Assembly (NCBI GenBank): GCA_030651375.1
Contig: JAUSFM010000006.1
Location: 12,646-76,645, forward strand
Length of the DNA: 64,000 nucleotides
Direction: 5' to 3'
From: Candidatus Woesearchaeota archaeon
GTDB taxonomy: Archaea > Nanobdellota > Nanobdellia > Woesearchaeales > UBA12501
Shown: positions 1-64,000 of the stretch, one piece after another
How the letters are laid out: each line of letters opens with the position of its first letter
How positions within the stretch are numbered: the stretch's first letter is position 1
Made by a program: the position numbers and the translations under genes
Notes under the pieces: generated by a model
What the model was told of the DNA's origin: nothing
The model's input: only the letters and a program-made list of their open reading frames with translations
The model's database searches: none

Positions 1-258
1 CAACTTTTTCTGCAGTTCCATTGCCTTCGCGGGGTCTTTTTTGCTTGTTTCCTTAATCTCCTTTTGCAGTGCCTTGGTCTTTTCACGGATTTCGCGCATA
101 CGCTCCTGATTTGTCACAAGTTTGTACACCAGCGTGGTCAATGCTGAAATTACCAGGGAAATGATAAACAATGCCCAAAACGGGCCGAGCTTCAGAAGGG
201 GGAGAAGTACCGGGTCAAGAATACTTCCAACCATTGTTCCCAGTGCTTCAAATACCAT
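1..258 (-). CDS. DUF106/EMC3-like membrane insertase (archaeal YidC-like), N-terminal part; continues past left edge
   Basis: Absent from the ORF track because no stop lies in the window. ATG at 258, 2 nt after the secY stop. Translation MVFEALGTMVGSILDPVLLPLLKLGPFWALFIISLVISALTTLVYKLVTNQERMREIREKTKALQKEIKE is a TM helix followed by a K/E coiled coil. The position downstream of secY is typical for archaea. Confidence 0.55.
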   Translation of the reverse strand, partial: MVFEALGTMVGSILDPVLLPLLKLGPFWALFIISLVISALTTLVYKLVTNQERMREIREKTKALQKEIKETSKKDPAKAMELQKKL

Positions 259-260
259 TG

Positions 261-1670
261 TTAGATGTCCATCATTTTTTTCATCATCGGATGCATATCA
301 TACATATGCTGTTTTGCAATGTCTTCATACAGCCGATACACAATCATAATCGAGAGGAGCAAGGATGTGCCGTTGACCAGCGCACCCATAACGTCAGCAA
401 CACCGGCGAGGAATCCAATTGATAGGCCACCCATAATTGTTAATGGTCCAATATACCTTTGCAGGATACGCTCCATAATTCGCGGGTCCTGGCGGAAACC
501 AGGAATACTAAGCCCTGACTTTAGAATCTGCTTTGCCTGGCTGTTCGCGTCCATGCCTGAGGTTTGCACCCAAAAATAGGAAAAGATGGTTGCGCCAATC
601 ATCAATATAAGGATATAAAATACTGCAACCGCAATTAATCCTCCGGTTACCGTGCCCTTAATAACTGCATCAAGAATGTTCGGGGGTGACAGCCACATGA
701 CCAATCCTGTTGCAGGGCTGTTTCCCACAAACGTGCCCAGAAATGGATGCCCCCAATTTTGGAGTAGCCGTGCCCAAAGTTGTATGTTTGCCAGAAGTGC
801 TGCAATTAAAATAACCGGAATGTTGCTCGTGTACATAAAATTGAGCGGCCAGCGGATTGCATGCCCGCGCACACGGCCAAAGGAAAGTGGAATCTCAACC
901 TTCATTGATTGCCCATACACTGCCATACAAAAAATGACTGCAGTTGTTGCAATGGTTGCCAAGGCAAGCGCCGCACCGACCGGGTTTGCCGTCAGCAAGG
1001 AGTGGAACAATTCCAATAATTTTCCAATCGGTGCTTCAGTGCCGAATGGCCAGCCCATTGATCCTGACGTCGTAAATGGGGAAAATAGGCGGATAAAAAG
1101 TTGTTTGGCAACACCCGCAGCGATAAACAAACTAATACCGGAGCCAAAGCCCCATTTGCTTACCACTTCATCCATAAACATGATAAGCATGCCGCCGATA
1201 AACAGCTGGAATACAATCAAGAGCTCGAGCCAAAAATAAAGTGCCGTACCTGCATGTTGTGCCGGTGGTGCAAGGCCGCCCATAAAAACATAAATACATG
1301 CTTCAAAGATAACGAAAAAAATCGCTGTACATTTCTGCACGGCCTGAAAGTTTTTCTTTCCTTCCGGCGTGCTTGTGTCAAACTTTATCAGGCCGGAACC
1401 GTTCAGCAACTGGATAACGATAGATGCAGTGACCAGCGGGCCAATTCCCAGTGAGATAATTGAGCCGAATTCTGCGCCGAGAATCAGGGATAAAAATTCA
1501 AACTGTTCCAGCGCATTTGCGCCGAGCCCAAACAAGCTGACCATACCCAACACAAAGAAAAGTACCAGCGTGAGCAGTGTCCATTTCATCTTTTCCTTAA
1601 ATCCCAGTTTTCGTTGGGAAGGCCCACCTACCTCGGGGAGGTATGCTGCAAGCGTCTTGATGAATGACAT
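261..1670 (-). CDS. secY: Preprotein translocase subunit SecY
   Basis: Ten-TM protein at the end of the r-protein operon with SecY-like sequence throughout. Start moved to ATG 1670 (MSFIKTLAAYLPEV) because the upstream part of the ORF overlaps uL15. Confidence 0.9.
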   Translation of the reverse strand: MSFIKTLAAYLPEVGGPSQRKLGFKEKMKWTLLTLVLFFVLGMVSLFGLGANALEQFEFLSLILGAEFGSIISLGIGPLVTASIVIQLLNGSGLIKFDTSTPEGKKNFQAVQKCTAIFFVIFEACIYVFMGGLAPPAQHAGTALYFWLELLIVFQLFIGGMLIMFMDEVVSKWGFGSGISLFIAAGVAKQLFIRLFSPFTTSGSMGWPFGTEAPIGKLLELFHSLLTANPVGAALALATIATTAVIFCMAVYGQSMKVEIPLSFGRVRGHAIRWPLNFMYTSNIPVILIAALLANIQLWARLLQNWGHPFLGTFVGNSPATGLVMWLSPPNILDAVIKGTVTGGLIAVAVFYILILMIGATIFSYFWVQTSGMDANSQAKQILKSGLSIPGFRQDPRIMERILQRYIGPLTIMGGLSIGFLAGVADVMGALVNGTSLLLSIMIVYRLYEDIAKQHMYDMHPMMKKMMDI

Positions 1671-1710
1671 GGGTGGACTAACCTGTTTATCCTTTTTTAA
1701 TCTTCTGTTT

Positions 1711-2199
1711 CTATTCTGATTTTTCTGATGCAGATTCGCCGCCTGCATCTGCTGATGAATTAAGAACGATAAGCTTTCCGCCGGCTTTTTCAACTTTTTC
1801 ACGAACTTTTGCTGACGCATATTCTGTCGTTAATGCCCATTTTTTCGTGACATGCCCTGCGCTCAACACTTTATTGTATCCTGCTTTTTTCAGGTCAACT
1901 TCAATAACACCGCCTTTTTCCTGCGCTGTTCCTGCTGCCTGAAGTGCTGGCAGGTGGGTTTCAATCCAGCCAAGGTTGACTGCAGTAATGATAGATCTAT
2001 TTTTCTTTTTGAATCCGTGCTTGCCAAAGACAATGCCCAACTTAAGCATGGATGGCTTTTTTTGGTCTGCACGCTTTCCTGAGCCGGCACGGCCAACGCC
2101 GCCACGGTGGCCTGAGCCACGCCGCTTTTTCTTTGAGCCGCCGCCATGCGCTTTGCTGCCGCGGTATGCCCGTACTTTTCTTCGTTTGTTAACCGTCAT
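1711..2199 (-). CDS. rpl15: Ribosomal protein uL15
   Basis: G/R/K-rich N-terminus (GGGSKKKRRGSGHRGGVGRAGSGKR) and operon position. Confidence 0.9.
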   Translation of the reverse strand: MTVNKRRKVRAYRGSKAHGGGSKKKRRGSGHRGGVGRAGSGKRADQKKPSMLKLGIVFGKHGFKKKNRSIITAVNLGWIETHLPALQAAGTAQEKGGVIEVDLKKAGYNKVLSAGHVTKKWALTTEYASAKVREKVEKAGGKLIVLNSSADAGGESASEKSE

Positions 2200-2226
2200 T
2201 GTTTCATCTCAATAATGTTCTGATTT

Positions 2227-2598
2227 TCATATCATACGTTGCAGGAGTTCGTTAATCTTTTCACGACGCTCACCCAGCGCCCCACCAACGACAAAACTTC
2301 GTTTGATTCCTTTTCTTCCATGTCCCTTGCGAGGTGGCGCAAGGAAAAACACATTCTCATGCTTTGAAGCACGTTTTGTGCGTAGGAGCGTTTCTGTTTC
2401 TGCATCGGGGATTCCCCACGTGACATAATCCTTCACTTTTCTCAGCATACCGCGAAGCACCTGCGAGTCATTGTAGATGACGCACACATGTTTCTTGCGC
2501 AGGCGAAGCATGTCGAGCGTTGAACGTATCTGGCCGTTCAGGTTTACATCGCCGCGGATGCGGACGACAACCACTTTGGATGATGCGTCTTTTGTCAT
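2227..2598 (-). CDS. rpl30: Ribosomal protein uL30
   Basis: VVVVRIRGDVNLNGQIRSTLDMLRLRKKH motif and operon position. Confidence 0.9.
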   Translation of the reverse strand: MTKDASSKVVVVRIRGDVNLNGQIRSTLDMLRLRKKHVCVIYNDSQVLRGMLRKVKDYVTWGIPDAETETLLRTKRASKHENVFFLAPPRKGHGRKGIKRSFVVGGALGERREKINELLQRMI

Positions 2599-2633
2599 GA
2601 GGATTCCTGCGTTGTTTTTGTTCTTTTATTTTT

Positions 2634-3539
2634 TTATTCCACCACTGCGGGTTCAGCAGGTGTTTCATATACACCAGTCGCACCTGCAGGGCCATCAACA
2701 ATGCCCAGTGTTTCAATATGCACCGGCAGTGTTTTCGTCTTCATAAGCTGCTCGAGCGCATCCATACAGGCGAGGATGAGATTTGCCTTCGTGCCAACGT
2801 TTCCAAACGTCTTGGTCCAGACATCCTTGATGCCTGCAAGCCGCAGTATCTTCTGGCACTCTTTTTCAGCGATGAGCCCTTTACCTTTTGGCGCTGGGAT
2901 GAGCTTGACGCGGACTGAGCCGCAGCTGCCGACAACCGTATACGGTACGCTGTGCGGCTGGCGGCAATTGCATTGCCATGAGCCACAGCCACGTCGAATC
3001 ATGCGGATGTTGAGGCGTGCATTTCTAAATGCTTTTTCACGTGCAGGCACGGTCTCTTTTGCCTTGCCCTTGCCGAGGCCCACAAATCCATTGCGGTTGC
3101 CGACAACCGCGTACGCGGAAAATTTCGGCTTGTTTCCTTCCATTGTTTTTTTCTGGGTTTGCTTAAACACACGCCGCTGTCCGCCGCCAAATTTCCCTTT
3201 TGCTTGGCCGACGAGGAGTAGGTCTGTTTCAGCGCCGGGCATGAGTGCGTCAATTATCTGTGATTCCTGCACTCTGCCGCCCTGCTCAAAAATTTGTTTA
3301 AGGTCAGTAAGCTGGCCCGCTTTAACTTTCTTGCCTATCTCTGTTTTTGGCGTCCATGACTCTATTTCTTTGGTGCTTGCTGCAGGAATGACTATTGCAG
3401 CTTCAGGATCAACAATGACTGGTGCTGGCTCTTTTTCCTTTTCCACGGTTATTTCCGGTATCTCAACTATGTCTTCCGGTGCCGCAGCTTCAGGAGCTGC
3501 TTGTTGTGCTTGTTTTGGTTCTTTCTTCGTGCGTGCCAT
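2634..3539 (-). CDS. rps5: Ribosomal protein uS5 with about 65-aa A/P/E-rich N-terminal extension
   Basis: Core VVGNRNGFVGLGKGKAKETVPAREKAFRNARLN. First ATG is 3539; the track start at 3548 is GTG. Confidence 0.9.
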   Translation of the reverse strand: MARTKKEPKQAQQAAPEAAAPEDIVEIPEITVEKEKEPAPVIVDPEAAIVIPAASTKEIESWTPKTEIGKKVKAGQLTDLKQIFEQGGRVQESQIIDALMPGAETDLLLVGQAKGKFGGGQRRVFKQTQKKTMEGNKPKFSAYAVVGNRNGFVGLGKGKAKETVPAREKAFRNARLNIRMIRRGCGSWQCNCRQPHSVPYTVVGSCGSVRVKLIPAPKGKGLIAEKECQKILRLAGIKDVWTKTFGNVGTKANLILACMDALEQLMKTKTLPVHIETLGIVDGPAGATGVYETPAEPAVVE

Positions 3540-3560
3540 AGGTTTCACATAAGTAGTTGA

Positions 3561-4139
3561 TTATTGTTTGAGCAATTTTGCTTTTATTTCTTGACATCGT
3601 TTCGGCATATCCTCAGGATTGAGCCCTTTTTTGATGTAGCCGGAAAACTGTTTTTCATAGCGTGATCGTTCTGCTTTTATCTTTTTACTATACTCGCTGA
3701 TATGCTCTCCATTCACCCGTTTCTCATCCGGCAGCACTTCGTCAGCAACAGGCACATGCACGCCTGCATCTTTTACTCCTTTGACGACAGTATACAAGAC
3801 GGATCTCTTGACTGGTTTTCCCAATCCAAGGTCAGGAATGAGTGTGGTTATTTTTGCCTTTTTTGCTTTTGCACCCATGAGCAATCCCAGCAGGTATGCT
3901 GCGGGCTGGTTGGTATTCCCATAGGTCCAGCCATGCGCTGCAAGCTCGCGCGTGTGCGCTGATGCAAGGACACGGTCGCCTTCCGGGCTAAATGAAACTG
4001 CTTGCGCAGCAATGTGCTTGAGCGATACGCGAATCACGAGGCGCGGTGTGCGCGATTTCAGGAGCTTGAGCCGTCTCCGGTAATCAGTTTTCCCTGCTCC
4101 TTTGCGCCGGTACGGCACGGTTCGTATTTTTGAGGTCAT
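3561..4139 (-). CDS. rpl18: Ribosomal protein uL18
   Basis: PYRRKGAGKTDYRRRLKLL N-terminus and operon position. Confidence 0.9.
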   Translation of the reverse strand: MTSKIRTVPYRRKGAGKTDYRRRLKLLKSRTPRLVIRVSLKHIAAQAVSFSPEGDRVLASAHTRELAAHGWTYGNTNQPAAYLLGLLMGAKAKKAKITTLIPDLGLGKPVKRSVLYTVVKGVKDAGVHVPVADEVLPDEKRVNGEHISEYSKKIKAERSRYEKQFSGYIKKGLNPEDMPKRCQEIKAKLLKQ

Positions 4140-4174
4140 GGTGCTTCTCGGTATTTTATTTATTCATTATTTCT

Positions 4175-4666
4175 TTATTTGTTCACTTTTTTTGCTTCTT
4201 TTTCTTTTGCTGTCTCTTTTTTTATAAACAGGTTGTTCTCTTCCAAAAACAGCGCAAGGTGGCGCTTGCTTCTGTATGAACCACCCTTTGCGCGGCCGTA
4301 CATGGTTCGATATGTTTCTTGAGTAATGCGTGCATAGTCTTTCAGCTCTTTCAAAAACAGGCGTTGGAGTCTGATCCTATTTATCCATGCTTCTTTGGGA
4401 TGCGTACGCGCAGTCTTCCTGCCTCGACGGCTTCCAAACCCTTTCTGCCGCCCTTTTTGGCGCTGGGATTTTCGCTTTCGTGCGCGGCCGCGTGAGCGTG
4501 GCTCATCCGGCTTTTGCTGGATTTTGCCTGCAACAATAAGGCCGCGGATATCAGCCGAGGTGATTGCTTCCTTTATCTTTTCCAAATAGGCTGGGTCAAA
4601 CCAGACCTTTTTCGGGGAGCATCCCAACACTGCTGCTGCCAATCGGCGCTGGACGGTAAAATGCAT
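4175..4666 (-). CDS. rpl19e: Ribosomal protein eL19
   Basis: QRRLAAAVLGCSPKKVWFDP motif. ATG at 4666; an alternative GTG lies at 4675. Confidence 0.88.
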   Translation of the reverse strand: MHFTVQRRLAAAVLGCSPKKVWFDPAYLEKIKEAITSADIRGLIVAGKIQQKPDEPRSRGRARKRKSQRQKGRQKGFGSRRGRKTARTHPKEAWINRIRLQRLFLKELKDYARITQETYRTMYGRAKGGSYRSKRHLALFLEENNLFIKKETAKEKEAKKVNK

Positions 4667-4675
4667 GGGTATCAC

Positions 4676-5266
4676 TTAGTTTGTGTGCGTTAAAATCTGG
4701 TCAATTTCTTTTTTTTCTTGTTTTTTTCGCTCTTCTTCACTCACTTCTTCAGCAGGATCTTTTTTTTCTGCCGCCTTTTCCTTTGCCTTTTGTTCGCCTT
4801 CTTTCTTCTTTTTCTCTTTTTCAGAGAAAAGCAGTCGGCGGTCATCCTGGCGTTTTTTCATTCCCGCAGCAACTTCAGCGATGAAGTTCTGAGGATTTTT
4901 GAGTGAAAGCGTAAGGCCTTTTTTCATGGCTGCTTCAACAAGCTGCACTCTTTTTTTAGTGCCGACTCCTGCGGCAACAATCACGACGTGCTCTTTTGTT
5001 GCTCGTGCAAGTCCATTTATGTTTTCAATAACAAGTGGTATCCTACCTGCTTGGTCGCGTCCACTAACTGCCCGAGGAGCGCCATACCCAGTTGAAGGAG
5101 GATTTATGTGGCCCTTTCTTTTTTCACGAATCTTCGATTGGTGGCCGCGTGCACGCCGCCATTTTCCCTTCACGCGCGTCTTTCTTTTTTTATCCTGCCG
5201 CAGGAAAAAGGGCTTACGCAGTTTCAGCCGCTTTCTTGTTTCCAACAGTTTTTTGATGTCTGCCAT
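4676..5266 (-). CDS. rpl32e: Ribosomal protein eL32 with K/E-rich C-terminal tail
   Basis: FLRQDKKRKTRVKGKWRRARGHQSKIR motif and operon position. Confidence 0.88.
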   Translation of the reverse strand: MADIKKLLETRKRLKLRKPFFLRQDKKRKTRVKGKWRRARGHQSKIREKRKGHINPPSTGYGAPRAVSGRDQAGRIPLVIENINGLARATKEHVVIVAAGVGTKKRVQLVEAAMKKGLTLSLKNPQNFIAEVAAGMKKRQDDRRLLFSEKEKKKKEGEQKAKEKAAEKKDPAEEVSEEERKKQEKKEIDQILTHTN

Positions 5267-5311
5267 GGTTTGTTTGTGCGTTTTTATTTTTCGTTTCTAC
5301 TTTTTTTGTTT

Positions 5312-5863
5312 TTATTCAATCGCTTTTCCATCTTTTGTCGTTATGTAAATACCGTCTTGAAAGATGCGGCGGTCACGATTTTTTACAACAGTGAGTTTTT
5401 CAATGTTTGCTGCGCATTGGCTTACCGGTTCGATTGCGGCTCCCTCAACAACTACTTCCTGCCCCTCTACCTTTACTTTGATGGATGAATCAAATTTCAG
5501 TATGCGTGGGTTTTTTTCACCCAAAAAGTTTTTGACACTGAATTCAGTTGCTCCTGCAGTAACAGTCATGGGAAAATGGCCTGAGCATATCTTGAGCCGG
5601 TACTCGTGGCCTTCGGCTGCTCCCCGCAGCATGTTTGCAATGTGTGAGTCGATCGTGTTTATCATTTTCTTTTCGCGCGCCGTCGCCTGGCTGCTGTGAA
5701 TAATAACCTTGTTGTTCTCACTGCGTATCTTGATGTACGGGTGTTTCCATTCACGGGTAATTTCTCCCTTCGGTCCTTTGACCGTGACGCGCGATTCGTG
5801 TGCAACCTGCGCAGTAATACCTGCAGGAATGTCCAGTTCCGTGGTAAGGGTTGTTTTTTTCAT
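5312..5863 (-). CDS. rpl6: Ribosomal protein uL6
   Basis: Two-domain uL6-like sequence and operon position. Confidence 0.9.
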   Translation of the reverse strand: MKKTTLTTELDIPAGITAQVAHESRVTVKGPKGEITREWKHPYIKIRSENNKVIIHSSQATAREKKMINTIDSHIANMLRGAAEGHEYRLKICSGHFPMTVTAGATEFSVKNFLGEKNPRILKFDSSIKVKVEGQEVVVEGAAIEPVSQCAANIEKLTVVKNRDRRIFQDGIYITTKDGKAIE

Positions 5864-5885
5864 GGTTGTTTGTTTTTAGTAACAT

Positions 5886-6275
5886 TTAGTAACAGTAGGA
5901 GACCATTTTTCCGCCGAGGCGCTTTGTTTTTGCATCGGCATGGCTCATCATTCCCTGGCTCGTTGAAACAATAATGATCCCGAAATCCCGCGCTGGGAGG
6001 AAACGCTTCTCAAATTTTTCATATTCTTTCATTGTGATTGGAAAGCGCGGCTTAATAGCGGCACAAATATTTATCTTGCCGAGTAAATGCACGACAAGGC
6101 TGCCACCACGAGCATCGGCCTTCTCTTCCCACGAGCCAATGTAGTGCTTCTCCTGCATGATCTTAAGCACCGTTTTGATTATGCGTGAAACAGGGCGAAT
6201 CGTGCAGGTCATCCTGCCGATTTTTTCAGCATTGTTGATGGCTGCCAGCGCACTGGCCAGAGTATCGTTTTGCAT
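5886..6275 (-). CDS. rps8: Ribosomal protein uS8
   Basis: DTLASALAAINNAEKIG N-terminus and operon position. Confidence 0.9.
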   Translation of the reverse strand: MQNDTLASALAAINNAEKIGRMTCTIRPVSRIIKTVLKIMQEKHYIGSWEEKADARGGSLVVHLLGKINICAAIKPRFPITMKEYEKFEKRFLPARDFGIIIVSTSQGMMSHADAKTKRLGGKMVSYCY

Positions 6276-6290
6276 TCAGTTCACCATTCG

Positions 6291-6521
6291 TTAATTGTAT
6301 TTTTTGAATCCAAGGTTCCGTGCAACTTCGCGGAAGCATTGTCGGCACAGGTCAAGCCCGTACTTGTTTATGTGAGCGCGAATGCGGCCGCATCGCCGGC
6401 AGCGGTGGAGCGAAATGCCACAGCTTCGTGTCCGGGGCGCATTATGCTTTTTGTATTTTTTCAGCTTTATCGGCTTTGCCTTCAGCTGTTTGAATACCTT
6501 TTTGTAATTACTGTACGTCAT
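6291..6521 (-). CDS. rps14: Ribosomal protein uS14 (zinc type)
   Basis: [25 protein letters not shown] zinc-ribbon motif. Confidence 0.9.
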
Positions 6522-7033
6522 TCTTCGTCACCAATCCGCACCTTAAACTGGCTCTGGAAAAAACCAACAGCTTCTTCTCGTGTGATGCGGTGTTTTTTTC
6601 CAATTAATTTCTTGTCCGAGCGCCGCTTGATGCGGAAGCCCGGCCGTTCGAGTGTCACGCAGACCTGGAGACCCATAATGCCAATTTCCGGGTCATACTT
6701 AATCCCACCAATGTCAATATACTCGTGAATGCCAAATGACACATTGCCATGCTCGTCAAAATTCTGCAGCCCCAACGCGTTCGTCTTTGCCTCAAGCAGG
6801 CGCGGCAGAAGCTCGACTGCTTTTTTCTTGCGCAGCGTTATTTTGCAGCCAATCGGCAGGCCAGGACGGAGCCCCCATGCAGGCAACCGTTTCTGCGTTA
6901 CCGTTGTTATCGGCGTGCCGCTCGTAATATTCTTGAGGAGTTTCAGCCCTTTTTTGAGCACTTCCTGATTCTTTCCTGCACCTATATTCAGCGTCAGTTT
7001 CTCAATCCGGAGTGTGCGCATAGGATTATTCAT
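6518..7033 (-). CDS. rpl5: Ribosomal protein uL5
   Basis: [19 protein letters not shown]-terminus and operon position. Confidence 0.9.
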
Positions 7034-7745
7034 GAGTTTCCTCGGGGAGTGTTATTTCGGTTTTTTCCGCGCCAATAACCACGGCGTACCGCTGCGCGGT
7101 TTCTGCTTTTGCTTTGCCCTTCAGTGTGGTAAATCCTATGACTCCATCGCGAACAGCATCAAGCGTTGCCGCCATTCCCATCGACTTGCCGCCGATGAAA
7201 AACAGCGTGCATCCTGTTTTGAACGGAAGGTGAGCCTGTATTTTTTTTGTTGAGCGGTTAAACAGTACACTGTCGCCGCAGCGGTACTGGGCCGCTTCTT
7301 TTTTTGGGACCAGAATGTTTCTGCCATTGTCGCCATTGATCTGGCAATTGTTTTTGTCAACATCATTTTTGCCGACAATTCGTACAAGGTTGAGCTGTTT
7401 TTCTTTTTCAGGAATTTTGACGGCAATCAAGCGCCCATGCGTATCAAGAAACATGCGGTAGCACTCTTTCAAATCAGGAATTTCAACAACGTCAAACAGC
7501 CCGACAGGAATTTTCTCATCGCGAACTCTGTTGCCATTGATAAGTACTTGTTTGTTATGGATGATGTACTTCACTTCTTTTTGGGTGTTGGCACATTTGA
7601 TGATGCCTTTCATGAATAGGGCGATAGGGAGTGCGTACTGTTTAGGCTGGCCGCTGGGCAATGCACGAACCGTGAATACCTCTTTCTTGCGGACAAGAGG
7701 CCATGATTTCGGTGCTGATATACTTTTTTGGTGGTATTTTACCAT
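7026..7745 (-). CDS. rps4e: Ribosomal protein eS4
   Basis: KSISAPKSWPLVRKKEVFTVRALPSG motif and operon position. Confidence 0.9.
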   Translation of the reverse strand: MVKYHQKSISAPKSWPLVRKKEVFTVRALPSGQPKQYALPIALFMKGIIKCANTQKEVKYIIHNKQVLINGNRVRDEKIPVGLFDVVEIPDLKECYRMFLDTHGRLIAVKIPEKEKQLNLVRIVGKNDVDKNNCQINGDNGRNILVPKKEAAQYRCGDSVLFNRSTKKIQAHLPFKTGCTLFFIGGKSMGMAATLDAVRDGVIGFTTLKGKAKAETAQRYAVVIGAEKTEITLPEETHE

Positions 7746-7765
7746 TGCGTTTTCTCCTTATTGTT

Positions 7766-8143
7766 TTAGTGTTTCAATTGTTCTTCCCGGCGCTTGTCGC
7801 TCAGGTTTAATTCAGTGATGAGGATTTTTGAGGGATTGACACCTCGTGGTTTTTGGGTGCCGTCCTTGCGCGTCACGCTGATTCCGGTTATGTACACGCA
7901 CTCTTTTGTGTAACTGACCTGATCCACCTTTCCCGTTTTTCCTTTGCTTGAGCCGCGAAGCACACGCACGGTGTCGCCTTGATGCACGGTTGCTGCGTTG
8001 GTGTTATACTTCTTTTTCAATTCCTTTGCGAGCGGGCTTTGCATGCGTTTTTTCCGGAGGTGCAGGGGCAGGTTTGCACGGTACTTACGCTGCTTGCGTG
8101 GCTTCGTTGATGCCTTCCATGCCGATGACCAGGTTTTTTCCAT
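7766..8143 (-). CDS. rpl24: Ribosomal protein uL24
   Basis: KOW motif VHQGDTVRVLRGSSKGKTGKV. Start moved to ATG 8143 because the upstream part overlaps uL14. Confidence 0.88.
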   Translation of the reverse strand: MEKTWSSAWKASTKPRKQRKYRANLPLHLRKKRMQSPLAKELKKKYNTNAATVHQGDTVRVLRGSSKGKTGKVDQVSYTKECVYITGISVTRKDGTQKPRGVNPSKILITELNLSDKRREEQLKH

Positions 8144-8157
8144 GTTCTTACACTCAT

Positions 8158-8559
8158 CTATACAATCACACTGGCAAGTTTTGCAATTGCCGGCCAGCGG
8201 TCGCATGCTTCTTTTGCAATTGGGCCCTTGAGCAGGGTTCCCTTAGGATTTCCTTTGTCGTCTTTAAGGATAACAATTGAGTTGTCTTCAAACATGATGT
8301 GCATGCCATCCGGCCGGCGGTACTGCTTTTTCTGGCGCACAATAACACCGAATGCGGTCTTCTTTCGCATGTCCGGCTTTCCTTTTTTGACCGAGACTTG
8401 TACCAGGTCGCCAACGCCTGCTGACTGGATGCGCCCGCGCCGTGTCTTGTGGCCTCTGACGGAAAACATTCGCACTTGTTTGGCGCCGGAATTATCACAG
8501 GGCTCCATATAGGTGCCGACTGGAATTCCCCGTGTGACATTTGCTTTATGTGCTTGCAT
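8158..8559 (-). CDS. rpl14: Ribosomal protein uL14
   Basis: CDNSGAKQVRMFSVRGHK motif. Confidence 0.92.
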   Translation of the reverse strand: MQAHKANVTRGIPVGTYMEPCDNSGAKQVRMFSVRGHKTRRGRIQSAGVGDLVQVSVKKGKPDMRKKTAFGVIVRQKKQYRRPDGMHIMFEDNSIVILKDDKGNPKGTLLKGPIAKEACDRWPAIAKLASVIV

Positions 8560-8561
8560 GA

Positions 8562-8996
8562 TTATTCATCCCGTTTCTGTTTTGCTGCTTTTTCTTTTGA
8601 TTCCTTTGCTTTTTTTTCCTGCGCAGCAACTGCCGTGACGTCTTCACCGCGTATCTTGTTCTCTGCGCCGAGATTCTGGATAACCACAAAGTTTTTGGTC
8701 TTGCTTATTGGCCGTGTTTCAATGATCTTGACACTATCACCTTCGCGTGCTGGAATGCATGTTGGAAGATGCGCGTGTATCTTGGTCCGCCGCATTTCAT
8801 ACCGCTCATATTTTGGCAGGTAGTACCGGCGGTCCCAAGTGATGGTTGCTGTTTTTTGTGCTTTGTTGGCAACCACGGTTCCGACGAACATTCTCTTTTT
8901 TACGCTGAGCTGTCCATGGAATGGGCATTTCTTGTCGCTGCACGCTGTTGGCGTTCCCTGCATTCCGAAGATTGTTTTGCTTTTCATGGTGATCAT
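8562..8996 (-). CDS. rps17: Ribosomal protein uS17
   Basis: CSDKKCPFHGQLSVKKRMFVGTVV motif, plus a K/E-rich tail. Confidence 0.9.
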   Translation of the reverse strand: MITMKSKTIFGMQGTPTACSDKKCPFHGQLSVKKRMFVGTVVANKAQKTATITWDRRYYLPKYERYEMRRTKIHAHLPTCIPAREGDSVKIIETRPISKTKNFVVIQNLGAENKIRGEDVTAVAAQEKKAKESKEKAAKQKRDE

Positions 8997-9045
8997 TTTT
9001 TTGGTAGTGGTATTCTTTTCATGTTTTTCTTTTTTTACGTTGGTA

Positions 9046-9357
9046 TCACATTTCTATGTCAATCATCTCTTGTGGGAAACCCAGTTTGGTGAGCACGGCC
9101 TTTGCTTTGCTCTTATGGTTGCCTTGCAGTTCGATGCGGTTGTCCTTGATAGTTCCTCCGCACGCAAATGAGTTCTTGAGTTTTTTTATCAAGTCTTTCT
9201 CATCAAGGTCTTTGAGGTCAATGCCAGTAATCATGGTGTATTGTTTTCCGAACTTTCGTTTTTCAATGCAGACGGTTATGCGTTGGCTTTCTTTCGCTAT
9301 GGTCTCGCATACGCAGAGCTCTTTAGGCAATCCACACGTGCTGCAAATCTCACTCAT
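9046..9357 (-). CDS. sui1: Translation initiation factor aSUI1/eIF1
   Basis: N-terminal CxxC..CxC knuckle followed by FGKQYTMITGID and LKNSFACGGTIKDNRIELQG. Confidence 0.88.
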   Translation of the reverse strand: MSEICSTCGLPKELCVCETIAKESQRITVCIEKRKFGKQYTMITGIDLKDLDEKDLIKKLKNSFACGGTIKDNRIELQGNHKSKAKAVLTKLGFPQEMIDIEM

Positions 9358-9595
9358 GCTTGGTCATCACCTTGGTTTGTTTATGTTCATTTCGTTCGTT
9401 TCCTTTTCTCTGTTGGGTGAGCGTGAGTATCCGTGCAATGGCGCGCCGGTTATTGCGCACAGCGTACGGGTTTTTCTGGCTGGCGCCTGTTGCGGTCTGG
9501 CCGCGAAGCTTCACAAGCTCCTTTTCGAGCTCAGTCTTTCGTTTGGCAAGGTCGCCTGCGTTTAGTGCAATCAAATTTTTGTATGCTTTGGTCAT
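9350..9595 (-). CDS. rpl29: Ribosomal protein uL29
   Basis: LAKRKTELEKELVKLRGQTATG motif. Start moved to ATG 9595; the upstream part of the ORF overlaps uS3. Confidence 0.85.
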   Translation of the reverse strand: MTKAYKNLIALNAGDLAKRKTELEKELVKLRGQTATGASQKNPYAVRNNRRAIARILTLTQQRKGNERNEHKQTKVMTKHE

Positions 9596-9605
9596 GATAG
9601 TCAAC

Positions 9606-10385
9606 TCATGCTTCAGTTTGCGCTGCTGGTGCAGCGGCAGCCTCTGTTTGATCGGTACTGTCCTGTTTTTCAGTTTCAGCTTTTTCCGCTTTCTTTTTTC
9701 TACGGGGTGCTTTTTTCTTCTCTTCCTTTTTTTCATCGCCCGGCGTTTTTGATTCACCTTTCTGCGCTGCAGGCGCTGATTCGGTTATTTCATCAATGAC
9801 CTTCAGCTCGTCAGGCAGTTTGATGCCCGGCGGCATAATGCGCACCTTGATGCCGATAACGCCTGACTTCAGTTTTGCCGTTGCATATGCTTTCAATACT
9901 TTAGTGACTGCGATGTCGCCGCACTTTTTCAAGTATCCTTGGTAAAATCGCCACGCTCGTGCACGTGCGCTGGGCACTTTGCCCGAGATGATAATTTCCA
10001 CGCCGAGTGCGCGCGCATTCATGACATCCTGCATGACCTGGTGCGCGACGCCTTTAAACCGTGCTGAGCCAAATCGCTCGAGTGATTGTGCAATGCGCTC
10101 GGCAACAATCTGCGCGTCGAGGTGCACATTTTCAACTTCTGCAATTTCTATTTGTGGATTTTCAAGTTCGAATTTTTTCTTGATCGTGGTGGTGAGCTTC
10201 TTGATGTTTTGGCCGCTCTTGCCAACGATAATGCCCGGGCGCGAGGTATACACTACAATCTTTTCACCCATCGGTGTGCGCTGGACTTTCGTGTGGCTTT
10301 GGCCGGTATTGTGCAAGCTTTGGGAAATGAATTCCTGAATCTGGAACTCTTTCATTTTCTGGGCAATAATCTTTCGCTCAATCAT
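9606..10385 (-). CDS. rps3: Ribosomal protein uS3 with K/E-rich C-terminal tail
   Basis: KH domain KIVVYTSRPGIIVGKSGQNIKKL. Start at ATG 10385. Confidence 0.9.
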   Translation of the reverse strand: MIERKIIAQKMKEFQIQEFISQSLHNTGQSHTKVQRTPMGEKIVVYTSRPGIIVGKSGQNIKKLTTTIKKKFELENPQIEIAEVENVHLDAQIVAERIAQSLERFGSARFKGVAHQVMQDVMNARALGVEIIISGKVPSARARAWRFYQGYLKKCGDIAVTKVLKAYATAKLKSGVIGIKVRIMPPGIKLPDELKVIDEITESAPAAQKGESKTPGDEKKEEKKKAPRRKKKAEKAETEKQDSTDQTEAAAAPAAQTEA

Positions 10386-10875
10386 GCGTTGTACCTTTTT
10401 TTTCTTGTTTTGCTTTTTGTTTTCGTTGTTCTGGTGCAGCTTCTTTTTGTTCGCGTGCAACAAATTCGAGGTGGGTGTTTTTCATGCGTCGGCCGCGCTG
10501 GCGTGAAATCCGGTACGGCCGTGCACCCTTATTTGCCACGGCGTGAATAATAACCAGCCGGCTTGTGTTGAGCCCTTTGTGCTGTGCATTCATCTCTAAT
10601 GACTTAATCAGGTTGAGTATTGCGGTGCAAGCATTTTTTGGAAACTGTCCGGCGGCCATGCCCGGCTTGTGGCCGGCGCCGTTGGTATATCGCTTGAACG
10701 GAATCGGGCGCTTGAGTGCAATAGCGTCTTCAAGTATGCGTTTGACGACTGCAATGTTCCGGTGCCGAAGGGTGTTGCATACCTCAATCGAGTGCTTGGT
10801 CGAGATGGATACATCTCTGCCAATGACTCGCACCATCGAGCCTTTTTCATAGTCCGGAAAGCTGTAGCCATGCAT
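10378..10875 (-). CDS. rpl22: Ribosomal protein uL22
   Basis: uL22-like sequence and operon position. Confidence 0.9.
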   Translation of the reverse strand: MHGYSFPDYEKGSMVRVIGRDVSISTKHSIEVCNTLRHRNIAVVKRILEDAIALKRPIPFKRYTNGAGHKPGMAAGQFPKNACTAILNLIKSLEMNAQHKGLNTSRLVIIHAVANKGARPYRISRQRGRRMKNTHLEFVAREQKEAAPEQRKQKAKQEKKGTTHD

Positions 10876-10877
10876 GT

Positions 10878-11261
10878 TTATTTCACCGATATGCTTGCAC
10901 TTGAGCGCGTTGCGCCAATGCCCGGTGAGTTGTGTTTGACTGACCGTCGGGTAAGTGCGAATTCACCAAGGTAATGGCCAAGCATTTCCGGCACAATATG
11001 AACCGGCTGCCAGGTTTTGCCGTCGTACACTTCAATGTCGCGGTCAACCATCTGGGGAACGATAATCATGTCTCTGCACTGGGTGCGGAGTTTTCTTCGG
11101 TTTTTCTTGATATGCTCAAGGAGTGTCTGCTTCTGGTGAGTGGAGCCTCGTTTAAGGCTTCTACGCGCGCGCGCTGGCAGGAGGGTGAGGAACTCTTCGA
11201 AACTCATACGTCGAACTTCCTCGATTGTTTTTCCCCGATACGTAAATTCTTTTTTTGCCAT
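10878..11261 (-). CDS. rps19: Ribosomal protein uS19
   Basis: GHYLGEFALTRRSVKHNSPGIGAT motif. Confidence 0.92.
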   Translation of the reverse strand: MAKKEFTYRGKTIEEVRRMSFEEFLTLLPARARRSLKRGSTHQKQTLLEHIKKNRRKLRTQCRDMIIVPQMVDRDIEVYDGKTWQPVHIVPEMLGHYLGEFALTRRSVKHNSPGIGATRSSASISVK

Positions 11262-11293
11262 TGGTTTCTCCTAAGTTCGTGCGTTTCGTGCTT

Positions 11294-12028
11294 TTATGTT
11301 GTTGCTTTTTTTGCGCCAGTCTTTCGTCCGGTTCTGCGTGGGCGTATCATGCCGACGTTTCTTCCCGGCGGCGCGTGCCGCGGTGCGGGTCGTGCCTTGG
11401 ATTTTCTTGATGATCGCTTGTTACCGAATGGGTGGTCAACTGCGTTGACTGCGCCACCCGAGATTCGTGGGTACAATTTGTTGCGGGCCTTCATCTTATA
11501 ATGTTTCTTGCCTGCTTTTCCAAATGGTTTTTCCAATCGTCCGCCGCCAGCGAGTACGCCGATGGTTGCTCTGCATTGCGGATTGAACTCTTTGATTTTT
11601 TTGGAGGGTAATTTGACGAGGATACGGTCATCATATCGTGCAAGTACGCGTGCAAAGGTGCCTGATGCGCGGGCAAATTTGCCGCCGTCACCCGGTGTGC
11701 CTTCAACATTATATACTGGCGCTCCTTCAGGGATATTTTTCAAATGAGTAGTATTCCCAATTTCAACAGGTGCGTCCTTTCCCGCAGAGATTTGGTCACC
11801 GATAGCAAGGCCTTCTGCAGCAGGCATGAGCACTTCTTCACCGTCTTCAAACGCAACGCGCGCCAACGGCGCTGAATGTCCCGGGCAGTGGATAAATTCT
11901 CGGATGAGCCCTTTGAATGTACCGTCTGACCATGTTTTGTGGAGTGCTTCGCCTGCGTAATTGAATGAGGGCGCTCGATATCTCGGGCCTCCTCGTCCGC
12001 GTGCTTGTGCAATTATGCGTTTTCCCAT
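11294..12028 (-). CDS. rpl2: Ribosomal protein uL2
   Basis: GGRLEKPFGKAGKKHYKMK and AVNAVDHPFG motifs. Confidence 0.92.
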   Translation of the reverse strand: MGKRIIAQARGRGGPRYRAPSFNYAGEALHKTWSDGTFKGLIREFIHCPGHSAPLARVAFEDGEEVLMPAAEGLAIGDQISAGKDAPVEIGNTTHLKNIPEGAPVYNVEGTPGDGGKFARASGTFARVLARYDDRILVKLPSKKIKEFNPQCRATIGVLAGGGRLEKPFGKAGKKHYKMKARNKLYPRISGGAVNAVDHPFGNKRSSRKSKARPAPRHAPPGRNVGMIRPRRTGRKTGAKKATT

Positions 12029-12032
12029 AGTT

Positions 12033-12287
12033 TCACATCATACCAAGCTGCGTTGCAATGTCAATTGCTGGCGTTTCTTTGCTGAACTGTACCACTGCCC
12101 GTTTTTCTCCTTTTGAGGTAATTTGAGTGTTCACGTTTGCGACTTTTGTTTTGAAGAGTGCTTCGATCGCCTTTTTGATTGCTGGTTTGTCAGCGCGCCG
12201 GTCAACGACAAAGACGAGCTTGTTTTCTGATTCCATCAGGCGAATCGATTTTTCCGTTGATACCGGGTGAAGTATGATTGTGTTCAT
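12033..12287 (-). CDS. rpl23: Ribosomal protein uL23
   Basis: HPVSTEKSIRLMESENKLVFVVD motif. Confidence 0.9.
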   Translation of the reverse strand: MNTIILHPVSTEKSIRLMESENKLVFVVDRRADKPAIKKAIEALFKTKVANVNTQITSKGEKRAVVQFSKETPAIDIATQLGMM

Positions 12288-12299
12288 GTGGTAGTCTCA

Positions 12300-13235
12300 T
12301 TACTTTTGTTTTACTTGTTTTTCCTTTGGCTGTGCTTTTGCTTTTGGAACTTGCTTGTGTTCCTTTTTCTGTTCTTGTTTTTTTCCGGTGTCTGCAGTTG
12401 TTTCTTCTTTTCTCGGCGCGCTTTTGCCCTTGAAATCATTCATGAACCAGTGTTCAGTGCGAAGGCGCTCAACTGCTGCTTCAGTGTACAGAGTGAGCCG
12501 ACCGGGCGCTCCGGGCGCAAGAAGGACTGCGTTCAATTCATCAACCCGTGCCACGTCGATACCGGGCAAGTTGACGCGTTCAATCGGTGCATTGCCGCTG
12601 ATGACAACGAGTGGCCCTCGTCGCTGTTTGTATTTTCGTCCGCGTCCTTTTCCTCTTCCGGCGCGCACTTTTTTAATTGCGCAGCGCACGAGTTCTTGTT
12701 CAAGGCCAAGCGCGAGCAATGCTTTTTCAAGGTCATGTGCCTTGGTTATTTTTTCAAACTCAGTGCTGATAATAAACGGGTATGCATCAGGAACACGGTG
12801 GCCGCGGCTCTTCACCATTTCTTTGTTGACGGTTGCAGCGAGTGCTGAACGGACCGCAAACCGGTTTTCTTTTTTGTTGATTTTTCTTGCCCAGATTTTC
12901 CATGGCTTTGGCGGATGCGCGCGCCGTCCGCCGACACAGCCGGGTGCAAACGCGCCGACCCAATTCATATTGGTGCCGCTTCTGCTGTGTACTTTTCGGG
13001 GAACACGTGAAATACCATGGCCGTAACAGCCGCGGTAACTTCTTCGCTGCTTGCTGACCCATGATGATGATCGCTTGCCTGCTTCAGGGAATGCACCGTA
13101 CGGTTGGCGTTGGGTGCTGCGCAATGCTTCAGCAGCACGCTCAATAACATCTGGGCGCACCTGCTCGTCGAATTGCGGCGGCATGTCCACCTTTCCGGTG
13201 TTTTTGTTGTCGATGGTGAGGATGGAGAGTTTCAT
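12300..13235 (-). CDS. rpl4: Ribosomal protein uL4 with K/E/Q-rich C-terminal tail
   Basis: uL4-like core and operon position. Confidence 0.9.
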   Translation of the reverse strand: MKLSILTIDNKNTGKVDMPPQFDEQVRPDVIERAAEALRSTQRQPYGAFPEAGKRSSSWVSKQRRSYRGCYGHGISRVPRKVHSRSGTNMNWVGAFAPGCVGGRRAHPPKPWKIWARKINKKENRFAVRSALAATVNKEMVKSRGHRVPDAYPFIISTEFEKITKAHDLEKALLALGLEQELVRCAIKKVRAGRGKGRGRKYKQRRGPLVVISGNAPIERVNLPGIDVARVDELNAVLLAPGAPGRLTLYTEAAVERLRTEHWFMNDFKGKSAPRKEETTADTGKKQEQKKEHKQVPKAKAQPKEKQVKQK

Positions 13236-13236
13236 G

Positions 13237-14229
13237 TTACATTCCCTGTTTTGTTGTTACACTGACATATCTGATTGTGGGCGCTTCCGACGGTATTCTC
13301 GTGGTTGGCCGCTGGGGGTGGGTAAGTTTGATGAGGCGTTTTGCCGGCCCGCCAACCGAGCCCTTGACGATAAGGTACTGGTTTTTCACCATGCCATAGC
13401 GCTTGAAGCCGTCAGGCGGATTGATATTTTTTGGCTGGGTGTCCATTTTCAGCACCCACTTGTTCCATTCAGTGCGCGTGTGATAACCGGTCTGTCCTGC
13501 GTGGGCAACACGGTACATCATATGTCCTTGTCCTTTCCACGCGCCGAGTGAGCCCGGGCCGCGCTTGGTTTTTTCTGACTTGTGGTGGCGAATGGCAACA
13601 CCAAATCGTTTGACTGGGCCTTGCAGACCGCGTCCGGTGGTGACGCTGTGGGCATCGACTTGTTGCCCTTCAGCAAAAACATCATTCACAAAAATATCCT
13701 TGCCCATTTTTTCCTGCGCCCATGCAAGTTTTTGCGCAACTGTGCCGCCGAGCCCCACTTCAAAGACTTCAGGCCGTTTCTTGATCGATGTCATAGCAGG
13801 CTGGGTCTGAACCAGCACGCGGATGTCAGTGTATTTTTCGGCCTTGAGCTCAGCAAGTTTTTGCGTTGGCTCTTTTTTTGTAACTGGAAAAACGCGAGAA
13901 AGATCAGGAGTGCCTTTGCCGACGATATCAGTCATCACCCGCTCGCCGTAGGCATATACTTTGTCGATACCATAACAGCGCACGCCAATGACACGCATGG
14001 GCGGGCATTCAATGATAGTTGCAGCCGTCATGAGCTCCATGCCTTTTGTTTTTGCGGTTTTGCGAGAATCAACAAGAATAAGATGCGTCATGCCCACTTT
14101 GTAGCCGGCGAAACAGCCAGCCTTGCCCAGTGGGGTAGTCCATGCTCTAATAGGTGTATGCTGGCGTTCAGCACGCTTTCGCGGCCAAAACTGCATGCTT
14201 CCTGAATGCGGCTGGTGTTCTTTTGGCAT
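13237..14229 (-). CDS. rpl3: Ribosomal protein uL3
   Basis: FAGYKVGMTHL and GRGLQGPVKRFG motifs. First gene of the operon. Confidence 0.92.
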   Translation of the reverse strand: MPKEHQPHSGSMQFWPRKRAERQHTPIRAWTTPLGKAGCFAGYKVGMTHLILVDSRKTAKTKGMELMTAATIIECPPMRVIGVRCYGIDKVYAYGERVMTDIVGKGTPDLSRVFPVTKKEPTQKLAELKAEKYTDIRVLVQTQPAMTSIKKRPEVFEVGLGGTVAQKLAWAQEKMGKDIFVNDVFAEGQQVDAHSVTTGRGLQGPVKRFGVAIRHHKSEKTKRGPGSLGAWKGQGHMMYRVAHAGQTGYHTRTEWNKWVLKMDTQPKNINPPDGFKRYGMVKNQYLIVKGSVGGPAKRLIKLTHPQRPTTRIPSEAPTIRYVSVTTKQGM

Positions 14230-14545
14230 GGGTATTCCTTGATTTCAGCATTCTGGGATACAGCTCAAGCTTATTTGGTGAAATAAGGTCTATTATCTCT
14301 TATTTCGACAAAATTGCCTTAAATAACGTCTTTCAACGAAGAATTCGCATTCTTCGCCAAACGTGTACTGAAAGACAACTTTTTCAGGCTTTGTTTGGCT
14401 GTGTTCCCATGTTTAAACCTTGAATGACATGTTTAAACACATTATATCGCGTTTTGCGTATTCTATTCAGGAATTGCGGAATTATATAAAGATTGTGATT
14501 TGAACGAACGAAAAACAGGTATTAAAACAGGTATTTATTCCCTAT

Positions 14546-15418
14546 CTATTTATTGCCTACCTCCCGTATCCTCACTTCGGCCCACAGCAGCGGCTTTTCA
14601 TACTCGTCGTGGTACCGTCCAGCAATTCGATCCCATGTTTCTACGCCTCTGTCCGTCAAGCTGATAAGCGGTCCATATTCTACAGTGCTGTGCAGGGGAA
14701 TGAATGAATGTATCTCGTATTTGAACGTCTGGTTGTTTAGCCCACCAATAAGCATGAGCATGTACTGGGTCTTGTAGCGAAGTATGAGTTCGCACGTTGG
14801 CTCACCTTTGCACTCTTCATGCGCATGGAGCCGTAAAGCTTGAAGGTCTTCCACACTCGGCGTGGTGTTGTCATACTTCTTGTCATACTTCTTATACCGG
14901 CGGGATTCCTCTTTAGGACGCGTTGTGCCACGCTCCTCTTCCTGTTTAAGAACTGATTTTATTTCATCTGGTGTTCGCGGATGGGAATGATAATCACCGA
15001 TAAACATTCTGCCCTGTTGCTCAATTGGGTCGATCTCCGCATGCGAAAAGAACACGCCAACGCCTAACGATTCCTGGTATTGCATCGGCTTAAGAAACGT
15101 ATCAATAACGCCGTCAGGCCGCGCAAAGAGCATGTATGAAACTTCATGGTCGTGGGTGAACGAGCTGCGCAGCGTGCCGAGCACCGGCGTTGTTATCGGC
15201 ACAACAACCTTGTCAGAGTTGGTAACAAGAAAATACGCACCCTCTGCATCGCCCGCATTCAGCCGGTCTTCAAGTGTTCTTTTATACAATATATAATGCG
15301 GAAGTCTCGGCGTTTGTGGCGGTTCATCGGTGGAAATGCCAAGCATACTCAGCGTTGCAGCAGCGCCAATGCCTCGTGTCATTGTTTGGGAAAAGTGTCT
15401 CCGTGTATAGTTCATCAT
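14546..15418 (-). CDS. JAMM/MPN+-like metalloprotease-fold protein with twin-arginine signal
   Basis: N-terminus MMNYTRRHFSQTMTRGIGAAATLSMLG matches the Tat S/T-RR-x-F pattern. GDYHSHP followed by TPSVEDL resembles HxH...SxxD, but with about 40 charged residues inserted. ATG 15418 lies about 25 nt from a TATA box. Confidence 0.5.
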   Translation of the reverse strand: MMNYTRRHFSQTMTRGIGAAATLSMLGISTDEPPQTPRLPHYILYKRTLEDRLNAGDAEGAYFLVTNSDKVVVPITTPVLGTLRSSFTHDHEVSYMLFARPDGVIDTFLKPMQYQESLGVGVFFSHAEIDPIEQQGRMFIGDYHSHPRTPDEIKSVLKQEEERGTTRPKEESRRYKKYDKKYDNTTPSVEDLQALRLHAHEECKGEPTCELILRYKTQYMLMLIGGLNNQTFKYEIHSFIPLHSTVEYGPLISLTDRGVETWDRIAGRYHDEYEKPLLWAEVRIREVGNK

Positions 15419-15436
15419 CGCGGGAAAAAGAAACAA

Positions 15437-15447
15437 CTATATATACC
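15437..15447. promoter_or_regulatory. Palindromic TATA box shared by divergent JAMM-like gene and tRNA-Arg
   Basis: CTATATATACC lies about 25-30 nt from both ATG 15418 (minus) and the tRNA 5' end at 15471 (plus). Confidence 0.45.
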
Positions 15448-15470
15448 TCACGGTTCTTCTTTTCGGCGGT

Positions 15471-15544
15471 GCTCTCGTCGTATAGCTTGGATAGTATGCG
15501 GCCCTCCGAAGGCTGTGACCGGGGTTCAAATCCCCGCGGGAGCG
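15471..15544 (+). tRNA. tRNA-Arg(CCG)
   Basis: Hand-folded cloverleaf. Acceptor GCTCTCG/CGGGAGC (one G-U), D stem GTAT/GTAT (two G-U), anticodon arm CGGCC-CTCCGAA-GGCTG, T arm CGGGG-TTCAAAT-CCCCG, discriminator G. No encoded CCA. Confidence 0.85.
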
Positions 15545-15574
15545 TTTTGGTTATGTAGAAGCGTGCGAAGCGTT

Positions 15575-15630
15575 GTTTTCTCTTCCGGAGAAAACACGTC
15601 GTTCACAACAGTTTTTTGCGCAGCAAAAAA
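15575..15630. terminator. Two hairpins between convergent tRNA-Arg and oxygenase gene
   Basis: GTTTTCTC-TTCCG-GAGAAAAC at 15575-15595 and TTTTTTGC-GCA-GCAAAAAA at 15612-15630, the second flanked by T/A runs. Confidence 0.4.
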
Positions 15631-15707
15631 AGGTTGGTTTACATCCCCACAGGAGCGTATATTAGTTTTGAATCAGAGGTCTGGAATCAGGGGTATGACG
15701 AACTTGA

Positions 15708-16760
15708 TTATTGCGGTGCCTTTGCCATATACTCTCCCAAATCTCGTTTGAGAACATCACCGGTAACCATTCCATTAAGCAAGGGCATGTCTGCCTGCGG
15801 ATGAAGAAAATCAACAATGCCCGGTCGTTGGCTTTCAACACTTCTGCGCACGCCGCGATGCAGTGTTTCAGCCAGTGTGCCGTATTTTAATTTGTCAGGA
15901 TCAATCTTCCCTTCCGCGATCAATGCTTCAATCAGCAGGCGATAGTTTTTTCCAAACTGAAAGAAATACGTGCCGCCCTCGACGACAACCGGCCGCCATT
16001 CGTTGCCGACTTTACCTTCCAAACAATGTTCTGGATCCTTGCGCATATCTCCAATTGTTCCTGCAGAACTGTCGGCGTGCTCGCCGAAAATAAGGTCGCC
16101 GACCTTTGCTTTTCTCCCCTCGAAATATTCCTGCAATTCCGGCTCCGTGCCGTTGAGATATTGGATGAGCTGGAGCGTATTTTCCTGCACTAATCGGTAG
16201 TCTTTCCCTCCTACGTTTCGTGTGCCGCTAAAATAATTCGGGCCAAGCCCATAATAAAATTCAGCCAACGCATTCAGCGCAATGGTGCCAAGGTTGACTA
16301 GTTGTGCATGAATCTGGTAAATGCCACTGTTCTGAAAGCGTGCCATGGCAAGTTCATCTTCAAATTTGAGATGTCTTTTGAGCTTTTGATCACTTGGCCA
16401 TAACCTGCGCGGGTATCCCCGTACGATATTGAATCGGAGAAGCTGTTTCCATACATCTTTATCACTTCCCGTGCCATACTCTTCCCGTCCGGGCCACGAA
16501 TAGCCAAGGTTTGCATCTACCGGATGCACACACCCCAAGCGGACCTCTTCGGGGAGTTTACGAAAAAAAATATCAATGGCACGGTACGTCTCTTCCATTA
16601 GTGCCGGATCAATTATCTGGTTATCATCAGTAAGTCCAGAAATTCCAAACTGGCCTTCATTCTCAATCAGAATCGTCGCTTCTCGTTCCCGCTCTCTCTG
16701 CGTTCCGGTTTGAAAGCGGTGTGCGTTAAAAGAAGGAATGCGTAATTCGGCAGCGCACAT
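15708..16760 (-). CDS. 2-oxoglutarate/Fe(II)-dependent oxygenase (isopenicillin-N-synthase-like family)
   Basis: HxD in FGEHADSS and distal TLHRGV...QRPGIVDFLHP resemble the facial-triad and 2OG-binding motifs. Confidence 0.55.
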   Translation of the reverse strand: MCAAELRIPSFNAHRFQTGTQREREREATILIENEGQFGISGLTDDNQIIDPALMEETYRAIDIFFRKLPEEVRLGCVHPVDANLGYSWPGREEYGTGSDKDVWKQLLRFNIVRGYPRRLWPSDQKLKRHLKFEDELAMARFQNSGIYQIHAQLVNLGTIALNALAEFYYGLGPNYFSGTRNVGGKDYRLVQENTLQLIQYLNGTEPELQEYFEGRKAKVGDLIFGEHADSSAGTIGDMRKDPEHCLEGKVGNEWRPVVVEGGTYFFQFGKNYRLLIEALIAEGKIDPDKLKYGTLAETLHRGVRRSVESQRPGIVDFLHPQADMPLLNGMVTGDVLKRDLGEYMAKAPQ

Positions 16761-16792
16761 GATGCTTTCTGCTTTTATTTACTATAAATAGT

Positions 16793-18481
16793 TTATTGTG
16801 GTTCAGTCGTTATGTTATTGTCCTCTTTTGTTTGTCCTTCTTTCATCTTTTCCCTAAATTCTTTATATCCTCGCCGTGCTTCTTTCATGCGCTGTTTTTG
16901 TTCGTCAGTCATGGTTCGCTTTTCTTTTTTGCCTTCTTTTTCCTGCCGTTGCGCCTGCCGCATCATTCTGCGCACGTATTGTACTGGATTGGTGCACCGC
17001 GTGCATATCTGCTCGGCACATTTGAGGCCCATGCTTGAATAATATCCTGCATTGTCACAATTTGGCGGCAGCACGGTTCTCTTTTGCTGCCGGTGGTAGC
17101 GAAGCCGCCCGGTCAATACTGTTTCACGCAGCGCTTCGCCAACTTCAGCATTTTTCTTGTTCCATTCATCAAGCCGTTTTTCAATGGCATCGGCATCCCA
17201 GCCAACGCTGGCCAAAAAATTAATCAGCACAAACATGGCACGCTTCTTGCCGTCTTTCATGCCCTGCAGCATTTTTGCTATACATGGTGGGAACAATGTT
17301 TCTGGCGCAGCAGTCTGGAATTTTTCAAATGCTTTTTCACCGCGAGAATCGCCGAGATACGCTTCACCGGCTGTTTTTTCTTGCTCCTTGCGCGTGCCAA
17401 AATCAATTGCTGTGCGCAAGAGTGCCATTGCTTCTCCCTTTGTGGTGTTGGCTGTGTCGAGGAATATTGGATTATTTTTGGTGACATTCGGCGGCGCTGC
17501 GCGCTGCTTGTCAAACGTCATGATATCTTCTGGCGCAATCGGAAGGGACATAAGCCCTGATTTTTCATGGAGCGAGTACGGCGCGCGGTAGAGGTGCCGC
17601 GAAGAAATAAGCACCGTGTCCACTTCAATCAGCGCCGTGGTGTTGAGCTGCTGGACTACTGTTTCAGCGCCGCAAGTTTGGCACCCCCGTTCTGCATTCA
17701 TCAGCCGCATGAGCTTGCTGCATTTTTCGCAGGCAGTTGGCTCATCTGCCTCTTTTATCTGCACGTTGCCGCAGTGTTCACAGCCATATTCAATGCGCGG
17801 CTTTTCCTTTTCATTTGCTTTTTTTTCCGTGTCGCACCCTGCGCACACGGTTTTGATAAGGTCTTCTTTTTTGGTTTGTTGTTTCAGCTTGTCAAAATCA
17901 ACGCTGAACCGCTGGGCGAAATATATCCGGTTATTTTTCACGCTGATATGTTTTGCCGTTATATACCCAAGAAGGTACGTTGCAATCATGCGGGGCGCTT
18001 CAGGAAAGAGTAGTCGGGTTTCAACGAGCTGGCCTGCCCGGTCAATTTTTTCCGGGAACGCTTCAAAGGGCACGCCGATATGCCATCCCTTGTTGCCGGA
18101 AAATTTTACGCTGACGCTTTTGATGCCGTGTTCTTGCAGGCTTTTTACCATGAGCCATGCAGTCATTTTTGATACACCCCAGTGCACTGCATCGATGTCA
18201 AGCACAAGGTCCCATCCGGTGCGCAGGGCATCACTGTCGGTTTTTCGCATGCCGGTTTCAAGCGCCAGCGGATTTGACCAGCGCTCTTCGGAAACATGAA
18301 ACGATGTTGCACCTTTCTTTGCCAGCTCCCCAACATCATTCGGAAAATACACAGCGTCCGGCCGTTTGCCAAATCCGCTTTCGCCGTATTTCACTGCTGC
18401 TTCCCTGTTTTTTGCTCCGGCAGCAAGGCCTTCTTGCACCTCTCTCCGGAGATAATATTTCAGAATGGCAGCAGGTTCCAT
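16793..18481 (-). CDS. DNA primase, fused PriS catalytic domain plus PriL C-terminal Fe-S domain
   Basis: PriS motifs WDLVLDIDA, FSGNKGWHI and RAPYSLHEKSGL. Four CxxC pairs (CAGC, CEHC, CEKC, CQTC). C-terminal FPPCIAKML...PPNC...LKC...CTRC resembles PriL-CTD. Start set at ATG 18481; 18559 is also possible. Confidence 0.8.
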   Translation of the reverse strand: MEPAAILKYYLRREVQEGLAAGAKNREAAVKYGESGFGKRPDAVYFPNDVGELAKKGATSFHVSEERWSNPLALETGMRKTDSDALRTGWDLVLDIDAVHWGVSKMTAWLMVKSLQEHGIKSVSVKFSGNKGWHIGVPFEAFPEKIDRAGQLVETRLLFPEAPRMIATYLLGYITAKHISVKNNRIYFAQRFSVDFDKLKQQTKKEDLIKTVCAGCDTEKKANEKEKPRIEYGCEHCGNVQIKEADEPTACEKCSKLMRLMNAERGCQTCGAETVVQQLNTTALIEVDTVLISSRHLYRAPYSLHEKSGLMSLPIAPEDIMTFDKQRAAPPNVTKNNPIFLDTANTTKGEAMALLRTAIDFGTRKEQEKTAGEAYLGDSRGEKAFEKFQTAAPETLFPPCIAKMLQGMKDGKKRAMFVLINFLASVGWDADAIEKRLDEWNKKNAEVGEALRETVLTGRLRYHRQQKRTVLPPNCDNAGYYSSMGLKCAEQICTRCTNPVQYVRRMMRQAQRQEKEGKKEKRTMTDEQKQRMKEARRGYKEFREKMKEGQTKEDNNITTEPQ

Positions 18482-18578
18482 ACTGTTGGTGAATGGGTGC
18501 GGTTTTATAATGATTATTATGGGGCGCTTGCTATTTTTGAGCAGAACATTTTTAAGCATTCCATCCTTTTTTGGTCTG

Positions 18579-18965
18579 ATGGCGGTGAATGCGCGTGAGC
18601 AGGAAGCAGGGTTTCGTGAGTGGCTCGAAAAAATAAACACCAGCAACAAGCTCATCATTGTTGAAGGAAAAAAAGATGCACATGCCTTGTGTTCGCTCGG
18701 TGTCAACAACCATGTTGTGATGCTCAGCAAAAAGCCACTCTACGCGGTTGTCGAAGATGTTGCCGAAAAAACAACCGACGTCATCATCCTTACTGACTTC
18801 GACAAAAAGGGGAAGGAATTATACGGCAAACTCAAAAAATCACTCATCGCCCACGGCGTACAGGTAGACAACACGTTTCGTGAATTTCTGCAGAACACCG
18901 GCATCAGCCACATCGAGGGTTTAAAAACACACGTGCAAAAATATATAAAGGGGCAGGAACTTTAG
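18579..18965 (+). CDS. Small Toprim-domain protein (COG1658/RNase M5-like)
   Basis: LIIVEGKKDAHAL and VIILTDFDKKGKELYGKL motifs. Start at ATG 18579; the upstream part of the ORF overlaps the primase. Confidence 0.75.
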   Translation: MAVNAREQEAGFREWLEKINTSNKLIIVEGKKDAHALCSLGVNNHVVMLSKKPLYAVVEDVAEKTTDVIILTDFDKKGKELYGKLKKSLIAHGVQVDNTFREFLQNTGISHIEGLKTHVQKYIKGQEL

Positions 18966-18971
18966 AATTCT

Positions 18972-19829
18972 ATGGATGGACGTATCAAAACAGTTGTACT
19001 GCTTGGATTCCTGAGCGCCCTCATGCTCGGCATCGGTCGCTTATTGGGCGGATTTCAGGGACTGACTATTGGGTTAGTCTTTGCACTCGTTATGAACATC
19101 GGCAGCTACTGGTTCAGCGACAAAATTGTGCTTGCCATCTACCGCGCCAAGCCATTTACGCAAAAAGACCAGCCGGAGCTCTACAAAATCGTCAAAGAAG
19201 TGGCTGAAAAAGCGCAGCTGCCCATGCCCAAATTGTATATCATCCCTTCGCCAGCACCAAACGCATTTGCCACCGGACGAAATCCGAACCACGCGGCTGT
19301 TGCTTTTACCAACGGCATCCTCACCCTGTTAAACAAAGACGAGTTGCGTGGCGTGATTGCTCACGAGCTTTCACACATTAAGAATAGAGACATCCTCATC
19401 ACCACCATCGCTGCAACCATCGCTGCAGTGATTTCCTACGTCGGCATGATTGTGCGCTGGGGCGCCATCTTTGGCGGCTTCGGTGGGCGTGACAATCAAA
19501 GAGGCGGATCGGGTGGCATACTTCAATTTTTGGTCTTGGCAATTCTCGCTCCCTTGACTGCAACAATCATTCAGCTTGCCATTTCCCGCGCGCGCGAATA
19601 TCAAGCAGACAAAACAGGGGCAGAAACACTGAAGGATGGAAAACACCTCGCGTCGGCACTTGACAAACTACACGGCAGCGTTTCCAAACACCCGCTCACT
19701 TTTGGCAACGCGCAGACATCAAGCTTATTTATCGTCAACCCATTCAGCGCGCATGGACTCATTGCATTGTTCAGCACGCACCCACCGGCTGCTGAAAGAA
19801 TTAAACGGTTGAAGGGAATGAAGTTTTGA
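18972..19829 (+). CDS. htpX: Zinc metalloprotease HtpX
   Basis: HELSHIKNRD (HExxH), four TM segments, and AREYQADKTGAE. Confidence 0.88.
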   Translation: MDGRIKTVVLLGFLSALMLGIGRLLGGFQGLTIGLVFALVMNIGSYWFSDKIVLAIYRAKPFTQKDQPELYKIVKEVAEKAQLPMPKLYIIPSPAPNAFATGRNPNHAAVAFTNGILTLLNKDELRGVIAHELSHIKNRDILITTIAATIAAVISYVGMIVRWGAIFGGFGGRDNQRGGSGGILQFLVLAILAPLTATIIQLAISRAREYQADKTGAETLKDGKHLASALDKLHGSVSKHPLTFGNAQTSSLFIVNPFSAHGLIALFSTHPPAAERIKRLKGMKF

Positions 19830-19869
19830 TAATTCTTTTTTTAACCATTTTTTAAGCATACTTTTCTGT

Positions 19870-20022
19870 TCATCTCTTCTTTGGTATCTTCTGCCCCTTG
19901 TGCTGGTCATGCACATGCTGCGCAAGCGCCTTCACATTCTTGTGGCAGTGGGGGCATTTTCCTTCCTCTGTCGGCTTGACATATCGGGGAAGTATTCCGA
20001 GTTTTGCGCGTGTCGTTGACAT
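19870..20022 (-). CDS. Small (50 aa) putative zinc-finger protein
   Basis: Below the track threshold. ATG 20022 to TGA 19870 gives MSTTRAKLGILPRYVKPTEEGKCPHCHKNVKALAQHVHDQHKGQKIPKKR, with a CxxC-x9-H-x4-H pattern. Divergent from msrA. Confidence 0.35.
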   Translation of the reverse strand: MSTTRAKLGILPRYVKPTEEGKCPHCHKNVKALAQHVHDQHKGQKIPKKR

Positions 20023-20096
20023 ATTCTGTTTTTTGTTTTTGCCATTTAAATTGTTTATGCAAAAATCATATAAATAACACCTTCTTTTTCATTTCT

Positions 20097-20573
20097 ATGG
20101 CGTCACAAACCGCAACCTTTGCCGCCGGATGCTTCTGGGGCGTTGAAGCAATGTTCAGAAAAGTAAACGGCGTGCTCCAGACAACCGTCGGCTACACCGG
20201 TGGCACAGCACCAAACCCGACGTACGAAAAATTGTGCACTGGCACCACAGGCCACGCAGAGGCAGTGCAAGTTGTTTTTGACCCCCACATCATCTCGTAT
20301 TCCGAGCTCGTTGATTTTTTCTGGACTATACATAATCCAACCGTGTTGAATCGGCAAGGGCCTGATATTGGCTCGCAGTACCGCTCGGCGATTTTCTGCC
20401 ACAACGACAAACAAAAAAGAGAAGCAGAGGCGTCAAAGGCAAAGCTTGAAAAATCAGGACGATACAAACAACCCGTGGTCACGCAGATCGTTCCTGCACG
20501 GCAGTTCTACAAAGCAGAAGAATATCATCAACGCTATCTCGAAAAAAAGGGGCTGGCATCTTGTCATATCTAA
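20097..20573 (+). CDS. msrA: Peptide methionine (S)-sulfoxide reductase MsrA
   Basis: ATFAAGCFWGVEAMF active-site motif and GYTGG. Start at ATG 20097. Confidence 0.92.
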   Translation: MASQTATFAAGCFWGVEAMFRKVNGVLQTTVGYTGGTAPNPTYEKLCTGTTGHAEAVQVVFDPHIISYSELVDFFWTIHNPTVLNRQGPDIGSQYRSAIFCHNDKQKREAEASKAKLEKSGRYKQPVVTQIVPARQFYKAEEYHQRYLEKKGLASCHI

Positions 20574-20612
20574 ACCAATAGGTATTTATATTTCTTCTTT
20601 GAAATATCATCC

Positions 20613-22058
20613 ATGCGCAAAAAACCATCTAAAAAATCATCAAAAACAGCATCAAAAAATGTGCTGACTGAAGGATCGATTCTGAAATCATTGCTCACGT
20701 TAGCTATCCCTATTGTTCTTGCAACAATGCTCCAGACTGCGTACCAGTTGATCGACGCATTCTGGGTTGGCAGACTCGGGGAAGCTGCTGTTGCGGCTGT
20801 TGCATTAAGCTTTCCCATAATGTTCCTCCTTTTTTCATTTGGTGGAGGGCTGGCAATTGCCGGCACGATTCTTGTTGCGCAATACCGCGGCAAGGGAAAC
20901 CAGCAGCAGGTTGATTATTTTGCTGCGCAGACCGTGCTGATGATGTTGGCGGTGTCGGTTGTGCTCACTATTCTCGGTTATTTTATGACTCCCTTTCTGA
21001 TTCGCCTGATGGGCGCAGCTCCTGACGTGTTTCCTCAAGCGGTTTCCTTTCTCCAAATATCGTTTTTGGGAATGGTTGCAGTGTTCGGCTCGTTTGTGTT
21101 CCAGTCACTCATGCGCGGCGTTGGCGATGTGAAAACACCGCTCCTTATAATCTTGGGGTCAGTAATTCTCAATTTTTTCCTTGATCCGTTATTTATTTAC
21201 GGGTATGGCTCATTTCCAGCATTTGGCGTCGGTGGAGCTGCGGTTGCCACGGTCATTACTGAAGGCCTTGCTGCCATCATCGGATTTTCAATGCTGTTCA
21301 GCGGGAAGTACGGAATTCACGTCAAACTCTCAAATCTGAAGCCACGTTTTGACGTAGTTAAAAAAATGTTTTTACTCGGATTTCCTTCGTCGATTGACCA
21401 ATCGTTGCGCGCTCTCGGATTTATCGCTATGGTTGTCCTTGTTGCAAGCTTTGGCACAACCGCGATTGCTGCCTATGGCATTGGCATGCGCATCCTTGGA
21501 TTTATTATCATTCCTGCACTGGGTTTGAGCATTGCAACCTCCACGCTTGTCGGCCAAAATATGGGTGCAGGAAAAATTGCGCGGGCAGAAAAAATAGCCA
21601 CCTTAAGTACCCTTCTCGGCTTTGGCGCCCTCACGGTTATTGGCATACTGATTTTTATTTTTGCACGGCCGCTCTCTACCTTTTTTATTCCCGGTGAAGA
21701 ACAGGTCATTGCACTGAGTACATCCTTCATCCATATCATCGCATTAACCTTTGGTCTTATTAGCATTCATATCGTGCTGAGTGGCGTATTTCGTGGTGCA
21801 GGCGACACCATGACTCCACTGGTGCTTGCGCTGATAAGCTTGTGGCTGATCCAGTTCCCGCTTGCGTACGTTCTTTCAACCTACACCGCTCTCGGCGTTG
21901 CCGGCATTTGGTGGGCATTCCCCCTTGCCAATATTATCAACGCAGTGATAACTATTCTTTGGTACCTGCGCGGCTCATGGAAAAAGAAACGCATCACTGA
22001 AGACTTCAAAATGATTGAAAAAGTCGAAGAAGCAGCGCTGACTGAAGAAGGAATATAA
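20613..22058 (+). CDS. MATE family efflux transporter
   Basis: Twelve TM segments. N-terminal SILKSLLTLAIPIVLATMLQTAYQLIDAFWVGRLG is typical of MATE. Confidence 0.85.
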   Translation: MRKKPSKKSSKTASKNVLTEGSILKSLLTLAIPIVLATMLQTAYQLIDAFWVGRLGEAAVAAVALSFPIMFLLFSFGGGLAIAGTILVAQYRGKGNQQQVDYFAAQTVLMMLAVSVVLTILGYFMTPFLIRLMGAAPDVFPQAVSFLQISFLGMVAVFGSFVFQSLMRGVGDVKTPLLIILGSVILNFFLDPLFIYGYGSFPAFGVGGAAVATVITEGLAAIIGFSMLFSGKYGIHVKLSNLKPRFDVVKKMFLLGFPSSIDQSLRALGFIAMVVLVASFGTTAIAAYGIGMRILGFIIIPALGLSIATSTLVGQNMGAGKIARAEKIATLSTLLGFGALTVIGILIFIFARPLSTFFIPGEEQVIALSTSFIHIIALTFGLISIHIVLSGVFRGAGDTMTPLVLALISLWLIQFPLAYVLSTYTALGVAGIWWAFPLANIINAVITILWYLRGSWKKKRITEDFKMIEKVEEAALTEEGI

Positions 22059-22063
22059 CTTTA

Positions 22064-22216
22064 TTATTCTTCATACATCACTAACACATTCATTGCTTCG
22101 CTTTCTGAAGGCCCCGGGCACATTTTAATGTCAACAATTTTCTTGTGCTGGACAAATTCATTGACATCCTTTTCCAACATCCGCACATTCACATTGCTGA
22201 ACATTTTTATTTTCAT
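22064..22216 (-). CDS. Small protein (50 aa), Cse60-like pattern
   Basis: MKIKMFSNVNVRMLEKDVNEFVQHKKIVDIKMCPGPSESEAMNVLVMYEE. ATG 22216 directly follows the hef stop. The resemblance to Cse60 is from memory only. Confidence 0.35.
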   Translation of the reverse strand: MKIKMFSNVNVRMLEKDVNEFVQHKKIVDIKMCPGPSESEAMNVLVMYEE

Positions 22217-22217
22217 G

Positions 22218-24635
22218 CTATTCCCTCGTGTATCCTTCACCCAGCACGCGCTGGATTTCCTTTGCCTTCTTCTCACCTATCTTTTCCACGGTTTGCAGCT
22301 CGGGAATACTGGCGTTCATTATATTTTTTATGCTTCCAAAGCGTTCCAGCAGGGGTTTGCTGAGCTTCGGGCCGATGCCCGGAAGCGATGCAATGACATA
22401 CTCCTGCTGTTCTTTGGTCGTGAGTGGTTTTTTTGAATGGAGCGTGCCGTTCTTCATGCCCTCCATCTGCTCGCGCCGCGCAGTTACGGCAAGAATCGCA
22501 GCAGTATCCTTTGCGTTTTTGGTGTACAATATCGGTACGCCAAGCGTTACCGTAATCGTGCTCAACATGCCACGAATAGCATTCGGGTGGATGCTGCGCT
22601 GGGAATAGATATCCTCTTCCCCCTCGACAATCAGCAACGGGCGGTCATAGATTGTTTTCAGGGCAATAAGCTGGCTTAAAAGCCGGCCGTCAATGATTGA
22701 ATCAACAAAATCAGGCACGGTCTTAAACTCGACTGCGCATCGTGCGCTCAACACAAAATCGCCTGCCTCAAGCCGTCGGAGGCGTACCTTGATGTTCTTT
22801 TCCAAAAACTCTTTGACAATCTTCGAGCTCTTTTCGCGGTCATCAACCATAATCACCACATCGTTGCCGGTGCTGTCAACCAACAATTCATCGTGTTTTT
22901 TTTCTTTTTGGCCGAGCAGGTGTTCAATCTCAAGTTGTTTGAACACATTTTTTAATTCGCCCATGTTGCGCTGCATTCGCTTTTCTTTGTGAATGGCTGA
23001 CCAGCGGTAGGCCTCATCCCGCGTTCCTTTCGCCATCAACATGATCACACCGCCTTTTTCAAGCCTGCCAGTTCTCCCTCTCCGCTGGATATGGCGAATT
23101 GCTGATGGAATCGGCTCGTAGAAAATTACGTGGTCCACTGAAGGAATATCAATGCCCTCTTCGGCAACACTGGTTGCAATCAATGCGGTGAATACTCCTT
23201 CAGAGAATTGAATCAGCATCTGTTTCTGCTGTTTCTGGGAAAGGCCGATGCCTTTCTTTTTTGCTTGGCCAACAAAGATTTCTGATGAGATGTTCTCTGT
23301 ATCAAGCATCTTCTTAATTTTTGATGCAGTGTCGCGGTAATTCGTGAATATGATAATTCGCTTGCTTCCTTTCTCTTGTTGTTTGTGCAGAATTGTTTTC
23401 AGCGCCTCCATTTTCGGATGTTCGCTGTGCTGTTCGACCAGCGTACGCATCTTGGCGAGTGCTGTTTTGAATCGGGAATCTTCAACAAGGTTTTTGACTG
23501 CTCTCGTCGTGCTGGTTGCCGCCTGTTGCTGCAGCTTTTCCATATATCCAAAGGCCTGCTCAACTCCTTGGCTTTCCAGCATCTCAATCGCATGGTCCAC
23601 CTTCGTTGCTTCTGCGGCGAGCGAGATGCTTTTCAGAATGTTAAAATCCTTGTTTCCTTTTGCAATTTCACCATGGAGCGCACCTTGTAGACGCAGTAGC
23701 TCCGTCTTGCTTATCATGCTGGAGCTGGTGTTCAAATAGCCGAGCTGGCGTATTTCCTTCACCTTTTCTCCATGGCACTCCTTGAGTATTTTTTGAATTG
23801 CCGTATATTCTTCCGGCAGCGCGACCGGAACAACATCCATGCTAATGCTCTGCACATACGGTGCAACATCAGCGTCATGGTCGCTGCGCACTTCAGCGCC
23901 TTCAATGAACAGGTTTTGGCAGACCTCAATGATTCCTTCCTTGTCATTGCCCGGCGAGGCGGTCAGCCCAAGAATTTTTGGATACGATGCTTTTTTGATG
24001 TATTGTTCTGCAATAAATTTGTACGTATAGTTCCCGGTTGCGCGGTGGCACTCATCAAAAATTAAAAGACAGACATCTTTGAGGCTGATACGCTCATTGA
24101 TGATGTCATTTTCAACACCTTGGGGGGTTGAGAAAATGATTGTACTTGCTTTCCACAACTGCTCGCGCTTTTCCGGCTTGACAAAACCGGTAAAAACAGT
24201 CATATCTTTTTCTGGCAGGGTGCTGTATTTGAGAAATGATGCCTTATGCTGCTCTGCCAGCGGCCTCGTTGGCGCGAGGAAAAGAATTTTCGAGGTGGGA
24301 AATGATTTCAGCCGCTGGAGGGCAAGCATAAGCGCGATGGATGTTTTGCCGAGGCCCGTGGGGAGCACGACGAGCATATTTTTTTGAACACAGGTTGCCA
24401 AAATAGTTTGCTGGTATATTCTCGGCTCGAAATTGCGGATGGTTAACGGTTGGGAGTTTTGCGTTTGGAGTTCGCCATCGGTTGTACCTGGTTGCTGCTC
24501 TGGCATTAATGGTGCACGAAGCATTTCTGCAATTCTCTTTGCACCGATATCATCAGAAGCATCAGTCATGGTCATCCCTGTTCGTGGCACCAGATAGTAT
24601 GTTAAATCGCCTCTGTTTTCAAAGCTTTCGATCAT
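22218..24635 (-). CDS. hef: Hef helicase/nuclease (FANCM/XPF-like)
   Basis: SF2 helicase motifs LPTGLGKTS, IFDECHRA and QRRGRTGR. ERCC4 nuclease VMVDDREKSS...GDFVLS, and a C-terminal HhH2 (LPGIGPKLSKPLLERFGSIKNI). Confidence 0.88.
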   Translation of the reverse strand: MIESFENRGDLTYYLVPRTGMTMTDASDDIGAKRIAEMLRAPLMPEQQPGTTDGELQTQNSQPLTIRNFEPRIYQQTILATCVQKNMLVVLPTGLGKTSIALMLALQRLKSFPTSKILFLAPTRPLAEQHKASFLKYSTLPEKDMTVFTGFVKPEKREQLWKASTIIFSTPQGVENDIINERISLKDVCLLIFDECHRATGNYTYKFIAEQYIKKASYPKILGLTASPGNDKEGIIEVCQNLFIEGAEVRSDHDADVAPYVQSISMDVVPVALPEEYTAIQKILKECHGEKVKEIRQLGYLNTSSSMISKTELLRLQGALHGEIAKGNKDFNILKSISLAAEATKVDHAIEMLESQGVEQAFGYMEKLQQQAATSTTRAVKNLVEDSRFKTALAKMRTLVEQHSEHPKMEALKTILHKQQEKGSKRIIIFTNYRDTASKIKKMLDTENISSEIFVGQAKKKGIGLSQKQQKQMLIQFSEGVFTALIATSVAEEGIDIPSVDHVIFYEPIPSAIRHIQRRGRTGRLEKGGVIMLMAKGTRDEAYRWSAIHKEKRMQRNMGELKNVFKQLEIEHLLGQKEKKHDELLVDSTGNDVVIMVDDREKSSKIVKEFLEKNIKVRLRRLEAGDFVLSARCAVEFKTVPDFVDSIIDGRLLSQLIALKTIYDRPLLIVEGEEDIYSQRSIHPNAIRGMLSTITVTLGVPILYTKNAKDTAAILAVTARREQMEGMKNGTLHSKKPLTTKEQQEYVIASLPGIGPKLSKPLLERFGSIKNIMNASIPELQTVEKIGEKKAKEIQRVLGEGYTRE

Positions 24636-24695
24636 GGACGGCCTCTTTTTATATTTTGGAAAACTATTTATATCTCAATTACTTTTTTTTACTTT

Positions 24696-24736
24696 GCTCT
24701 GGACTTGGCGTTACCGCGTTATGCGGGCATTTTTTT
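24696..24736 (+). ncRNA. Short promoter-to-T-run unit A (putative about 35-nt sRNA)
   Basis: The 16-mer AAACTATTTATATCT (24661-24675) places a TATA centre 26 nt upstream of G24696. The unit reads GCTCTGGACTTGGCGTTA, then hairpin CCGC-GTTAT-GCGG, then T7. Confidence 0.3.
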
Positions 24737-24791
24737 CTTTTTTTCCTCTGTAAACAAAAACTATTTATATCTGAATCATTTTCTTATTATT

Positions 24792-24829
24792 GGTTCTGGA
24801 CCTCCCCCTGGTTGGGGATCGCTTTTTTT
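24792..24829 (+). ncRNA. Short promoter-to-T-run unit B (putative about 32-nt sRNA), antisense copy of tRNA-like gene 5' half
   Basis: An identical AAACTATTTATATCT box (24758-24772) places the TATA centre 26 nt upstream of G24792. GGTTCTGGACCTCCCCCT (24792-24809) is identical to 24928-24945. It is followed by hairpin CCCC-TGGTT-GGGG, ATCGC and T7. Confidence 0.35.
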
Positions 24830-24853
24830 CTTTTACATTTTTTTTGAACATAA

Positions 24854-24967
24854 CGCTGGCGCCGGGAATTTCACTCAACGGGAAACTCCCACAGAGGTTT
24901 GAACCCGGATACCCTTTCGGGATGGAGGTTCTGGACCTCCCCCTCAACCAGGTTGAAGATCGCCAGC
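24854..24967 (-). tRNA. Atypical type-II tRNA-like gene, anticodon CAG (Leu-like), 30-nt insertion in T-loop (24868-24897)
   Basis: Hand fold. Acceptor GCTGGCG/CGCCAGC, D arm CTTC-AACCTGGTT-GAGG, anticodon arm GGAGG-TCCAGAA-CCTCC, 15-nt variable arm, T arm CCGGG-TTCAAA[30 nt]T-CCCGG, discriminator G. TATA TTTATATA (24995-25002) lies about 30 nt upstream. Anomalies are C33, A37 and the insertion. Confidence 0.5.
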
Positions 24968-25021
24968 GTTACTTGTACTAAAAACTAATTCTGGTTTATA
25001 TACCTCACGCGCATCTGTCCA

Positions 25022-25101
25022 GTGTCCAGTGGTGGGGGGTTTTGGGGTTTTAGGCCTTGGGCATTTGGTTTATGGGGTTTATGGCGTGTCCAGTGGTGGG
25101 G
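25022..25101 (+). repeat. Two direct copies of GTGTCCAGTGGTGGGG (25022-25037, 25086-25101) in a G-run-rich spacer; ORB-like
   Basis: Exact 16-mer repeated 64 bp apart, plus an extra TGTCCAG half-copy at 25016-25022. Between the copies lie GGGGGGTTTTGGGGTTTTAGG and GGTTTATGGGGTTTATGG. Confidence 0.6.
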
Positions 25102-25160
25102 TTGGCGTTAAGATTGGATAAAAGGAAAAGCTAGTTAATCATCTCTCTTCTAAGAACTTC

Positions 25161-25664
25161 CTATGTTGATTCTAGATCCTGGTGGAAAATCACCGTTTTA
25201 CATGTGCGACAGCTGAGTTGCGCTTCAAAACCATAACTTCCTGTTTTCTCTGGCTGACCGACAACAATGCCCTTACACCCACTACAGTCATATGCAATAA
25301 CATCGGTTAAATCAATACCATCGGGAGTTCTTTCGTCCAGCACGAGCCCTATACCTTCCGATTCTTGCAGATGATACATCGGTAACTCTGGTGATCTGCT
25401 CCATGGTCCGACCCGTTTTCTGAGCTCATCAGTTGAGGCCACTATTGTTCCTTCAATGCCTGCAATCTGAGCTCGGGCAGGCGAAATATTCTCAACAGTA
25501 GGCGATTCTACAACAACGTCTGTCAAGCCTCTTGCTGCATACACTTTTAAGATATCGTTCGGATTTCCGGTTGCATAGCCGAGAACAGTATCCACCACAC
25601 CAGTTCTCTGTTGCGTGACAGCCCAGATAAGATACGGGTTATTTATTGTCCATTCTTTAGCCAT
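25161..25664 (-). CDS. Hypothetical protein with C-terminal CxxC...CxxC zinc ribbon
   Basis: ATG 25664 (MAKEWTINNPYL). C-terminus reads DCSGCKGIVVGQPEKTGSYGFEAQLSCRTCKTVIF. No family recognised. Confidence 0.5.
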   Translation of the reverse strand: MAKEWTINNPYLIWAVTQQRTGVVDTVLGYATGNPNDILKVYAARGLTDVVVESPTVENISPARAQIAGIEGTIVASTDELRKRVGPWSRSPELPMYHLQESEGIGLVLDERTPDGIDLTDVIAYDCSGCKGIVVGQPEKTGSYGFEAQLSCRTCKTVIFHQDLEST

Positions 25665-25768
25665 TAAATGCAGAATTCTCTGGTCATTAATAAAAATATA
25701 GGAAGTAAAGAACAACAATCTTTTTCACCCCCACAATCTTTTTATGTGTGCTCAGTTTCATTCGCACT

Positions 25769-26272
25769 ATGGTTACTGCTGAAGTACATATTGGTGACGG
25801 AGTTCCGCGCGATTTAGATCATTATTTTATAACTCTTGCTGACACTGTTCTTGCGCTTGAACGAGAAAGCGGTGAGCCATCGCAATTAGTTGCCCGTGTT
25901 GGTGAAACACTTCTTATTGTCGGTGACCTGCGAAAACGAGACGGACCGTACGTTCTTGATATGAAGAAAGAATACAATCCTGATCCCTATAACAAAAATA
26001 CGCTCCCTCTACCTAACCCCTCTGCACATTTGGCAGCAACCTACAATTCGTTTGGGGATATTGAAACAGCGGTTGAAGACGAACGTACAGCAACATACTT
26101 AACGTCACGAAGAGATCAACGCCCGCACCTTATAGGTCGTCCTCGAACTGGTTCATATGGCATCGGATTTCTTGTTGGCGGCGAAGATGAAGGGTATGTA
26201 AGCGTTGGACGTGTGATTCCACCACTTCTTAAAGAGCGAGAATCTGTTTCAATTGACGTGCTTGTGGATTAA
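25769..26272 (+). CDS. Hypothetical protein
   Basis: First ATG is 25769; the track start at 25748 is GTG. Divergent from the previous gene and shares a TGSYG motif with it. No family recognised. Confidence 0.45.
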   Translation: MVTAEVHIGDGVPRDLDHYFITLADTVLALERESGEPSQLVARVGETLLIVGDLRKRDGPYVLDMKKEYNPDPYNKNTLPLPNPSAHLAATYNSFGDIETAVEDERTATYLTSRRDQRPHLIGRPRTGSYGIGFLVGGEDEGYVSVGRVIPPLLKERESVSIDVLVD

Positions 26273-26322
26273 GCTTTTCCTTCCCAACAATCTTTAAAAA
26301 ACACCGTCGTTCTCCAACATCC

Positions 26323-26913
26323 ATGAACCGCACCCTGCTCATTCGTTGTTTCCTCTGGACCTGCGTCTTTACGCTTGCAGCATGGGGCGTCCTTTCGTTT
26401 GGCGCCGACCCTGATTTTGTGTTTGACAAATTTTTGAGCGCTGGCTTTTTTGTGCTCCTGCTTGTGTTCTATGAGCGCTTTCGCCTGAATCTCAAAATAA
26501 TCATTCCCGTTGTTTTTGCCATTGCCCTCCATCAAGCAAAACTCTACGGCGCCGTATTTTTCGGTTTCATTCAGTTTGACATGATTATGCATGTGGTCGG
26601 TTCGTTTGCTGTTGCACTCGTTGTGTACCAATGGCTGATTCACGAGGAGCGCAGCATGCAGTACTGGAAAAAAGTCGCGTTTCTTACGATTCTCGTTGCC
26701 ATGGGCATCGGCGCGGTGCTTGAAATTGTCGAATATTTTGGCTACGCCAATCTGCCAGAAGGTGGCGGAATTCTCCATTACGGCGAAGGCGATGAAGGCG
26801 GCTGGTCAGACACAATCCAAGATATGATCTTTAATGCGTTTGGCTCATTAGTGGCAGTGGTGATTATGTCCATCAGTGTGCTGCGACATAAAAGAACTCA
26901 CTCAATTAGTTAA
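26323..26913 (+). CDS. Polytopic membrane protein, family not recognised
   Basis: Five to six hydrophobic segments and an acidic loop YGEGDEGGWSDTIQD. Confidence 0.5.
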   Translation: MNRTLLIRCFLWTCVFTLAAWGVLSFGADPDFVFDKFLSAGFFVLLLVFYERFRLNLKIIIPVVFAIALHQAKLYGAVFFGFIQFDMIMHVVGSFAVALVVYQWLIHEERSMQYWKKVAFLTILVAMGIGAVLEIVEYFGYANLPEGGGILHYGEGDEGGWSDTIQDMIFNAFGSLVAVVIMSISVLRHKRTHSIS

Positions 26914-26914
26914 T

Positions 26915-27979
26915 TTATTCATCAATCGTCTTGCTCAAATCTTCAATCATTGCCTCATCCGGAACATCATCAGCAGCAGCCGGTACCGGAGCAGGCACTC
27001 CTTTTATTTTTCTCAAGCGCTCAATCTCTTCCTGCGGGTTCAGCTCAACAACGCGGTTTGCAGTCAATTCAATTCTATCAGTGTAGGTATTCTTTTTGAC
27101 GCGCCCTAAAATTTTTATTGTTTTTCCCAACACGTCCTGCCGAATTGTTTCAAATGCAATGGGCTGGCTGTTGATGGCTTGTAACTCATCATGGCTCTTG
27201 TTCGTAAGGCGTTGGAGCTGGTTGCTGAAAAAAACCGTGCGGATGGTTGCCGTGCCGTCGTCAAGCACCATGTTTGCCACATACGAAAATGAGGGCGTAA
27301 CAGCACCGTGGGTGTCACAGAGTTTGTCGGTATTTTGCTGCTTGACCTTGCGGTTGCAGTGCGGGCACACTTCAAAAAATTTCGGGTCAAACACCTGCAC
27401 CATGATACCGACGACTTCGGCATTGTCGTCCTGTTCAGTTAAGTCAGCGATTGCTTTTCTGTTGCCATCCTGCATTTCTCCAACCACCTCATCAGGTGGA
27501 TTGAGAATGATATTTGAGTTATCGCGTAGGTGCACTTCTTTTCTGCCCTGATTATCTTTGACATACGCGAATTGCACTTTCACGACCATGCCCTTTTCGA
27601 GTTCTTTCAGTTTGTCGGTCTGTGAGCCCCAGAGCACAATTCGAATGCCTCCTGTTTCATCCGCAATAAGAAAACTTCCCACCATGCCAGTGCGTGTCCC
27701 TGACTGGAAACTTCGAGCTTCAAAAATATCCTTCACTCTGCCGGTTATTTCAACATTGCGCATGCCGGGCAATAAAGAATTTATTTTCAGCCTGCCCGTC
27801 TCTTCATCAAAAAGCTTGACTCCGTGCTCGTTCGCAATAATGTGCGCTGCACCCTCTCGCGATACGAGCCCGGCAAGCTGATTCATTTTATTCTGTATCT
27901 TCTCCTCTATTTCCCCCGCAGTGAGGCCCGTCTTTTCCTGTATTTTTCCGACAATGGTCTCGTACGGTACTTTAATCAT
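26915..27979 (-). CDS. rpa: Replication protein A (ssDNA-binding, OB folds plus zinc finger)
   Basis: N-terminus IVGKIQEKTGLTAGEIEEKIQNKMNQLAGLVSREGAAHIIANEHGV is typical of archaeal RPA. CPHCNRKV...CDTHG zinc motif. TATA AATATAAAAG lies upstream. Confidence 0.8.
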   Translation of the reverse strand: MIKVPYETIVGKIQEKTGLTAGEIEEKIQNKMNQLAGLVSREGAAHIIANEHGVKLFDEETGRLKINSLLPGMRNVEITGRVKDIFEARSFQSGTRTGMVGSFLIADETGGIRIVLWGSQTDKLKELEKGMVVKVQFAYVKDNQGRKEVHLRDNSNIILNPPDEVVGEMQDGNRKAIADLTEQDDNAEVVGIMVQVFDPKFFEVCPHCNRKVKQQNTDKLCDTHGAVTPSFSYVANMVLDDGTATIRTVFFSNQLQRLTNKSHDELQAINSQPIAFETIRQDVLGKTIKILGRVKKNTYTDRIELTANRVVELNPQEEIERLRKIKGVPAPVPAAADDVPDEAMIEDLSKTIDE

Positions 27980-28088
27980 TTTTTACCTCAAGCGAGCACG
28001 CTTTTATATTGTTTGTGATGGTGGATTGGTGGTGCTTGTGTGGGTATATTCGACTGTATGGATTTTACTGTACGCATCGGCATCTCCG

Positions 28089-29006
28089 TTATCCAAACTC
28101 GATACTGAACCGGTACTCAAGCGACCGCAATTCAATCGAGCCGCGCGATGGGTCATGCGCAATGAACGTGCGCCCATCATCCTTGCTTGCGCAAAAAACA
28201 TACACCATGCCGGTATGGCTGCGCAGTTTTTCCAATGAATCATCGGATGATAGGCTGCAATCATCATAGTGAACAGTTATGCGCTTATTCGTGAGAAATG
28301 GCCCCGTGTTCACCACATCCAGCCATTCTTCAACACAGGCATTGGCTGATTTTCCGGTGCTCTGCTGGCAGGAAACAATGCCCTTTGCCATTGTTTTTAC
28401 TTCAGTGCCAAGGAGCGTGTAGTCACCAAAATCAGTTGCTACCTCAGTGGCAAATGAAGCATTTGCGCCGAGTTCGCCGATGGGCGCACGCTTTTCCTTG
28501 ATGGTCACCGATTCTTTCCACAGCGTGCGTGCTTTTCCAGTAATCTGCATTCCGGTTGGCGTCGGTGTTGTCTCAATAGCAAACGTAGAATTGCCGCCGC
28601 GGTTGATTGGTTTCAGATACACATTCAGTGCGTCATTGAGATATGTTTCAAACGCTTGTGTGGGAACCGGCAGGCAAAATTTGGTTGCATTTTCCCGCAT
28701 CCATATCGGAGCGCCATTGGTATCACCACAAGCGGGCTTTTCATAAAATCCGCCGTGCTGTGCCATTGAAAATATCGCGGAAGATGCTGCGTACGGCGCT
28801 GCTTCACGCACAAACAGCTGTTCGTCAGCAAGCAGTACATCCGTGCGAAGCATGGCGAGCTGTTGTTCTCCGATATACTGGGGAAGGTCAGATGGTTTTT
28901 TTAGCGCGCTCATGCCCAAAAATGTTACCACGCCGATGATAAGTCCCAGTACTGCCAGAATGAGAATCACCGTTGCTTTTTTGTTGTTCTTTTTGAAAAG
29001 GATCAT
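28089..29006 (-). CDS. Pilin-like (class III signal) protein, last gene of block A
   Basis: MILFKKNNKKATVILILAVLGLIIGVV N-terminus. An alternative upstream start gives MGETIM, as in the 38454 gene. Confidence 0.55.
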   Translation of the reverse strand: MILFKKNNKKATVILILAVLGLIIGVVTFLGMSALKKPSDLPQYIGEQQLAMLRTDVLLADEQLFVREAAPYAASSAIFSMAQHGGFYEKPACGDTNGAPIWMRENATKFCLPVPTQAFETYLNDALNVYLKPINRGGNSTFAIETTPTPTGMQITGKARTLWKESVTIKEKRAPIGELGANASFATEVATDFGDYTLLGTEVKTMAKGIVSCQQSTGKSANACVEEWLDVVNTGPFLTNKRITVHYDDCSLSSDDSLEKLRSHTGMVYVFCASKDDGRTFIAHDPSRGSIELRSLEYRFSIEFG

Positions 29007-29013
29007 GATTGTT

Positions 29014-29538
29014 TCACCCATAGAACTTCGGCTCACGCGCCGTGCGCAGCCGTGCCGTAATAGTTATGCCTGGTTTTTGTGTTGGAATTTTTATTTCATA
29101 CGAGGTAATAACCCCACTTGGCACACCACCGATGGTGATTGTTCCTTCAGGATATTGGTATTCAAAAGTTACTTCTCCTTGCCAAAACCACGTCTCTTTT
29201 AGCAGGTCGTTCAGTTCTTGTTCGCGCTCATTTTTCGGCGTAGGATTTGTCATGCGCACCACATCAATAATGCGCAGCCCTTCTGCCTCAAGCGCAGTTC
29301 CCAGCTCATGATTTTTTGTTATTTCCTGCGTCACTGGCTGCAGGAGATAGGTTCGAAGCACCTGCGCGCTGGTCAGCACCGATTGTTGTTCCTGCACTGC
29401 CTCGCGCACGCTTCCCCTGCTCAATGCAAGCAGGTTAAAAATGACAAAAAAGAAAATAGCGCCGAGTACGACTGCGATGATTGCCTCGGTTGGGTCCGGC
29501 GGGTTCAATCCTTTTTTATTGTGAAATAGAGTGCGCAT
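29014..29538 (-). CDS. Pilin-like (class III signal) protein
   Basis: MRTLFHNKKGLNPPDPTEAIIAVVLGAIFFFVIF. Confidence 0.6.
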   Translation of the reverse strand: MRTLFHNKKGLNPPDPTEAIIAVVLGAIFFFVIFNLLALSRGSVREAVQEQQSVLTSAQVLRTYLLQPVTQEITKNHELGTALEAEGLRIIDVVRMTNPTPKNEREQELNDLLKETWFWQGEVTFEYQYPEGTITIGGVPSGVITSYEIKIPTQKPGITITARLRTAREPKFYG

Positions 29539-29541
29539 TGT

Positions 29542-30831
29542 TTATTCCTCTTTTTTTGATGAAACAACCAGCAGGCCGCGCTTTACCGTTCCCTGGCCGG
29601 CAATAAGCACGGGCAGTGGCTCTTTGACAATTTTTTTTGTGGTGGCGCACTGCGCGAAATTAGTCGTTTGGAGTTCTTTAATGATTTTCTGCTCGCCAAA
29701 CCGGTAGTCATACAGCTCCAGCTTAAAGCACTGCTTCTGTGCTGCTGCCGGCGGTATCATAAAACACTTGTCAAGCTGCTCTTGCGTAAACCGCGAAACA
29801 TCAATAACACTGGCGCCATCAACCGCAAAACAGTCCGGCGAATTAACGAGCCGGTAGAGCGCAACAGCTTTTTCAGCGCCAGGATACGCAGTATTTTCTG
29901 TCTGCGCTGCGCGGTCAGCAATCATGATAAACAGGCCCATGCCAGCGACCAGCGCAATCAGCGCAAAAAAATACAAAAATACCTTGCTCGGAATGAGCGA
30001 AATTCCCTTTCTGCTTTCAACGCGCTGATGCAGCAGAAAAATCACCAGTGCAATGAGCATAAGCAAAACGGTGCCAACGCCTGCTATCAACGCGCTTGTG
30101 CCCAAGGCCTGCTGTTTTTCCGGCCGTACGAGCTGGTCACGCATTGCCTCAAGTCGGCAGTCAATATCTGTGATGATGCACATACTATCACACATGCCAT
30201 CCTGCACCGCGGCGCAGAGCCATTCTTTTTTGTTGCAGTCAGCCAGGCAGGTGTCCTGCTCAAAATATTCGCACACTCCATTGCCGCACAAGCAGTCCGG
30301 GTCAGCGCCCGGGCAGGTTGGCTCGCACACGCCATCTTTTATTTTTGTGCAGAGGTCTGATTGTTGTGGGACGTGTGCAAGCGCTGCTGCAAGCACTTCT
30401 GCGGTGCGCATGAGCGCCGCATGTTTCCGATCCTGGGCGGTTCTGATATTCTCGTTTTGCAATTCTTCGTCAAATGTCAGGAGCGCTTGTTTAACTTCAG
30501 TATCGCTCAACACTTTTTGTTCTGGTTGGGCAATGCGTATTTTTCCTTCTCGGTCAGCGTAGAAGAGGAGCATTCTGCACGTTTTTTTCTTCTGGGTAAA
30601 CAAGGCCAGTGTGTCATTTAGATTTCCTTCCTTTGCCGCGTGAATGCACAAATCTTCTCCGCTTATGTCTTTGAGAATCTTTTTTTCAACACTGCTCAAC
30701 AGGCCGGCAGTATCACTCACGGTTGCAGCAGCACTCAGGCTCAAAAGTATGCAGAGCACCACAACCATACTCACTCTGCCCACTATTCCGGCGTGCTTAG
30801 CTTGCTTCATACGCAACAACGCCTCCTTCAT
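29542..30831 (-). CDS. Cys-rich membrane protein (signal peptide, Cys-rich ectodomain, 2 TM, C-terminal domain)
   Basis: Cys cluster CTKIKDGVCEPTCPGADPDCLCGNGVCEYFEQDTCLADC, followed by two TM helices. Start 30831 or 30810; both overlap the upstream stop. Confidence 0.55.
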   Translation of the reverse strand: MKEALLRMKQAKHAGIVGRVSMVVVLCILLSLSAAATVSDTAGLLSSVEKKILKDISGEDLCIHAAKEGNLNDTLALFTQKKKTCRMLLFYADREGKIRIAQPEQKVLSDTEVKQALLTFDEELQNENIRTAQDRKHAALMRTAEVLAAALAHVPQQSDLCTKIKDGVCEPTCPGADPDCLCGNGVCEYFEQDTCLADCNKKEWLCAAVQDGMCDSMCIITDIDCRLEAMRDQLVRPEKQQALGTSALIAGVGTVLLMLIALVIFLLHQRVESRKGISLIPSKVFLYFFALIALVAGMGLFIMIADRAAQTENTAYPGAEKAVALYRLVNSPDCFAVDGASVIDVSRFTQEQLDKCFMIPPAAAQKQCFKLELYDYRFGEQKIIKELQTTNFAQCATTKKIVKEPLPVLIAGQGTVKRGLLVVSSKKEE

Positions 30832-31312
30832 TAACGATTTTAATGCGGGTGACCGGGCTGGAGCCAAGCACAAGTTCATCGACGGTTGTTGGTTCAGGAA
30901 CCAGTGCAACCTTGCTGCCGAGTTTCACCACAAACAATTCCGCTGTACCTGAGAGCCGAGTATAGACCATACTGGGAATCTGGATTATCTGTTGGATGGA
31001 TGTTTCAATTCCGGTGATTTTTTCCACGCTCACAGTGTCAGCAACTGCGATTTTGTACACCTTCATGTCTCGATGAGAATAATTCAGCACCATCTTTTCT
31101 GCGCGCATGCCTGCTGCTGTTTCCATAGTCAGTGCGAGATCGTTGGCAAGGTACTGGCTGGTCATCTGCGCGCCTTTGCTGATGGCAACGCCTTGGTTGA
31201 TGAAAAAAAGAATCAGCATGCCGCCGATAAATACTTCGAATGCTACAGCGAGGGTTTCCAGCCATGCCTGGCCTTTTTTGTTTGTGTGGTGCTTGTGATA
31301 GTGCCTGCTCAT
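30797..31312 (-). CDS. Pilin-like (class III signal) protein
   Basis: MSRHYHKHHTNKKGQAWLETLAVAFEVFIGGMLILFF. ATGA overlap with the upstream stop. Confidence 0.65.
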   Translation of the reverse strand: MSRHYHKHHTNKKGQAWLETLAVAFEVFIGGMLILFFINQGVAISKGAQMTSQYLANDLALTMETAAGMRAEKMVLNYSHRDMKVYKIAVADTVSVEKITGIETSIQQIIQIPSMVYTRLSGTAELFVVKLGSKVALVPEPTTVDELVLGSSPVTRIKIVNEGGVVAYEAS

Positions 31313-32577
31313 GCAACTGCCTCTGCACATTTTTTATTGTTCCATGCACACGATAGACTGCAACTGTACGTCGCGCATGCCTCGGCGTTGTCAAAGGTTG
31401 CGCAGGTTGTTTCCGTGGTGCACTGGTTGCAGGTTTTTTTATCAACACCTCGATAGCAGATATCCTTTGGTTCGGTGTTAGTGCACACAGCAAACGAACG
31501 TACAGTGCAGTCAATTGTTTCACGCGTGTTTTTTGCTGCATTTTTCACTGCAGGGTCTGATGCAAATGTCTCTGCCAGCGTTAATGCGGCTCGTCCCTCA
31601 TCATATTTCTTCTGTTTCACCATGCTCATAGCGCGGAGGAAATAGGTTTTGTCATGCTCTTCTCCATTAAGAATATATTCAGTCCCTTCAACCACCGTCC
31701 CCATGCCGGTTTCACGGCCAACTGCATTGCCGGGAAACCCTTTCCCCTGTTGCTCGGCTTCCATCAGCATAAGATCGTTGAAGAGCGTTTCTGCTGCGGC
31801 ATAATTTCCAGTGTCGTATTCTTTTTCTGCTTCAGCAAATTTTGTGTGCGCCTCGACAAATAATTTTTGCTGGTCTTCCATGCCGCGCTTGATGCAGGGC
31901 TGGTCCATGCACAGCGCAATGCCATAAGCACTTTTTTCAATGGTTATCTGGGGCTCTGGCAGGATGTTGTGGAAGCCAAGGTAAACATCGTGCTGCACAG
32001 CACCTTGACTACGGTCTCCACCAATATTCTCGTTGCGCGTGAGCATGAAGCCTCCTTTCCAGTATGTAGTATCAACGCTGTCGTGCTCTGCACGGTTCAT
32101 GTTGAAGAATTCCTGATCAAATGGAGCGCAGCTTTCCTTTTCCCATTCGAGTTTGAAAAGGTAGGGAACTGCCGTCGCACTTTCCCGTTTTATCGTCGGT
32201 GTTTCCAGCAGGCAGAGGCATGCCTTTCCGATCGTGCAGTCTGCCGGGCGCTCAGCAAGCAGAATGGTCATACTACTTTTATCGGCTCCGTTCCCTGTAG
32301 GTGCAAGCTTCTTGAGCGTGGTCGCCGTGCTCGAAAATCCGAGAAGCGCATAGTTGCTGCCAAGGTAACCAACAACAACATCACTGCTTCCTGCAGGTTT
32401 TTGTTCGATTGCTTTCACCACAGAAACCAGCTCCTTAAATTTCGCGTCGGGCCTGCCGCTCAATCCTTCACGGAAAATGTTGGTGCAGGAAACCGCGATG
32501 GCAACAATGAGCATAATCGATAGAATAAGGCCTATGGTAAAGCTTAAATCACCCTTTTTATTGTGCGTGATACTCAT
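31309..32577 (-). CDS. Large pilin-like (class III signal) protein with Cys-rich C-terminus
   Basis: MSITHNKKGDLSFTIGLILSIMLIVAIAV. C-terminal 70 aa contain 12 Cys. Confidence 0.6.
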   Translation of the reverse strand: MSITHNKKGDLSFTIGLILSIMLIVAIAVSCTNIFREGLSGRPDAKFKELVSVVKAIEQKPAGSSDVVVGYLGSNYALLGFSSTATTLKKLAPTGNGADKSSMTILLAERPADCTIGKACLCLLETPTIKRESATAVPYLFKLEWEKESCAPFDQEFFNMNRAEHDSVDTTYWKGGFMLTRNENIGGDRSQGAVQHDVYLGFHNILPEPQITIEKSAYGIALCMDQPCIKRGMEDQQKLFVEAHTKFAEAEKEYDTGNYAAAETLFNDLMLMEAEQQGKGFPGNAVGRETGMGTVVEGTEYILNGEEHDKTYFLRAMSMVKQKKYDEGRAALTLAETFASDPAVKNAAKNTRETIDCTVRSFAVCTNTEPKDICYRGVDKKTCNQCTTETTCATFDNAEACATYSCSLSCAWNNKKCAEAVA

Positions 32578-32706
32578 GAATATCCTTTGAACTCTTTTTT
32601 TGATTAACTTTTATTTTAATCAACTGTTACGAAAACAGATTTTGCACGACCTGCAAAACCAGGGCAAGATACGAACTGCCGTTCGCACCTTCTGTTTTTC
32701 TCGCGG

Positions 32707-32734
32707 GGTAAAAATCCGGCCCCGGATTTTTACC
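32707..32734. terminator. Perfect 13-bp inverted repeat (GGTAAAAATCCGG-CC-CCGGATTTTTACC) in the 275-bp gap inside block A
   Basis: Read directly from the sequence. It sits between the 32853 gene stop and the 32577 gene start. It could be a terminator/attenuator or a protein-binding palindrome. Confidence 0.4.
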
Positions 32735-32852
32735 GTGGTGTGTTTCATGCGAGTGCTGTTGCATCGCCCTATTTCCTTACCAGTTCGTTTCTTGCCGTTC
32801 CGGTTCGTGTTGGTTGGTACAGTACACTATCATTCTATTACCCGTGTTCGTT

Positions 32853-33209
32853 CTAACACACCGTCGCTTGCCTACATTCCATCGTCGTGCCGCAGGCCGT
32901 TTGCGTTTCAAGACAGCCGTACCGTTCGCTGCTCGGATTTTTATCCATGCTGCCTGCTTGCTGCGCAAGCCGCGGGTCACAGGCCTTTGCCGGGCAGAGG
33001 TCGTTCATGTTGATGATGCCGTCGTTGTCAGCGTCGCCGAAGTCGCCGAACTCCTCACTGCTGTATCTTTTTGCGCTGTCAGCAAAGGACATTCTGCTTT
33101 TCATCAGCACATACCCACCGATGGCAATAACCAGCAGGACCAGAATAATGGTCAGCCAATCTGCCTCTGCTTTTTTGTTGTTAAACAGTTTGTTTTTCAT
33201 ATGCTTCAT
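32853..33209 (-). CDS. Pilin-like protein with thrombospondin-type-3-like Ca-binding motif
   Basis: MKHMKNKLFNNKKAEADWLTIILVLLVIAIGG, and GDADNDGIINMNDLCP resembling DxDxDGxxDxxDxCP. Confidence 0.6.
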   Translation of the reverse strand: MKHMKNKLFNNKKAEADWLTIILVLLVIAIGGYVLMKSRMSFADSAKRYSSEEFGDFGDADNDGIINMNDLCPAKACDPRLAQQAGSMDKNPSSERYGCLETQTACGTTMECRQATVC

Positions 33210-33925
33210 GAGGTCACCTTCTGTGTCTGCGCATCCTGAACCGCTGGCACTGGATTACCCCGAACAGGAACTGCGTTTCCCGGATTCAGCTGATAGTTGA
33301 TTTCCCTGCCCTGCACGCGAACATCTGAAATTGTGCCAATGCCAACTGCAATGAGACGCTTGCTGGTTGCATCGTACTTCAATCCTCCTTTATCATCCGG
33401 CACAAAACTGGCAATCTCCCATCCTGCCGTATTTTCTTCTGCATAGCCGCCGGGCTGTCCTTTATACAGCACGGTTATTTTTTCTATTTGCGCGGTGTCA
33501 ATGCTGTCGAGTGCCGCATCGTCCGGATTTTCCACCACATCGCGGGCAGTAACACGATGCGTTTTCAAGCCGCGGGTGAAATCAGCAAACGCAATTTTTT
33601 CAGTTGCGGTAAAATCATAATCAACACAGACATAACATGTTTCGCCGGTAAATCCAGTGCGGTGAATTTCGCCGATAAACGTGATTTCAATGTCAATATC
33701 TCCGCCCGCGCTTTGCAGGAACTCCTCAACAACACCCTTGTGTGATTGCAGCGTCGCGATGGTATATTGTGTTGATGGCTTTTCATTTTCAATATATCCC
33801 AGCTGGCTTGCCGTGCTGACCACGCGTGGCAGTAATTCACGGAACACTATAACCGCAACAACGGCAAGCAGTGCAAGGAGCAGGATAAACGTGAGCCAGC
33901 CGAATCCTTTTTTGTTTTGTTTCAT
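33206..33925 (-). CDS. Pilin-like (class III signal) protein
   Basis: MKQNKKGFGWLTFILLLALLAVVAVIVF. Confidence 0.65.
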   Translation of the reverse strand: MKQNKKGFGWLTFILLLALLAVVAVIVFRELLPRVVSTASQLGYIENEKPSTQYTIATLQSHKGVVEEFLQSAGGDIDIEITFIGEIHRTGFTGETCYVCVDYDFTATEKIAFADFTRGLKTHRVTARDVVENPDDAALDSIDTAQIEKITVLYKGQPGGYAEENTAGWEIASFVPDDKGGLKYDATSKRLIAVGIGTISDVRVQGREINYQLNPGNAVPVRGNPVPAVQDAQTQKVTS

Positions 33926-33952
33926 TGAATCTCCTCTATCAGTTTCCTCTAT

Positions 33953-34144
33953 CTATTCCCTTGCATTGTGCAATGCATCAGTCAGTTTTTCTTGTGTTGC
34001 CGTTGGGCTGGGCAAAAACTTTTTTGCCAGCAGATATCCAACCACCACAACCGTGGCGAGGAACAACGCAAGCAGCACCCAAAACCAGACGGTTGCGGAA
34101 AATCCAGTTTCACCTTGTGCCTTGCGGTGCTGCATCATCCGCAT
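33953..34144 (-). CDS. Small pilin-like protein (63 aa)
   Basis: MRMMQHRKAQGETGFSATVWFWVLLALFLATVVVVGYLL. Start uncertain, 34135-34195. Confidence 0.5.
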   Translation of the reverse strand: MRMMQHRKAQGETGFSATVWFWVLLALFLATVVVVGYLLAKKFLPSPTATQEKLTDALHNARE

Positions 34145-34200
34145 CTTTTCCAGTTTTAATCCTTCAGTAACTGTACGAATCATGTTCCACCTCATCCACC

Positions 34201-34998
34201 TCAACTCGTGAGTCGTTCTCCAGACCAGCCATCCATGAGCCGGCACTGGCCTGCCTGATTCTGCTCGTCAATATAAACCACTTGGTAGCGTGTTTCCTCG
34301 ATGTTTTGAACGCCGGTTGCTTCAGACAGTTTTCCACTGCTCAGCTTATCCACCACCCAATACTCTGCCTGTCCCACCCGTTCAGCAAGCCAGCCGGGTG
34401 AAAACTCCGCCAGCATCACGGTGTAATACTGTCCCTGCTTAATGTCGGGCGTCAATGACGGATTTTCAGCAACCGCTTCCAGCGTGTCGCCGTTGATGTA
34501 GGAAAACAAAGACTTTCCATTTGGTAAATATATATTTTTCATGTCGCTCATGACTGTTTCTTTTCGAAGGGGACTCGCGATATTTTTTGCCTGAAACGTA
34601 AAGCATGGCACGCATTGAATGCGGGGACCGAACGGCAGGGGGAGGCGATATCTTCCACCGCCCCATTTTTCCCAGCAGCGCTTCATCAGATTGGTGACCT
34701 GAAATTCTGCCTTGGTCGGGTCTTTGTCTTCAATTACTTCCGGCTCTTTGGGAATGCACGCAGCAGGAATATCCTTGGCAATTTCCCCTTCTTTCAGCTT
34801 GTTGAAAAAATAATTTTGCACACGGAGCTGCTCAAAGCAGGATTCATCGCTTGCTATTGGTTCGCAGCCCTTGAAAAAAAATATGAGAAAGGCTGTGATG
34901 GCGATGGCTGAAATAATAATAAGGATGTGCTCTTGGATAAAGTCAAGAATTCCTCCCTGCGCTTTTTTTCCGTTAAACAACACGTGCATCACCCGCAT
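34201..34998 (-). CDS. Pilin-like (class III signal) protein
   Basis: MRVMHVLFNGKKAQGGILDFIQEHILIIISAIAITAFLIFFF. First ATG is 34998. Confidence 0.6.
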   Translation of the reverse strand: MRVMHVLFNGKKAQGGILDFIQEHILIIISAIAITAFLIFFFKGCEPIASDESCFEQLRVQNYFFNKLKEGEIAKDIPAACIPKEPEVIEDKDPTKAEFQVTNLMKRCWEKWGGGRYRLPLPFGPRIQCVPCFTFQAKNIASPLRKETVMSDMKNIYLPNGKSLFSYINGDTLEAVAENPSLTPDIKQGQYYTVMLAEFSPGWLAERVGQAEYWVVDKLSSGKLSEATGVQNIEETRYQVVYIDEQNQAGQCRLMDGWSGERLTS

Positions 34999-35248
34999 CA
35001 CTCTCGTTTTTTAGTGCAAGGCAGCACGCATTGGTTGGCGATGCACATTTCAGGTGCGCAACGTCGCTGTATCCTATTGGGCATTGTTCGAACTGGCAGG
35101 TGGTGCCCTGCATACTTTCACACGCAAACACGCCTGCGCTCGGCTTGGCAAGATAATTTTTGACAATGATAATCAGCACAATAAGAAGTACGATTCCTAT
35201 AACAATTTTCTTCAGCTCCTCTTGCGCTTTTTTGTTCTGGTACATCAT
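34973..35248 (-). CDS. Six-cysteine mini-pilin, paralog A
   Basis: MMYQNKKAQEELKKIVIGIVLLIVLIIIVKNY, then C-x7-C-x4-C-x11-C-x6-CC. Confidence 0.65.
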   Translation of the reverse strand: MMYQNKKAQEELKKIVIGIVLLIVLIIIVKNYLAKPSAGVFACESMQGTTCQFEQCPIGYSDVAHLKCASPTNACCLALKNESDAGDARVV

Positions 35249-35376
35249 GCGCCCCACCTCGGCAGTTTGTACCAGAGCAGCGCGGTGAAAATAACCGCGA
35301 GCACAAGGAAGAGAATAAGATAGAGAATAAACTTGAGCGCAAACGTACCTGTACGAGATTCCATCACTCTTTTCAT
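35245..35376 (-). CDS. Unannotated 43-aa single-TM protein, first ORF of block A
   Basis: ATG 35376. MKRVMESRTGTFALKFILYLILFLVLAVIFTALLWYKLPRWGA. Its TGA overlaps the ATGATG start of the next gene. Confidence 0.4.
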   Translation of the reverse strand: MKRVMESRTGTFALKFILYLILFLVLAVIFTALLWYKLPRWGA

Positions 35377-35396
35377 GCCCTAAAAAGGGCTATGAG

Positions 35397-35405
35397 TATT
35401 TATAA
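35397..35405 (-). promoter_or_regulatory. TATA box for block A
   Basis: The minus strand reads TTATAAATA, about 25 nt upstream of ATG 35376. Confidence 0.4.
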
Positions 35406-35418
35406 TGATTTCGCTGAT

Positions 35419-36408
35419 TCACTTCTCAGCGCGCACAAGAACATATTCAAGAAGCCCGTCCTTATGCGCTTTGTACAACGAATAATCACACCAGAATCCA
35501 AGCATGGTTGCAAACCTTCCCCTAATTTTTCTCTGGCGCGCAACATTGTCCGGCCGCTGCGCTTCGTGATAATAGCCCGGAATGGTTTGCGCCCCCACTT
35601 TTTGTATGGTGACGTTGCGGAAGCCGGCGTTTTCCAGCTGGGCCTTGTATTGTTCTGGTGTTACCACATTTGCTTTTGGGCACCGCCAAAGAAACCGTGC
35701 CGCATGCACCTTGATTTTTTCCATGATTTTTTTTGGCTGGTGATTCACCAGATAATCAGCAATGCTCACCACACCTCCCGGCTGCAGCACACGGTATGCT
35801 TCACGCATAAAATCTTCGCGCGTGTTGAAATGCACCGTGCCCTCAATACTGGTGACGTGCGAAAATGTCGTATCTGGAAATGGCAACTTGGTTGCCGTGC
35901 CATGGTGCGCAGTGATATGCTTGGCAAGCCCTGCTTTTTGCGCCCGCTGTTTTGTCCATTCAACATGCTTCCACGTCACATCCAATGCCTCAATTGTACA
36001 TCCAAACGTGGTGTGCAAGAAAACATCCTGCGTGCCCATGCCGCAGCCGACGTCAAGCAGCCTGCTTTCTTTTGTAAGGCCGGCCATGGTGCCGATTCTG
36101 TGCACAAGATTTTCTGCTGCGGCAACATAGTCAGTTATACCATCTTCCCACAGGCCGAAGTTCAGGTAGCCGTTGTGGTACTCGCCGAAATTTTCAGCCC
36201 CAACGCCATAGAATTTTTCAACGCGTGACTCGTGGGTTTTGGTGCCCCATGCCGTGCGGGTGCTCGGTACCTGTTTTGCTTTTTTTTGCTTTAATTGTTT
36301 TTGTTTTAATCGTTTCACTCTGCCACCTAAAAAAGAGAAAATGTGGGGGGTATTTAATGATTTCTTTTCAATCAACTTTAAATACCCATCTACCTTGTGT
36401 TCTCTCAT
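35419..36408 (-). CDS. Class I SAM-dependent methyltransferase
   Basis: LLDVGCGMGTQ (motif I), VSIADYLV and an overall CMAS/Methyltransf_11-like layout. Start ATG 36408. The alternative ATG 36516 would add a hydrophobic N-terminus but overlaps the plus-strand ORF. Confidence 0.7.
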   Translation of the reverse strand: MREHKVDGYLKLIEKKSLNTPHIFSFLGGRVKRLKQKQLKQKKAKQVPSTRTAWGTKTHESRVEKFYGVGAENFGEYHNGYLNFGLWEDGITDYVAAAENLVHRIGTMAGLTKESRLLDVGCGMGTQDVFLHTTFGCTIEALDVTWKHVEWTKQRAQKAGLAKHITAHHGTATKLPFPDTTFSHVTSIEGTVHFNTREDFMREAYRVLQPGGVVSIADYLVNHQPKKIMEKIKVHAARFLWRCPKANVVTPEQYKAQLENAGFRNVTIQKVGAQTIPGYYHEAQRPDNVARQRKIRGRFATMLGFWCDYSLYKAHKDGLLEYVLVRAEK

Positions 36409-36430
36409 CAACCAAAAAAGAGGCGATACT

Positions 36431-36682
36431 ATGAATCCAAAAAAAGTTGCAGTAACAGTGGGCATTATGTTTGCGGTGTTCCACACGCTGGGCGTGCTGC
36501 TGGTGCAGAAAGGCATGCTGGACTACTGGGGCAAGGTGCACCTTGTTTCAATCCAACACACGGTTCAACCCTTTATGCTCATGCCGTTTGTGCAGGGCAT
36601 TGTGACTGCGATTGTTTCCGGCCTTGTTGTTGGCTGGGTATTTGCAACCGTATGGAACTGGGTGGATAAGAAAGTCAAATAA
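36431..36682 (+). CDS. Small 2-TM membrane protein (83 aa)
   Basis: MNPKKVAVTVGIMFAVFHTLGVLLV...GIVTAIVSGLVVGWVFATVWNWV. Confidence 0.45.
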   Translation: MNPKKVAVTVGIMFAVFHTLGVLLVQKGMLDYWGKVHLVSIQHTVQPFMLMPFVQGIVTAIVSGLVVGWVFATVWNWVDKKVK

Positions 36683-36710
36683 GTTTATTTTTTTAATTCT
36701 CTTTTCTTTT

Positions 36711-36962
36711 TTATGCTATTTCCTGTCCGGGATTCTCTGCCTGGCAGCACACCTGCCCTTCAGTGCATGTTCCGCTGGACACCATATAATAACCAGATTC
36801 ACATTTGTCTGGCATGCACTGCCCGCCCATGCTCTTGCACTGCGCAGCGTTCGCCACTGGTGCATACACATAGTTCTTGATGATAATAACCATCACAATA
36901 ATGACGACGAGAATAAGAAGAATGTTTTTTAAATCAGTCCACTGGGCTTTTTGGTTGGCCAT
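36711..36962 (-). CDS. Six-cysteine mini-pilin, paralog B
   Basis: MANQKAQWTDLKNILLILVVIIVMVIIIKNY, then C-x6-C-x4-C-x11-C-x5-CC. First ATG is 36962. Confidence 0.65.
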   Translation of the reverse strand: MANQKAQWTDLKNILLILVVIIVMVIIIKNYVYAPVANAAQCKSMGGQCMPDKCESGYYMVSSGTCTEGQVCCQAENPGQEIA

Positions 36963-36970
36963 AGTCTCGC

Positions 36971-37261
36971 TCACACCGAACAGCAGGCGCCACTGTCGCA
37001 GTCTGCATTGACGATACTTCCACCGCGGTTTGTGCAGTCACTTTCATCTCGGCAGATGCGCGGGGTTCCCGGGATTTCACAGGCGTTGCCGGTAAATGCT
37101 TCCTGCTGCTTGCCGACTTGGGTGCTGCTCTCGCGCAGTTTGCCCGTAAAAATAACGATGATGACAACGAGCACAATCAGCGCGAGCACCGCAACAATAA
37201 TAGTGTTAATGCTCATGCTTTGCGCTTTGGTTCCTGCTGCACTTTTTTGCTTCAGCGTCAT
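36971..37261 (-). CDS. Six-cysteine mini-pilin, paralog C
   Basis: MTLKQKSAAGTKAQSMSINTIIVAVLALIVLVVIIVIFTGK, then C-x8-C-x5-C-x11-C-x4-CC. ATGA overlap with paralog D. Confidence 0.65.
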   Translation of the reverse strand: MTLKQKSAAGTKAQSMSINTIIVAVLALIVLVVIIVIFTGKLRESSTQVGKQQEAFTGNACEIPGTPRICRDESDCTNRGGSIVNADCDSGACCSV

Positions 37262-37521
37262 GATTCATCTCCTGCAATAACACAGCACACGCTGCCCTGC
37301 TGGCAGTCGCTGGAGAATGTTGCTGACTGAATCATGTTCTGTGGGCATGTTTCGCGGCATTCACCCTGATATTTTCCAAACGACAGCAGGCCGCCGCACT
37401 TGGTCACATCCTTGCTCGTCTGGGCAGTCTTGCCCGTGAAGATAATTATAACTACCACAATAATAACGAGTGCAAGAAGCATGGCAACAATCTGATTCCA
37501 GGCAAGTTCAGCCTTTTTCAT
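37258..37521 (-). CDS. Six-cysteine mini-pilin, paralog D
   Basis: MKKAELAWNQIVAMLLALVIIVVVIIIFTGK, then C-x12-C-x3-C-x13-C-x5-CC. Confidence 0.65.
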   Translation of the reverse strand: MKKAELAWNQIVAMLLALVIIVVVIIIFTGKTAQTSKDVTKCGGLLSFGKYQGECRETCPQNMIQSATFSSDCQQGSVCCVIAGDES

Positions 37522-37532
37522 GTCGTGCCTTT

Positions 37533-37808
37533 TTATCCTTCAATATTCTGCTCGGTACCTGCGATGTTCAGGCAGCAGATGCCTTGGTCAGGGCAGGTGT
37601 AGCCGCTCATGACTTTCTGCTCTGCACCGCCGCATTCACTGGCATCAGCAATGCACACTGCATTGTTGCCGAGCGTTGCGCAGTTCTTGGTCTCCTTAGT
37701 GAAGCCGCCAATCTTGCCGGTAAAAATCATGGCAAGAACGACAAGAACAAGCAATGCAAGAATTGCAATGATAATCGCGTTCAGGGAAATTCCTTGTGCT
37801 TTTTTCAT
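37533..37808 (-). CDS. Six-cysteine mini-pilin, paralog E
   Basis: MKKAQGISLNAIIIAILALLVLVVLAMIFTGK, then C-x8-C-x6-C-x12-C-x5-CC. GAGGTG lies 8 nt upstream of ATG 37808. Confidence 0.7.
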   Translation of the reverse strand: MKKAQGISLNAIIIAILALLVLVVLAMIFTGKIGGFTKETKNCATLGNNAVCIADASECGGAEQKVMSGYTCPDQGICCLNIAGTEQNIEG

Positions 37809-37854
37809 ATCTCTGCACCTCACTTATTGGTTAAGATGATATGGGTGGGGAGGG

Positions 37855-37864
37855 TTTATAAATT
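37855..37864 (-). promoter_or_regulatory. Internal TATA box in front of the mini-pilin genes E-D-C-B
   Basis: TTTATAAATT lies in the 84-bp gap, about 50 nt upstream of ATG 37808. Confidence 0.45.
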
Positions 37865-37907
37865 TTGTGACGATTGACTACATCTACTTCATCATCTAGT
37901 AACCCGT

Positions 37908-38438
37908 TCAATAGCACACTTTCAATTCCAGCGTCAGGTCAAAGAGCAGCGGCTGGGCAGCGGTTTCAAACGTGGGGCAGGCGTCGTTGAACTGTTCACT
38001 TTTTACTGCCCCTTCCAGCAAATCTTCCTGAGTGCCTGGTTCTCCACGAAGCAGGCGAAGCTGGTACTGATGCTGGAACCTGCCGAGCATATTATCAAGA
38101 ATTCCTTTGAGGGTTGTTTTTAAATAATCACATGAGCTCATGACTGTTTGTGTCGCATCAGTGCAGGTCATGCTTCGCGCAAAGCCGCAGTCCTGTATCA
38201 CATCAGCCATTTTCTCGTCGTTGCACGTGCTCACCACCTCGACAATCGACGTGATAATTGTTTTGGGCAGTTCTCTTCGCTGGAATTCCTCCTGCGTCTT
38301 TTTCGGCGGCTCGGCGGAATATTTCGCAAGGTACACAATTCCAATAGTGATGAGTATAACTACCAGCGCAATGCCCATGATCTCCGCTTGTCCGCGCTTG
38401 TTGAATCTGTTGTTAAGTTTGTTTTTCATTTTCATCAT
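37908..38438 (-). CDS. Pilin-like (class III signal) protein
   Basis: MMKMKNKLNNRFNKRGQAEIMGIALVVILITIGIVYL. Confidence 0.65.
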   Translation of the reverse strand: MMKMKNKLNNRFNKRGQAEIMGIALVVILITIGIVYLAKYSAEPPKKTQEEFQRRELPKTIITSIVEVVSTCNDEKMADVIQDCGFARSMTCTDATQTVMSSCDYLKTTLKGILDNMLGRFQHQYQLRLLRGEPGTQEDLLEGAVKSEQFNDACPTFETAAQPLLFDLTLELKVCY

Positions 38439-38453
38439 GTGTCCTCATGCCAC

Positions 38454-39053
38454 TTAACTAAACCGTGTGCGGTATGCTTCAATAACCAACATTCCAAGAG
38501 CATCTTTGCGTACGCTCCCCTTGGTCTCGTCGCGAAGTGTAATCGGAATAAAGGTGGGGAATTTTTCCCACGATACTGTATTTTCTTCAGGATGGTTATC
38601 ATACAGCGTGATGCGGTTGAGGGCAGCAGGCGCATCACCTATGGCCTCTGCTGTTTCAAACGGAATGGTGGCCGTGTCTGGCTGCGGGAACACTTGTTCT
38701 ACATATATCGTACTGTCACGCAACTCTGTTTCATACAACAAAAACGCAGTTTCATCAAATCCGGGCTTGTTCCTATTCACCTTGTTCGCAAACGCCACCA
38801 CCTTATGCAGGTCAAAACAATTCTCATTTATCACGCCGTTTTCGCTGCAGGCCAGCTCGGGGTAAAACGAAACTTTCAATGCAATGCGCACGGCTTCGCG
38901 CTCAAAGCTGTCTGCTGCGGAACGCTGCATGGATGTTTTCTGGTACTGCGCATACAGCACCAGCCCGATGCCTAACAAGATAAAAAAGGCGAGCAGTACC
39001 ATGATTGTTTCGCCCATCTGCATCTGCGCCCTGCGCGCTTGTGTGTGTTTCAT
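38454..39053 (-). CDS. Pilin-like (class III signal) protein
   Basis: MKHTQARRAQMQMGETIMVLLAFFILLGIGLVLY. Confidence 0.6.
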   Translation of the reverse strand: MKHTQARRAQMQMGETIMVLLAFFILLGIGLVLYAQYQKTSMQRSAADSFEREAVRIALKVSFYPELACSENGVINENCFDLHKVVAFANKVNRNKPGFDETAFLLYETELRDSTIYVEQVFPQPDTATIPFETAEAIGDAPAALNRITLYDNHPEENTVSWEKFPTFIPITLRDETKGSVRKDALGMLVIEAYRTRFS

Positions 39054-39071
39054 ACGTTCCCTAGTAACTTA

Positions 39072-40211
39072 TTAGTACAGTGCCGGACAGCTGTTCAGCA
39101 CCGCGTCTTTATTTGCTTGATTAGCAGCTTTCAGCCGCTGCGTAAATTCTTCACTCTTGACTGAAATGGTAATCTCATTGTTCTCGTTTGCCGCCATCGC
39201 CGCATCTATGCTTGCCAGTGCAGCACCTCCTTGCGCCGCAATGACAGCGCACTGCTGCATTTCTGTGCTCGTGATGGCCGCACCACCAGAATTGTAAAAC
39301 GCCTGCAATGCATCAGCCCGATCGCGTGAAATTTCAACCACCTGTGTCGCCCGGCGCAGTGCCCTGCTCATAAGGCACGTGTACATATTCTGGTCTTTTG
39401 CAAATACCGCGCCGATAAACGAGGGAAAGCCAAGCGTAAATGGCGAACCGCCAGACTGTTCCGCTTGCCAACCAGTTCCTTGTTTCTGATAAAACGCCAG
39501 CGGACTGCTCTGTAGGTTTTCCTCGTCACCAATCAAATTTTCATTCACTACGACTGCGCTGACTTGTGCGTCGCCAACTCCTGCGAACGAAGGCGGAAGT
39601 GCCGGCGGTTGTGTGGCTATGTCGTCTGAATTGATAATAAATTTCACAAACGGATTATTCTCATAGTTCAGGGTTGTCACGTCGGTTGGTTGGATAAACG
39701 CATAATCAATTTTCTCACCTTCCTGCGCCAGCGGAAAATCAAGCAGCGTGCTTATTTTTTCCTGCATCGGCCCAAAATTCACAAAATAATATTTTATCGA
39801 TGGAGACGTCATCATAATCATGGTATTCGTGCGCATCGGCAGGTCAAAACTCATCGTAATGGTCAGAAGCTTTTTCGTGGCCAGCTCTGCCGGCGCAAAA
39901 ATCAGCACCGTGCCGCTCGCAATGCGCTGGTCCATCACGCGGTATTCAGTGCATTCAAACTGAATGGGCACATCAGCGATGTCAATCGGCTGCTTTGCTC
40001 CAGGAGAAACTCCTCTGCCGGAAAAAATCAGCTCCAGCTGGGAGGCAAGCTCAACGCCGAGCTTATTTTTTGAAAGCTGCTGCTGATAACTAATGACCGT
40101 CATGAAAAAAAACAGGATAAGCCCGCCGGCTATCATAATGAAAATCCAGTTGAACTGCACTTCAACAATGCCTCGTTTTGAACATCGTGGAAATGGTTTG
40201 ATGCGTTTCAT
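39072..40211 (-). CDS. Large pilin-like (class III signal) protein
   Basis: MKRIKPFPRCSKRGIVEVQFNWIFIMIAGGLILFFF. Start ATG 40211 lies 4 nt after the upstream stop. Confidence 0.6.
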   Translation of the reverse strand: MKRIKPFPRCSKRGIVEVQFNWIFIMIAGGLILFFFMTVISYQQQLSKNKLGVELASQLELIFSGRGVSPGAKQPIDIADVPIQFECTEYRVMDQRIASGTVLIFAPAELATKKLLTITMSFDLPMRTNTMIMMTSPSIKYYFVNFGPMQEKISTLLDFPLAQEGEKIDYAFIQPTDVTTLNYENNPFVKFIINSDDIATQPPALPPSFAGVGDAQVSAVVVNENLIGDEENLQSSPLAFYQKQGTGWQAEQSGGSPFTLGFPSFIGAVFAKDQNMYTCLMSRALRRATQVVEISRDRADALQAFYNSGGAAITSTEMQQCAVIAAQGGAALASIDAAMAANENNEITISVKSEEFTQRLKAANQANKDAVLNSCPALY

Positions 40212-40215
40212 GGTT

Positions 40216-43200
40216 TCATAACCGCTCAAGCTCGTCAAAAAGATCGTCATCACTTTTTTGAGCTGCACGCTCGTGCTCTTCAGCTTTTGCATTCTTTTGC
40301 TGCGCAGGCGCTTGGTTTTGTGGGGGAAACATTTTTCCTGGCACCACGCGCGGCCGTGCCGGCTCGTGCTCTTGTTTTCGCTGCAGTGCCGTGAGCGGAA
40401 GCCATTCGCTTACCGCGTCAGGAAGTTGTTCAACGACTTTGCCTGCCAGCTGGGTGCCTGCTTTTGCAGCAGTGCGCACGAGATGTGCTGCGGCATGCGC
40501 CGCATGCATCGGCCGGAGGAACGTCACTGGCTGGCCTGTTTTTCCCTTAGACTGAAAGACCCCTGTTTTTTTGGTGAAGCGGTCAATAACCGTGCCGCGT
40601 TCGCGCTCACGCGTTTCAACACGCTGGCGCCGTCGTGCAAGCCCTGTTTCCTGCACGCGCTGTGCAGCTTCAACTGCCTTTTTTTGCTCGGTATCACCCG
40701 ATGAAATCGGTTTGAAAGGTGCGATAAGGGCGGGTTTCGGCACCAATGTTGGTGACGTGGATGCCAAGAAGCCCGCCCCTCCACCAATAAGAAGTATTCC
40801 TATAATAAAAAGAATATTTGATTTTACAAACGCCCACACCGCGCTTGGCTGCGCTTGCTCTGTCTTTTTTTCCTGCGTGCCGCCTGGCAGCACACCGCAT
40901 CGTCCGAGGTTGCAAATGCCTGACGTGCAGTCATCAGCAGAGGCGCACGCTCTTCCCGGTTTGCATTTGTTTGGGCATGCAGTGCCGCAGTCAACATCGC
41001 TTTCATTTCCATTTGCTGCATTGTCTGCACAGGTTGGAAGTTGGCAGGTTTTGGTTGTTTTGACATCGCAATAACTGCTGATACAATCGTTGTCAAATCC
41101 ACACGCCTTGTTCAAGTCGCAGCGTGAGCACACTAATCCACCACAGTCAGAATCAGTTTCATCGCCGTTCTTGCGCACGTCATCACATTTCGGCGGTACA
41201 CAGCGGCCTTCAAGGCAATATTCTCCCAGACAATCAAAATCAGTCTGGCAGCTATCGCCTTCTCCACATGTGTTGCCACAACTTCCTCCACAGTCCGTGC
41301 CGGTTTCGTCGCCATCTTTGATGCTATTGCTGCACGTCTGGGGCACCGTTACAACAATTCTTTCCCTGCCGGATGCCTTGTTGCCGAGCGTGTCCGCCAC
41401 TTCCCAGCACATTTCACGCGTGCGGTGAACAGATACTGGCTGGGCAGCGTCAACATGGTTTGAGGGCGTGCAGGTTTCTGCGCTGCCGGTTCCGATTGTC
41501 GTGTTTGTTGCGCCCAGCAGATTTTCACCACCAAGCCCGAACAAGAATGTTGTGTCATCACAGCCGCTTTCATCATCACACACTGGAGTCACTTCAACGG
41601 TTCCGGGCGATGACTTTTTCTGCAGCACCACTTCTGGCGGGTCATGCTCAAGGCAGTCCGGATGCTGCGGGTCATAATTCAGGATGAGCGGTGATGCAGG
41701 CCCTTCAAGCCCGACGTTGTTGACCGCAGAAATGATAATCGTGTGGGTGAATGCAGGAACCTTTCCGCTGCTTCCTCCCGTGTCGTCGGTGTTGGTTTCT
41801 GATGCCGGCGCCTTGGCTTCTATGCTCGGCAATTTTCCCGTGCCGTCCCTGCCGCCAAAGGTTCCGTTCTTTTCAGTTTCTGCAACAAAATAACGGAACA
41901 TCCTGATGCTGGACTGCGTATCCGTTGCAGTAACCGCAAGATCAAGATCAAATCGTTCAGGAGTGCAGCTCGTGGTCGAGCCGTTGAAGCTTGGGGCATT
42001 AGGCGGGCTGGTGTCAATCAAAAAAAGATGCTCTTTTACCGAGCGCTGCTGCGTGCCAGCAGTGCTGCTTTCGCACGTTACTTGCATGGTGTATCTTCCA
42101 TCGGCAAGCGTGCCCAGATCAGCGCTGTGCGTTTTGCCCGGATTGCGTTCATCCTCCAAAAACGCGGTCTGGTTTTCCAGCGTGTAATAACAGCGGGAAA
42201 TTTTGTTCGTGGTAAAATTGAGTGTTGCAATGTTACTGTTTGACTCGCTTTTTGGCGATGAAATCTCAATATGAATTGGCTCGGTCAAATCAATGGTGAC
42301 TCCTGCAGGAACTTCTTGAGATAGCTGTCCCGTTCTGTCTTCACACCGCACAAAAAATACTTTGCTTAATTTTGTTTCCGGCTCCGGAAGTTCAATCTTC
42401 TGGTGGTTTATTGTTTTATAGGAACCAAATTCTTCACGTGCATAGCCGTCAAACGGGCTCATGCTGTCGAACGGCAGCCCTCCCTGCAGTGCATACTTGC
42501 ATTGGACGTCTTCATTTGCCTCAACAACAAGGTCTGAAAAAAAGTGGTGGTCATCAGGAATCTCGACAAGCAGATTGGGATCAAACGCCGCTTTCCGGAT
42601 GGTTGGTGGTTCAGTATCGACGTATATTTCCGCTTTAGTCTGGCCAATTTCTCCCTCGGGTGTCTGGCAGATAAGGAAAAAATTGTTTCCGCGCCGGTTT
42701 GGCGTCAGGTCAATAAACGGCTCGCGGGACAGCGTTGGAAACGCATGCGTCGGCCCAAACATATTTGACGAGACCATCCCCTGCAGCAGAAACCGGAATT
42801 TTGGATCACGCTGGCTGTACTTGCACATGGTGTTGAGTGGCGCGTCATTCTTGAACGTGCTCACCTCAACCGTTACATTTCTCTCACGGGAAGCGCCCAG
42901 TCGCGGTCGCGTCACCTGTATTTTCATTGTTTCATAATCAACTGCAAAAAACTGGCGGAATGTTGCTTCATTACCCACCATGTCTTTGGCGTGTATCTCC
43001 ACGACGTAAAATCCTGGCGGTAGCGCATGGCTCGGCTCGAGGCGCCAGCGTTCTCTGATTTCCCGCGACGGGATGCCGTCGATAATGTCAATAAACCCAC
43101 CGGGAGGAATTGCTTCTTCAGTGAAGTTTTCAAACTCAGGTGTTTTTTCCTGCACAAAAAAGATGCGTCCGGTCATCAACGACACGGGCTCGTCAAAGGC

Positions 43201-43803
43201 CACGACAATCTTTGGAAGCGGAGTAAATGATTCTTTAATCTGAATCACTGCCTGAAGACCTGCGCCTGCTGATTGGGTTGTTGATGCTTCTGGAGTGCTC
43301 GCCTCTGCAGATCCTGCCTGTTGTTCACGAAGCCCCCCAAGCAGTCCGCGCAGAAAGTCGTTGAGCGCGTTTTGGGAGTTTGCATCGGGCTGTGCTGGTT
43401 CTTGTCCGGCTGTTTGTTCGTTCGGTGGTGCTCCCCCCGTTTCCGGAACTGGATCAGATTCAGGTGCAGTGGGTGGTGCCTGCACCACCACGCGTCCGGC
43501 CATGCCTGGATGAATAGTGCAGTGATACGCAAATGTTCCGGCGTGGTCAAAGGTGTGCGAAAAAGTTTGGCCGTGCTGTTTGGTACCTGACTCAAATGCA
43601 TTGTTGTCGGCAGTTATGGTGTGCGGTGCATTATCATTGTTTGTCCAGATGACACTATCCCCCTCATTAACAGTGATGGCGGCAGGCGAAAATGCGAGGT
43701 TGTTGATAGACACACTTACACGGCTTGCCGAGACACAGAAACTTGCAAGTACTATCAGTATCGTGAAGAGTGCGCTGTTTCCAATGATTTTTTTTCGGTT
43801 CAT
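40216..43803 (-). CDS. 1195-aa membrane-anchored surface protein: signal peptide, cupredoxin (type-1 Cu) domain, beta-rich region, 3 Cys-rich modules, TM anchor, basic tail
   Basis: Cupredoxin region reads ITVNEGDSVIWTNNDNAPHTITAD...GTFAYHCTIHPGMAGRVVVQ, giving the H, C, H and M ligands. Three repeats of C-x6-G-[DN]-E-[ST]-x-[ST]-D-C-G... follow. TM is ILFIIGILLIGGGAGFLAS. Confidence 0.75.
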   Translation of the reverse strand: MNRKKIIGNSALFTILIVLASFCVSASRVSVSINNLAFSPAAITVNEGDSVIWTNNDNAPHTITADNNAFESGTKQHGQTFSHTFDHAGTFAYHCTIHPGMAGRVVVQAPPTAPESDPVPETGGAPPNEQTAGQEPAQPDANSQNALNDFLRGLLGGLREQQAGSAEASTPEASTTQSAGAGLQAVIQIKESFTPLPKIVVAFDEPVSLMTGRIFFVQEKTPEFENFTEEAIPPGGFIDIIDGIPSREIRERWRLEPSHALPPGFYVVEIHAKDMVGNEATFRQFFAVDYETMKIQVTRPRLGASRERNVTVEVSTFKNDAPLNTMCKYSQRDPKFRFLLQGMVSSNMFGPTHAFPTLSREPFIDLTPNRRGNNFFLICQTPEGEIGQTKAEIYVDTEPPTIRKAAFDPNLLVEIPDDHHFFSDLVVEANEDVQCKYALQGGLPFDSMSPFDGYAREEFGSYKTINHQKIELPEPETKLSKVFFVRCEDRTGQLSQEVPAGVTIDLTEPIHIEISSPKSESNSNIATLNFTTNKISRCYYTLENQTAFLEDERNPGKTHSADLGTLADGRYTMQVTCESSTAGTQQRSVKEHLFLIDTSPPNAPSFNGSTTSCTPERFDLDLAVTATDTQSSIRMFRYFVAETEKNGTFGGRDGTGKLPSIEAKAPASETNTDDTGGSSGKVPAFTHTIIISAVNNVGLEGPASPLILNYDPQHPDCLEHDPPEVVLQKKSSPGTVEVTPVCDDESGCDDTTFLFGLGGENLLGATNTTIGTGSAETCTPSNHVDAAQPVSVHRTREMCWEVADTLGNKASGRERIVVTVPQTCSNSIKDGDETGTDCGGSCGNTCGEGDSCQTDFDCLGEYCLEGRCVPPKCDDVRKNGDETDSDCGGLVCSRCDLNKACGFDNDCISSYCDVKTTKTCQLPTCADNAANGNESDVDCGTACPNKCKPGRACASADDCTSGICNLGRCGVLPGGTQEKKTEQAQPSAVWAFVKSNILFIIGILLIGGGAGFLASTSPTLVPKPALIAPFKPISSGDTEQKKAVEAAQRVQETGLARRRQRVETRERERGTVIDRFTKKTGVFQSKGKTGQPVTFLRPMHAAHAAAHLVRTAAKAGTQLAGKVVEQLPDAVSEWLPLTALQRKQEHEPARPRVVPGKMFPPQNQAPAQQKNAKAEEHERAAQKSDDDLFDELERL

Positions 43804-43831
43804 GAGTCTTCTTACGTCATATCTTCTCGTT

Positions 43832-46800
43832 TCAAATGATGTTCAAGCTCACCTGCGCCGGTGGCCGCCGATCCGTCACTATAGTGAACGTTTTTGTTTT
43901 GTTAAACCCTGCAATGTCTTTTATCATGATGGTGTATGTTTTGTTCACCACTTGATTTTCAACTGCTTTCAGCCGGAGATTCGTGGTAAACCGTTTTGCC
44001 GGAAGCTCGAGAATCGTTGCCATGAGTTGATTGTCATAGGTGTCTGCACCTGGCAAATAATTTCCCGGCGTGACAAACAGGCAGGTTGGGCAAATATCAT
44101 TGTCAGCAAAGCTGCCGTTAATTTTTACCACAGCTTCGCGCGTGAAATATTTGTTCTCTTCAGGAATGGAAAAGGGCGTGTTGATGTCAACTTTCCATGC
44201 ATTTTCATCCGGCCCCCTGAAGTCGAGTGCCACGTCGCGGGTGATGGTTGCTGCCGGAACATTGTTTGCATAATCATCAACAAAAACGGTCAGGCTGTGC
44301 GGTTGTCCAAGCAGCTCTTCATCCGTCAGCCGGAATCGCTCGGGTTCAAGATTCCATTCAAAAACATAATTGTTCGTGCCAATCTGGTGCTCGGCTTGCG
44401 TGAGCGGTATTTCACGGCGGAGGTCAGGGCGTTCAGGCACATCAAACACTGCCCTTCCTTTCAAATCAAATCCACTGTCCTGCACCTGCAGGGTGATGCG
44501 CAGCACACCGTTGTACGCAACTGCAGCAGGAATATCATACGACATGATATGCGGTGCTTGATTGTCAACCACCAGCACCGGGCTGACATGGCGCCCCGCG
44601 GGCCCCTCAACATCATTGCTTAGTTTCAGTCGTGCTTCAGCGACGAGCGTGTAGGCCTTGTTGAACTGTTCCGGTGTGAAATCCTGCTGATTGCAGACAA
44701 ACACATTGCGCTGGACGCGCTCGCACCGCGCAGGCATCGGGTCTTCCTGTCCGAGCGGCGCGTCAAATCGTTTTACAAACAGCCGCCCATTAATTGAGCC
44801 GTCAGCATTTTGATCACCAATCACAACCGGCTCCTGATTTGCTGAATAATCAATTTTTACATTCCCATTTGCACTCGTGTAAAATGTTCCGTTATTCTTC
44901 ACTGCCGGCGCAAGGAACTCCCACACCGGCGGCTGTGGTGTGCCCTCATTGGTGTTGAATGCCCAGCTCGGCTTGCCGGTTTGTGAGGGCGCAAGCTGGT
45001 TTGTTGCCTTGTCAAATCCTTTGAAAATAACCAATCCCCCACCAGTAAACGGTTCGCCGTTGCGGTAGGTAATCGTGTATCGGCGTTTTCCTTCAAGCTC
45101 TTCTTTTTTCATCACCATTTTTCCGTCATGGTCAGCAAGGCGTGCGGTGATGATGCCTTCACTATTTTTATTTTCACCACCAAGCTCTGCATCAAGATAT
45201 TCATCATGCAGCGTGTCCCAGCCAAAGGTTTCAAGCAGCTGCTGTTTTTCACCACTTTCCATAAATGCACCAGTGTTCTCATTGACCAGCCGGTCGCTGA
45301 CGAGGAAATAGGTGTACTCAACTTCACTATCCGTTCCGGTGCATACATTGCGCTCACAGCCCTCACCATCGATAATTGTTTCGCTGCTTTCAGCACTTTC
45401 TTCAGCTGGTGTTGATGCTGATTCTGCGGGAATAATCGTGACGCTTATACTATCAGGAATGAGCGGCGCATCAAACGTTCCATCACTTCCTTCCTCAACC
45501 ACAATGCTCACATTCGTGATTTGCTCGTTCGTGGTTCCTTCTGCCGGGCTGTTCTGCACCACCCGCGGGCCTTGGCTGTCGACGATAATCCCCGCGAGAC
45601 TTGTTGGATCGGGAGATGGCCGTGAGACCACAATATCATCACCAAGAATACTGCCCACTCCTTTTGCAGCGAAGGTGTTGCATCCTTCTTCCAATGCTAC
45701 GGGTTCGCCAAACACATTTTCTTCTGTGGGCTTTGCAAATATATTTACCGGAATGCCTACCTGTCCGGCGACGCGCACAGGCACTTCCTCAAGCGGTGCG
45801 TCCAGTGTCAGGTTGTTTGGTGTGCCCAGTTTGACATTGGCAATTGCATAATGGTGGCGGTAGGCGCCGTACCCCGTGCGGTGATATTCCTTTTGCACCT
45901 TTCCCGTGTCATCAACCACTGGGCTGAACTGGAGGAATTTTCCAGTAAGATCAATAGGAAGTGTGTTGATGGTGAGTGTTTTCATAATTCCTGTCGGTGG
46001 GTTTACCGCCGTGGTAGTGAGTGCATCACGCTGCTGGGCAAAATCTTCATGTGGGTCAAATTCTTTTTGTTTTATTTGGGCGCCACCGCATCGTCCGGTG
46101 TAATATTCTATTTTTTTGGTGATGTCCGGATGTTTCAGCACACCGGTTACAAACAGTTCACGCTGGTTGGTGTACGCGAGCCCCTCATCAGGGTAATATT
46201 TTATTGGATATTCATTCTCATCGCTGAATGCGACCCATTCTTCACCAGCGTCAAAAAACACACTTGAAAAAATGGGCTCAAGCTGCACTTCAGGTGTCGC
46301 GGTGACCAGCGTGATAGTAAGCGGCTGAACCATCATGGCAAGTTGTGCCGATGCTCGTTCTCCAGGGAAACAGTCAGTTCCTTTTTCAGTAACGCTCACG
46401 GGTTCAAATTGAACTTCAAGAGTATAGAAATCTTTTTCATCACCCCCTGCGTTCTCAAGCTGGAGCCGCCGGAGGTCAACACCACAGCTGATGGTTGAGA
46501 CACCTTCAAGTTGGCAGTCTGCCCGTGAGATGGTGCCGGCATTTTTCTTTTCTCCTTGTATTTTCAGCACACCATTTTCAAGAATCATGCCCGTAGCAAA
46601 AATTGTTGCTTGCATCGTGTCCAGGCTTGCAGCACGGCCAGTATTGATTTTGATGCGGTAGCTGTCCTTGGGAATTCGCGGCGGGGGAGTTGGCTGGAGT
46701 TCATTACCCAGCGCGTCAAAAATCGTGACGCGTGCAGTGTCTGCAATCGTACCCGTTCCGGTATCAGCCACGCTTATTTTGAATGCTTCGCGGTCAAACG

Positions 46801-49800
46801 TAACACTCTCGTGGTGTTGCTTGTCCGCTGCGCGGACGCCGGAGATTTCAAGCGTTGCCGTGCCTCCCTGAACCGAGTTGCCGACGAGGAACGGCGTGAA
46901 TGGTGAAATAAATCCTTCGGTCTGGTCGGGAGCAAATGCAAATGCCAACGGCTGGCCATTCACCGTCATGCTTACGTCGCCGCAGCCGCCATCAAGCCCT
47001 TCAAGTCCATACTGGTCCTTCACGCGACTGTCAGAGCAGTACGCAAACACATTCTGTGCCGTGCCGTAATTTCCCGGCTCGAGCGCCACGGTTTTGTCAA
47101 TGGTGCCAAAGAAGCGCACGCTTGGGGCGAATATGTCTTTTGAAATCACGATGCGGTCGGCGCGGTTGCCGTCGAGCTGCTGCTGGCCGTCAAATTGGCA
47201 CGCCACCTGAAACACGTTGAGGTCATCTTTCAGCTCCACATTTTTTGTGTGCTCTTTTCGTTCCGTGCTTTCCTGCATGTGCTCAGCATCACCAGCGTTG
47301 AATGAGACAAACTCGCGGTTGGTTCCCATAGGATTAATGTAACACGTTGCTGGCTCATCCGTCTGCACGCGCGCAATGATATTCCGCGCACCAGTTATCG
47401 GTTCAGAGCCGCCAAAGGTTCCCGACACAACATGGATCTTGTTGGTGTCAATAATTTTTACTTCCTGCCCATGGTCAGTGTTACCGAAATCATTTACACA
47501 GCCGTAGGTAAACACATAGATGTCATCCTTGAGATTGTGGAACGAGCGGGTAAAGGCGCGGCCATGCTCATCAGTGATGGCATTGCTTTTCAACAGCGCA
47601 GCAGGCGTATCATCCGCAGGAACTTCATCACCTTTGATGTTTGTCAGTTTTGCATTGCACACCACATCTTCAGTGTATTCAAGATTCACCAGTAGCTCAC
47701 GCGGGCTGTCCGCAGAAATGGACAATACCCGCTCGTGCACTTTTCTTGGCGGATTGATGTTGACGACGATATCTGCATGCTTGACCTCTTCAAGATTATT
47801 GGCGCGATCCTGCGAGTAAAAGTTCAGCCGCGATGCGCTCTGGTCTCCGGCAGAAAGCACTTTCTGGATTTTGCACATCGTGTAATTTTTTGGATAACAA
47901 TCATGGTCAAGGCAGAAAAAGGTCGTTGCCGGTTCGCTGACGCGCACCGGGATGTCCATAAATTTTCCAATCTTCAGCCGGCCGTTTGTGTCCTGTTTTA
48001 TTTTTTCAGCAACAACACTTGTTTCAGGCGCCGCAAAGTCTCGGTTGCATTCCTGCGGATTTTGGACAAATGAGCAATCATCAACACCATTTCCATCGGC
48101 ATCTTTGAAGCAGCGCTCGCCCGGTTCTGATCCCCATTTACATAACCCAAACGAAAACAGGTCGTTGCTTCGCTGGCTAATACGGTTGGTGCCGCTGGCG
48201 CGTACTGCGCCGTCATATCGCGCATCAATTTCAACCTCTTTTGTGCCACCCCTGCTGAGTCGGTCGCCAACACATTCTTTTTCTGCGCGTGCTGGTTTGC
48301 CGGCGTCGTTGTAATCATCACAGCCCAGCGATTTCACGTCTTCGCACGTGTTTTCTCCGGTGCTGAAATAGCACGCGTCACCAAATAATGCGCACGACTG
48401 CTTATCGCATCCCACAAGAACTGGGTTTGCATTTCCTGCTGCCGGTGCCTGCGTACTGCATGCGCTGCACTGCTGTTTTTCTTGTGTAGCTGGTGCGCAG
48501 ATTCCCAATCCCAAATCAGCATTAGTTGTTTTCCATGTGCAGCCGCCCGCAGCGACTTTGCAGTGGCTCTCATCATTTTCACACGCATATTTTGTCCGGT
48601 AGCCATAACAGCTTTGCACGTCTTGGCAACTTCGGAACTGGTTTACTGTTTTTTCGCTCTTGTCATAGGTACAACCCATGAGCTGTTCGCATGCCTGTTG
48701 CGCTGCAACGCCGGGCTTGTCAAACAGCACGCCGGCAAATATCTGAAATGCACCATTACATTTTGAGCACAATTCCGGTGCTTTGCATTCAATGGCTCCT
48801 GCTGATGGCTCGGTGCAGTATGTTCCTGCAGTGCACGGTTCTCCCGAGCCGAGCACTCCAGTGCTGCAGATGTTTGTTTTTCGCTTGTCAACATCAGTGC
48901 TGTCACAGAAGCGCTGGCCTTCCACACACTCTTCCCTGCAGATATGGTCGCTGGTGACCGCGGGCTTGTTTTGATAGTTTAACTCAACCGCTACACACAC
49001 GGTATCGTCTGTTTTTTTCTGAAACTCTCTGCGCAGAGAATTAATGTCAGCGCTGCTTTGCCACTGGCTTTTCGGCAGGGCTGCACAGTTTGTTTTTTTG
49101 TTGTCACACCATCGCACGTGTTGGCTGGCAAGTAGGCAGGCAGATACCACTTCTGGAATAGCCCATTGGAGGTGCGTCATATCCTGCGCATCAGTTTGAA
49201 ACGTTGTTATCGTCGGTGCGGGAGTTTCACACGCCGGGCTGCAGGTGCAATCAGTCGGTCCGCACTGGTCAGGATTGGTGCAGCCGCAGGCGCTTCCAAC
49301 TGCGCAGCGGTCAATGCCAATCTCGCACGTCTCAACAAAATAATCCTTGTTCGGCGTATTCAGCGTGCCATCACCGCACACGCCGGTTGGCGCAGTCCTG
49401 CGCTCTGACGGGGGAATATAGGTGCACGTTGCCGTGTCAAATCTACAGAAACTGTTGCAGTTCAGCGTGCCGCCGCTGAATTTTTTTCCGGGCTCAAATT
49501 CGACGTCAGCACAGCTTGTTGTTCCCTGCTTGAACAGCATACGATTGCTGCCTGCCTCAAAATCACAATCCTCGCCCGCGTCAACGATACCGTTGCGGCA
49601 GTTGGTTCTTTGCACGGCGCAGCGGTGCGTGTCGGTGCTACACGTCAATCCCGCGCGGCAGTCGCGGTCGGTTGCGCATTTTTTTTCCTGCGCGCATGGC
49701 GGGCAGGTGCCGCCGCAATCAACATCACTTTCTCCGGCGTCCTGCACCGTGTTTTCGCACCGAGAGACTTCAGCGCGTGCGCCGGGAATGCAAATTCCAT

Positions 49801-50206
49801 TGGTGCAGCGCGTGTTGGCGGGGCACTGCGCGTCTTCTTGGCATTCAAGCAGGCCGCCGCAGATGTCTGCGGGAATGGACGCTTCAAACGGCTTGACACT
49901 GACGAGCTCTCCGCCGGCTGCGTCACACGTGTTTTTGTATTTTGGCTGGCGCAGAGCGCCACCATGCGTGGTGCAGCAGCCGATGGAACACTGGGACGCG
50001 AGGCTGTCATCAGTACATGCCACATTTGAAAATGTGCCTTGTTTTGCAGCGCACAGCGCCTCATCACCGCCAAACATCACTTCACAGCCATTGGCGCTGA
50101 TGCAGCACGTTTCATCATTTGCCGCACCCAACACCGGCAGGGCGAAAAAAATAATACTAAGAAAACTAATGAGAAGAATACTTAGTACCATCCTCTTTTT
50201 CAGCAT
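43832..50206 (-). CDS. Giant (2124 aa) secreted Cys-rich surface protein
   Basis: Sec signal MLKKRMVLSILLISFLSIIFFALPVLGAAN. The first 620 aa or so are Cys-dense and include one copy of the CENTVQDAGESDVDCGGTCPPC module. The rest is beta-rich and Cys-poor. No family recognised. Confidence 0.7.
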   Translation of the reverse strand: MLKKRMVLSILLISFLSIIFFALPVLGAANDETCCISANGCEVMFGGDEALCAAKQGTFSNVACTDDSLASQCSIGCCTTHGGALRQPKYKNTCDAAGGELVSVKPFEASIPADICGGLLECQEDAQCPANTRCTNGICIPGARAEVSRCENTVQDAGESDVDCGGTCPPCAQEKKCATDRDCRAGLTCSTDTHRCAVQRTNCRNGIVDAGEDCDFEAGSNRMLFKQGTTSCADVEFEPGKKFSGGTLNCNSFCRFDTATCTYIPPSERRTAPTGVCGDGTLNTPNKDYFVETCEIGIDRCAVGSACGCTNPDQCGPTDCTCSPACETPAPTITTFQTDAQDMTHLQWAIPEVVSACLLASQHVRWCDNKKTNCAALPKSQWQSSADINSLRREFQKKTDDTVCVAVELNYQNKPAVTSDHICREECVEGQRFCDSTDVDKRKTNICSTGVLGSGEPCTAGTYCTEPSAGAIECKAPELCSKCNGAFQIFAGVLFDKPGVAAQQACEQLMGCTYDKSEKTVNQFRSCQDVQSCYGYRTKYACENDESHCKVAAGGCTWKTTNADLGLGICAPATQEKQQCSACSTQAPAAGNANPVLVGCDKQSCALFGDACYFSTGENTCEDVKSLGCDDYNDAGKPARAEKECVGDRLSRGGTKEVEIDARYDGAVRASGTNRISQRSNDLFSFGLCKWGSEPGERCFKDADGNGVDDCSFVQNPQECNRDFAAPETSVVAEKIKQDTNGRLKIGKFMDIPVRVSEPATTFFCLDHDCYPKNYTMCKIQKVLSAGDQSASRLNFYSQDRANNLEEVKHADIVVNINPPRKVHERVLSISADSPRELLVNLEYTEDVVCNAKLTNIKGDEVPADDTPAALLKSNAITDEHGRAFTRSFHNLKDDIYVFTYGCVNDFGNTDHGQEVKIIDTNKIHVVSGTFGGSEPITGARNIIARVQTDEPATCYINPMGTNREFVSFNAGDAEHMQESTERKEHTKNVELKDDLNVFQVACQFDGQQQLDGNRADRIVISKDIFAPSVRFFGTIDKTVALEPGNYGTAQNVFAYCSDSRVKDQYGLEGLDGGCGDVSMTVNGQPLAFAFAPDQTEGFISPFTPFLVGNSVQGGTATLEISGVRAADKQHHESVTFDREAFKISVADTGTGTIADTARVTIFDALGNELQPTPPPRIPKDSYRIKINTGRAASLDTMQATIFATGMILENGVLKIQGEKKNAGTISRADCQLEGVSTISCGVDLRRLQLENAGGDEKDFYTLEVQFEPVSVTEKGTDCFPGERASAQLAMMVQPLTITLVTATPEVQLEPIFSSVFFDAGEEWVAFSDENEYPIKYYPDEGLAYTNQRELFVTGVLKHPDITKKIEYYTGRCGGAQIKQKEFDPHEDFAQQRDALTTTAVNPPTGIMKTLTINTLPIDLTGKFLQFSPVVDDTGKVQKEYHRTGYGAYRHHYAIANVKLGTPNNLTLDAPLEEVPVRVAGQVGIPVNIFAKPTEENVFGEPVALEEGCNTFAAKGVGSILGDDIVVSRPSPDPTSLAGIIVDSQGPRVVQNSPAEGTTNEQITNVSIVVEEGSDGTFDAPLIPDSISVTIIPAESASTPAEESAESSETIIDGEGCERNVCTGTDSEVEYTYFLVSDRLVNENTGAFMESGEKQQLLETFGWDTLHDEYLDAELGGENKNSEGIITARLADHDGKMVMKKEELEGKRRYTITYRNGEPFTGGGLVIFKGFDKATNQLAPSQTGKPSWAFNTNEGTPQPPVWEFLAPAVKNNGTFYTSANGNVKIDYSANQEPVVIGDQNADGSINGRLFVKRFDAPLGQEDPMPARCERVQRNVFVCNQQDFTPEQFNKAYTLVAEARLKLSNDVEGPAGRHVSPVLVVDNQAPHIMSYDIPAAVAYNGVLRITLQVQDSGFDLKGRAVFDVPERPDLRREIPLTQAEHQIGTNNYVFEWNLEPERFRLTDEELLGQPHSLTVFVDDYANNVPAATITRDVALDFRGPDENAWKVDINTPFSIPEENKYFTREAVVKINGSFADNDICPTCLFVTPGNYLPGADTYDNQLMATILELPAKRFTTNLRLKAVENQVVNKTYTIMIKDIAGFNKTKTFTIVTDRRPPAQVSLNII

Positions 50207-50275
50207 CCAGTCACCAACATTTTTTTGCCTAGTATGCTCTCTATTCTGGCGTACTATCTTTAAAAATATTGTGGA

Positions 50276-51928
50276 TTATTCCCCCATTTTGTCAACGATA
50301 AGAATTACGAGCTGCTGGCGGTCACAGAGCGCATTGGTGTCCTTTGTTTTGATGTCACCATCATGGTCATCACACACCTCAACGGTTATGGTGTGGTAGC
50401 CGAAATCAAGCGGCTTGAGCGCGCGGTCTGTTCTGCGGATTGTTGCACGGTAGGCGTGCTTCTCTCCAGCAAGCGGCTCGTGTGCTCCAACTTCCCATGT
50501 TGATGGAACCGTTTCGACATTATCATCTCTGCACACATTCAACTCTTGCACATCTTTATAATTCGCAATCAGCGGACCTTTGTCTTCTGGCGGATTCTCA
50601 AACAGCTCGTTGGCATCAATTTCCGGCAGGTCAATCGCCTCTTCCTTGTCGTCTTTTTTTACCGTTCCCCAACACTCTTCCTTGAGCCGCTCGTTCCACT
50701 CGTCCGTGTTTATGTCCACAAAATGAATCGCATCCTCATCCGGATCATGGGCGAGAACATCAAATTCTATTTTTGTGCCTGGTGTGCCATACTCAAATAA
50801 AAGATCGAACGGCTTGAAATTTCCTTCTTTAAAATCAGTATCAGTATTGTCGTGAATAAAAGAAAGCACCGGCCGCCGGTTTGCCCGCGCCACATTAAAG
50901 ACGAGCGGCGCGCCGCTTAAGGATGATGCCGTGTCGAGAATGCTGACGGCGTCGTCATATTTTTTCTCAGCACATTTCGGGCAGCTAACCTCGATATCAA
51001 TACTTTTTTCATTTTTTTTATCATAATATTCGCTCTTTTTTTGATGCTCATTTTCATTCACGTCAAAGCTCAACTCCGTTCGGTCCCGCCGCATCAAGTC
51101 CTGTACCAATCCATAGATGCGCTTGAGCCGTGCAGAAATGCTGATGTGGTACTGTATAATTTCCCGGCTTGCTTTTTCAATACCAACGACAACCGGATAC
51201 GTTGCATCAACCGCAACATCCTCCTCACCAATGGTGACGGTGACGTCCGGCACCTCGACCGTGAAATTAACAATGCTAAATCCGCCCATCTGTTTTATTT
51301 TTTCTTCATTAATACATTCTTTCGCATGCGTGGTAATAAAATCATCCAGCTGGCCCTGGATTGAAATCGTGTCAGAAAAGCCTGCGGGGCACGGCGGCGC
51401 AACTCCACTCTGCTGGTCATTCGGCCCGCCTTTCTGGCACAGCGCCGGGATTTTCAAATCACCGAAGGGGAAGCGTTTTTCTGTCAGTGTATCGGGCTTG
51501 TCAACAAGCCAGTAATCAAATGGTGGCTGCGCTTGCTGTTCATTTTCTTTTCTGCTGGTCGGTTTGATGCGTGCATCTTTTGAAGGATAGTCTTCTTCAG
51601 TTGCGCGTTCAGGTATCCAATACTTTACCTGATTGCCCCCAAACGCCATAAATGTTCCGGGCGCCGGCTGTAATTCGCCGCCATTGGCAGCGAGCTGTTG
51701 TATGCCCTGCACTGCTGTTTTTTCAAGGCACAGCTCGACATAATTCCGCACTGATTCAGTTCGGAGCAGCTCGCCAATTTCACTCGCGCTTTTCTGCAGC
51801 GGCGCGAGCTGTTTTTGTGAAGTAAGAGAAAGCATCATGCTGACGAGAACAACCATAATAATACCGATGATAATAAAGGCCGTTGCCTGTGCTTTTTTTC
51901 CTGTGTGGCCGGTTTGGGGAGTAATCAT
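50276..51928 (-). CDS. Large pilin-like (class III signal) protein (550 aa)
   Basis: MITPQTGHTGKKAQATAFIIIGIIMVVLVSMMLSL. Start ATG 51928 lies just after the upstream stop at 51939. Confidence 0.6.
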   Translation of the reverse strand: MITPQTGHTGKKAQATAFIIIGIIMVVLVSMMLSLTSQKQLAPLQKSASEIGELLRTESVRNYVELCLEKTAVQGIQQLAANGGELQPAPGTFMAFGGNQVKYWIPERATEEDYPSKDARIKPTSRKENEQQAQPPFDYWLVDKPDTLTEKRFPFGDLKIPALCQKGGPNDQQSGVAPPCPAGFSDTISIQGQLDDFITTHAKECINEEKIKQMGGFSIVNFTVEVPDVTVTIGEEDVAVDATYPVVVGIEKASREIIQYHISISARLKRIYGLVQDLMRRDRTELSFDVNENEHQKKSEYYDKKNEKSIDIEVSCPKCAEKKYDDAVSILDTASSLSGAPLVFNVARANRRPVLSFIHDNTDTDFKEGNFKPFDLLFEYGTPGTKIEFDVLAHDPDEDAIHFVDINTDEWNERLKEECWGTVKKDDKEEAIDLPEIDANELFENPPEDKGPLIANYKDVQELNVCRDDNVETVPSTWEVGAHEPLAGEKHAYRATIRRTDRALKPLDFGYHTITVEVCDDHDGDIKTKDTNALCDRQQLVILIVDKMGE

Positions 51929-51938
51929 GCGTGCCTCC

Positions 51939-52448
51939 TTATCGAAGCTGAATGAGTGAAACAAGCTGGTGCCAGAGCTTGGTGTTCGACGCGGCGATTT
52001 TGACAAAATTTGAGCCGGTGTCAGCATCTTTTTTGCAGGTAACAAGTTCACGCTCATCAGCTGCAAGGTTCTGCTCAATCTTTTGGCAGACATCGATGTC
52101 AATGTGCTGATATTTGATCGTGCTTATCGCGGCACGGTCAATTGCACCATTTTCACGCTTTGCAAGAATCATCTTGTCGCCACTTTTGACAATGCTAATT
52201 CCGCGCACTTTTTTTGTCGGCCCGGAAAGAGCCAAGAACGTGTCAACACTTATATCTCCACTGTCTGCGCTTATTGCACCCCGTATCCGGTCAATGGCTT
52301 CTTGAGTAACCGTCCCTACATTTTCAAGTGCTTCGTTAACCCCCTCTTTGATGTCATCAAAAACCCCCTCTAAAAAAGCATGCACAGGATATGCAAGAAG
52401 AATAAATACCAGTACTATAATACTTCCACTAAACAGTCTGTTTTTCAT
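51939..52448 (-). CDS. Secreted hypothetical protein (169 aa)
   Basis: Sec signal MKNRLFSGSIIVLVFILLAYPVHA. ATGA overlap with the upstream gene. Confidence 0.55.
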   Translation of the reverse strand: MKNRLFSGSIIVLVFILLAYPVHAFLEGVFDDIKEGVNEALENVGTVTQEAIDRIRGAISADSGDISVDTFLALSGPTKKVRGISIVKSGDKMILAKRENGAIDRAAISTIKYQHIDIDVCQKIEQNLAADERELVTCKKDADTGSNFVKIAASNTKLWHQLVSLIQLR

Positions 52449-55400
52449 CCTTCCACCTTAAATGCCTTCGGCGAGTACAGGAGCGCGTTGAGGCGTTTGC
52501 TATACCACACATTTGCTGGTTCGGTTGGCTTGCCGAACGGCTTTAATTCCAAAAATCCAGAGCCTGTTCGTGCCCGTTCCGTATCCCATACACCATTGCA
52601 GCCATGGAACTCTTCTCCCTTTCTTGCAATTTCCTGTCTGAACGCTTCCTGATACTTAAAGACGCCGAGGCATTGAGTAAAGAGTGTCTCACCATTAACG
52701 CTCTGCTGTTTATTGTATGCCGTATCAAGCGCTGACAACACGCTGTTTTCCGCGGCTGGCGATTTGATTATTGTCTCTGGTTCAGTGAGCGCAAGAGCAA
52801 CAATCACTTGATTTTTTGCAAGGGGAATTTCACTCAACAATCCTTTGTAGAGTGTGTTGAGCAACGCATGCGTATTCGTCTGAAGTACGCAGGCGTACGC
52901 AGCTCCCCCATTTTCAAAGAAGTGTGTGACATCGCCCGACAGTGCCGCGCTGAACTCCTTGTTCACCAACACTTCTTCAGGCGTATCGCAATAGATACTA
53001 TACGGAAGCCCTGCGCGGTCAACGATGCGCGTATCAGGAAGGTGCGCAAGTACACTTGCCAGTTTTACCGGCCTGCTTGTCCATGTTCCAGCATCGCAAA
53101 ACACATCTTCGCCCGCATCACCGCTGTTCGCCGGGCCGAAGAAACCGTCAGGCTTGCAGGTCATTTCGGTACGCGCTCCAGCGGCAACTGCATACGCGCA
53201 TGCATCTCCCGGGCAGACGCGTGAACCGTCGCTAAACTGGTTTGTTTTTCTATCTCCCACTTTCCATTCGCCATTGCTGCAGAACAACGCTTTCTCTTGA
53301 TTGGCGCTGAAGAAGCGGCCATCAAAGTTTCCTTGCACACAGCGCGCTCCATCCCAACATTCGGTTGCTGCGCAGCAGTCAGTTTCTACTGATCGTGGTA
53401 CATTTTCTGCGTTGATGCCGATTTCTCTAAACAGTTGGGCAGATGGCTCACTTTTTTCAACAACCTGCCCTTCTGCAAACTTCCAGATATTTTCCAGCGA
53501 ACAGAACGCATTGCCGAATTTGGCTGCGCATGACGGCTGGGAGTTTTGGGCACTGGTAACCAGCGGCCCTTCGTTTGCTTCACTCGATGGATTTGTTTTC
53601 TGCAATTGTGCAAGCTCAAAATCAGCAAGGGCGCATCCGAGAAAAGAACCTTGCGTGTGCAGTATCTTTTGTGGGAGATGCGCGTACATCTGTACATTTC
53701 TGATAGTGTTGTTTTTTTCTCCCTGATTGGTGAAATCGACGGTTAATCGCTTCTCGCGTGTTGAAGGAATTGCCAGCTTAAATCGCTGAAACGCGCCGGT
53801 ACTGTATTCTACCGTTGAAAGATCATGTGGCTGCCGGTGCTCGTCAAAATAACGAATCCGAAGGCGATCACCGGTTTTTTTAACCTGAACCTCTGCATCA
53901 ACAATAATTACTAATCCTACTGGGTTATTTACTTCCATTGAGCGCGCTATTTTTCCAGGAAAAAGAACCAATTCTTCGCCTCCATTAATACGATTTTGGA
54001 TTACAAAATTTTGTGATTCTTTTCCCGAGTTCACTTCAACACTCACGCCCGATCCAAAAATAGATGATACCGATGATATCTGGCCTGGTGCATTATGTGC
54101 ATCAAAAAATGAATTTCCGCCTGCCTTGTTTTGTTCAACTGCCTGATTCGCAATACACGCCTGTACTACACCACCATCACTCATTGAAAAGAACTCATTC
54201 TGCCCATCACCACCACAGCAGGCGCCTGGATTGCTAAACCGGTTGTTTGCTTTCCGCACCAGCCATGTTCCTGCTTTTTTTTCTTCGCAGATAAATGGAT
54301 TGGCATTTGCATCCAGTTCTGATTGGCCGCAGCCGATAAATTCAGCAAGTTCAGAATGCTGATCGACATCTCTTTGTTTGATGACCCTTAGCCGTTCATT
54401 CCGAGGGGTGTTCGGGCATTTTAAATCATCTTTATTCTGAATAGAATCTTCATCAATGTCTTCTAATCGTTCTGCCGCTGTCAAATCTTTGCAGCACAAC
54501 ATGCCGCCGGGCGCGTCGATGAATTGTTCATTCCCCCCTCCGAAACCAAATCCACCAACACTCCCTTTTGCCTGCACAAACCCGCACGCAAATTCGTTTG
54601 TGTCACACAATTTTTCTTCATCCTTGATGAGCACAATCCGCGGCTCACGCTGAATCGGAAGCGCATGCCCATTCTCCTGCACCACACAACAGGCCAACTG
54701 TTTAAATTCATTGGTTTGCGCATCTTTGATTGCGCCACACATCACCGGCGTTGATTCCTCACACTGTACAGTGCGTTGTTCCTGTTGTTTCGGATCTTCT
54801 TTTGGCGGGAACTGAAACGGAGTAATTGTTGCTTCGCCGACAGCAAGATTGTTCAACGTGCAGCACTGCACAAAATCAAGGCCTGTTTTATCCACCGGGT
54901 CGTCTTTTAGTTCTTTTGCGCCGCAGACAACCTGGCCTTCACCGCACTTTTGTAGCGGATCAGTACTGATTGAATTTGCGAGATTAACCCGCGCGATAAT
55001 CTCCGGTCTATCAACTTTGTCATCCGGCTTGAGGGTTCCCGGCGGACATTTTTGTTTTGTTGCATCATCCAATTTATCAAATTCTTCGCGGGTGATGCTT
55101 ACATCTCTACCATCTATCGTGCACCAATGATCCCCTGCTTGATCTGCTGCAACACATGCACCATCCAGATCACTTGCTGTAATGAGGCATACCTGATTGT
55201 CCCTTTTGTTATCATCTTGACTGAATGGCGCTGCCCGCGTGTAACATTGATTACGTAGTACACGTTCTGTTGTTGGAAGGATACAACAATCATTGGAACC
55301 AAAACCTCGGTCAATATGTCTCCCCCCCTTATCTTCACAATCTCCTGTCCACCAATCAATCGAACAATCCCTCGTGCTACCCTCAACTATTTCTGGAAAT

Positions 55401-55510
55401 GTTTTAATAAAACAGGCACCTTCTACAGCCGGAACAAAAGAGAGTACCATCCACAAACAAAGAAAAATGAAAAGTAGTATCCCTGAAACTAACCTACCCT
55501 CTTTTTTCAT
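52445..55510 (-). CDS. 1021-aa secreted Cys-rich protein with repeated C...C...CC modules; first gene of block B
   Basis: Signal MKKEGRLVSGILLFIFLCLWMVLSFVPAVEG. Six CC doublets: DCCILP, QCCTLN, ACCVVQ, LCCKDL, ACCGGD and DCCAAT. Start at ATG 55510. Confidence 0.65.
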   Translation of the reverse strand: MKKEGRLVSGILLFIFLCLWMVLSFVPAVEGACFIKTFPEIVEGSTRDCSIDWWTGDCEDKGGRHIDRGFGSNDCCILPTTERVLRNQCYTRAAPFSQDDNKRDNQVCLITASDLDGACVAADQAGDHWCTIDGRDVSITREEFDKLDDATKQKCPPGTLKPDDKVDRPEIIARVNLANSISTDPLQKCGEGQVVCGAKELKDDPVDKTGLDFVQCCTLNNLAVGEATITPFQFPPKEDPKQQEQRTVQCEESTPVMCGAIKDAQTNEFKQLACCVVQENGHALPIQREPRIVLIKDEEKLCDTNEFACGFVQAKGSVGGFGFGGGNEQFIDAPGGMLCCKDLTAAERLEDIDEDSIQNKDDLKCPNTPRNERLRVIKQRDVDQHSELAEFIGCGQSELDANANPFICEEKKAGTWLVRKANNRFSNPGACCGGDGQNEFFSMSDGGVVQACIANQAVEQNKAGGNSFFDAHNAPGQISSVSSIFGSGVSVEVNSGKESQNFVIQNRINGGEELVLFPGKIARSMEVNNPVGLVIIVDAEVQVKKTGDRLRIRYFDEHRQPHDLSTVEYSTGAFQRFKLAIPSTREKRLTVDFTNQGEKNNTIRNVQMYAHLPQKILHTQGSFLGCALADFELAQLQKTNPSSEANEGPLVTSAQNSQPSCAAKFGNAFCSLENIWKFAEGQVVEKSEPSAQLFREIGINAENVPRSVETDCCAATECWDGARCVQGNFDGRFFSANQEKALFCSNGEWKVGDRKTNQFSDGSRVCPGDACAYAVAAGARTEMTCKPDGFFGPANSGDAGEDVFCDAGTWTSRPVKLASVLAHLPDTRIVDRAGLPYSIYCDTPEEVLVNKEFSAALSGDVTHFFENGGAAYACVLQTNTHALLNTLYKGLLSEIPLAKNQVIVALALTEPETIIKSPAAENSVLSALDTAYNKQQSVNGETLFTQCLGVFKYQEAFRQEIARKGEEFHGCNGVWDTERARTGSGFLELKPFGKPTEPANVWYSKRLNALLYSPKAFKVEG

Positions 55511-55541
55511 TCGTGCCACCCACCTGTAGCGTGGCTTTTTC

Positions 55542-55549
55542 TTTATAAA
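55542..55549 (-). promoter_or_regulatory. TATA box for block B
   Basis: TTTATAAA lies about 33 nt upstream of ATG 55510, in the 52-bp gap after the Rpp30 gene. Confidence 0.4.
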
Positions 55550-55562
55550 GTTATTTTTGTTT

Positions 55563-56084
55563 TCAGGCGATTTTCTGTTCCAGCGCTGTTTTCGCCTCTC
55601 CAGCGGCCATTCCAATAAGTTCGCCGAATGCCAGCATGTCATGGGCAGCGCGCATTTCATACAGGTTTGTTGCGCCAGAAATCAGGAGCATGGGCACCTT
55701 ATATCTTCTGCAGAGCATCACATTCTGGCGCATTCTGCCCAACAGAATGCCCCGCGCCGCGCCCTGCGCCGTGAGAATCGTATTGAAATTAAACGCAATC
55801 ATTTTTTCTTTGTCGTGCGCGAGTGCTGCAAGCACATGGTTGAAGCCGGATTTTCGCTGGTGCGTGCCATCGCGTTCACCATGCACTTCAAGATTGTAAA
55901 AAATGTGTATCGGGCTCTTTTCAATGGCGTGGCGCGTTTTTTCCGGCACGCCTGCGCTGTTCATAATCAGATCTCTACGTAGGTTTTTTCCGACGACATA
56001 AACTGTTTCGTACCCCAGTTTTTTGCCGAGTGCCTCAAACGGTGCGGTTTGGTGTTCTTTGTCCGGAATCACGATGTCAATCAT
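55563..56084 (-). CDS. RNase P protein component 3 (Rpp30-like, PHP/TIM-barrel)
   Basis: Size (173 aa) and GFNHVLAALAHDKEKMIAFNF...LCRRYKVPMLLISGA resemble Rpp30. Recognition is by eye only. Confidence 0.55.
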   Translation of the reverse strand: MIDIVIPDKEHQTAPFEALGKKLGYETVYVVGKNLRRDLIMNSAGVPEKTRHAIEKSPIHIFYNLEVHGERDGTHQRKSGFNHVLAALAHDKEKMIAFNFNTILTAQGAARGILLGRMRQNVMLCRRYKVPMLLISGATNLYEMRAAHDMLAFGELIGMAAGEAKTALEQKIA

Positions 56085-57178
56085 GGGGTTAGTACAATCA
56101 GTTGTTCGTAGGGTGCGGTGGTCTCTATTTGTTTGGTATTTTCTGCCTTTTCCTTGTCTTTGTTATCTATTTTATTGTCCACTTTTTCTATCTTCTGGAG
56201 CAGTGAGCAGGCATTGCACAACTCATTGTTTGTTGGCTCGCTGCAGGCGATGCATTCGCGCAGTGTTTTTTCCTGCGCGCCGTAGTGCGCCTTGAGCCGG
56301 GGAAGGATGCCCATAAACGCCTTCATGATGTTTTCTTTTGCTTGTTCGGCGTTTGGCACAATGCTGAATATATTGCGGATTTCCCGTCGGTAGGAATCGC
56401 TGCTGCACGGGCACATGCCGTACTTGACTGGCAGCTCCATCATTTTTGCGTAGCGCACCACGTCTACTTCGCGGGTGAAGTAGAACGGCTTGACGCGCTG
56501 GACAAATCTCACATCATCTCCGAGGCCACTCTTGGGCCCGAGGCGTGCCGCACATTCGACATTGCTGCGCAGCAGGTTCATCATGATAACTTGGGATTCA
56601 TCGTCAAGGTTGTGGCCCGTTGCGATACAATCCGGGCCGAGCTCTTTTGCTTTTTTGTTGATCAAATACCTACGCAGCACGCCGCAGACGTGGCAGCTCT
56701 TGTAGTCATATCCATTTGCGTGCAGCCGGTCGCGGATGTGGCACAACGCCATGCCGAATTCGTTTCTGAAATCAATTTCGTGGAGCGCGATGTTTATTTT
56801 CTGGCAGAATTGCCGGAGATTTTTGAGGTTTTCTTCGGTGTAGCAGCCAATTCTCGCATCAACCGTTACCGCCTCTATAGTATAGCCAAGGTTTTTGAGC
56901 ACGTGCAACAAGGCGGTTGAGTCCTTGCCGCCGCTTGCCGCAACCAAGACCTTGCTTTTTTTGGTGAACAGGTGGTGGTCGCTGATTGTTTTTTCAACCT
57001 GTTCCTGAAACTGTGCAATAAACGCAGCATCGTACGGCTCGGGAGGCGCTGTTTTTGGCAGTACCGTACAGCAGGCCTGCCCCTCTGTTTCAGAAACACT
57101 GCCACCAGTACGAGCGCTGTTGCCACTATCTGCGCCACTATCTATAGTCTCTATCTCTATATGAAATTCAGTCTCCAT
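56081..57178 (-). CDS. PP-loop ATPase, tRNA thiolation family (TtcA/TtuA/Ncs6-like)
   Basis: VLVAASGGKDSTALL PP-loop, with CxxC and Cys clusters (HVCGV, CPCSS, CIACSEPTNNELCNAC). Confidence 0.75.
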   Translation of the reverse strand: METEFHIEIETIDSGADSGNSARTGGSVSETEGQACCTVLPKTAPPEPYDAAFIAQFQEQVEKTISDHHLFTKKSKVLVAASGGKDSTALLHVLKNLGYTIEAVTVDARIGCYTEENLKNLRQFCQKINIALHEIDFRNEFGMALCHIRDRLHANGYDYKSCHVCGVLRRYLINKKAKELGPDCIATGHNLDDESQVIMMNLLRSNVECAARLGPKSGLGDDVRFVQRVKPFYFTREVDVVRYAKMMELPVKYGMCPCSSDSYRREIRNIFSIVPNAEQAKENIMKAFMGILPRLKAHYGAQEKTLRECIACSEPTNNELCNACSLLQKIEKVDNKIDNKDKEKAENTKQIETTAPYEQLIVLTP

Positions 57179-57285
57179 GGGGCTTTATAAGCTCGCTTTG
57201 GGTTTTTAAGCTTTTTGGTAGGTAAGTACCACAAATTTTAAATAGGGAAGCTTTCTCGTGGAGTAGTACTTGGGGGATATGAGCA

Positions 57286-60200
57286 ATGAGTAGTAAAAAC
57301 GGAATTTTTCACCGAGCGGGCATACTTTTTCCCCGTTCATTACTAAGCTACCAATCCTGCCGATCATATGCTTCATTCTTTATTGCACTCCTCCTTATCG
57401 GCGTCACGATTCTTGCCGCGCTCGGCCTTCCTGCCAGCGCGCTGCGTGAAGATTTTCTCGCGCTTTCCCAGCAAAAAACTCTGCCAGTGTGCGGCTGCAG
57501 CATTCGCACCAACACGGTCACCGTAAAAAACACCGGCGACATCACCAGCGTCTATGAACTTTCGCAAGCCGGCGACGCCGCGTCATGGAGCACGCTCACT
57601 GAAACCCGATTTAGCCTCAAGCCCGGGCAGGTACAAGATGTTGCGCAATTTGTTCGTGCACCATGCAGCGCTGAAGGCGCCAGCAAAAATACCATTACCA
57701 TCTCTACACTCTTCCAAACATCAAAAAAAATTGAGCAGGACTTTACCGTGCCGGTCTGCAACAACATTGTTGTTGTGCCAGTCAGAAACAGCGCCGTATC
57801 ATGCCCTGCCCAGCCGACACAGTTTTCATTCATGCTCGCTAATCCACTTTCCTATCCTGAAGTGTACGACGTGAGCGTTGCGCCCACCACGGTCTCGCTC
57901 ACCAATGGTGATGCCGTATTGGCCAGCAAGGCAATAAGCATCAGCGAGCACAGCATCCTGCTTGCGCCGCAGCAGAAAAAGAAAATTCTTCTCTTCCTCC
58001 AGCTGCCATCAACCGTCTACGGCGATGCCGCATTCGCACTCACCGTCAGCACGCGCAACAGCGGGCTGCAAACCACGATTCCATTCCGCGCGGTGATTAA
58101 CCAATGCTATGATTTCCAGCTTTCCCTTCCTGCATCAATCAAATTTTGCACTGAATTTGAAAACCGCTTGCCACTCCAACTTGCGAACACCGCAAACATT
58201 CGAAATGAATACCAGCTCACCGCCGGCATCATGACACCCGAGGGCGCGTCACAGGAAGAATATGATCTCGGTGCCTATGCGCTTCCGGGAAAAGTCCGCC
58301 AGCAAGTTTCAACCGACCTGCTCGTTGAGTCAGAGCCCGGCGATTATGTGCTTGGTGTTGAAGCAACGCCAACACTGGGCGATCTTGCAAAATATGCAGA
58401 ATCACCTCTTGAAATCACATACTGTGATGACAACGGAAAATCGCTCACTCCAGAAGAATACGATGCATTACAAACGGTGCTGGAACAGCCAGAGCCGCAG
58501 CCGGCTGATGAAACTGAAGCCGGAACAACCGAACCTACTGACACTACTGACGGAACAACCGAAGAAAATCCCGTTTCAACCGCATTTGTTGCATTCCCGA
58601 TTATTCTCGTCGTCATTGTGCTCCTTTTGGGAATCATTGCCGCGCGTAAGCGCAAAAAATTATTCCTGCCTGCAACCGTGCCGACGTACGCTCACCTGAT
58701 TCGCGCTCACGCGCCTACAAAAAAACGAAAAGCCCTTATCATCAGCGTCCTTGCAATTGTCTTTGTACTGCTCCTGCTCATCGGCCTGTTGCTCGTCAAT
58801 TCACTTTCCCCACCTGCTGAAAGTGATGAGTCAGGCAACTTCACTGAAGAATTGCCTGTTGAAGAAATAGAAGAGCCAGCGCCAGCAGAACAACCAGAAG
58901 AGCAGCTGAATGTCTCCACTATCTCTGAAGATGAAACTGGAGAACAGCCAGCCACGTCACCACTTATATCTATTTTATTCATCCTCCTCATTGCCTTTAT
59001 CGGACTCCTCCTTGTGGTGCTCGCCTACAAAATCAAGAAGCGGCGCGCACGCCTTGCAATCTATAATCTGGGCTCAAGCAAAGGCGTTTCCGACAAGCCC
59101 TTTGTGCTTCGTACTAACATTCTTGATGTCAAGGACAAAGCAGAAAAGGCGCTTCGCACGCCGCGAAAAATGAAACTGCTCAAATGGCTCGGCGCCCTGT
59201 TCCTTGTTGCACTTCTGGTTCTCGGCGGCATCGGCCTTGCAACGATGCTGAAATCATCGCACCAAAACAGCATTGTATCTATTGATGACTCCTTTGCAGA
59301 GCGCGCAGCGGCACTCGGCGTTACCTTCTCTGGCGCAACCATTCGGATTCCTGCAGGAGGAAAAGAAGTAACCATTCCACTCGTTTTCAGAAACATCGAT
59401 GACGGCACGCCGCGCACCGTCAACATGGACTTTGGCATTGACTGGCTCAAGCCAAGCTCAACCAGTGTATTGCTCAAGCCAGGCCGCGAAAAAACCGCAG
59501 ACCTCACCATCCAAAGCACAGCACCCACGGGCAGCTACACCATACTCTTCGAAGTGACCAACGATAAAGGCGAGCTGTTTGCTGCCGATGAATTAAACCT
59601 TGATATCGTCGGTAAAAACGCATGGCTCCCCGCAGCCATCGGTATCATCGTTGGAGTCCTTATCATTATTGTCTTACTCGTTATCAGAAAACTAAAAAAG
59701 AAAAAGCCAACCACACAAATCATTGGCGACGAAACCTCAATGATTGAAACTGTTGCCCACCACAAGCTGCGTGAAGCAGCAGAGCGGGAAGCTGCCGCAG
59801 AATCAGTGCGCCGTGCCGCGCTCAAAGAAGAAAAGCGCGCTGCACGCCGGAAAAAAATAAAGAAAACCGGAATCTCTGTTGGCGTTCTCCTGCTTGTCGC
59901 ACTCCTCACGCTTGGTGTTTTCACGCTCTCACGTAATTACATGATCACCTTCAATCCATCGTCTGCTGCGCCCGTTGAAATCAGTGCTGAAGAGCCGGTT
60001 GAGTACACGCTGAATGTGACCGGTCTCACCAGCGTTCCCATCAAAATCCTCAACAAGAACAAAAATATCGTTTACAATATTACCGCTGAAAGCAGTGAAG
60101 ACTGGATTACTTTTGACCTGCGCAGTGTAGTAGTTGAGCCGCAAGACAGTGAGACAATCACCATGCTCCTTGCGCCCCATGGCGGCGTGAAAGACGGCAC

Positions 60201-60540
60201 CTACAAGCTGAACCTGAAAATTGAAGAGCAAACTGCACGGGCAGACCGCGAATTGTTCAACAATACTATCCTCGTCAAGCTCACCAAGCGCGGCTTTATC
60301 GGCCGATTGCTTGCCTACTGGCTCTACCTTGTCTTTGGCATCGTTATCCTGTTTGGCATACTATTCCTCATCACCTCCGAAGTGCGCAAGCGCCACAAGG
60401 CACTGCTTCAGCAGCTCGCGGTTGAGGTCAAGCAAAAAATCAACGTCGCTACACCGAAACAAACTACCAAACAAATCGCCTCAAAACAAAAAAAATCAAA
60501 ATACGCACTGCCGCCTACACGGCTGAAGCTGAAGGAATAA
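57286..60540 (+). CDS. 1084-aa multi-pass surface protein with alternating beta-rich ectodomains and TM hairpins
   Basis: Eight hydrophobic helices, each flanked by K/R clusters (e.g. IAARKRKKLF, KKRKALIISVL, YKIKKRRARL, RKLKKKKP). An acidic E/P-rich segment is also present. No family recognised. Confidence 0.6.
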   Translation: MSSKNGIFHRAGILFPRSLLSYQSCRSYASFFIALLLIGVTILAALGLPASALREDFLALSQQKTLPVCGCSIRTNTVTVKNTGDITSVYELSQAGDAASWSTLTETRFSLKPGQVQDVAQFVRAPCSAEGASKNTITISTLFQTSKKIEQDFTVPVCNNIVVVPVRNSAVSCPAQPTQFSFMLANPLSYPEVYDVSVAPTTVSLTNGDAVLASKAISISEHSILLAPQQKKKILLFLQLPSTVYGDAAFALTVSTRNSGLQTTIPFRAVINQCYDFQLSLPASIKFCTEFENRLPLQLANTANIRNEYQLTAGIMTPEGASQEEYDLGAYALPGKVRQQVSTDLLVESEPGDYVLGVEATPTLGDLAKYAESPLEITYCDDNGKSLTPEEYDALQTVLEQPEPQPADETEAGTTEPTDTTDGTTEENPVSTAFVAFPIILVVIVLLLGIIAARKRKKLFLPATVPTYAHLIRAHAPTKKRKALIISVLAIVFVLLLLIGLLLVNSLSPPAESDESGNFTEELPVEEIEEPAPAEQPEEQLNVSTISEDETGEQPATSPLISILFILLIAFIGLLLVVLAYKIKKRRARLAIYNLGSSKGVSDKPFVLRTNILDVKDKAEKALRTPRKMKLLKWLGALFLVALLVLGGIGLATMLKSSHQNSIVSIDDSFAERAAALGVTFSGATIRIPAGGKEVTIPLVFRNIDDGTPRTVNMDFGIDWLKPSSTSVLLKPGREKTADLTIQSTAPTGSYTILFEVTNDKGELFAADELNLDIVGKNAWLPAAIGIIVGVLIIIVLLVIRKLKKKKPTTQIIGDETSMIETVAHHKLREAAEREAAAESVRRAALKEEKRAARRKKIKKTGISVGVLLLVALLTLGVFTLSRNYMITFNPSSAAPVEISAEEPVEYTLNVTGLTSVPIKILNKNKNIVYNITAESSEDWITFDLRSVVVEPQDSETITMLLAPHGGVKDGTYKLNLKIEEQTARADRELFNNTILVKLTKRGFIGRLLAYWLYLVFGIVILFGILFLITSEVRKRHKALLQQLAVEVKQKINVATPKQTTKQIASKQKKSKYALPPTRLKLKE

Positions 60541-60625
60541 GCATATACTCATCATCTCAACATAATCCCCGAAACTATATGCAAAAAAATTAAATATCCC
60601 TTATACTTTCCATCACGTGATTCCC

Positions 60626-61027
60626 ATGAAAACAAACCTCGGAAAAATAATCCTCAGCATTGTCATGTTCCTTGCTTCTCTTACTGCGGTTTCCGCATGG
60701 CATGATTCTTATATATACGATGGTCACGGCAGTTATTATTATCAATACGGTTACGACTCGTACCGGCCGCACACGAACACCGCATATAGCAGCATGGGCT
60801 ATTATTATCCGACCAATGATCTTGGCGATTACTGGAGTTATCCTCAATATTCGTACGGCTATGGATATTCCGGCTATTCAGCGTCATACAACATCAACTA
60901 CAACCGGCCGTACTACATGAATGACGGCGCCATGCGGTACTACGAAGGGGCGTATCCCCGCACTAATTATCCTGCGGGCGGCTATTGGCCGAACTATGCG
61001 CAGACGAGATATGAACGGTATTACTAA
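60626..61027 (+). CDS. Secreted tyrosine-rich low-complexity protein
   Basis: Signal MKTNLGKIILSIVMFLASLTAVSA. By hand count the mature part has 32 Tyr in about 108 residues. First ATG is 60626. Confidence 0.55.
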   Translation: MKTNLGKIILSIVMFLASLTAVSAWHDSYIYDGHGSYYYQYGYDSYRPHTNTAYSSMGYYYPTNDLGDYWSYPQYSYGYGYSGYSASYNINYNRPYYMNDGAMRYYEGAYPRTNYPAGGYWPNYAQTRYERYY

Positions 61028-61088
61028 TTACTCATACACGACCACTACTTTTATAAACCACCGCTTACCCTTCTTTTTTCTCTGCTTT

Positions 61089-61172
61089 CGCGGGCGTGCC
61101 GGAGCGGTCAAACGGGCTGGCTTCAGGAGCCAGTAGCTTAGTGCTTACGCAGGTTCGAGTCCTGCCGCCCGC
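61089..61172 (+). tRNA. tRNA-Leu(CAG), canonical type II
   Basis: Acceptor GCGGGCG/CGCCCGC, D arm CCG-GAGCGGTCAAA-CGG, anticodon arm CTGGC-TTCAGGA-GCCAG (U33, G37), 15-nt variable arm, T arm GCAGG-TTCGAGT-CCTGC, discriminator A. Confidence 0.9.
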
Positions 61173-61237
61173 ATATCTTTTTTATTCTCTCGTTTCTTTC
61201 CAAAAAGTATATAAACGAAGCAGCACTTTTTGCTGTT

Positions 61238-61507
61238 GGACAGGCTATGCCGGGAGGCTAGCTCTCTCCTGTTACCGAAAATGAGCTTTGTCGGGGCAGA
61301 AGCTGGCAAGCGGTGCCGCATGGCTGCACTGGTCCTGTTGGTGCCTATGAATTTCTGTCCTGCAGGACGGGTCCGTCGGGGAACCGTGTCAGGTCGGGAA
61401 CGAAGCAGCACTCACCTTTCGAATCAGTGCTTGCGGGGAAGCGGAAAGGAGAAGCCCACAGGGACGCTGGTGCAGTTGTTCCGCATCCATTGCTGGTGTG
61501 CCTGTCC
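61238..61507 (+). ncRNA. ffs: SRP RNA (7S RNA)
   Basis: The 5' GGACAGGC pairs with the 3' GCCTGTCC. Conserved helix-8 motif GTCAGGTCGGGAACGAAGCAGC with a GGAA tetraloop. TATA TATATAAA (61208-61215) lies about 25 nt upstream and a T-run follows directly. Confidence 0.8.
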
Positions 61508-61552
61508 ATTTTTTTATTAGTATTATCAATCTCATTATTTTTTTGTGAAACT

Positions 61553-61885
61553 ATGGCAACGATTGACGACTTTCAAAAGCTTGACATCCGCGTCGGAAAA
61601 ATTGTGCAGGTTGATGATTTTCCCGAAGCAAAGAAACCAGCGTACAAACTAAAAATCGATCTGGGAAAAGACATCGGGATTAAAGCATCCTGCGCCCAGC
61701 TGGTCGCGAATTATTCTAAAGAAGAACTGATGGGAAAACTCGTGCTGTGTGTGATGAATTTTCCCCCACGAAAAATCGGGCCAGCAGTATCAGACGTGCT
61801 GACGCTTGGCGTGCCGGATGAAAACGGAAATTGTATTCTGGTGGTGCCTGACAAAACAGTGCAGATTGGTGGACGGTTGTATTAA
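61553..61885 (+). CDS. csaA: tRNA-binding domain protein (CsaA/Trbp111-like)
   Basis: FQKLDIRVGKIVQVDDFPEAKKPAYKLKIDLG...LVLCVMNFPPRKIG. Start ATG 61553; the upstream part of the ORF covers the SRP RNA. Confidence 0.8.
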   Translation: MATIDDFQKLDIRVGKIVQVDDFPEAKKPAYKLKIDLGKDIGIKASCAQLVANYSKEELMGKLVLCVMNFPPRKIGPAVSDVLTLGVPDENGNCILVVPDKTVQIGGRLY

Positions 61886-61931
61886 CATTCTCTTCACAAA
61901 ATTTATATTCATCCTTTAGTTTTATCTTTGT

Positions 61932-62237
61932 ATGAAACTCCTCTTCATCTGCAACCAAAACAAGCACCGAAGTAAAACAGCCGAGAAGTTGTTTAAAGGC
62001 ACATTTGAAACAAAATCAGCAGGTCTCTACAATGAAAAGCCGGTGACTGCGCAGCAGCTGCGCTGGGCTGATGTCGTCGTCGTCATGGAAGACGCGCAAC
62101 GAACCGAACTATCGAAACGCTTTCCACAAGAATATCTCAAGAAACGTATTGTTTCTCTTGATATTCCGGACGTTTATTCGTATAATCAGCCACGCCTCAT
62201 TGCACTCCTTCAATCCCACTTACGACAGGTTTTGTAG
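61932..62237 (+). CDS. Low-molecular-weight protein-tyrosine phosphatase/ArsC-like
   Basis: CNQNKHRS (C-x5-R-S) P-loop near the N-terminus and a DIPD loop. Confidence 0.7.
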   Translation: MKLLFICNQNKHRSKTAEKLFKGTFETKSAGLYNEKPVTAQQLRWADVVVVMEDAQRTELSKRFPQEYLKKRIVSLDIPDVYSYNQPRLIALLQSHLRQVL

Positions 62238-62387
62238 CCATTCTTCAAGCTGTTTTTTTGCTTCATCTTTGTTTCTGAACATTTTTGTTTCAGCAACATG
62301 GAGTGCAGGAAGGCGCCGTGTCACCTTAAATAAGGCGCCACCATTTTTGAGCTCTTTGATTGAAATTTCCCATGCAAACATCTTCAT
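62220..62387 (-). CDS. Small hypothetical protein (55 aa)
   Basis: MKMFAWEISIKELKNGGALFKVTRRLPALHVAETKMFRNKDEAKKQLEEWLQNLS. Start trimmed because 62418-62444 belongs to the tRNA-like gene. Coding status is weakly supported. Confidence 0.3.
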   Translation of the reverse strand: MKMFAWEISIKELKNGGALFKVTRRLPALHVAETKMFRNKDEAKKQLEEWLQNLS

Positions 62388-62417
62388 CCCCTCGAAATTA
62401 TTGCACTCAAAAATAAA

Positions 62418-62537
62418 GCCGTCGGGGCTGGGATTTTCACCCAAGGAGTTAAAGCCTCCAAGAGATTTTGAACCCAGAGGTCCTTGCGGACAAGAGAGTC
62501 TGAGTCTCTTCCCTTACCTGATTAGGGTTACCGCGGC
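62418..62537 (-). tRNA. Second atypical type-II tRNA-like gene, anticodon CAG, 33-nt T-loop insertion (62434-62466), imperfect acceptor stem; possibly a pseudogene
   Basis: D arm CCCT-AATCAGGTA-AGGG, anticodon arm AGAGA-CTCAGAC-TCTCT, variable arm TGTCCGCAAGGACCT, T arm CTGGG-TTCAAA[33 nt]T-CCCAG. The 5' GCCGCGG pairs only imperfectly with the 3' CCCCGACGGC. TTTATTTTT follows. Confidence 0.35.
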
Positions 62538-62582
62538 ATGATGAACAAAAAGTTTATATATCTCTGTTCCATTTTACGTATC

Positions 62583-62618
62583 GGTCTGAGTCTCTTCCCT
62601 TCCTTTAGGGTTTTTTTT
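62583..62618 (+). ncRNA. Short promoter-to-T-run unit antisense to the 5' half of the 62418-62537 tRNA-like gene
   Basis: TATA TTTATATA (62553-62560) has its centre 26 nt upstream of G62583. GTCTGAGTCTCTTCCCTT (62584-62601) is identical to 62498-62515. Hairpin CCCT-TCCTTT-AGGG and T8 follow. Confidence 0.35.
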
Positions 62619-62621
62619 CTT

Positions 62622-63086
62622 TTATCTTCTCTCCCGATTATCATACGTATATTTCTGCACCAGCGTCCCCAGTTCATTGGACAAATACGCAGTATCTTTA
62701 TCATTGTTCCAGATCGGCTTGCCCGGGCTTCGCCAGTATGCGTCATGCGCTGAATCAGCTCCTGCGCCGGACCGAAGGCACACGATTTTTTCTATGTCGA
62801 GTGTGCGCGAAGGAAAGGTGTACCGATTTCCATCATCGTCGCGGACACTCCATCCGGTGATATCTATTTCCCTGTTGCAGCCGTTTTCAAGAACCACAAA
62901 TTCATCATTCAGGTTCTGGTTGTCTCTGCCGTGTGCATCGTACTGCACGCGGGCAACATAGACACAGGTGTTGACTACTGGCTGTTGCACGCCGCACCCG
63001 CTGACCGCGAGTGTGGCAGCGAGAAGCCCTTTTCCAATACTGTTTTTGATATGCGCAGCGAGGCCCGAGACTGTTTGTTGTGTCAT
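62622..63086 (-). CDS. Lamin-tail-domain (LTD) lipoprotein
   Basis: Lipobox-like LAVSGC. The LTD-like pattern is DEFVVLENGCNREIDITGWSVRDDDGNRYTFP...IWNNDKDTAYL. Confidence 0.6.
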   Translation of the reverse strand: MTQQTVSGLAAHIKNSIGKGLLAATLAVSGCGVQQPVVNTCVYVARVQYDAHGRDNQNLNDEFVVLENGCNREIDITGWSVRDDDGNRYTFPSRTLDIEKIVCLRSGAGADSAHDAYWRSPGKPIWNNDKDTAYLSNELGTLVQKYTYDNRERR

Positions 63087-63150
63087 CTCGACACCTCCGT
63101 TTTCAAAAAGAGAAGATGCACGCCTTAATAAGCGCTCCGGCGAAAAATTC

Positions 63151-63210
63151 GGACGATTTCCGGCAGCACCGGAAGGTTTCCGGATACGGCGGAATATTTC
63201 CGAAAACCGC
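63151..63210. promoter_or_regulatory. Three 20-bp-phased palindromic sites GGAA-N3-TTCC upstream of the LTD gene (weaker phased CCGG cores extend over 63131-63250)
   Basis: GGACGATTTCC (63151), GGAAGGTTTCC (63171) and GGAATATTTCC (63191). CCGG/CCGA cores lie near 63140, 63160, 63180, 63200, 63220 and 63240. Confidence 0.5.
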
Positions 63211-63272
63211 GAACAAATCCGGAAAGTATTCGGCTGTGCCGGAACGGGATTTTTTTATCGACGACAGAATTT

Positions 63273-63998
63273 TTATGCCGCGCGGCGCAAACTCTGCATA
63301 AACTCTCGTGTTGCCTTGTTGACGGTATCGCGATGTTCCGGCGGGCTAAACACAACGAAGAAATAGCGTGCTTCCGGCTTGCACAGTTCCGCGTACACAT
63401 CCTGCGCGCGGCGGTCATAAAACGGCGCGGTGCCGTCAAGCAGGTCAATAAGCGGGGTTACGTTGGTCACTCCCCCTCCCTGTTTTGCATACACCAACAA
63501 ATCCATCTTCTTTCGGTACTCATCGTTGGTTCGGGTTTTGACTGGGAACATGACCAGTACTTCATGGTTGGGAACACCGCTTCGTGCGGCTATTTCGTCA
63601 CGAATCACGTCTTCAGGAAATGGCACGTTCTGTGCTTGTTGTGCTGCTGCATAATTCTGCAATACAGTAAAATTGATCGTTTCCTCATCGTCATTCGTTC
63701 CTGTTAACATAGTTCGCATTCGATGGGACTGCAGAGTATACGCCATGGCGTACTTGAAGGGCCTTCCAAATGAGACATCCAGTGCGAGTTGCGCGCTTAT
63801 CGGATCATATTGTGTCAACAGCTCCAGCAGTTTGCTGTCAGTCAGTAGGTGAATCTCAATATCATTTTCGCGAAAGTAGCGCATACTTCGCTTCACTGCC
63901 TCGCACAGCATTGCTTCGAACTTCAATGTTGTTTTGTGCTTGTAGACATTATAATGCATGTACTTCCGCGCCGCTACCCATCGCGCGAGCGTGTCCAA
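63273..63998 (-). CDS. HD-domain dNTP triphosphohydrolase-like protein, C-terminal part; N-terminus beyond right edge
   Basis: HYNVYKHKTTLKFEAMLCEAVKRS resembles the post-HD helix of the dGTPase/SAMHD1 family. The reading frame stays open to the window end. Confidence 0.5.
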   Translation of the reverse strand: MDTLARWVAARKYMHYNVYKHKTTLKFEAMLCEAVKRSMRYFRENDIEIHLLTDSKLLELLTQYDPISAQLALDVSFGRPFKYAMAYTLQSHRMRTMLTGTNDDEETINFTVLQNYAAAQQAQNVPFPEDVIRDEIAARSGVPNHEVLVMFPVKTRTNDEYRKKMDLLVYAKQGGGVTNVTPLIDLLDGTAPFYDRRAQDVYAELCKPEARYFFVVFSPPEHRDTVNKATREFMQSLRRAA

Positions 63999-64000
63999 GG

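What the first reader, a model, noticed from the sequence alone, without database searches (positions are those of the whole stretch)
24661..24829. Tandem mini-genes (BRE/TATA, about 32-36 nt, hairpin, T-run) whose 5' ends are antisense to the tRNA anticodon region
Seen: an identical 16-mer AAACTATTTATATCT occurs twice, 97 bp apart. In both cases the TATA centre is 26 nt upstream of a G that begins G(C/GT)TCTGGAC. Each unit then has a 4-bp hairpin and a T7 run. Unit B starts with an 18-nt exact antisense match to the neighbouring tRNA-like gene, covering its D-stem 3' side through the anticodon loop. It also carries a second 6-nt match (GATCGC). The same architecture recurs 37 kb away at 62553-62618 next to the second tRNA-like gene, so it is a recurring design rather than random debris. 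Inference: these may be small antisense RNAs targeting these tRNA-like transcripts, or relics of tRNA-targeted recombination that happen to keep promoters. The first TATA copy could alternatively serve hef on the opposite strand.
Basis: partly seen in the sequence, partly recalled or inferred. Interest (0 to 1): 0.65.

Follow-up and report, generated by a model that had tools for sequence, protein, structure and literature searches.

The report
Antisense mini-genes paired with tRNA-like genes
In an uncultured groundwater DPANN archaeon, several odd intron-containing tRNA-like genes each sit beside a tiny promoter-to-terminator gene whose roughly 35-nt RNA would pair with that tRNA-like RNA's anticodon arm; the two change together between copies and species, which suggests an undescribed RNA-RNA control module, though no transcript has been seen.

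Summary
The window comes from a groundwater DPANN (Woesearchaeota-like) archaeon. The "tRNA-like genes" on the minus strand (24854-24967, 62420-62537) are well-folded cloverleaves. Each has a long variable arm, G73 and a bulge-helix-bulge intron at T-loop position 59/60. Their anticodons are CAG or GAA; the window also holds a normal tRNA-Leu(CAG). At least five such genes lie in this genome.

Mini-units A, B and C belong to a family of at least 14 units in 9 loci. Every unit has a BRE/TATA box 29-31 nt before its first G, the same spacing as the SRP RNA gene. Next come a 14-18 nt seed antisense to an anticodon arm, a GC hairpin and an oligo-T run (missing in 2 units).

Identity to the cognate gene begins at the predicted start site. 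Seeds track their partner's arm across eight distinct pairs, including two loop substitutions mirrored between orthologues. Between strains, arm and seed are swapped together. Canonical tRNAs have no such copies. The modules are patchy and carry no integrase.

Best reading: cognate antisense sRNA and tRNA-like RNA pairs, in which the sRNA masks the anticodon arm. No RNA data exist, so transcription and function are inferred.

The parts
24660..24675 (+). BRE/TATA of unit A (AAAACTATTTATATCT). Read in reverse, the same TATA lies 39 nt from the hef ATG, so it is probably bidirectional.
24696..24736 (+). Unit A predicted sRNA: seed GCUCUGGACUUGGCG (24696-24710), hairpin CCGC/GCGG (24714-24726) and U7 (24730-24736). 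It is an orphan: no cognate tRNA-like gene was found in the sequence held.
   Evidence: The seed is identical in L026, whose Hef is 77% identical, while the spacer has diverged.
24757..24772 (+). BRE/TATA of unit B. No other gene lies downstream of it in either direction.
24792..24829 (+). Unit B predicted sRNA: an 18-nt seed (24792-24809) antisense to tRNA-like1 nt 24-41, hairpin CCCC/GGGG, AUCGC antisense to acceptor nt 5-9, and U7 (24823-24829).
24854..24967 (-). tRNA-like1: 7-bp acceptor, D arm, anticodon arm GGAGG-UCCAGAA-CCUCC (24924-24940; CAG with C33 and A37), long variable arm, T arm and G73.
24868..24897 (-). 30-nt bulge-helix-bulge intron in the T loop (position 59/60) of tRNA-like1.
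   Evidence: A UUCA/UGAA 4-bp helix is flanked by 3-nt bulges. The inner hairpin varies in sequence between members but stays base-paired.
24995..25002 (-). TATA box upstream of tRNA-like1; G1 is the 36th nt from it. The box is shared with a multi-copy plus-strand promoter element.
62420..62537 (-). tRNA-like2: anticodon arm AGAGA-CUCAGAC-UCUCU (62493-62509; CAG) and a T-loop intron at 62434-62466. In this strain the acceptor stem has 2 mismatches (C2-A71 and C5-C68). It is intact in the sister strain L010.
62550..62562 (.). A single TATA region between tRNA-like2 (minus strand) and unit C (plus strand), giving a divergent arrangement.
62583..62618 (+). Unit C predicted sRNA: an 18-nt seed (62584-62601) antisense to tRNA-like2 nt 23-40, hairpin CCCU/AGGG and U8 (62611-62618).
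   Evidence: There is no substitution against the L010/X2 strain, while the spacer and the downstream flank changed.

Best explanation
Each mini-unit is a small independent gene: BRE/TATA promoter, start at a G, oligo-T terminator. Each would give an sRNA of about 30-45 nt.

The sRNA's single-stranded 5' seed of 14-18 nt is complementary to part of one particular tRNA-like RNA. It covers the 5' strand of the anticodon stem, the whole anticodon loop and 2-4 nt beyond. A short 3' segment (AUCGCC) is often complementary to acceptor nt 4-9 as well.

The partners are an accessory, multi-copy family of tRNA-shaped RNAs, not the cell's normal decoders. They share a BHB intron at 59/60, a long variable arm, G73 and NAG or GAA anticodons.

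The proposed mechanism has three steps. Pairing starts at the pre-structured anticodon loop. It then invades the stem. The result masks or unfolds the tRNA-like RNA and so neutralises or regulates it. Sequence differences in arm and seed make each pair specific to itself. Arm and seed are inherited and exchanged together as a cassette.

Shown: the anatomy, the conservation, the covariation and the specificity in silico. Inferred: transcription of the units, pairing in vivo, and its consequence.
For: 1. Organism and setting. The source is a DPANN archaeon: the best Hef matches are Woesearchaeota and Nanoarchaeia MAGs, and the runs holding the sequence are groundwater metagenomes.

2. The tRNA-like fold is under selection. 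Of 278 cells, 98.6% are paired. 15 of 31 pairs show changes on both sides, including all 5 anticodon-stem pairs. No shuffle in 500 reached this, and slid controls gave 40-52%.

3. The intron is credible. After the 59/60 intron is removed in silico, ARAGORN of 8 members as tRNA: Leu-cag for 3 and Phe-gaa for 3. The same BHB intron type occurs in ordinary tRNA-Glu and tRNA-Pro genes of other archaea.

4. Promoter spacing. In 14 of 14 units the first T of the TATA 8-mer lies 29-31 nt before the first G of the seed. The SRP RNA gene has the same spacing.

5. Homology starts at the start site. In 9 of 9 cognate units, identity to the antisense tRNA-like gene begins 27-31 nt after the TATA start, which is at the predicted transcription start. 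The promoter spacer is unrelated to the tRNA-like gene.

6. Terminators. 12 of 14 units end in an oligo-T run, mostly TTTTTTTCTTTT.

7. Eight distinct cognate pairs share 10-19 nt of exact identity although the arms differ. They are like1/B, like2/C, L011, L014, L019 with L025, L024, an X1 contig and an X2 contig.

8. Single-base covariation. The window loop UCCAGAA and the L024 loop UUCAGAG differ at two positions. The adjacent units carry the same two changes.

9. Specificity in silico. Cognate duplex energies are -39 to -63 kcal/mol, against -17 to -40 for most non-cognate pairs; the exceptions are B-type units against the similar GGAGG-type arms of like1, L011 and L024.

10. Orphan seed A is identical in the window and in L026 although the spacer between TATA and start has diverged. 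The B-type hairpin shows a compensatory CCCC/GGGG to CCGC/GCGG change.

11. Controls. Canonical tRNAs have no flanking self-copies. No integrase or transposase lies near any locus; the flanks are hef, enolase, a phosphatase and an LTD protein.
Against: - No transcript evidence exists. Only DNA runs hold the locus. One metatranscriptome contains this organism's SRP RNA but has no contig on either locus. Contig-level data would not capture 35-nt RNAs in any case.
- TATA boxes are nearly symmetric. Some also sit at promoter distance from hef or from the tRNA-like gene, so part of the promoter signal could belong to neighbouring genes.
- Two units (L019 u2 and L025 u2) lack a T-run.
- Some units are orphans: A-type, L024 u2, and B-type in L019, L025 and L026. 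No target is known for them.
- Arm-and-seed identity could be maintained by gene conversion or cassette exchange rather than by selection on pairing.
- In the minimum-free-energy fold, the seeds of units B and L011u are partly base-paired.
Confidence: 0.55

Rival explanations
1. The units are non-functional debris. On this view they are partial tandem duplications or recombination scars of the 5' half of the tRNA-like genes, for example from repeated cassette replacement or site-specific recombination. They would lie next to AT-rich, TATA-like sequence by accident.
For: - The units are direct DNA repeats of the gene interior.
- The region from the V arm to the unit terminator is replaced wholesale between strains.
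- Units accumulate in tandem, two or three per hef locus, including non-cognate ones.
- Two units lack terminators.
Against: - The TATA-to-seed distance is 29-31 nt in 14 of 14 units although the promoter and spacer sequences differ.
- The homology border coincides with the predicted start site in 9 of 9 cognate units.
- The D arm is replaced by a shorter, stronger hairpin that shows compensatory change.
- The oligo-T run is kept in 12 of 14 units, mostly as T7CT4.
- The orphan seed A is unchanged across species while its spacer diverged.
- There is no integrase, and canonical tRNAs lack such scars.
Confidence: 0.13
2. The copies act in the sense orientation, as part of the tRNA-like precursor. 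They would form a 5' leader in the divergent loci and a 3' trailer at the hef locus. A decoy 5' half could, for example, pair with the 3' half or with the antisense transcript during maturation.
For: - tRNA-like1 and its orthologues lack a strong T-run after their 3' end (GTTATGTTC followed by A-runs). Read-through into the sense copy of unit B is therefore plausible.
- Leader and trailer extend the acceptor helix: AAC pairs with GUU, and CAC with GUG.
Against: - The position flips between loci, upstream in some and downstream in others.
- The sense copies are preceded by A7 runs and have no promoter at consistent spacing. The antisense direction has both a promoter and a terminator.
- The copies lack acceptor nt 1-3.
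Confidence: 0.08
3. The units are silent DNA donor cassettes for switching the anticodon arm of the tRNA-like gene by gene conversion. This would resemble pilS/pilE-type variation, with no RNA role for the units.
For: - Orthologous tRNA-like genes keep the same scaffold but carry entirely different anticodon arms. Each arm matches one of the local units.
- L025 carries two cognate copies and one non-cognate copy.
Against: - On the seed's 5' side, homology ends 2-4 nt past the loop, so a conversion tract has no second homology arm.
- Silent cassettes would not need precisely spaced promoters and terminators.
Confidence: 0.08
4. The sRNAs are real, but their main targets are other RNAs such as mRNAs. 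The tRNA-like RNAs would then be sponges or decoys that titrate the sRNAs, by analogy with the bacterial 3'ETS-leuZ sponge.
For: - Orphan units have conserved seeds.
- tRNA-derived sponges are known in bacteria (my own knowledge).
Against: - No other site with at most one mismatch to any seed exists in the window or in the loci fetched by that point, L001-L026.
- Seeds diverge freely as long as the neighbouring arm follows, which is hard to reconcile with fixed third-party targets.
Confidence: 0.08

Closest known systems
Antisense RNA and target pairs of plasmid copy control and type I toxin-antitoxin systems (ColE1 RNA I/RNA II, CopA/CopT, hok/Sok)
   Same: - A short, untranslated antisense RNA with a terminator hairpin and U tail.
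- Recognition starts at a 7-nt, U-turn-type loop of the target.
- Small sequence changes create new specificity groups.
- The modules are multi-copy and patchily distributed.
   Different: - The target here is a tRNA-shaped non-coding RNA, not an mRNA or a primer.
- The antisense gene is a separate neighbouring copy rather than overlapping its target.
- The promoter and terminator are archaeal.
- No protein toxin is present.
Type VIII RNA-RNA toxin-antitoxin pairs (CreT/CreA of haloarchaea; SdsR/RyeA). Cited from my own knowledge.
   Same: Both partners are RNAs, the system occurs in archaea, and its toxicity is linked to tRNA.
   Different: - CreA acts through Cascade on the creT promoter.
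- CreT is a mini-mRNA that sequesters a rare tRNA.
- Here there is no CRISPR context, and the complementarity is direct, RNA to RNA.
allo-tRNAs (Mukai et al. 2017, PMC5389517) and nematode V-arm 'nev-tRNAs'
   Same: - tRNAs with a long V arm and G73, which are serine-type identity elements, but with non-serine anticodons including Leu.
- They are discussed as missense suppressors or regulatory RNAs, and some are associated with toxin-antitoxin loci.
   Different: - allo-tRNAs are bacterial and are defined by an 8/4 or 9/3 acceptor/T geometry. These genes are archaeal and 7/5.
- These genes carry a 59/60 BHB intron.
- Their anticodons are restricted to NAG and GAA.
- Each has a dedicated antisense partner.
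Split tRNA genes of Nanoarchaeum equitans
   Same: The lineage is DPANN. A tRNA piece that ends in the anticodon region has a promoter of its own.
   Different: - The units read antisense to the tRNA.
- They lack acceptor nt 1-3 and have no complementary leader or trailer.
- An intact full-length gene lies next to each of them.
tRNA-gene att-site duplications left by integrative elements
   Same: A direct repeat of part of a tRNA gene lies beside the intact gene.
   Different: - No integrase or cargo is present.
- The repeat is an internal 5' segment.
- It is bounded by a promoter and a terminator at fixed spacing.
Non-canonical BHB tRNA introns (T-loop position 59/60) of Thermoproteales and DPANN
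   Same: The intron in the tRNA-like genes fits the hBHBh' motif. The same type is found in ordinary tRNA-Glu and tRNA-Pro genes.
   Different: None for the intron itself. It explains why tRNA finders miss these genes.

Membership tests
tRNA (Rfam RF00005 / ARAGORN) | Scores above threshold as a cloverleaf with a 7-nt anticodon loop and a T loop | tested here: inconclusive
   The unspliced genes are not called. After in-silico removal of the 59/60 intron, 6 of 8 are called. like1 (C33) and L014 (loop-closing mismatch) are not.
tRNA (functional decoder) | Canonical loop: U33, and the purine 37 expected for the codon class (G37 for anticodons ending in G36 and for Phe) | tested here: not met
   like1 has C33. 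All CAG members have A37, whereas the genome's own tRNA-Leu(CAG) has G37. The GAA members have A37 or C37.
Archaeal tRNA-Leu | Discriminator A73 together with a long variable arm | tested here: not met
   All nine family members have G73. The window's canonical tRNA-Leu has A73.
tRNA-Ser-type identity (SerRS substrates) | Long variable arm plus G73; the anticodon is not recognised | tested here: met
   Sequence features are present in all members. Aminoacylation itself cannot be tested with these tools.
allo-tRNA | 8/4 or 9/3 acceptor/T-stem geometry | tested here: not met
   The geometry is a 7-bp acceptor and a 5-bp T stem, supported by covariation.
tRNA-Sec | UCA anticodon, 9/4 geometry and a long D stem | tested here: not met
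   The Rfam tRNA-Sec model scores 16 bits against a gathering threshold of 47. The anticodons are CAG and GAA.
BHB-intron-containing pre-tRNA | Two 3-nt bulges separated by a 4-bp helix, flanked by helices, with splicing restoring a 7-nt T loop | tested here: met
   The UUCA/UGAA helix is invariant or changes to a G-U wobble. The bulges are AAN and AUU/AAU. The inner hairpin varies in sequence but stays paired. The spliced loop is UUCAAAU.
Independent archaeal transcription unit (sRNA gene) | BRE/TATA about 26 nt (centre) upstream of a purine start, and an oligo-T terminator | tested here: met
   14 of 14 units have the spacing and 12 of 14 have a T-run of at least 5. Actual transcription was not tested.
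Antisense sRNA and target pair | Extended complementarity that is maintained by covariation | tested here: met
   Eight distinct cognate pairs, plus mirrored substitutions between the window and L024.
Antisense sRNA and target pair | Both RNAs are expressed and interact in vivo | not testable with these tools
   No small-RNA data exist. The metatranscriptome X11 was uninformative.
Split tRNA half gene | Sense-strand half with a complete acceptor strand and a complementary leader or trailer | tested here: not met
   The units lack acceptor nt 1-3. Their promoter and terminator are on the opposite strand.
Integrative-element att duplication | An integrase or element cargo lies between or beside the repeats | tested here: not met
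   The flanks are housekeeping genes. No integrase domain was found in the proteins scanned.
Box C/D guide sRNA | C (RUGAUGA) and D (CUGA) boxes flanking the guide | tested here: not met
   No unit has a C box. The only Rfam hint, sR3 at 10 bits, lies upstream of unit C.

The most novel reading that the evidence does not exclude
The tRNA-like RNAs may be serine-type tRNAs, with a V arm and G73, that carry Leu (CAG, GAG) or Phe (GAA) anticodons. Once spliced and charged, they would insert a polar residue at hydrophobic codons and so act as RNA toxins. Each neighbouring sRNA would be the matching RNA antitoxin, masking the anticodon. This would be an all-RNA toxin-antitoxin or abortive-infection module based on controlled mistranslation. 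Orphan sRNAs would act as anti-addiction elements, and decayed toxins would be expected, such as tRNA-like2 in this window with its broken acceptor stem.
Probability: 0.12. Interest if true: 0.92.

Novelty: new variant of a known kind. Interest (0 to 1): 0.78.

Why it matters
If the units are transcribed, this would be, as far as my literature searches show, the first case of dedicated antisense RNA genes whose targets are tRNA-shaped RNAs. Specificity would be written in the anticodon arm.

It would add a new class of RNA-RNA module to archaea. It would also show that DPANN genomes of about 1 Mb hold at least five extra tRNA-like genes that standard tRNA finders miss.

It would give a concrete system for three questions:
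- whether cells keep potentially mis-decoding tRNAs under RNA control;
- how cognate RNA pairs diversify, given that arm and seed are exchanged here as a cassette;
- what V-arm/G73 tRNAs with non-serine anticodons are for, a question left open since the allo-tRNA work.

Tried and rejected
- **Rfam and ARAGORN on the raw loci.** Neither gave a family call. The only hints were tRNA-Sec at 16 bits and chance lncRNA or sR3 matches.
- **Viral contig scan for the T-loop-intron pattern.** It found nothing.
- **Hef loci at 46-54% identity (L001-L007).** The covariance model found no tRNA-like gene and ARAGORN found no tRNA. The loci at 64-72% (L021, L023) also have none.
- **LTD-gene neighbours in relatives (L027, L028).** The module is absent there.
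- **RNA evidence.** No RNA run holds locus 1. One metatranscriptome holds this organism's SRP RNA but nothing on either locus.
- **Other targets for the seeds.** None was found with at most one mismatch in the sequence then held.
- **Box C/D guide, split tRNA half, att scar, tRNA-Sec and allo-tRNA.** Each fails a defining feature (see the membership test).
- **Coding potential of the overlapping ORFs** (24482-24847 and others). I rejected it: the orthologous intergenic alignment is full of indels that are not multiples of three.
- **Literature.** Five full-text searches and two papers read found no description of such pairs.
Full report
**1. Observation**

- AAACTATTTATATCT occurs exactly twice in 64 kb, at 24661 and 24758, where 0.09 matches are expected.
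- The identical stretch is the 16-mer AAAACTATTTATATCT. It heads a 45-nt direct repeat that is 80% identical and 97 bp apart.
- Each copy is followed 30 nt after the first T of TTTATATC by a G, at 24696 and 24792. Then come a 4-bp GC hairpin and a T7 run.
- Unit B starts with 18 nt identical to the plus strand of the neighbouring minus-strand gene. It is therefore antisense to that gene's nt 24-41.
- Unit C at 62583-62618 does the same for the second gene: 18 nt antisense to nt 23-40.
- Canonical tRNA-Arg and tRNA-Leu in the window, and tRNA-Met in L011, have no such flanking self-copies.

**2. Organism and context**

- The 805-aa minus-strand ORF at 22218-24635 is Hef: helicase, ERCC4 and HhH domains.
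- Its nearest relatives in species-representative genomes are Woesearchaeota and Nanoarchaeia MAGs at 46-54% identity.
- The window is held almost completely (0.99 of sampled words) by one groundwater metagenome run, and less completely by other groundwater and freshwater runs.
- It is therefore an uncultured DPANN archaeon with 48.7% G+C.
- The flanking genes at all loci are ordinary: hef, RPA, enolase, a histidine phosphatase and an LTD protein. No integrase was seen.

**3. The 'tRNA-like genes'**

ARAGORN and Rfam do not call them. The two copies in the window align at 76% identity with the same design:
- a 7-bp acceptor stem, a D arm and an anticodon arm;
- a long variable arm and a T arm;
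- G at the discriminator position;
- a 29-37 nt insertion inside the T loop.

The insertion fits the archaeal bulge-helix-bulge (BHB) motif.
- T-loop UUCA pairs with UGAA at the 3' end of the insert, forming the 4-bp helix.
- This helix is flanked by 3-nt bulges, AAN and AUU/AAU.
- An inner hairpin differs in sequence between members but stays base-paired.
- Cutting in the bulges restores the loop UUCAAAU, so this is an intron at position 59/60.

A metagenome scan for this T-loop pattern returned 11 hits:
- the same two loci from a sister strain (L013, L010);
- two further family members (L011, L014);
- ordinary tRNA-Glu and tRNA-Pro genes of other archaea carrying the same intron type (L008, L012, L016, L017, L018);
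- two that looked like chance matches in G+C-rich contigs (L009, L015).

A covariance model built on the family aligned nine members.
- 98.6% of 278 cells form standard pairs.
- 15 of 31 pairs change on both sides, including all five anticodon-stem pairs.
- None of 500 shuffles reached this. Slid controls gave 40-52%.

After in-silico splicing, ARAGORN calls three members tRNA-Leu(cag) and three tRNA-Phe(gaa). like1 (C33) and L014 (loop-closing mismatch) are not called.

They differ from the genome's real tRNA-Leu(CAG) at 61090-61173. That gene has A73 and G37. The family has G73, and A37 or C37.

Contigs at the window genome's depth show three more paralogues, so at least five exist in one genome. 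A sister strain adds a member with a GAG-type loop.

**4. The units are a family with a fixed design**

I collected 14 units from 9 loci:
- window loci 1 and 2;
- strain copy L010;
- paralogous loci L011 and L014;
- hef-locus orthologues L019, L024, L025 and L026, from species whose Hef is 77-79% identical.

The design is the same throughout.
- Every unit has an A-rich BRE and a TATA 8-mer whose first base lies 29-31 nt before the first G of the seed. The SRP RNA gene of the window has its TATA at the same distance from its mature 5' end.
- In all nine units with a cognate gene beside them, identity to the antisense of that gene begins 27-31 nt after the TATA start. That is at the predicted transcription start. 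The spacer in front is unrelated to the tRNA-like gene and differs between units.
- After the seed comes a 4-7 bp GC hairpin. It stands where the D arm would be but has a different, shorter sequence. One clear compensatory change is CCCC/GGGG to CCGC/GCGG in L026.
- Usually AUCGC(C) follows, antisense to acceptor nt 4-9.
- An oligo-T run closes the unit, mostly TTTTTTTCTTTT. Only L019 u2 and L025 u2 lack it.
- On the other strand the copies are preceded by A-runs and have no consistently placed promoter.

**5. Covariation of seed and arm**

Eight different arm sequences each have a neighbouring unit with the matching seed, with 10-19 nt of exact identity.

| Locus | Anticodon arm or loop |
|---|---|
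| like1 | GGAGG-UCCAGAA |
| like2 | AGAGA-CUCAGAC |
| L011 | GGAGG-CUGAACC |
| L014 | AGAGC-GUCAGAA |
| L019 and L025 | GACAG-CUGAAAC |
| L024 | GGAGG-UUCAGAG |
| X1 contig | GGAGU-UUCAGAC |
| X2 contig | loop GUGAGAA |

- Between the window and L024, the orthologous genes differ by two loop substitutions. The adjacent units carry the same two.
- In L019 and L025 the scaffold of the orthologous gene is conserved but the whole arm is different. A unit with the new seed sits next to it.
- Cognate duplex energies are -39 to -63 kcal/mol, against -17 to -40 for most other combinations. The exceptions are B-type units against the similar GGAGG-type arms of like1, L011 and L024.
- No other site with at most one mismatch to any seed exists in the DNA held at that point.

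**6. Evolutionary behaviour**

- Units can be divergent from their gene around one TATA (like2, L011, L014), or convergent and downstream of it (the hef locus).
- The hef locus holds two or three units per species. Some are non-cognate ('orphan').
- The A-type seed GCUCUGGACUUGGCG is identical in the window and in L026 although the spacer has diverged. A B-type unit is present in all five species.
- The module is missing next to hef in relatives at 64-72% Hef identity. It is also missing next to the LTD gene in relatives.
- Between two strains, one locus keeps the 3' third of the tRNA-like gene and the DNA beyond the unit terminator. The stretch from the V arm to the unit (171 nt) is replaced by 384 other letters. 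Arm and seed thus travel together as a cassette.
- In this window tRNA-like2 has two acceptor mismatches, confirmed in an independent assembly of a run holding nearly all of the window. The sister strain is intact, and unit C is unchanged.

**7. Interpretation**

The simplest reading is that the units are genes for sRNAs of about 30-45 nt. Each would pair with the anticodon loop and 5' stem, and partly with the acceptor 5' strand, of one cognate tRNA-like RNA. This would mask or unfold it.

I regard the transcription-unit status and the cognate-pair relationship as well supported by comparative evidence. Both remain unproven, because there are no small-RNA data.

What the tRNA-like RNAs do is unknown. 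These features argue that they are accessory rather than normal decoders:
- G73 with a long V arm, which are serine-type identity elements (established knowledge; see also PMC5389517);
- NAG or GAA anticodons;
- an atypical position 37, and C33 in like1;
- multi-copy, patchy distribution;
- orphan partners and a decayed copy.

This pattern resembles toxin-antitoxin dynamics, which motivates the novel case. I give that case low probability.

**8. Rivals**

- **Pure recombination debris.** It does not explain the fixed promoter spacing, the start-site and homology coincidence, the terminators, or the conservation of the orphan seed.
- **Sense-strand leader or trailer role.** It is weakened by the flipped positions and by the signals lying on the other strand.
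- **Silent donor cassettes.** They lack a second homology arm and would not need promoters.
- **The tRNA-like RNA as a sponge for the sRNA.** This remains possible, but no third-party targets were seen.

**9. Comparison with known systems**

The design works like antisense control pairs (ColE1 RNA I/II, CopA/CopT, hok/Sok). If toxic, it would work like type VIII RNA-RNA toxin-antitoxin pairs.

The tRNA-like partner resembles allo-tRNAs in its identity elements but fails their defining 8/4 or 9/3 geometry.

It is not any of the following:
- a split tRNA;
- an att scar;
- a C/D guide;
- tRNA-Sec.

Five literature searches and two papers read found no description of such pairs.

**10. Verdict**

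The feature appears undescribed and is of high interest, pending expression data.

Noticed in passing
window 24991-25053: A multi-copy element: TTTATATACCTCACGCGCATCTGTCCAGTG followed by repeats of GTCCAGTG. Summed contig depth reaches 472 against 14.7 for the genome, which is roughly 30 copies, some of them in other organisms. Assemblies break here. The element is conserved upstream of tRNA-like1 in L019, L024 and L025. In L023 it sits between hef and the DUF2238 gene. It looks like a shared promoter and 5' region, or a regulator site. The tRNA-Arg promoter at 15438 shares TATATACCTCACG.
   Followed up: partly
window 25047-25730: About 680 nt, including a 185-aa minus-strand ORF (25161-25718) with no Pfam match, are present in the window. 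The sister strain L013 has only 93 nt in their place. This is a strain-specific insertion next to the locus.
   Followed up: partly
window 61553-61885 and 61932-62237: A tRNA_bind (CsaA/Trbp111-like) protein gene and a low-molecular-weight phosphatase gene lie between the SRP RNA gene and tRNA-like2. In the relative L028 the LTD gene lies about 70 nt from the SRP RNA gene, so this whole block, including the module, is not at that position in L028.
   Followed up: partly
window 61214-61227 vs 61398-61411: The spacer between the TATA box and the 5' end of the SRP RNA gene holds an exact 14-nt direct copy (AACGAAGCAGCACT) of an internal SRP RNA segment. The chance expectation is about 5e-4. It is unexplained.
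   Followed up: no
window 62236-62409: A 174-nt stretch that is absent from strain L010. It holds a possible 74-aa minus-strand ORF (62220-62444) with no Pfam match, which abuts the 3' end of tRNA-like2.
   Followed up: no
L011 1215-1345; L014 275-408: A conserved region of about 150 nt rich in CCGGAA/TTCCGG inverted repeats lies just beyond the unit in both paralogous loci. A TATA-like box precedes it and T7-8 ends it. It may be another structured small RNA gene. Rfam has no match.
   Followed up: partly
L008, L012, L016, L017, L018: Ordinary tRNA-Glu(UUC) and tRNA-Pro(UGG) genes of other uncultured archaea carry the same 59/60 BHB intron, with conserved CUCU and GGGUGAAA flanks. ARAGORN misses several of them.
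   Followed up: partly

Follow-up and report, generated by a model that had tools for sequence, protein, structure and literature searches.

Tandem six-cysteine pilin-like proteins with a predicted beta-defensin-like head in a woesearchaeotal surface gene cluster

Five short genes on the minus strand of the window (the whole 64-kb stretch of DNA analyzed here) encode mini-pilins, proteins of 83–96 aa that combine a class III-like leader, a hydrophobic helix, and a small head with six cysteines. On balance, we consider it probable that in a DPANN (Woesearchaeota-type) archaeon these serve as class III-processed, pilin-like surface subunits, each presenting a defensin-like head for adhesion. The fold of the head is predicted to be beta-defensin-like from the model of mini-pilin B, and the prediction is extended to the other four proteins via homology of the heads. 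To our knowledge, no pilin described so far has a globular (non-helical) head this small.

Results

Gene layout and family

Genes E, D, C, and B are arranged in tandem, and A lies 1.5 kb off. Mini-pilin E (37533..37808, minus strand; 91 aa) opens the array; its leader is MKKA followed by Q, its helix ends in IFTGK, and its cysteine spacings are 8/6/12/5, then CC. It is separated by 11 nt from mini-pilin D (37258..37521, minus; 87 aa; leader MKKA followed by E; helix end IFTGK; spacings 12/3/13/5, then CC), which shares an ATGA overlap with mini-pilin C (36971..37261, minus; 96 aa; longer leader, with GTKA before the Q; helix end IFTGK; spacings 8/5/11/4, then CC). The stop codon of C is followed after 8 nt by the ATG of mini-pilin B (36711..36962, minus; 83 aa from this ATG; helix end KNY; spacings 6/4/11/5, then CC), for which an alternative GTG start at 36974 would yield 87 aa. 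The detached fifth paralogue is mini-pilin A (34973..35248, minus; 91 aa; helix end KNY; spacings 7/4/11/6, then CC).

The five-gene layout, the gene sizes, and the ATGA overlap had been described in an earlier note made from the DNA alone, and the ORF coordinates bear them out. The same holds for the class III-like leader with a hydrophobic helix, present in all five proteins and ending in IFTGK in E, D, and C and in KNY in B and A, and for the pattern C-x6-12-C-x3-6-C-x11-13-C-x4-6-CC, which matches exactly in each of them. The short acidic tail that the note had added is a tendency only: the mean tail charge is -0.5, and mini-pilin C, whose head is of the 'CEIPGT' type, has almost no tail (2 residues).

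Homology search yields 216 homologues (E≤0.01), all annotated as 'hypothetical' and almost all from Woesearchaeota/Nanoarchaeota MAGs, so that the proteins belong to a large family of at least 216 members for which Pfam and NCBIfam have no fitting model. For every one of the five types there are orthologues in which its own cysteine spacing is kept: those of E are 79–84% identical; D is represented with the same spacing by P0008, P0014, P0015, and P0031; C by P0010, P0016, P0019, and P0030; and A by P0004, P0017, P0025, P0026, P0038, and P0047. Given the number of homologues and the retention of type-specific spacings, the family is not due to chance. The conservation of the cysteine pattern is confirmed by the alignment: among the matches listed, 107 of 120 homologues have exactly six cysteines, and all six are invariant across the 72-sequence head alignment. 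One head HMM scores all five heads of the window at 25–45 bits (E 44.9, A 40.6, D 27, C 24.9). In related loci, found with a 20-sequence subset of the family alignment, the genes form tandem arrays of 2–5 copies in 36 of 51 cases, the window counted. The window also carries the archaeal markers Archaea_SRP RNA, RNase P p30, Hef, and RPA.

Leader, helix, and expression signals

The leader of the window proteins is short and basic and ends in K-A-Q, or K-A-E in D. Over 101 family members, K or R is found at position -2 in 100%, A, G, or S at position -1 in 98% (A 73, G 19, S 6), and Q at position +1 in 81%. The leader is mostly 4 aa long (MKKA) and is followed by about 24 hydrophobic residues, a TM length, ending in I-F-T-G-[KR]; directly behind the putative cleavage site, the stretch Q-G-[ILM]-S-L-N has a more polar character than the classical archaeal consensus. 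Pairwise identity is 56% in the helix and 28% in the head (15% without the cysteines); such strong conservation of the helix relative to the head is typical of pilins.

None of the curated pilin, archaellin, or class III models of Pfam and NCBIfam is matched by the mini-pilins (sub-threshold only, Flp1_like with E of 0.019–0.03 and the ComGC pilin with E of 0.11), and a PDB search with the family profile retrieves no solved pilin or archaellin. Cleavage by a class III peptidase and assembly into filaments, both unproven, are suggested by sequence features.

Upstream of E lies an archaeal TATA-box-like element, TTTATAAA (37855..37862, minus), preceded by an A-rich stretch and situated 46 nt before the ATG, whose position suggests a promoter function; the Shine–Dalgarno-like GAGGTG (37816..37821, minus) lies 7 nt upstream of the same ATG. 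Both are kept in two other genomes (loci L001 and L003), which have TTTATAAA or TTTATATA in the corresponding place upstream of the first mini-pilin gene and GAGGTG 6–7 nt before its start. The elements themselves, read in the note as a promoter and Shine–Dalgarno sequence of the array's own, are confirmed, but not that they are the strongest in the locus, as the 1071-aa gene has TTTATAAA and AGGTGG upstream as well. Major-subunit status had been proposed solely from these signals; they are conserved, yet another gene of the locus has such elements too, and 'major pilin' is an unproven designation.

Gene neighborhood

The array is part of a syntenic cluster of about 25 kb, nearly every product of which has a class III-like leader. 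The [KR][GA]-type leader is seen in the neighboring p406, p199, p176, p266, p239, p422, p177, p174, p315, and p608. Three of these, p176 (37908–38438, minus), p199 (38454–39053, minus), and p406 (39072–40292, minus), each have a hydrophobic helix after the leader, match nothing in Pfam or NCBIfam, and are candidates for minor pilin-like or accessory subunits. The order p406–p199–p176–mini-pilin array is kept in five related loci (L003, L006, L014, L029, and L037; BLASTP E from 1e-6 to 1e-57), and the array remains syntenic with leader-bearing genes in six diverged genomes; such clustering with other pilin-like (leader-bearing) genes is a characteristic of the TFF superfamily. The orthologous cluster of L003 also encodes a leader-bearing PF11860 muramidase (613 aa) and an M15-containing protein.

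In the 64-kb window, Pfam (27 window proteins) finds neither a TFF ATPase nor a platform protein nor a class III peptidase, and no Walker-A secretion ATPase lies within ±10 kb in 49 related loci (regular-expression search; all ORFs of 54 loci scanned). The assembly machinery may be encoded elsewhere in the genome. The pilin-like reading thus has on its side the leader statistics, the conservation of the helix, and the leader-bearing neighbors, and against it the lack of a pilin model match and of assembly machinery nearby.

These observations bear directly on an alternative that we regard as rather unlikely, namely that the mini-pilins never polymerize but are membrane-tethered or bindosome-like proteins of the cell surface. 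The class III-like N-terminus, cleaved or uncleaved, would then be a general export or anchoring device, and the defensin-like heads would form a lawn on the membrane or be part of a non-filamentous envelope complex. As the leader is common to nearly all products of the 25-kb cluster, including the L003 muramidase, it is not specific to filament subunits; an assembly ATPase and a platform protein are absent nearby; p199 faintly resembles the bindosome protein BasB (sub-threshold, E of 0.097); and there is a precedent in the sugar-binding proteins of Sulfolobus, which have class III signals and form no long pili. However, the 56% identity of the helix, its invariant V, the I-F-T-G-[KR] motif that closes it, and the conservation of positions -1 and +1 exceed what a passive anchor needs; several conserved paralogues behind a dedicated promoter and a strong Shine–Dalgarno sequence suggest an abundant structural subunit; and some bacterial proteins join the same head to genuine pilin domains.

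Fold of the head

The cysteine spacings of the window proteins (6–12/3–6/11–13/4–6, then CC) agree with the six-cysteine framework of beta-defensins, C-x(4-8)-C-x(3-5)-C-x(9-13)-C-x(4-7)-CC, whose disulfides in beta-defensins pair C1-C5, C2-C4, and C3-C6, and the head shares with beta-defensins positions other than cysteines, G-G-x-C before C2 and G-x-C before C4. Mini-pilin B matches Pfam Defensin_beta (PF00711) with E=2e-5 and 24.8–25 bits at a gathering score of 21, while E, D, C, and A show no match to this model; B is the most beta-defensin-like of the five. Among the 101 members scanned with Pfam (E≤0.01), Defensin_beta is matched by 3, Defensin_beta_2 by 2, Inhibitor_I68 by 5, and a plant AtDEF-like model by 7. 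Generally, small cysteine-rich domains can match through their cysteines alone.

The AF2 model of B (pLDDT 76) has a helix at residues 6–44 and strands at 47–51, 58–60, and 70–75. In a Foldseek search with this model the top 17 matches are all beta-defensins (TMt 0.59–0.79, rmsd 1.3–2.5 Å, with E of only 0.07–0.7); the best are AvBD3, hBD-2, hBD-1, AvBD11, and hBD-3 (probability up to 1.0, rmsd 1.3–1.9 Å, 30–36% identity), and the superposition covers the entire domain of 36–38 residues (rmsd 1.3–1.7 Å, 30–36% identity). The model of E (pLDDT 70, 20-sequence alignment) has a helix and three strands in the same order of elements as in B, although Foldseek with this model, built from a shallow alignment, gives no defensin match; the structural likeness thus comes from a single model of moderate confidence, that of B, and is not reproduced by that of E. 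Profile searches of PDB extend the comparison. The full-length family profile matches big defensin 2RNG (E=0.006) over profile positions 23–80, including the hydrophobic stretch, which is of low complexity, and gives weaker, non-significant matches to the cysteine-rich TCI, crotamine, and gallinacin-11. The head-only profile, compared with 177,635 PDB sequences, matches solely TCI (E=5e-4) and DLP-1 (E=6e-3).

The head had been presented in the earlier note as a knottin-sized fold unlike any described in pilins. This is probably wrong in substance, since Pfam and Foldseek (both for B) and the PDB profile searches point to a beta-defensin-like head. The knottin reading is rejected: knottins are found neither among the Foldseek nor among the PDB profile matches, and both the CC at the end and the spacing agree with the beta-defensin framework instead.

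It is quite improbable, in our estimation, that the likeness is an artefact of the cysteine pattern, with AlphaFold and the HMMs driven by C…C…C…C…CC alone and the head having some other fold. The absence of a defensin match for the E model, the weak Foldseek E-values for B (0.07 or higher), Defensin_beta matches in only 3 of 101 members beside AtDEF-like ones in 7, and a head identity as low as 15% once the cysteines are removed would all agree with it. Against it, the PDB-wide profile matches are all of the beta-defensin fold, with no knottins, conotoxins, EGF domains, or cis-defensins among them; the shared glycines before C2 and C4 are not part of the cysteine pattern; and the B match extends at 1.3–1.7 Å and 30–36% identity over the whole domain. 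The beta-defensin-like fold may reflect either homology with animal beta-defensins or convergence.

The six-cysteine module had further been said to recur in the 1021/1071-aa and 2124-aa proteins of the locus. A regular-expression search finds the pattern in neither, and the head HMM (--max, E≤100), run over the whole window, matches the five mini-pilins and nothing else, hence the claim of a recurring module is rejected; the 1071-aa protein has a different module with four cysteines.

Charge of the head

The net charge of the head core over the 101 members averages -2.0 and ranges from -9 to +2, being positive in 9 of them. Membrane-active defensins are cationic, and due to the anionic heads a role as a classical cationic antimicrobial peptide is unlikely.

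More broadly, the mini-pilins might be secreted defensin-like toxins ('archaeocins') or host-attack peptides, the N-terminus serving only as an export signal or pro-domain and the released heads killing or permeabilizing competitors or hosts alongside the cell-wall hydrolases of the cluster. Such a role would suit the beta-defensin-like cysteine pattern and fold, the best full-length PDB match being big defensin 2RNG with an alignment that enters its hydrophobic region, the resemblance of tandem small-peptide paralogues to bacteriocin loci, the muramidase and M15 genes of the orthologous cluster, the fusions of the module to GH25 and M23 hydrolases, and the existence of bacterial defensin-like bacteriocins such as laterosporulin and actifensin (PMC6989792). 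We nevertheless consider it highly improbable, as the heads are net anionic, the hydrophobic segment is of TM length and more conserved than the 'mature' part and is followed by no Sec-type site (the F at -3 of F-T-G would be disfavored by the -3/-1 rule), and no immunity or ABC-exporter genes are seen beside the array.

Discussion

Proposed role of the mini-pilins

Under the pilin-like reading, the precursor would insert into the membrane with the N-terminus inside and the C-terminus outside, and, judging from the motif, a class III (prepilin-type) signal peptidase would cut the leader of 4–12 residues after [K/R]-[A/G/S], leaving Gln at +1. The hydrophobic helix of about 24 residues may then serve for polymerization or anchoring, and the C-terminal head of about 40 residues would fold outside the cell with three disulfides and three strands in a beta-defensin-like manner, as predicted for B and, via homology, for the others. 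The four tandem paralogues appear to be ancient, non-redundant orthogroups under one conserved promoter. They could act together with p406, p199, p176, and the giant leader-bearing proteins of 1195 and 2124 aa in one surface apparatus, most likely a type IV filament-like fibre with defensin-like heads tiling its surface.

As the heads are anionic and the module is fused elsewhere to peptidoglycan hydrolases and bacterial pilins, a role in binding or adhesion is proposed: by guilt by association, the head may be an adhesion or target-envelope-binding module for cell–cell (host) contact, and not a membrane-disrupting antimicrobial peptide. Large extracellular murein-degrading proteins are encoded by Woesearchaeota and Pacearchaeota, possible episymbionts of bacteria (PMC8204110); TFF systems are carried by DPANN (bioRxiv 10.64898/2026.04.22.720090); and contact of ultra-small cells with their hosts is mediated by pili (PMC9938205). 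The mini-pilin family is a core, conserved part of the approximately 25-kb surface-apparatus cluster of Woesearchaeota/Nanoarchaeota, whose cell–cell attachment biology is largely unknown.

Comparison with pilins

The very short basic leader resembles that of archaeal type IV pilins and of further class III proteins, for example the Epd pilins processed by EppA in Methanococcus maripaludis and the substrates of PibD in Sulfolobus. In EppA substrates, as in the mini-pilins, position -2 is K/R, position -1 is G/A, and position +1 is Gln. Also as in archaeal type IV pilins, the long hydrophobic N-terminal helix is more conserved than the head, and the paralogues are clustered with leader-bearing genes. 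In archaeal pilins, however, the head is a beta-sandwich with at least about 100 residues, whereas that of the mini-pilins has only about 40 residues and three predicted disulfides; the mini-pilins further differ in having no adjoining ATPase or platform genes, no match to a pilin model, and polar residues at +2 to +6 (QG-x-SLN) with no Glu at +5. Flp/Tad pilins and the PilA-N of Geobacter are likewise very small subunits dominated by the N-terminal helix, and Flp1_like gives the sub-threshold E of 0.02–0.03; unlike the mini-pilins, Flp and PilA-N are essentially devoid of a globular head or disulfide-rich module, are processed by other peptidase families, and show no significant sequence match. 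If the mini-pilins are filament subunits, a disulfide-stapled module of 40 residues on a pilin helix would be a new type IV filament design.

Comparison with defensins

With vertebrate beta-defensins (PF00711; hBD-1, hBD-2, AvBD3) the heads share the six-cysteine framework ending in CC, the matching spacing, and the G-G-x-C and G-x-C positions, and for B the model predicts a short helix ahead of a three-stranded sheet, as in beta-defensins (Foldseek TMt as high as 0.79). In contrast to them, the heads are archaeal, anionic rather than cationic, and carried on a class III-type leader and a TM-length helix instead of a Sec signal and propiece; most members of the family score below the Pfam thresholds. 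Big defensins of horseshoe crab and molluscs (2RNG) also have a hydrophobic N-terminal region before a C-terminal beta-defensin domain. Their N-terminal domain has a globular beta–alpha fold and they undergo Sec and furin processing. They are cationic and antimicrobial, whereas the mini-pilins carry a pilin-type helix of TM length, and the similarity in the hydrophobic region is one of low complexity. In oyster big defensins, the N-terminal domain drives supramolecular (nanonet) assembly (PMC6805989).

The heads also share C-x-x-K-G-G-x-C … G-Q-x-C-C with TCI and DLP-1. Tick carboxypeptidase inhibitor, crotamine, and platypus DLP-1 have the beta-defensin fold and are non-antimicrobial, which shows that the fold serves for binding beyond membrane attack; unlike the mini-pilins, they are secreted animal proteins with no hydrophobic helix, and a protease-inhibitor or toxin role is not indicated for the mini-pilins. 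In prokaryotes, the three-disulfide defensin-like peptides xanthusin, actifensin, and laterosporulin are known (PMC11561630; PMC6989792); these are free secreted bacteriocins and not pilin-like fusions. The defensins described from bacteria are cis-defensins (CS-alpha-beta), and trans-defensins (alpha, beta, big, and theta) are stated to occur only in vertebrates and certain invertebrates (PMC11561630). In the literature searched, we found no earlier description of trans- or beta-defensins in prokaryotes or archaea, nor of cysteine-rich DPANN pilins.

The head module beyond the mini-pilins

The head would bring a beta-defensin-type scaffold into Archaea and Bacteria, via a module that is also found on type IV and T4SS pilins and on GH25 and M23 hydrolases; the origin of beta- and big defensins and the ancestral function of the fold, binding rather than killing, become directly testable. 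A broader proposal, tentative and in our judgement improbable, is that the head truly belongs to a prokaryotic branch of the trans-defensin (beta-/big-defensin) fold, widespread as an extracellular binding module on pilins and cell-wall hydrolases in DPANN archaea and in CPR-like and other bacteria. If true, the scaffold of animal beta- and big defensins would have arisen in prokaryotes or have a counterpart there, and the pili that ultra-small episymbionts make to contact their hosts would be 'defensin-coated'.

A search of a word-indexed database of 5.8 billion sequences with the head-only profile was uninformative (3 self-type matches only). An index-free representative search with the same profile gives 77 head matches, ten of which, all multi-repeat, were scanned with Pfam and include two hydrolase and two pilin fusions: the module is combined with GH25 in P0121 and with Peptidase_M23 in P0132, and with the bacterial pilin domains T4SS_pilin in P0125 and N_methyl of type IV pilins in P0167. 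P0125 sits within an array of T4SS_pilin genes.

Mini-pilin genes and their expression signals

The five mini-pilins (83-96 aa) are, in the reading that we moderately favor, pilin-like subunits that undergo class III processing and belong to a surface apparatus conserved in Woesearchaeota, carrying a beta-defensin-like head for adhesion or target-envelope binding. The genes, motif statistics, synteny, conserved expression signals, predicted fold of mini-pilin B, and profile specificity are shown by the analysis; the precursors would undergo class III cleavage and may polymerize, possibly as the major subunit, with the head as the putative adhesion or target-envelope-binding module.

Minus-strand ORFs bear out the gene coordinates proposed in the earlier note. 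E (37533-37808, 91 aa), D (37258-37521, 87 aa), C (36971-37261, 96 aa), and B (36711-36962, alternative GTG start at 36974; 83 aa) are consecutive at 36711-37808, while A (34973-35248, 91 aa) lies apart. E is spaced from D by 11 nt, D overlaps C by ATGA, and the ATG of B is 8 nt past the stop of C. All five consist of a short basic N-terminus, a hydrophobic helix of ~24 residues, a short linker, and a six-cysteine head. Cysteine spacings before the terminal CC are 8/6/12/5 in E, 12/3/13/5 in D, 8/5/11/4 in C, 6/4/11/5 in B, and 7/4/11/6 in A, in exact agreement with the pattern proposed previously.

The promoter and Shine-Dalgarno sequence ascribed to E are both located in the 84-bp gap upstream: TTTATAAA (37862-37855) follows an A-rich stretch, while GAGGTG (37821-37816) stands 7 nt ahead of the E ATG. 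Both are kept in the related loci L001 and L003, with a TATA-like box (TTTATAAA or TTTATATA) upstream of the first array gene and GAGGTG 6-7 nt before its start. The claim that these are the strongest signals in the locus is not confirmed; the gene for a 1071-aa protein has the same TATA box and AGGTGG upstream.

Paralogue A is parted from the array by a methyltransferase insert, missing in L001. A small membrane protein is encoded on the plus strand (36239-36682), and its ORF overlaps the initial ~280 nt of the ORF for the 365-aa methyltransferase (35419-36516, minus); the methyltransferase start is probably over-called, because its domains begin near residue 123.

Leader and hydrophobic helix

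Archaeal class III signal peptides carry K/R at position -2, G/A at -1, and Gln at +1, the latter typical for EppA substrates in Methanococcus. Of 101 family members, 100% have K/R at position -2, 98% have A/G/S at -1, and 81% have Q at +1; the commonest leader is M-K-K-A. Position +1 is followed by G-[LMI]-S-[LIM]-N and the almost invariant I-I-I-A-x-L-A-L-I-V-L-V-V-L…I-F-T-G-[KR]. In the window, the N-terminal stretch closes with K-A-Q (K-A-E in D), and the helix with I-F-T-G-K in E, D, and C or K-N-Y in B and A. On alignment grounds, the conservation at -1/+1 is more than the positive-inside rule would explain and points to a putative processing site. The helix has a mean pairwise identity of 56%, the head one of 28% (15% without cysteines); pilins show this pattern of a helix better conserved than the head.

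Counted against pilin membership are the lack of matches to curated pilin, archaellin, and class III models (best sub-threshold: Flp1_like, E 0.02-0.03, and ComGC, E 0.11) and to any solved pilin when the family profile is compared with PDB sequences. The mini-pilins may instead be non-polymerizing membrane-tethered or bindosome-like proteins, a possible if rather unlikely alternative. We rate them as a class-III pilin-like protein of Archaea whose head is new; the literature searched describes neither the family nor a pilin bearing this kind of head.

Beta-defensin-like head

The head had been taken for an undescribed knottin-like fold; Pfam, Foldseek, and PDB profile comparisons point to a beta-defensin-like one. 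Mini-pilin B covers the whole Pfam model Defensin_beta (E=2e-5, 24.8 bits, gathering score 21). When 101 members were scanned one by one (E<=0.01), seven matched AtDEF-like, five Inhibitor_I68 (tick carboxypeptidase inhibitor, TCI, a double beta-defensin fold), three Defensin_beta, and two Defensin_beta_2. Small cysteine-rich domains can match largely via their cysteines. The AlphaFold2 model of B (101-sequence alignment, pLDDT 76) places three strands (47-51, 58-60, and 70-75) after a helix spanning residues 6-44. In a Foldseek search against PDB its first 17 places are held by beta-defensins only, including AvBD3 (7LZL), hBD-2 (1FD3), hBD-1 (2NLP) and mutants, AvBD11, and hBD-3 (34-41 columns, TMt 0.59-0.79, rmsd 1.3-2.5 Å, 21-36% identity); probabilities reach 1.0, yet E-values are only 0.07-0.7. 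For E, the model (20-sequence alignment, pLDDT 70) has its elements in the same order as that of B, but Foldseek finds no defensin match for it. One head HMM scores all five heads at 25-45 bits, which makes them homologs of each other.

The full-length profile, compared with all PDB sequences, has big defensin 2RNG as its best match (E=0.006, with an alignment that takes in the hydrophobic part and runs on through CC), followed by non-significant TCI, crotamine, gallinacin-11, and beta-defensin 104 (E 0.11-2.2). The head-only profile (72 sequences, all six cysteines invariant) retrieves four PDB chains at E<10, all of beta-defensin fold: three of TCI (E about 5e-4 to 9e-4) and platypus DLP-1 (E=6e-3); knottins, conotoxins, EGF domains, and cis-defensins are absent from its PDB matches. 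Features in common with beta-defensin-fold chains beyond the cysteines are G-G-x-C before C2 and G-x-C before C4. That the likeness is an artefact of the cysteine pattern, a question orthogonal to whether the proteins are tethered or toxic, seems to us distinctly unlikely.

Beta-defensins are cationic, whereas the cysteine core of the mini-pilins has a mean net charge of -2 (range -9 to +2); in chemistry, these heads are not classical defensins. Secreted defensin-like toxins are a very improbable reading, as the heads are anionic and there is no Sec-type cleavage site. In bacteria only cis-defensins are reported, trans-defensins being found in vertebrates and some invertebrates (PMC11561630), and in the literature searched no trans-/beta-defensin-type domain is described in Archaea or Bacteria. 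Prokaryotic relatives of the trans-defensin scaffold are a tentative and, in our estimate, unlikely proposition.

Head module in other proteins

That the module recurs in the 1071-aa protein (1021 aa in the earlier note) and in the 2124-aa protein is not confirmed: the six-cysteine pattern is absent there, and within the window the head HMM with --max matches the five mini-pilins only. The 1071-aa protein (52445-55660, minus) has about five copies of another, four-cysteine module, C-x6-13-C-x15-29-CC, which is not picked up by the head HMM and has no Pfam match.

Among 1.84 billion representative proteins, the head-only profile finds 77 at E<=1e-3, including DPANN proteins with one, two, or three heads and the same leader. 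Non-DPANN proteins carry the head as 2-13 tandem repeats. Further architectures are nine heads with a GH25 lysozyme (P0121); Peptidase_M23 with four heads (P0132); four heads with a T4SS_pilin/TrbC domain on a bacterial contig, beside three further T4SS_pilin genes (P0125, L054 6001-7164); several heads behind a bacterial N_methyl type IV pilin (P0167); bacterial lipoproteins with several heads (P0124, P0126, P0137); and a "granulins-like" protein of the shrimp Penaeus vannamei with ten cationic repeats (P0122, XP_027236059.1). Judging by domain composition, the head is a widespread extracellular unit, placed repeatedly on pilins of three classes and on peptidoglycan hydrolases.

Genomic setting

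The window is archaeal, with an archaeal SRP RNA (61238-61507, plus, 135.6 bits), RNase P p30, a Hef-type helicase-nuclease, RPA, ribosomal proteins, and SecY; tRNA-Leu(CAG) (61090-61173, plus) and tRNA-Arg(CCG) (15470-15545, plus) are also present and, like the SRP RNA, are ordinary features that serve only to assign the window to Archaea. The array lies inside a ~25-kb cluster at about 28-52 kb (28089-52102, minus), nearly all products of which have at their N-terminus a few basic residues, then [KR]-[GA] and a hydrophobic helix. The order is giants (2124 aa, Cys-rich; 1195 aa, with an N-terminal cupredoxin domain), p406, p199, p176 (neighbors named by length), the mini-pilin array, p266, on to p422, p177, p455, p174, and p315. 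It is kept in L001, L003, L006, L014, L029, and L037 at 21-49% protein identity, and the cluster has the look of a single surface apparatus conserved in Woesearchaeota. No TFF ATPase, platform protein, or prepilin peptidase is found in the 64-kb window, nor in the other loci up to ±10 kb from their arrays.

The diverged archaeal cluster of L003 encodes a 613-aa PF11860 muramidase (11672-13513) with an N-terminus of the same class-III-like kind and a 1277-aa Metallophos/Lipase_GDSL/Peptidase_M15_4 protein (16472-20282); these peptidoglycan-directed enzymes may point to bacteria as host or prey. The pilin-like reading with an adhesive head fits published proposals that small-genome Woesearchaeota/Pacearchaeota, which have large extracellular murein-degrading proteins, may be episymbionts of bacteria (PMC8204110), that TFF systems are present in DPANN archaea (bioRxiv 10.64898/2026.04.22.720090), and that contact of ultra-small cells with hosts is mediated by pili (PMC9938205).

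Family distribution and paralogues

The five-protein profile retrieves 216 proteins at E<=0.01, none named other than "hypothetical"; organism-labelled sources are Woesearchaeota, Nanoarchaeota, or Nanoarchaeia, and 107 of the 120 homologues listed have exactly six cysteines. All five window types are represented by orthologues of their own in several further genomes, with type-specific spacing kept (e.g., 8/6/12/5 for E, 12/3/13/5 for D, 8/5/11/4 for C); the paralogues are thus old and individually maintained. In 49 species-representative genomes, together with loci retrieved by exact look-up, the longest tandem array at a locus comprises one copy in 13 loci, two in 13, three in 9, four in 12, and five in 2.

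Some relatives with the same leader and helix, also in tandem arrays, have heads with only four cysteines or none (L047 3055-4399, L039, L053, L050), so that the helix family is wider than the six-cysteine head. Many family-carrying species-representative MAGs (among L005-L053) are labelled "uncultured Methanosarcinales archaeon" (binchicken MAGs), and L045 is labelled Omnitrophica; these labels are probably placeholders or mis-binning, because the gene content fits Woesearchaeota.

Follow-up and report, generated by a model that had tools for sequence, protein, structure and literature searches.

The whole stretch of DNA analysed here (64 kb, hereafter the window) comes from a groundwater archaeon of the Woesearchaeota type (DPANN) and carries a locus of 23 co-directional genes that probably encodes a surface appendage. 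It includes a gene for a 1195-aa protein with the following order from N- to C-terminus: Sec signal, cupredoxin head, acidic linker, Ig-like stalk, three Cys modules, TM helix and basic tail. The features of the locus are given below in window coordinates, with the evidence for each in brackets.

28089-55510, minus strand: the whole surface-appendage locus, 23 genes in one orientation that overlap or are separated by short gaps (ORF list, motif scan)
43832-50206, minus strand: upstream gene for a 2124-aa secreted Cys-rich giant protein (28 nt from the 1195-aa gene; same position in loci L001, L002 and L099)
40216-43803, minus strand: gene for the 1195-aa type-I membrane protein (ORF list, ATG start; four full-length orthologues, 49-71% identity)
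43723-43803, minus strand: Sec-type signal peptide, aa 1-27, with n-region RKK, hydrophobic core and SAS/R junction (hydropathy, AF2 helix 3-25, sequence)
43480-43722, minus strand: type-1 copper cupredoxin domain, aa 28-108 (Pfam, PDB matches, AF2; translation of the span reproduces the domain exactly)
43501-43623, minus strand: span of the four predicted copper ligands, His61 (43621-43623), Cys95 (43519-43521), His98 (43510-43512) and Met101 (43501-43503) (translation check)
43249-43479, minus strand: acidic low-complexity linker, aa 109-185, pI 4.05 (composition; pLDDT <50 outside one helix)
41338-43248, minus strand: stalk, aa 186-822 (AF2 with a 45-sequence alignment, Foldseek, family profile)
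40888-41337, minus strand: three Cys-rich modules, aa 823-972 (sequence; Cys invariant across the family)
40756-40842, minus strand: single TM helix, aa 988-1016, family motif IGGGxGYL (hydropathy, AF2 helix 989-1016, translation)
40219-40755, minus strand: basic cytoplasmic tail, aa 1017-1195 (composition, AF2, family conservation)
39072-40211, minus strand: downstream gene for a 379-aa protein with the class-III-like N-terminus KRG-IVEVQFNWIFIMIAGGLILFFF (junction sequence, motif scan)

A Kyte-Doolittle scan of the 1195-aa protein detected two hydrophobic segments only, at aa ~5-33 (signal peptide) and aa ~986-1017 (TM helix). By composition an acidic ectodomain contrasts with a basic tail, and the predicted topology is that of a long type-I membrane protein with the copper head outside the cell, at its N-terminal tip. 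The residues P, A, E, Q, G, S and T make up 78% of the linker, which is predicted to be disordered apart from a single short conserved helix near aa 145-155 (N-x-F-L-R-x-L). The tail (31 K+R versus 22 D+E, pI 10.0) is predicted by AF2 to form two long helices and carries the C-terminal motif D-x-F-x-E-L (aa 1186-1192, window positions 40228-40248), which is family-conserved in alignments A1, A3 and A4. A first-pass annotation made from the letters alone had described a Sec signal, a P/A/E/Q-rich linker, one TM helix and a basic tail of ~180 aa, all of which are borne out by hydropathy and composition; its ~600 aa of beta-rich sequence and three Cys-rich modules correspond to six predicted beta-sandwich domains and modules of 8 Cys each, and the peptide it quoted is aa 38-107 of the ORF translation.

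Judged by its sequence, the head is a bona fide type-1 copper cupredoxin, as that annotation had proposed from the His-Cys-His-Met set and its spacing. Both Pfam models it had named score above their cut-offs: PF00127 with 47.3 bits (E-value 2.8e-12, gathering cut-off 21.2) and PF13473 with 33.3 bits (cut-off 27). Sequence matches in the PDB extend across the whole head and include the C-terminal cupredoxin of a nitrite reductase (9cck, E-value 8.7e-18), plastocyanin 1bxu (1e-12) and amicyanins (~1e-11); the Cys, His and Met of the head are aligned in all of these, in amicyanin and plastocyanin with the known ligands. More specific models remain below their cut-offs, namely TIGR02657 (amicyanin equivalog, 47 bits versus 110.2), TIGR02656 (plastocyanin, 44.3 versus 87.85) and TIGR03102 (halocyanin, 43.4 versus 93.8). 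Structure prediction, which the annotation had suggested as a check, agrees in that the region is predicted to be all-beta, and its sequence can be aligned over the full length with cupredoxins of known structure; the cupredoxin fold itself is suggested by the eight strands that AF2 places in aa 31-108 (pLDDT ~80-89), and the fold search with the complete model mainly picked up the Ig-like stalk.

The ligand loop reads C-T-I-H-P-G-M and has the C-x2-H-x2-M spacing of the amicyanin type. A survey of relatives, likewise suggested at the outset, found all four ligands in every full-length orthologue: His61, Cys95, His98 and Met101 are invariant in 5/5 heads (the window protein plus four orthologues, 49-100% identity). 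Mean pairwise identity among the orthologues is 58% in the head and 39% in the linker, with linker and tail at 39-40%. Pro-His and His-Pro, each present in 4/5 heads, flank the ligand histidines and match the flanking residues of amicyanin, where such residues take part in partner docking. The copper site is predicted to be functional and redox-active.

The stalk comprises six predicted Ig-like beta-sandwich domains (aa 185-816, pLDDT mostly >90), three of which are repeats with a conserved Cys pair (C327/C379, C435/C487 and C538/C577). Foldseek matches of the model are tandem Ig/FN3 arrays of extracellular proteins, including the GhpA grappling-hook filament, and a weak match to Big_13 was also found. 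Each of the Cys-rich modules has 8 Cys and the motif NG-x-E-T-D-x-DCGG-x-C; similar repeats are abundant in Myxococcota. A profile of the body retrieved 617 cluster representatives at E ≤ 1e-3 (299 at E ≤ 1e-10), and the family HMM scores 953 bits against the window protein. Features common to this family are the paired-Cys Ig-like repeats, a CxDxSGCD motif, the three Cys modules, a GGxGYL TM helix and a tail with C-terminal DxFxxL. In a GTDB scan, full-body matches came from Woesearchaeota/Nanoarchaeota-type MAGs only. These results define a large family of Ig-stalk membrane proteins, so far uncharacterised, that is linked to pilin-like loci of DPANN archaea.

The stalk gene lies directly upstream of co-directional pilin-like genes both in the window and in 19 of 20 related archaeal loci, and the body of the protein appears to be a conserved, unnamed component of the pilin-like surface-appendage locus of this lineage. 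At least 17 of the 23 locus genes encode pilin-like N-termini ([KR][KR][AG] followed by a hydrophobic stretch), as counted by a crude motif detector that gave 3 likely false positives in ~40 kb outside the locus; Pfam and NCBIfam models gave no match to these neighbours. The 'pilin operon' of the first-pass annotation holds as regards tightly packed, co-directional genes with pilin-like N-termini, 'pilin' being a name for that N-terminal motif alone. Its translational coupling stands as a 4-nt gap (AACC) between the stop codon of the 1195-aa gene and the ATG of the 379-aa gene, a spacing that suggests coupling. Orthologues of the 379-aa protein occupy the same position in loci L001, L012 and L099, and the 2124-aa protein on the other side shares with the stalk family one Cys module and, weakly, one Ig-like domain. 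A class-III signal has an N-terminal [KR]-[GA] cleavage motif with the hydrophobic core directly after it, retained in the mature protein. Such a pilin signal was ruled out for the 1195-aa protein, which has an ordinary Sec core followed by SAS/R and a C-terminal TM anchor; it is, on its predicted topology, a neighbour of pilin-like genes and itself no pilin.

The copper head has a much narrower distribution than the body. Among the best 150 of the 617 family representatives a copper-competent head occurs in this clade only, with five copper-headed sequences in total. In a syntenic sister clade (protein P0009, locus L099) the head fold and the head-linker-stalk order are kept and P40, W53, N55, F85, G89, Y93 and G103 are retained, with the ligand replacements Cys to Val, His to Glu and Met to Thr. 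In the other members examined, the stalk begins right after the signal peptide or is preceded by other short heads. Since the sister-clade head survives without Cys, His and Met, the protein as such needs no copper; with no cupredoxin head in the remaining members examined either, its core function is independent of copper. The copper head is a rare, clade-specific add-on to a large family, and copper-competent, ligand-less and head-less versions offer a natural comparison for what the head adds.

The nearest relatives of the head are stand-alone environmental 'plastocyanins' of ~125 aa with 50-62% identity. The His/Cys/His/Met set is kept in 56/56 aligned stand-alone relatives, and 19 of the 34 positions that are at least 80% conserved among them are kept in all five heads, including W-T-N, H-T, Y-H-C, H and M. 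Five stand-alone contexts were inspected. One contains genes for hemerythrin, desulfoferrodoxin, glutaredoxin and peroxiredoxin (L094); two others (L095 and L097) contain a flavodiiron-like protein and Fe-SOD, with catalase also in L095. Three of the five contexts are thus of oxidative-stress type, two of these being the same locus type, and the remaining two are unrelated.

Within the 64-kb window no cytochrome, oxidase, second cupredoxin or other redox partner was found. CxxCH haem motifs are absent from the real genes of the window and occur in two out-of-frame ORFs only, both outside the locus. Neither mau-like genes, which form the context of amicyanin, nor cop genes nor His/Met-rich tracts were found in the window. 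A gene for MsrA is located at 20004-20573.

Type-1 copper potentials are normally high, and such a potential fits poorly with strictly anaerobic syntrophy. Woesearchaeota have been reported to lack electron transport chains (PMC8421398), and because of this no cell-side electron source or sink is evident; because the stalk has no recognisable cofactor motif, no wire would lead from the head to the membrane. With a copper centre at the outermost point of a protein from a lineage without reported respiratory chains, there is therefore no obvious circuit in the organism's own cell. An active head would need an external end to its circuit, be it a partner cell, a mineral or an oxidant.

Proteins of the amicyanin/plastocyanin type (PF00127) belong to the same fold family and have the same ligand set, but they are soluble or lipid-anchored, whereas here the domain is joined to a non-catalytic Ig-like stalk of ~1100 aa that has a TM helix of its own, and there is no apparent partner such as methylamine dehydrogenase, NirK or a photosystem. 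In archaeal NirK-cupredoxin fusions (PDB 9cck; PMC11237513) the domain is likewise tethered to a larger extracytoplasmic protein. Halocyanin, sulfocyanin and the lipid-modified azurin Laz of Neisseria also hold a type-1 copper domain anchored on the outside of the membrane. These proteins are short (~150-200 aa), lie near the membrane and supply known respiratory enzymes; the linker of Laz is the Ala/Pro-rich H.8. In Laz, as in the window protein, the anchored cupredoxin is accompanied by a low-complexity Pro/Ala/Glu-rich linker (PMC6277709). In contrast to all three, the domain described here is predicted to cap the distal end of a rod of six domains, and its lineage has been reported to be without respiratory complexes (PMC8421398).

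Plant phytocyanins (stellacyanin, uclacyanin and early nodulin-like proteins) have a similar layout of signal peptide, cupredoxin, low-complexity linker and surface membrane anchor, and some members persist after losing their copper ligands (PMC3184959), in parallel with the ligand-less sister clade. The likeness is unrelated and convergent: phytocyanins are small and GPI-anchored with a glycosylated AGP linker and, unlike the protein described here, have no Ig-like stalk, no TM helix and tail, and no pilus link. Multihaem cytochrome nanowires and e-pili likewise hold a redox-capable cofactor away from the cell and resemble our case in the locus rich in type IV pilin-like genes. However, there is a single copper per molecule here and no chain of cofactors along the stalk, which makes long-range conduction through the 1195-aa protein implausible. 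The Woesearchaeota/Nanoarchaeota Ig-stalk family matches the body in full, including its position upstream of pilin-like genes, and differs in the copper-competent head, confined to this clade among the members examined. The protein is a new variant among anchored blue-copper proteins, and an intact blue-copper head on a surface stalk is unusual in a group reported to lack respiratory chains.

The reading we favour, with a probability of about 0.4, is that a clade-specific fusion places a functional type-1 copper domain on an adhesin-like stalk of the pilus-associated surface apparatus, tens of nanometres from the cell, probably for contact-dependent redox exchange or docking. In one clade, a small plastocyanin/amicyanin-like gene would have been fused, by way of a flexible acidic linker, to the N-terminus of the stalk protein. 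Once exported by the Sec route, the head would fold outside the cell, bind one copper through His61, Cys95, His98 and Met101, and be held tens of nanometres from the membrane. It could then serve as a tethered one-electron docking or transfer module: as the appendage apparatus joins cells, the head would encounter a redox partner on the cell or surface contacted, or else a soluble oxidant, while the cytoplasmic tail may link the protein to an intracellular partner. DPANN archaea such as Woesearchaeota are thought to depend on other cells or to live attached to them. The first-pass annotation had raised exchange of electrons outside the cell, possibly with a host, and copper-dependent adhesion, all of which we treat as hypotheses. 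With its ~85 aa, the head is expressible and has a simple spectroscopic read-out, and, if active, would provide a handle on cell-host interaction.

A bolder version of this reading, to which we give low odds, has a respiration-less fermentative DPANN symbiont docking a stalk-mounted blue-copper mimic onto the extracytoplasmic copper or haem electron carriers of its host and dumping or drawing single electrons, with contact provided by the pilus-like apparatus. Candidate hosts would include archaea or bacteria with plastocyanin-like carriers. If true, this would be protein-mediated interspecies electron exchange without cytochromes or conductive pili.

It is possible, though on balance doubtful, that the head is a recognition or adhesion module at the stalk tip in which copper does no more than stabilise the fold and electron exchange plays no part. 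Early-nodulin-like phytocyanins of plants are a precedent. The sister clade, whose head scaffold persists at the equivalent locus although Cys, His and Met are gone, is consistent with such a role, as are the typical tandem-Ig, adhesin- or receptor-like rod of the body, the abundance of pilin-like genes in the locus and the reported lack of respiratory chains in the lineage (PMC8421398). Yet in the copper-headed clade the four ligands are strictly invariant over ~50% divergence, together with second-shell signature residues common to stand-alone electron carriers, and this is more than fold stability requires. Nor does the tip diverge rapidly as expected for host recognition, P0001 and P0002 being 81% identical in the head versus 79% in the stalk. 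Should the head prove redox-inert, it would be a modest case of cupredoxin-fold reuse, like the plant nodulin-like proteins.

The oxidative-stress clusters around the closest stand-alone relatives (L094, L095 and L097), the MsrA gene in the window and the groundwater or freshwater habitat would suit a surface oxidant defence, in which the head trades electrons with oxygen-derived species or oxygen-handling enzymes and so, in micro-oxic groundwater, protects the many disulfides outside the cell as well as the oxygen-sensitive cell itself. We consider this improbable: only three of the five contexts fit, two of them being one locus type, the ROS genes of those clusters are absent near the gene in the window, a stalk of tens of nanometres is unnecessary for detoxification, and the head would have no electron supply. 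Very unlikely is a CopI-like role in which the head captures or buffers surface copper for acquisition or tolerance; the one conserved copper site, open to the medium, and the absence of a redox partner nearby agree with it, but a protein of 1195 aa that binds one buried copper tightly would buffer poorly, His/Met-rich tracts and cop genes are missing from the window, and the ligand set and loop are of the electron-carrier type. That an assembly or gene-calling error joined a small cupredoxin gene to a stalk gene, as the mostly stand-alone relatives and the head-less family members might suggest, is refuted by the same architecture in independent assemblies, with a continuous ORF in four others (two from Logan, one each from NCBI and ENA) and the fused ORF in a GTDB MAG, and further opposed by the recurrence of the window sequence in independent runs and the identical head-linker-stalk order of the sister clade.

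The sequence of the window was found in several groundwater runs from 2017 to 2025, with 100% of sampled words present in one run and part of them in nine others, and the habitat is groundwater or freshwater.

The reading frame proposed in the first-pass annotation (40216..43803, minus strand) opens with an ATG and encodes 1195 aa, and translation of 43480–43722 (minus strand) returned the very peptide that had been quoted as a cupredoxin domain. In an HMM check, this head (aa 28–108) was assigned to the plastocyanin/azurin family (PF00127, 47.3 bits, E = 2.8e-12, gathering threshold 21.2) and also matched PF13473 (33.3 bits, threshold 27). A PDB search aligned the whole head with 9cck_A, the tethered C-terminal cupredoxin of copper nitrite reductase (E = 8.7e-18), with plastocyanin 1bxu (E = 1e-12), and with many amicyanins (E about 1e-11); Cys95, His98, and Met101 coincide with the corresponding ligands in these alignments. 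The C-x2-H-x2-M spacing is common to the head (C-T-I-H-P-G-M) and amicyanin (C-T-P-H-P-F-M). Pro-His and His-Pro motifs stand beside the two ligand histidines in four of the five orthologues, with the same flanks in amicyanin, where they have a role in the docking patch. The strands of the head were predicted by AlphaFold2 with a pLDDT of 80–89. Scores against the NCBIfam amicyanin, plastocyanin, and halocyanin models fell far under all three cut-offs; thus, the head is a member of the superfamily that belongs to none of the named families. CuA and multicopper oxidase were ruled out by the presence of a single domain with the type-1 ligand set only. We infer that the predicted head binds copper and can cycle between Cu(II) and Cu(I).

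A collection of 5.8 billion proteins held only four full-length orthologues (71, 60, 59, and 49% identity), which come from Logan, NCBI, and ENA assemblies, one of them within a GTDB MAG. The ligand-conservation survey found His61, Cys95, His98, and Met101 in all orthologues. Mean pairwise identity among the orthologues is 58% in the head, 67% in the stalk, 39% in the linker, and 40% in the tail, and the head is therefore clearly constrained. Searching with the head alone retrieved 103 small stand-alone proteins (about 110–140 aa, 42–62% identity), many of them labelled plastocyanin. The H/C/H/M set is kept in 56 of 56 aligned stand-alone relatives, and 19 of the 34 positions that are at least 80% conserved in them recur throughout the five heads, W-T-N, H-T, Y-H-C, H, and M among them. 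Since the ligands and conserved positions are common with stand-alone proteins, the head still resembles a functional type-1 copper protein; its closeness to free-standing cupredoxins roughly equals that to its own most distant orthologue. From the mixed alignment of the family and small cupredoxins (A5), which wrongly set the head against the first stalk domain of members lacking one, only the cupredoxin rows were used. Most of the closest stand-alone relatives carry a conserved Cys at a lipobox-like position. A Saccharimonadales (CPR) MAG has the related cupredoxin gene near a bAvd and reverse-transcriptase pair (L098:2830-5408), the hallmark of a diversity-generating retroelement.

The 1195-aa protein is a Sec-exported, single-pass membrane protein, in which a disordered linker of ~77 residues joins the N-terminal cupredoxin to the tip of a rod that has six domains and three disulfide modules. 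The remaining layout described in the first-pass annotation was recovered in full: one TM helix after the signal peptide (there are just two hydrophobic segments, aa ~5–33 and ~986–1017), a P/A/E/Q-rich linker (aa 109–185, 78% P/A/E/Q/G/S/T), a beta-rich region of ~600 aa (six beta-sandwich domains placed by AlphaFold2 at aa 185–816), three Cys-rich modules (24 Cys within aa 823–972), and a basic tail (aa 1017–1195, pI 10.0, all extracellular segments being acidic). The model was built on a 45-sequence family alignment and reached a mean pLDDT of 76.7, compared with 36 for a 5-sequence alignment; values were mostly above 90 in the stalk, 80–89 in the head, and below 50 in the linker. From ordinary domain dimensions, we estimate the distance between head and membrane at tens of nanometres.

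Foldseek paired the model with tandem Ig/FN3 rods of a generic kind, namely complement C3/TEP, receptor ectodomains, and GhpA, the grappling-hook filament protein of the predatory bacterium Aureispira (PDB 9flp/9fly/9flv). GhpA is the top structural hit for the stalk, and its filament is another contact-dependent cell-capture device; the likeness of the model to it is probably a generic tandem-Ig-rod similarity. Pfam recognized only a Big_13 domain, in some family members, and a PDB sequence search found no solved structure matching the stalk profile. The Cys modules (window 40888-41337, NG-x-E-T-D-x-DCGG-x-C...) are 40–48% identical to repeats in very many Myxococcota/Polyangia proteins (L021–L093), and so the module is common to DPANN archaea and myxobacteria.

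An exhaustive search of 1.84 billion cluster representatives with the stalk profile (aa 183–822) exposed the family to which the body belongs: 617 proteins pass E ≤ 1e-3, and 299 of them E ≤ 1e-10; most have 1000–1400 aa, with the match beginning 60–100 residues from the N-terminus. A word-indexed search with the family profile (A3) recovered almost none of them, its hits being proteins with Cys or Ig repeats in common. The entire body plan is conserved among the 45 aligned sequences.

Conserved features of the family body in the 45-sequence alignment
Ig-like repeats, with a Cys pair in each
CxD-E-SGCD motif
Three Cys modules
TM helix with GGxGYL
C-terminal D-x-F-x-x-L

In the tail, the end D-x-F-x-E-L (aa 1186–1192, window 40228-40248), F1076, and W1134-x-P-L (aa 1134–1137) are found family-wide and the rest is poorly conserved, a pattern that suggests an intracellular binding partner. 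Full-body matches in GTDB came only from MAGs titled Woesearchaeota, Nanoarchaeota, Nanoarchaeia, or 'uncultured archaeon', and from an apparently mislabelled Methanosarcinales series; the scan used alignment A4, whose Cys-module pattern alone also drew many Myxococcota proteins. The stalk family is so far uncharacterised.

In the representatives inspected, the copper head was confined to one clade. Among the best 150 of the 617 representatives, the head HMM matched strongly only in the clade of the window protein, and further headed members may exist beyond these 150. In most other members inspected the stalk directly follows the signal peptide; a few start with short N-terminal regions of another kind, and P0008, a family protein 23% identical to the window protein, has a small Cys-rich head instead. 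A weak match (16 bits) was obtained for P0009, a full-length relative with 30% identity. Its head keeps the scaffold residues P40, W53, N55, F85, G89, Y93, and G103 and a His near position 61, with Val, Glu, and Thr replacing Cys95, His98, and Met101. A second ligand-less sequence, flanked by the same genes, lies on a JGI contig (L099:1905-5630), the one sister-clade locus in the JGI metagenome scans, the first of which gave no matches. Since head, linker, and stalk are joined in these two sequences too, the fusion is older than the split of the two clades. The alignments indicate that the copper-headed clade kept a complete site under strict conservation and that the sister clade lost it; an orthologue from the latter is a natural copper-less control.

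The gene lies in a surface locus of 23 co-directional genes, running from 55510 down to 28089 with short gaps or 4-nt overlaps. The 4-nt gap reported on its downstream side was reproduced: AACC separates its stop codon from the ATG of the next gene. At least 17 of the 23 products begin with [KR][KR][AG] followed by a hydrophobic stretch of at least 15 residues, an arrangement typical of class III (prepilin) signal peptides in archaea (PMC6098224). No Pfam or NCBIfam model matched any of these pilin-like genes, and neither a pilus ATPase nor a platform protein nor a prepilin peptidase was found in the window; 'pilin-like' is accordingly a reading of the N-termini. The 1195-aa protein itself was ruled out as a pilin, as it has an ordinary Sec signal (the wrong type) and a C-terminal anchor.

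In 19 of 20 related archaeal loci, a crude motif detector placed co-directional pilin-like genes downstream of the family gene. Gene order is kept in four loci of relatives (L001, L002, L012, and L099), with a giant Cys-rich protein upstream and a ~375-aa protein carrying K-[RK]-G-[IV]-V-E-V-Q-F-N-W-I-F downstream. RNase P p30 and a PP-loop ATPase adjoin the locus both in the window (55563-57178) and at P0008 (L010:2057-9962), indicating that the chromosomal position has persisted across a large evolutionary distance. The secreted protein of 2124 aa encoded upstream (43832-50206) has no Pfam or NCBIfam match; a single Cys module and, by weak similarity, an Ig-like domain connect it with the stalk family, and its C-terminal part is conserved in L099. 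A SAM-dependent methyltransferase gene lies amid the pilin-like genes (35419-36516), as it does in L001, and its product may modify surface proteins.

The first-pass interpretation is supported in part: by sequence, a type-1 copper domain displayed at the cell surface and encoded among pilin-like genes is established, and electron exchange with a host is a hypothesis. As to its function, we tentatively favour a tethered docking and electron-transfer head whose redox partner is met outside the cell on appendage contact (probability about 0.4). The appendage would make contact, the tethered head would then reach an extracellular redox partner, and electrons would be transferred. Cytochrome-type extracellular electron transfer was ruled out, the real genes having no CxxCH motifs. 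Several observations count against the electron-transfer reading: the window has no second cupredoxin and no haem (CxxCH) motifs in real genes, Woesearchaeota reportedly have no complexes I–IV (PMC8421398), the stalk lacks a chain of cofactors that could carry electrons along it, and the sister clade does without copper. The existence of this clade, together with the adhesin-like body, speaks instead for a redox-inert recognition head, a somewhat unlikely alternative given that ligands and second-shell residues are strictly conserved and that the tip shows no hypervariability.

Defence against oxidants at the cell surface seems improbable. It draws on the genomic contexts of stand-alone relatives, three of five of which include oxidative-stress genes. 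L094 has superoxide reductase, peroxiredoxin, glutaredoxin, and hemerythrin; L095 and L097 both have Fe-SOD with a flavodiiron-like protein, and L095 has catalase as well. However, the other two contexts are unlike these, and the window locus has no such genes. Copper buffering by the head is, in our estimation, very improbable, and the view that the fusion is an assembly artefact or chimera is refuted by the agreement of independent assemblies.

Cupredoxin domains are notoriously promiscuous. Judged by its residues, the head is a type-1 cupredoxin of the amicyanin/plastocyanin kind, whose closest counterparts are stand-alone proteins, so far uncharacterised, and the cupredoxin tethered to archaeal NirK; fusions of NirK with plastocyanin have been described (PMC11237513). 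Halocyanin, sulfocyanin, and Laz are likewise anchored blue-copper proteins (PMC6277709), and plant phytocyanins, which include copper-less nodulin-like members, have a convergent layout of signal peptide, cupredoxin, low-complexity linker, and anchor (PMC3184959). Unlike in all of these, the anchor of the window protein is an Ig-like stalk of ~1100 aa that ends in a conserved tail in the cytoplasm, and the gene lies in a pilin-like locus of a lineage reportedly without a respiratory chain. A full-text literature search for cupredoxin, plastocyanin, or blue copper together with DPANN or Woesearchaeota yielded no description of such a protein; what comes closest is an account of orphan CuA-type NosZ-like proteins from marine DPANN (PMC10936187). 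What is new here is a known redox domain in a new architecture and context, on an uncharacterised stalk family: a testable oddity within a poorly understood group, and a rare one, with five sequences.

The window is an archaeal chromosome fragment, with genes for RNase P p30, SecY, ribosomal proteins S5/L3/L4, a Hef-type helicase/nuclease, and RPA, and with the following further features.

Further features of the window
20004-20573: MsrA
57286-60540, plus strand: 1084-aa membrane protein with weak DUF2207_C and FixG_C Ig-like matches
61238-61507: archaeal SRP RNA
62622-63086: small lamin-tail-domain protein

Its L3 is at most 50% identical to those of GTDB species representatives, the nearest being an unclassified archaeon and a 'Candidatus Woesearchaeota' MAG (46–50%), followed by several co-assembly MAGs titled 'uncultured Methanosarcinales archaeon' (43–47%). 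The L3 of MAGs with the latter title (L002, L005–L009, L014, L016, and others) is thus no more remote from that of the window than the L3 of a Woesearchaeota MAG (46%), and these MAGs also encode the Ig-stalk family. Since Woesearchaeota/Nanoarchaeota MAGs do so as well, the Methanosarcinales title of this series looks like a wrong label. A Methanosarcinales origin of the window was ruled out, L3 identities and family distribution both pointing to a Woesearchaeota-type DPANN archaeon. No RNA runs holding the window sequence were found; its DNA is present in metagenome runs of groundwater and freshwater, dated 2017 to 2025.
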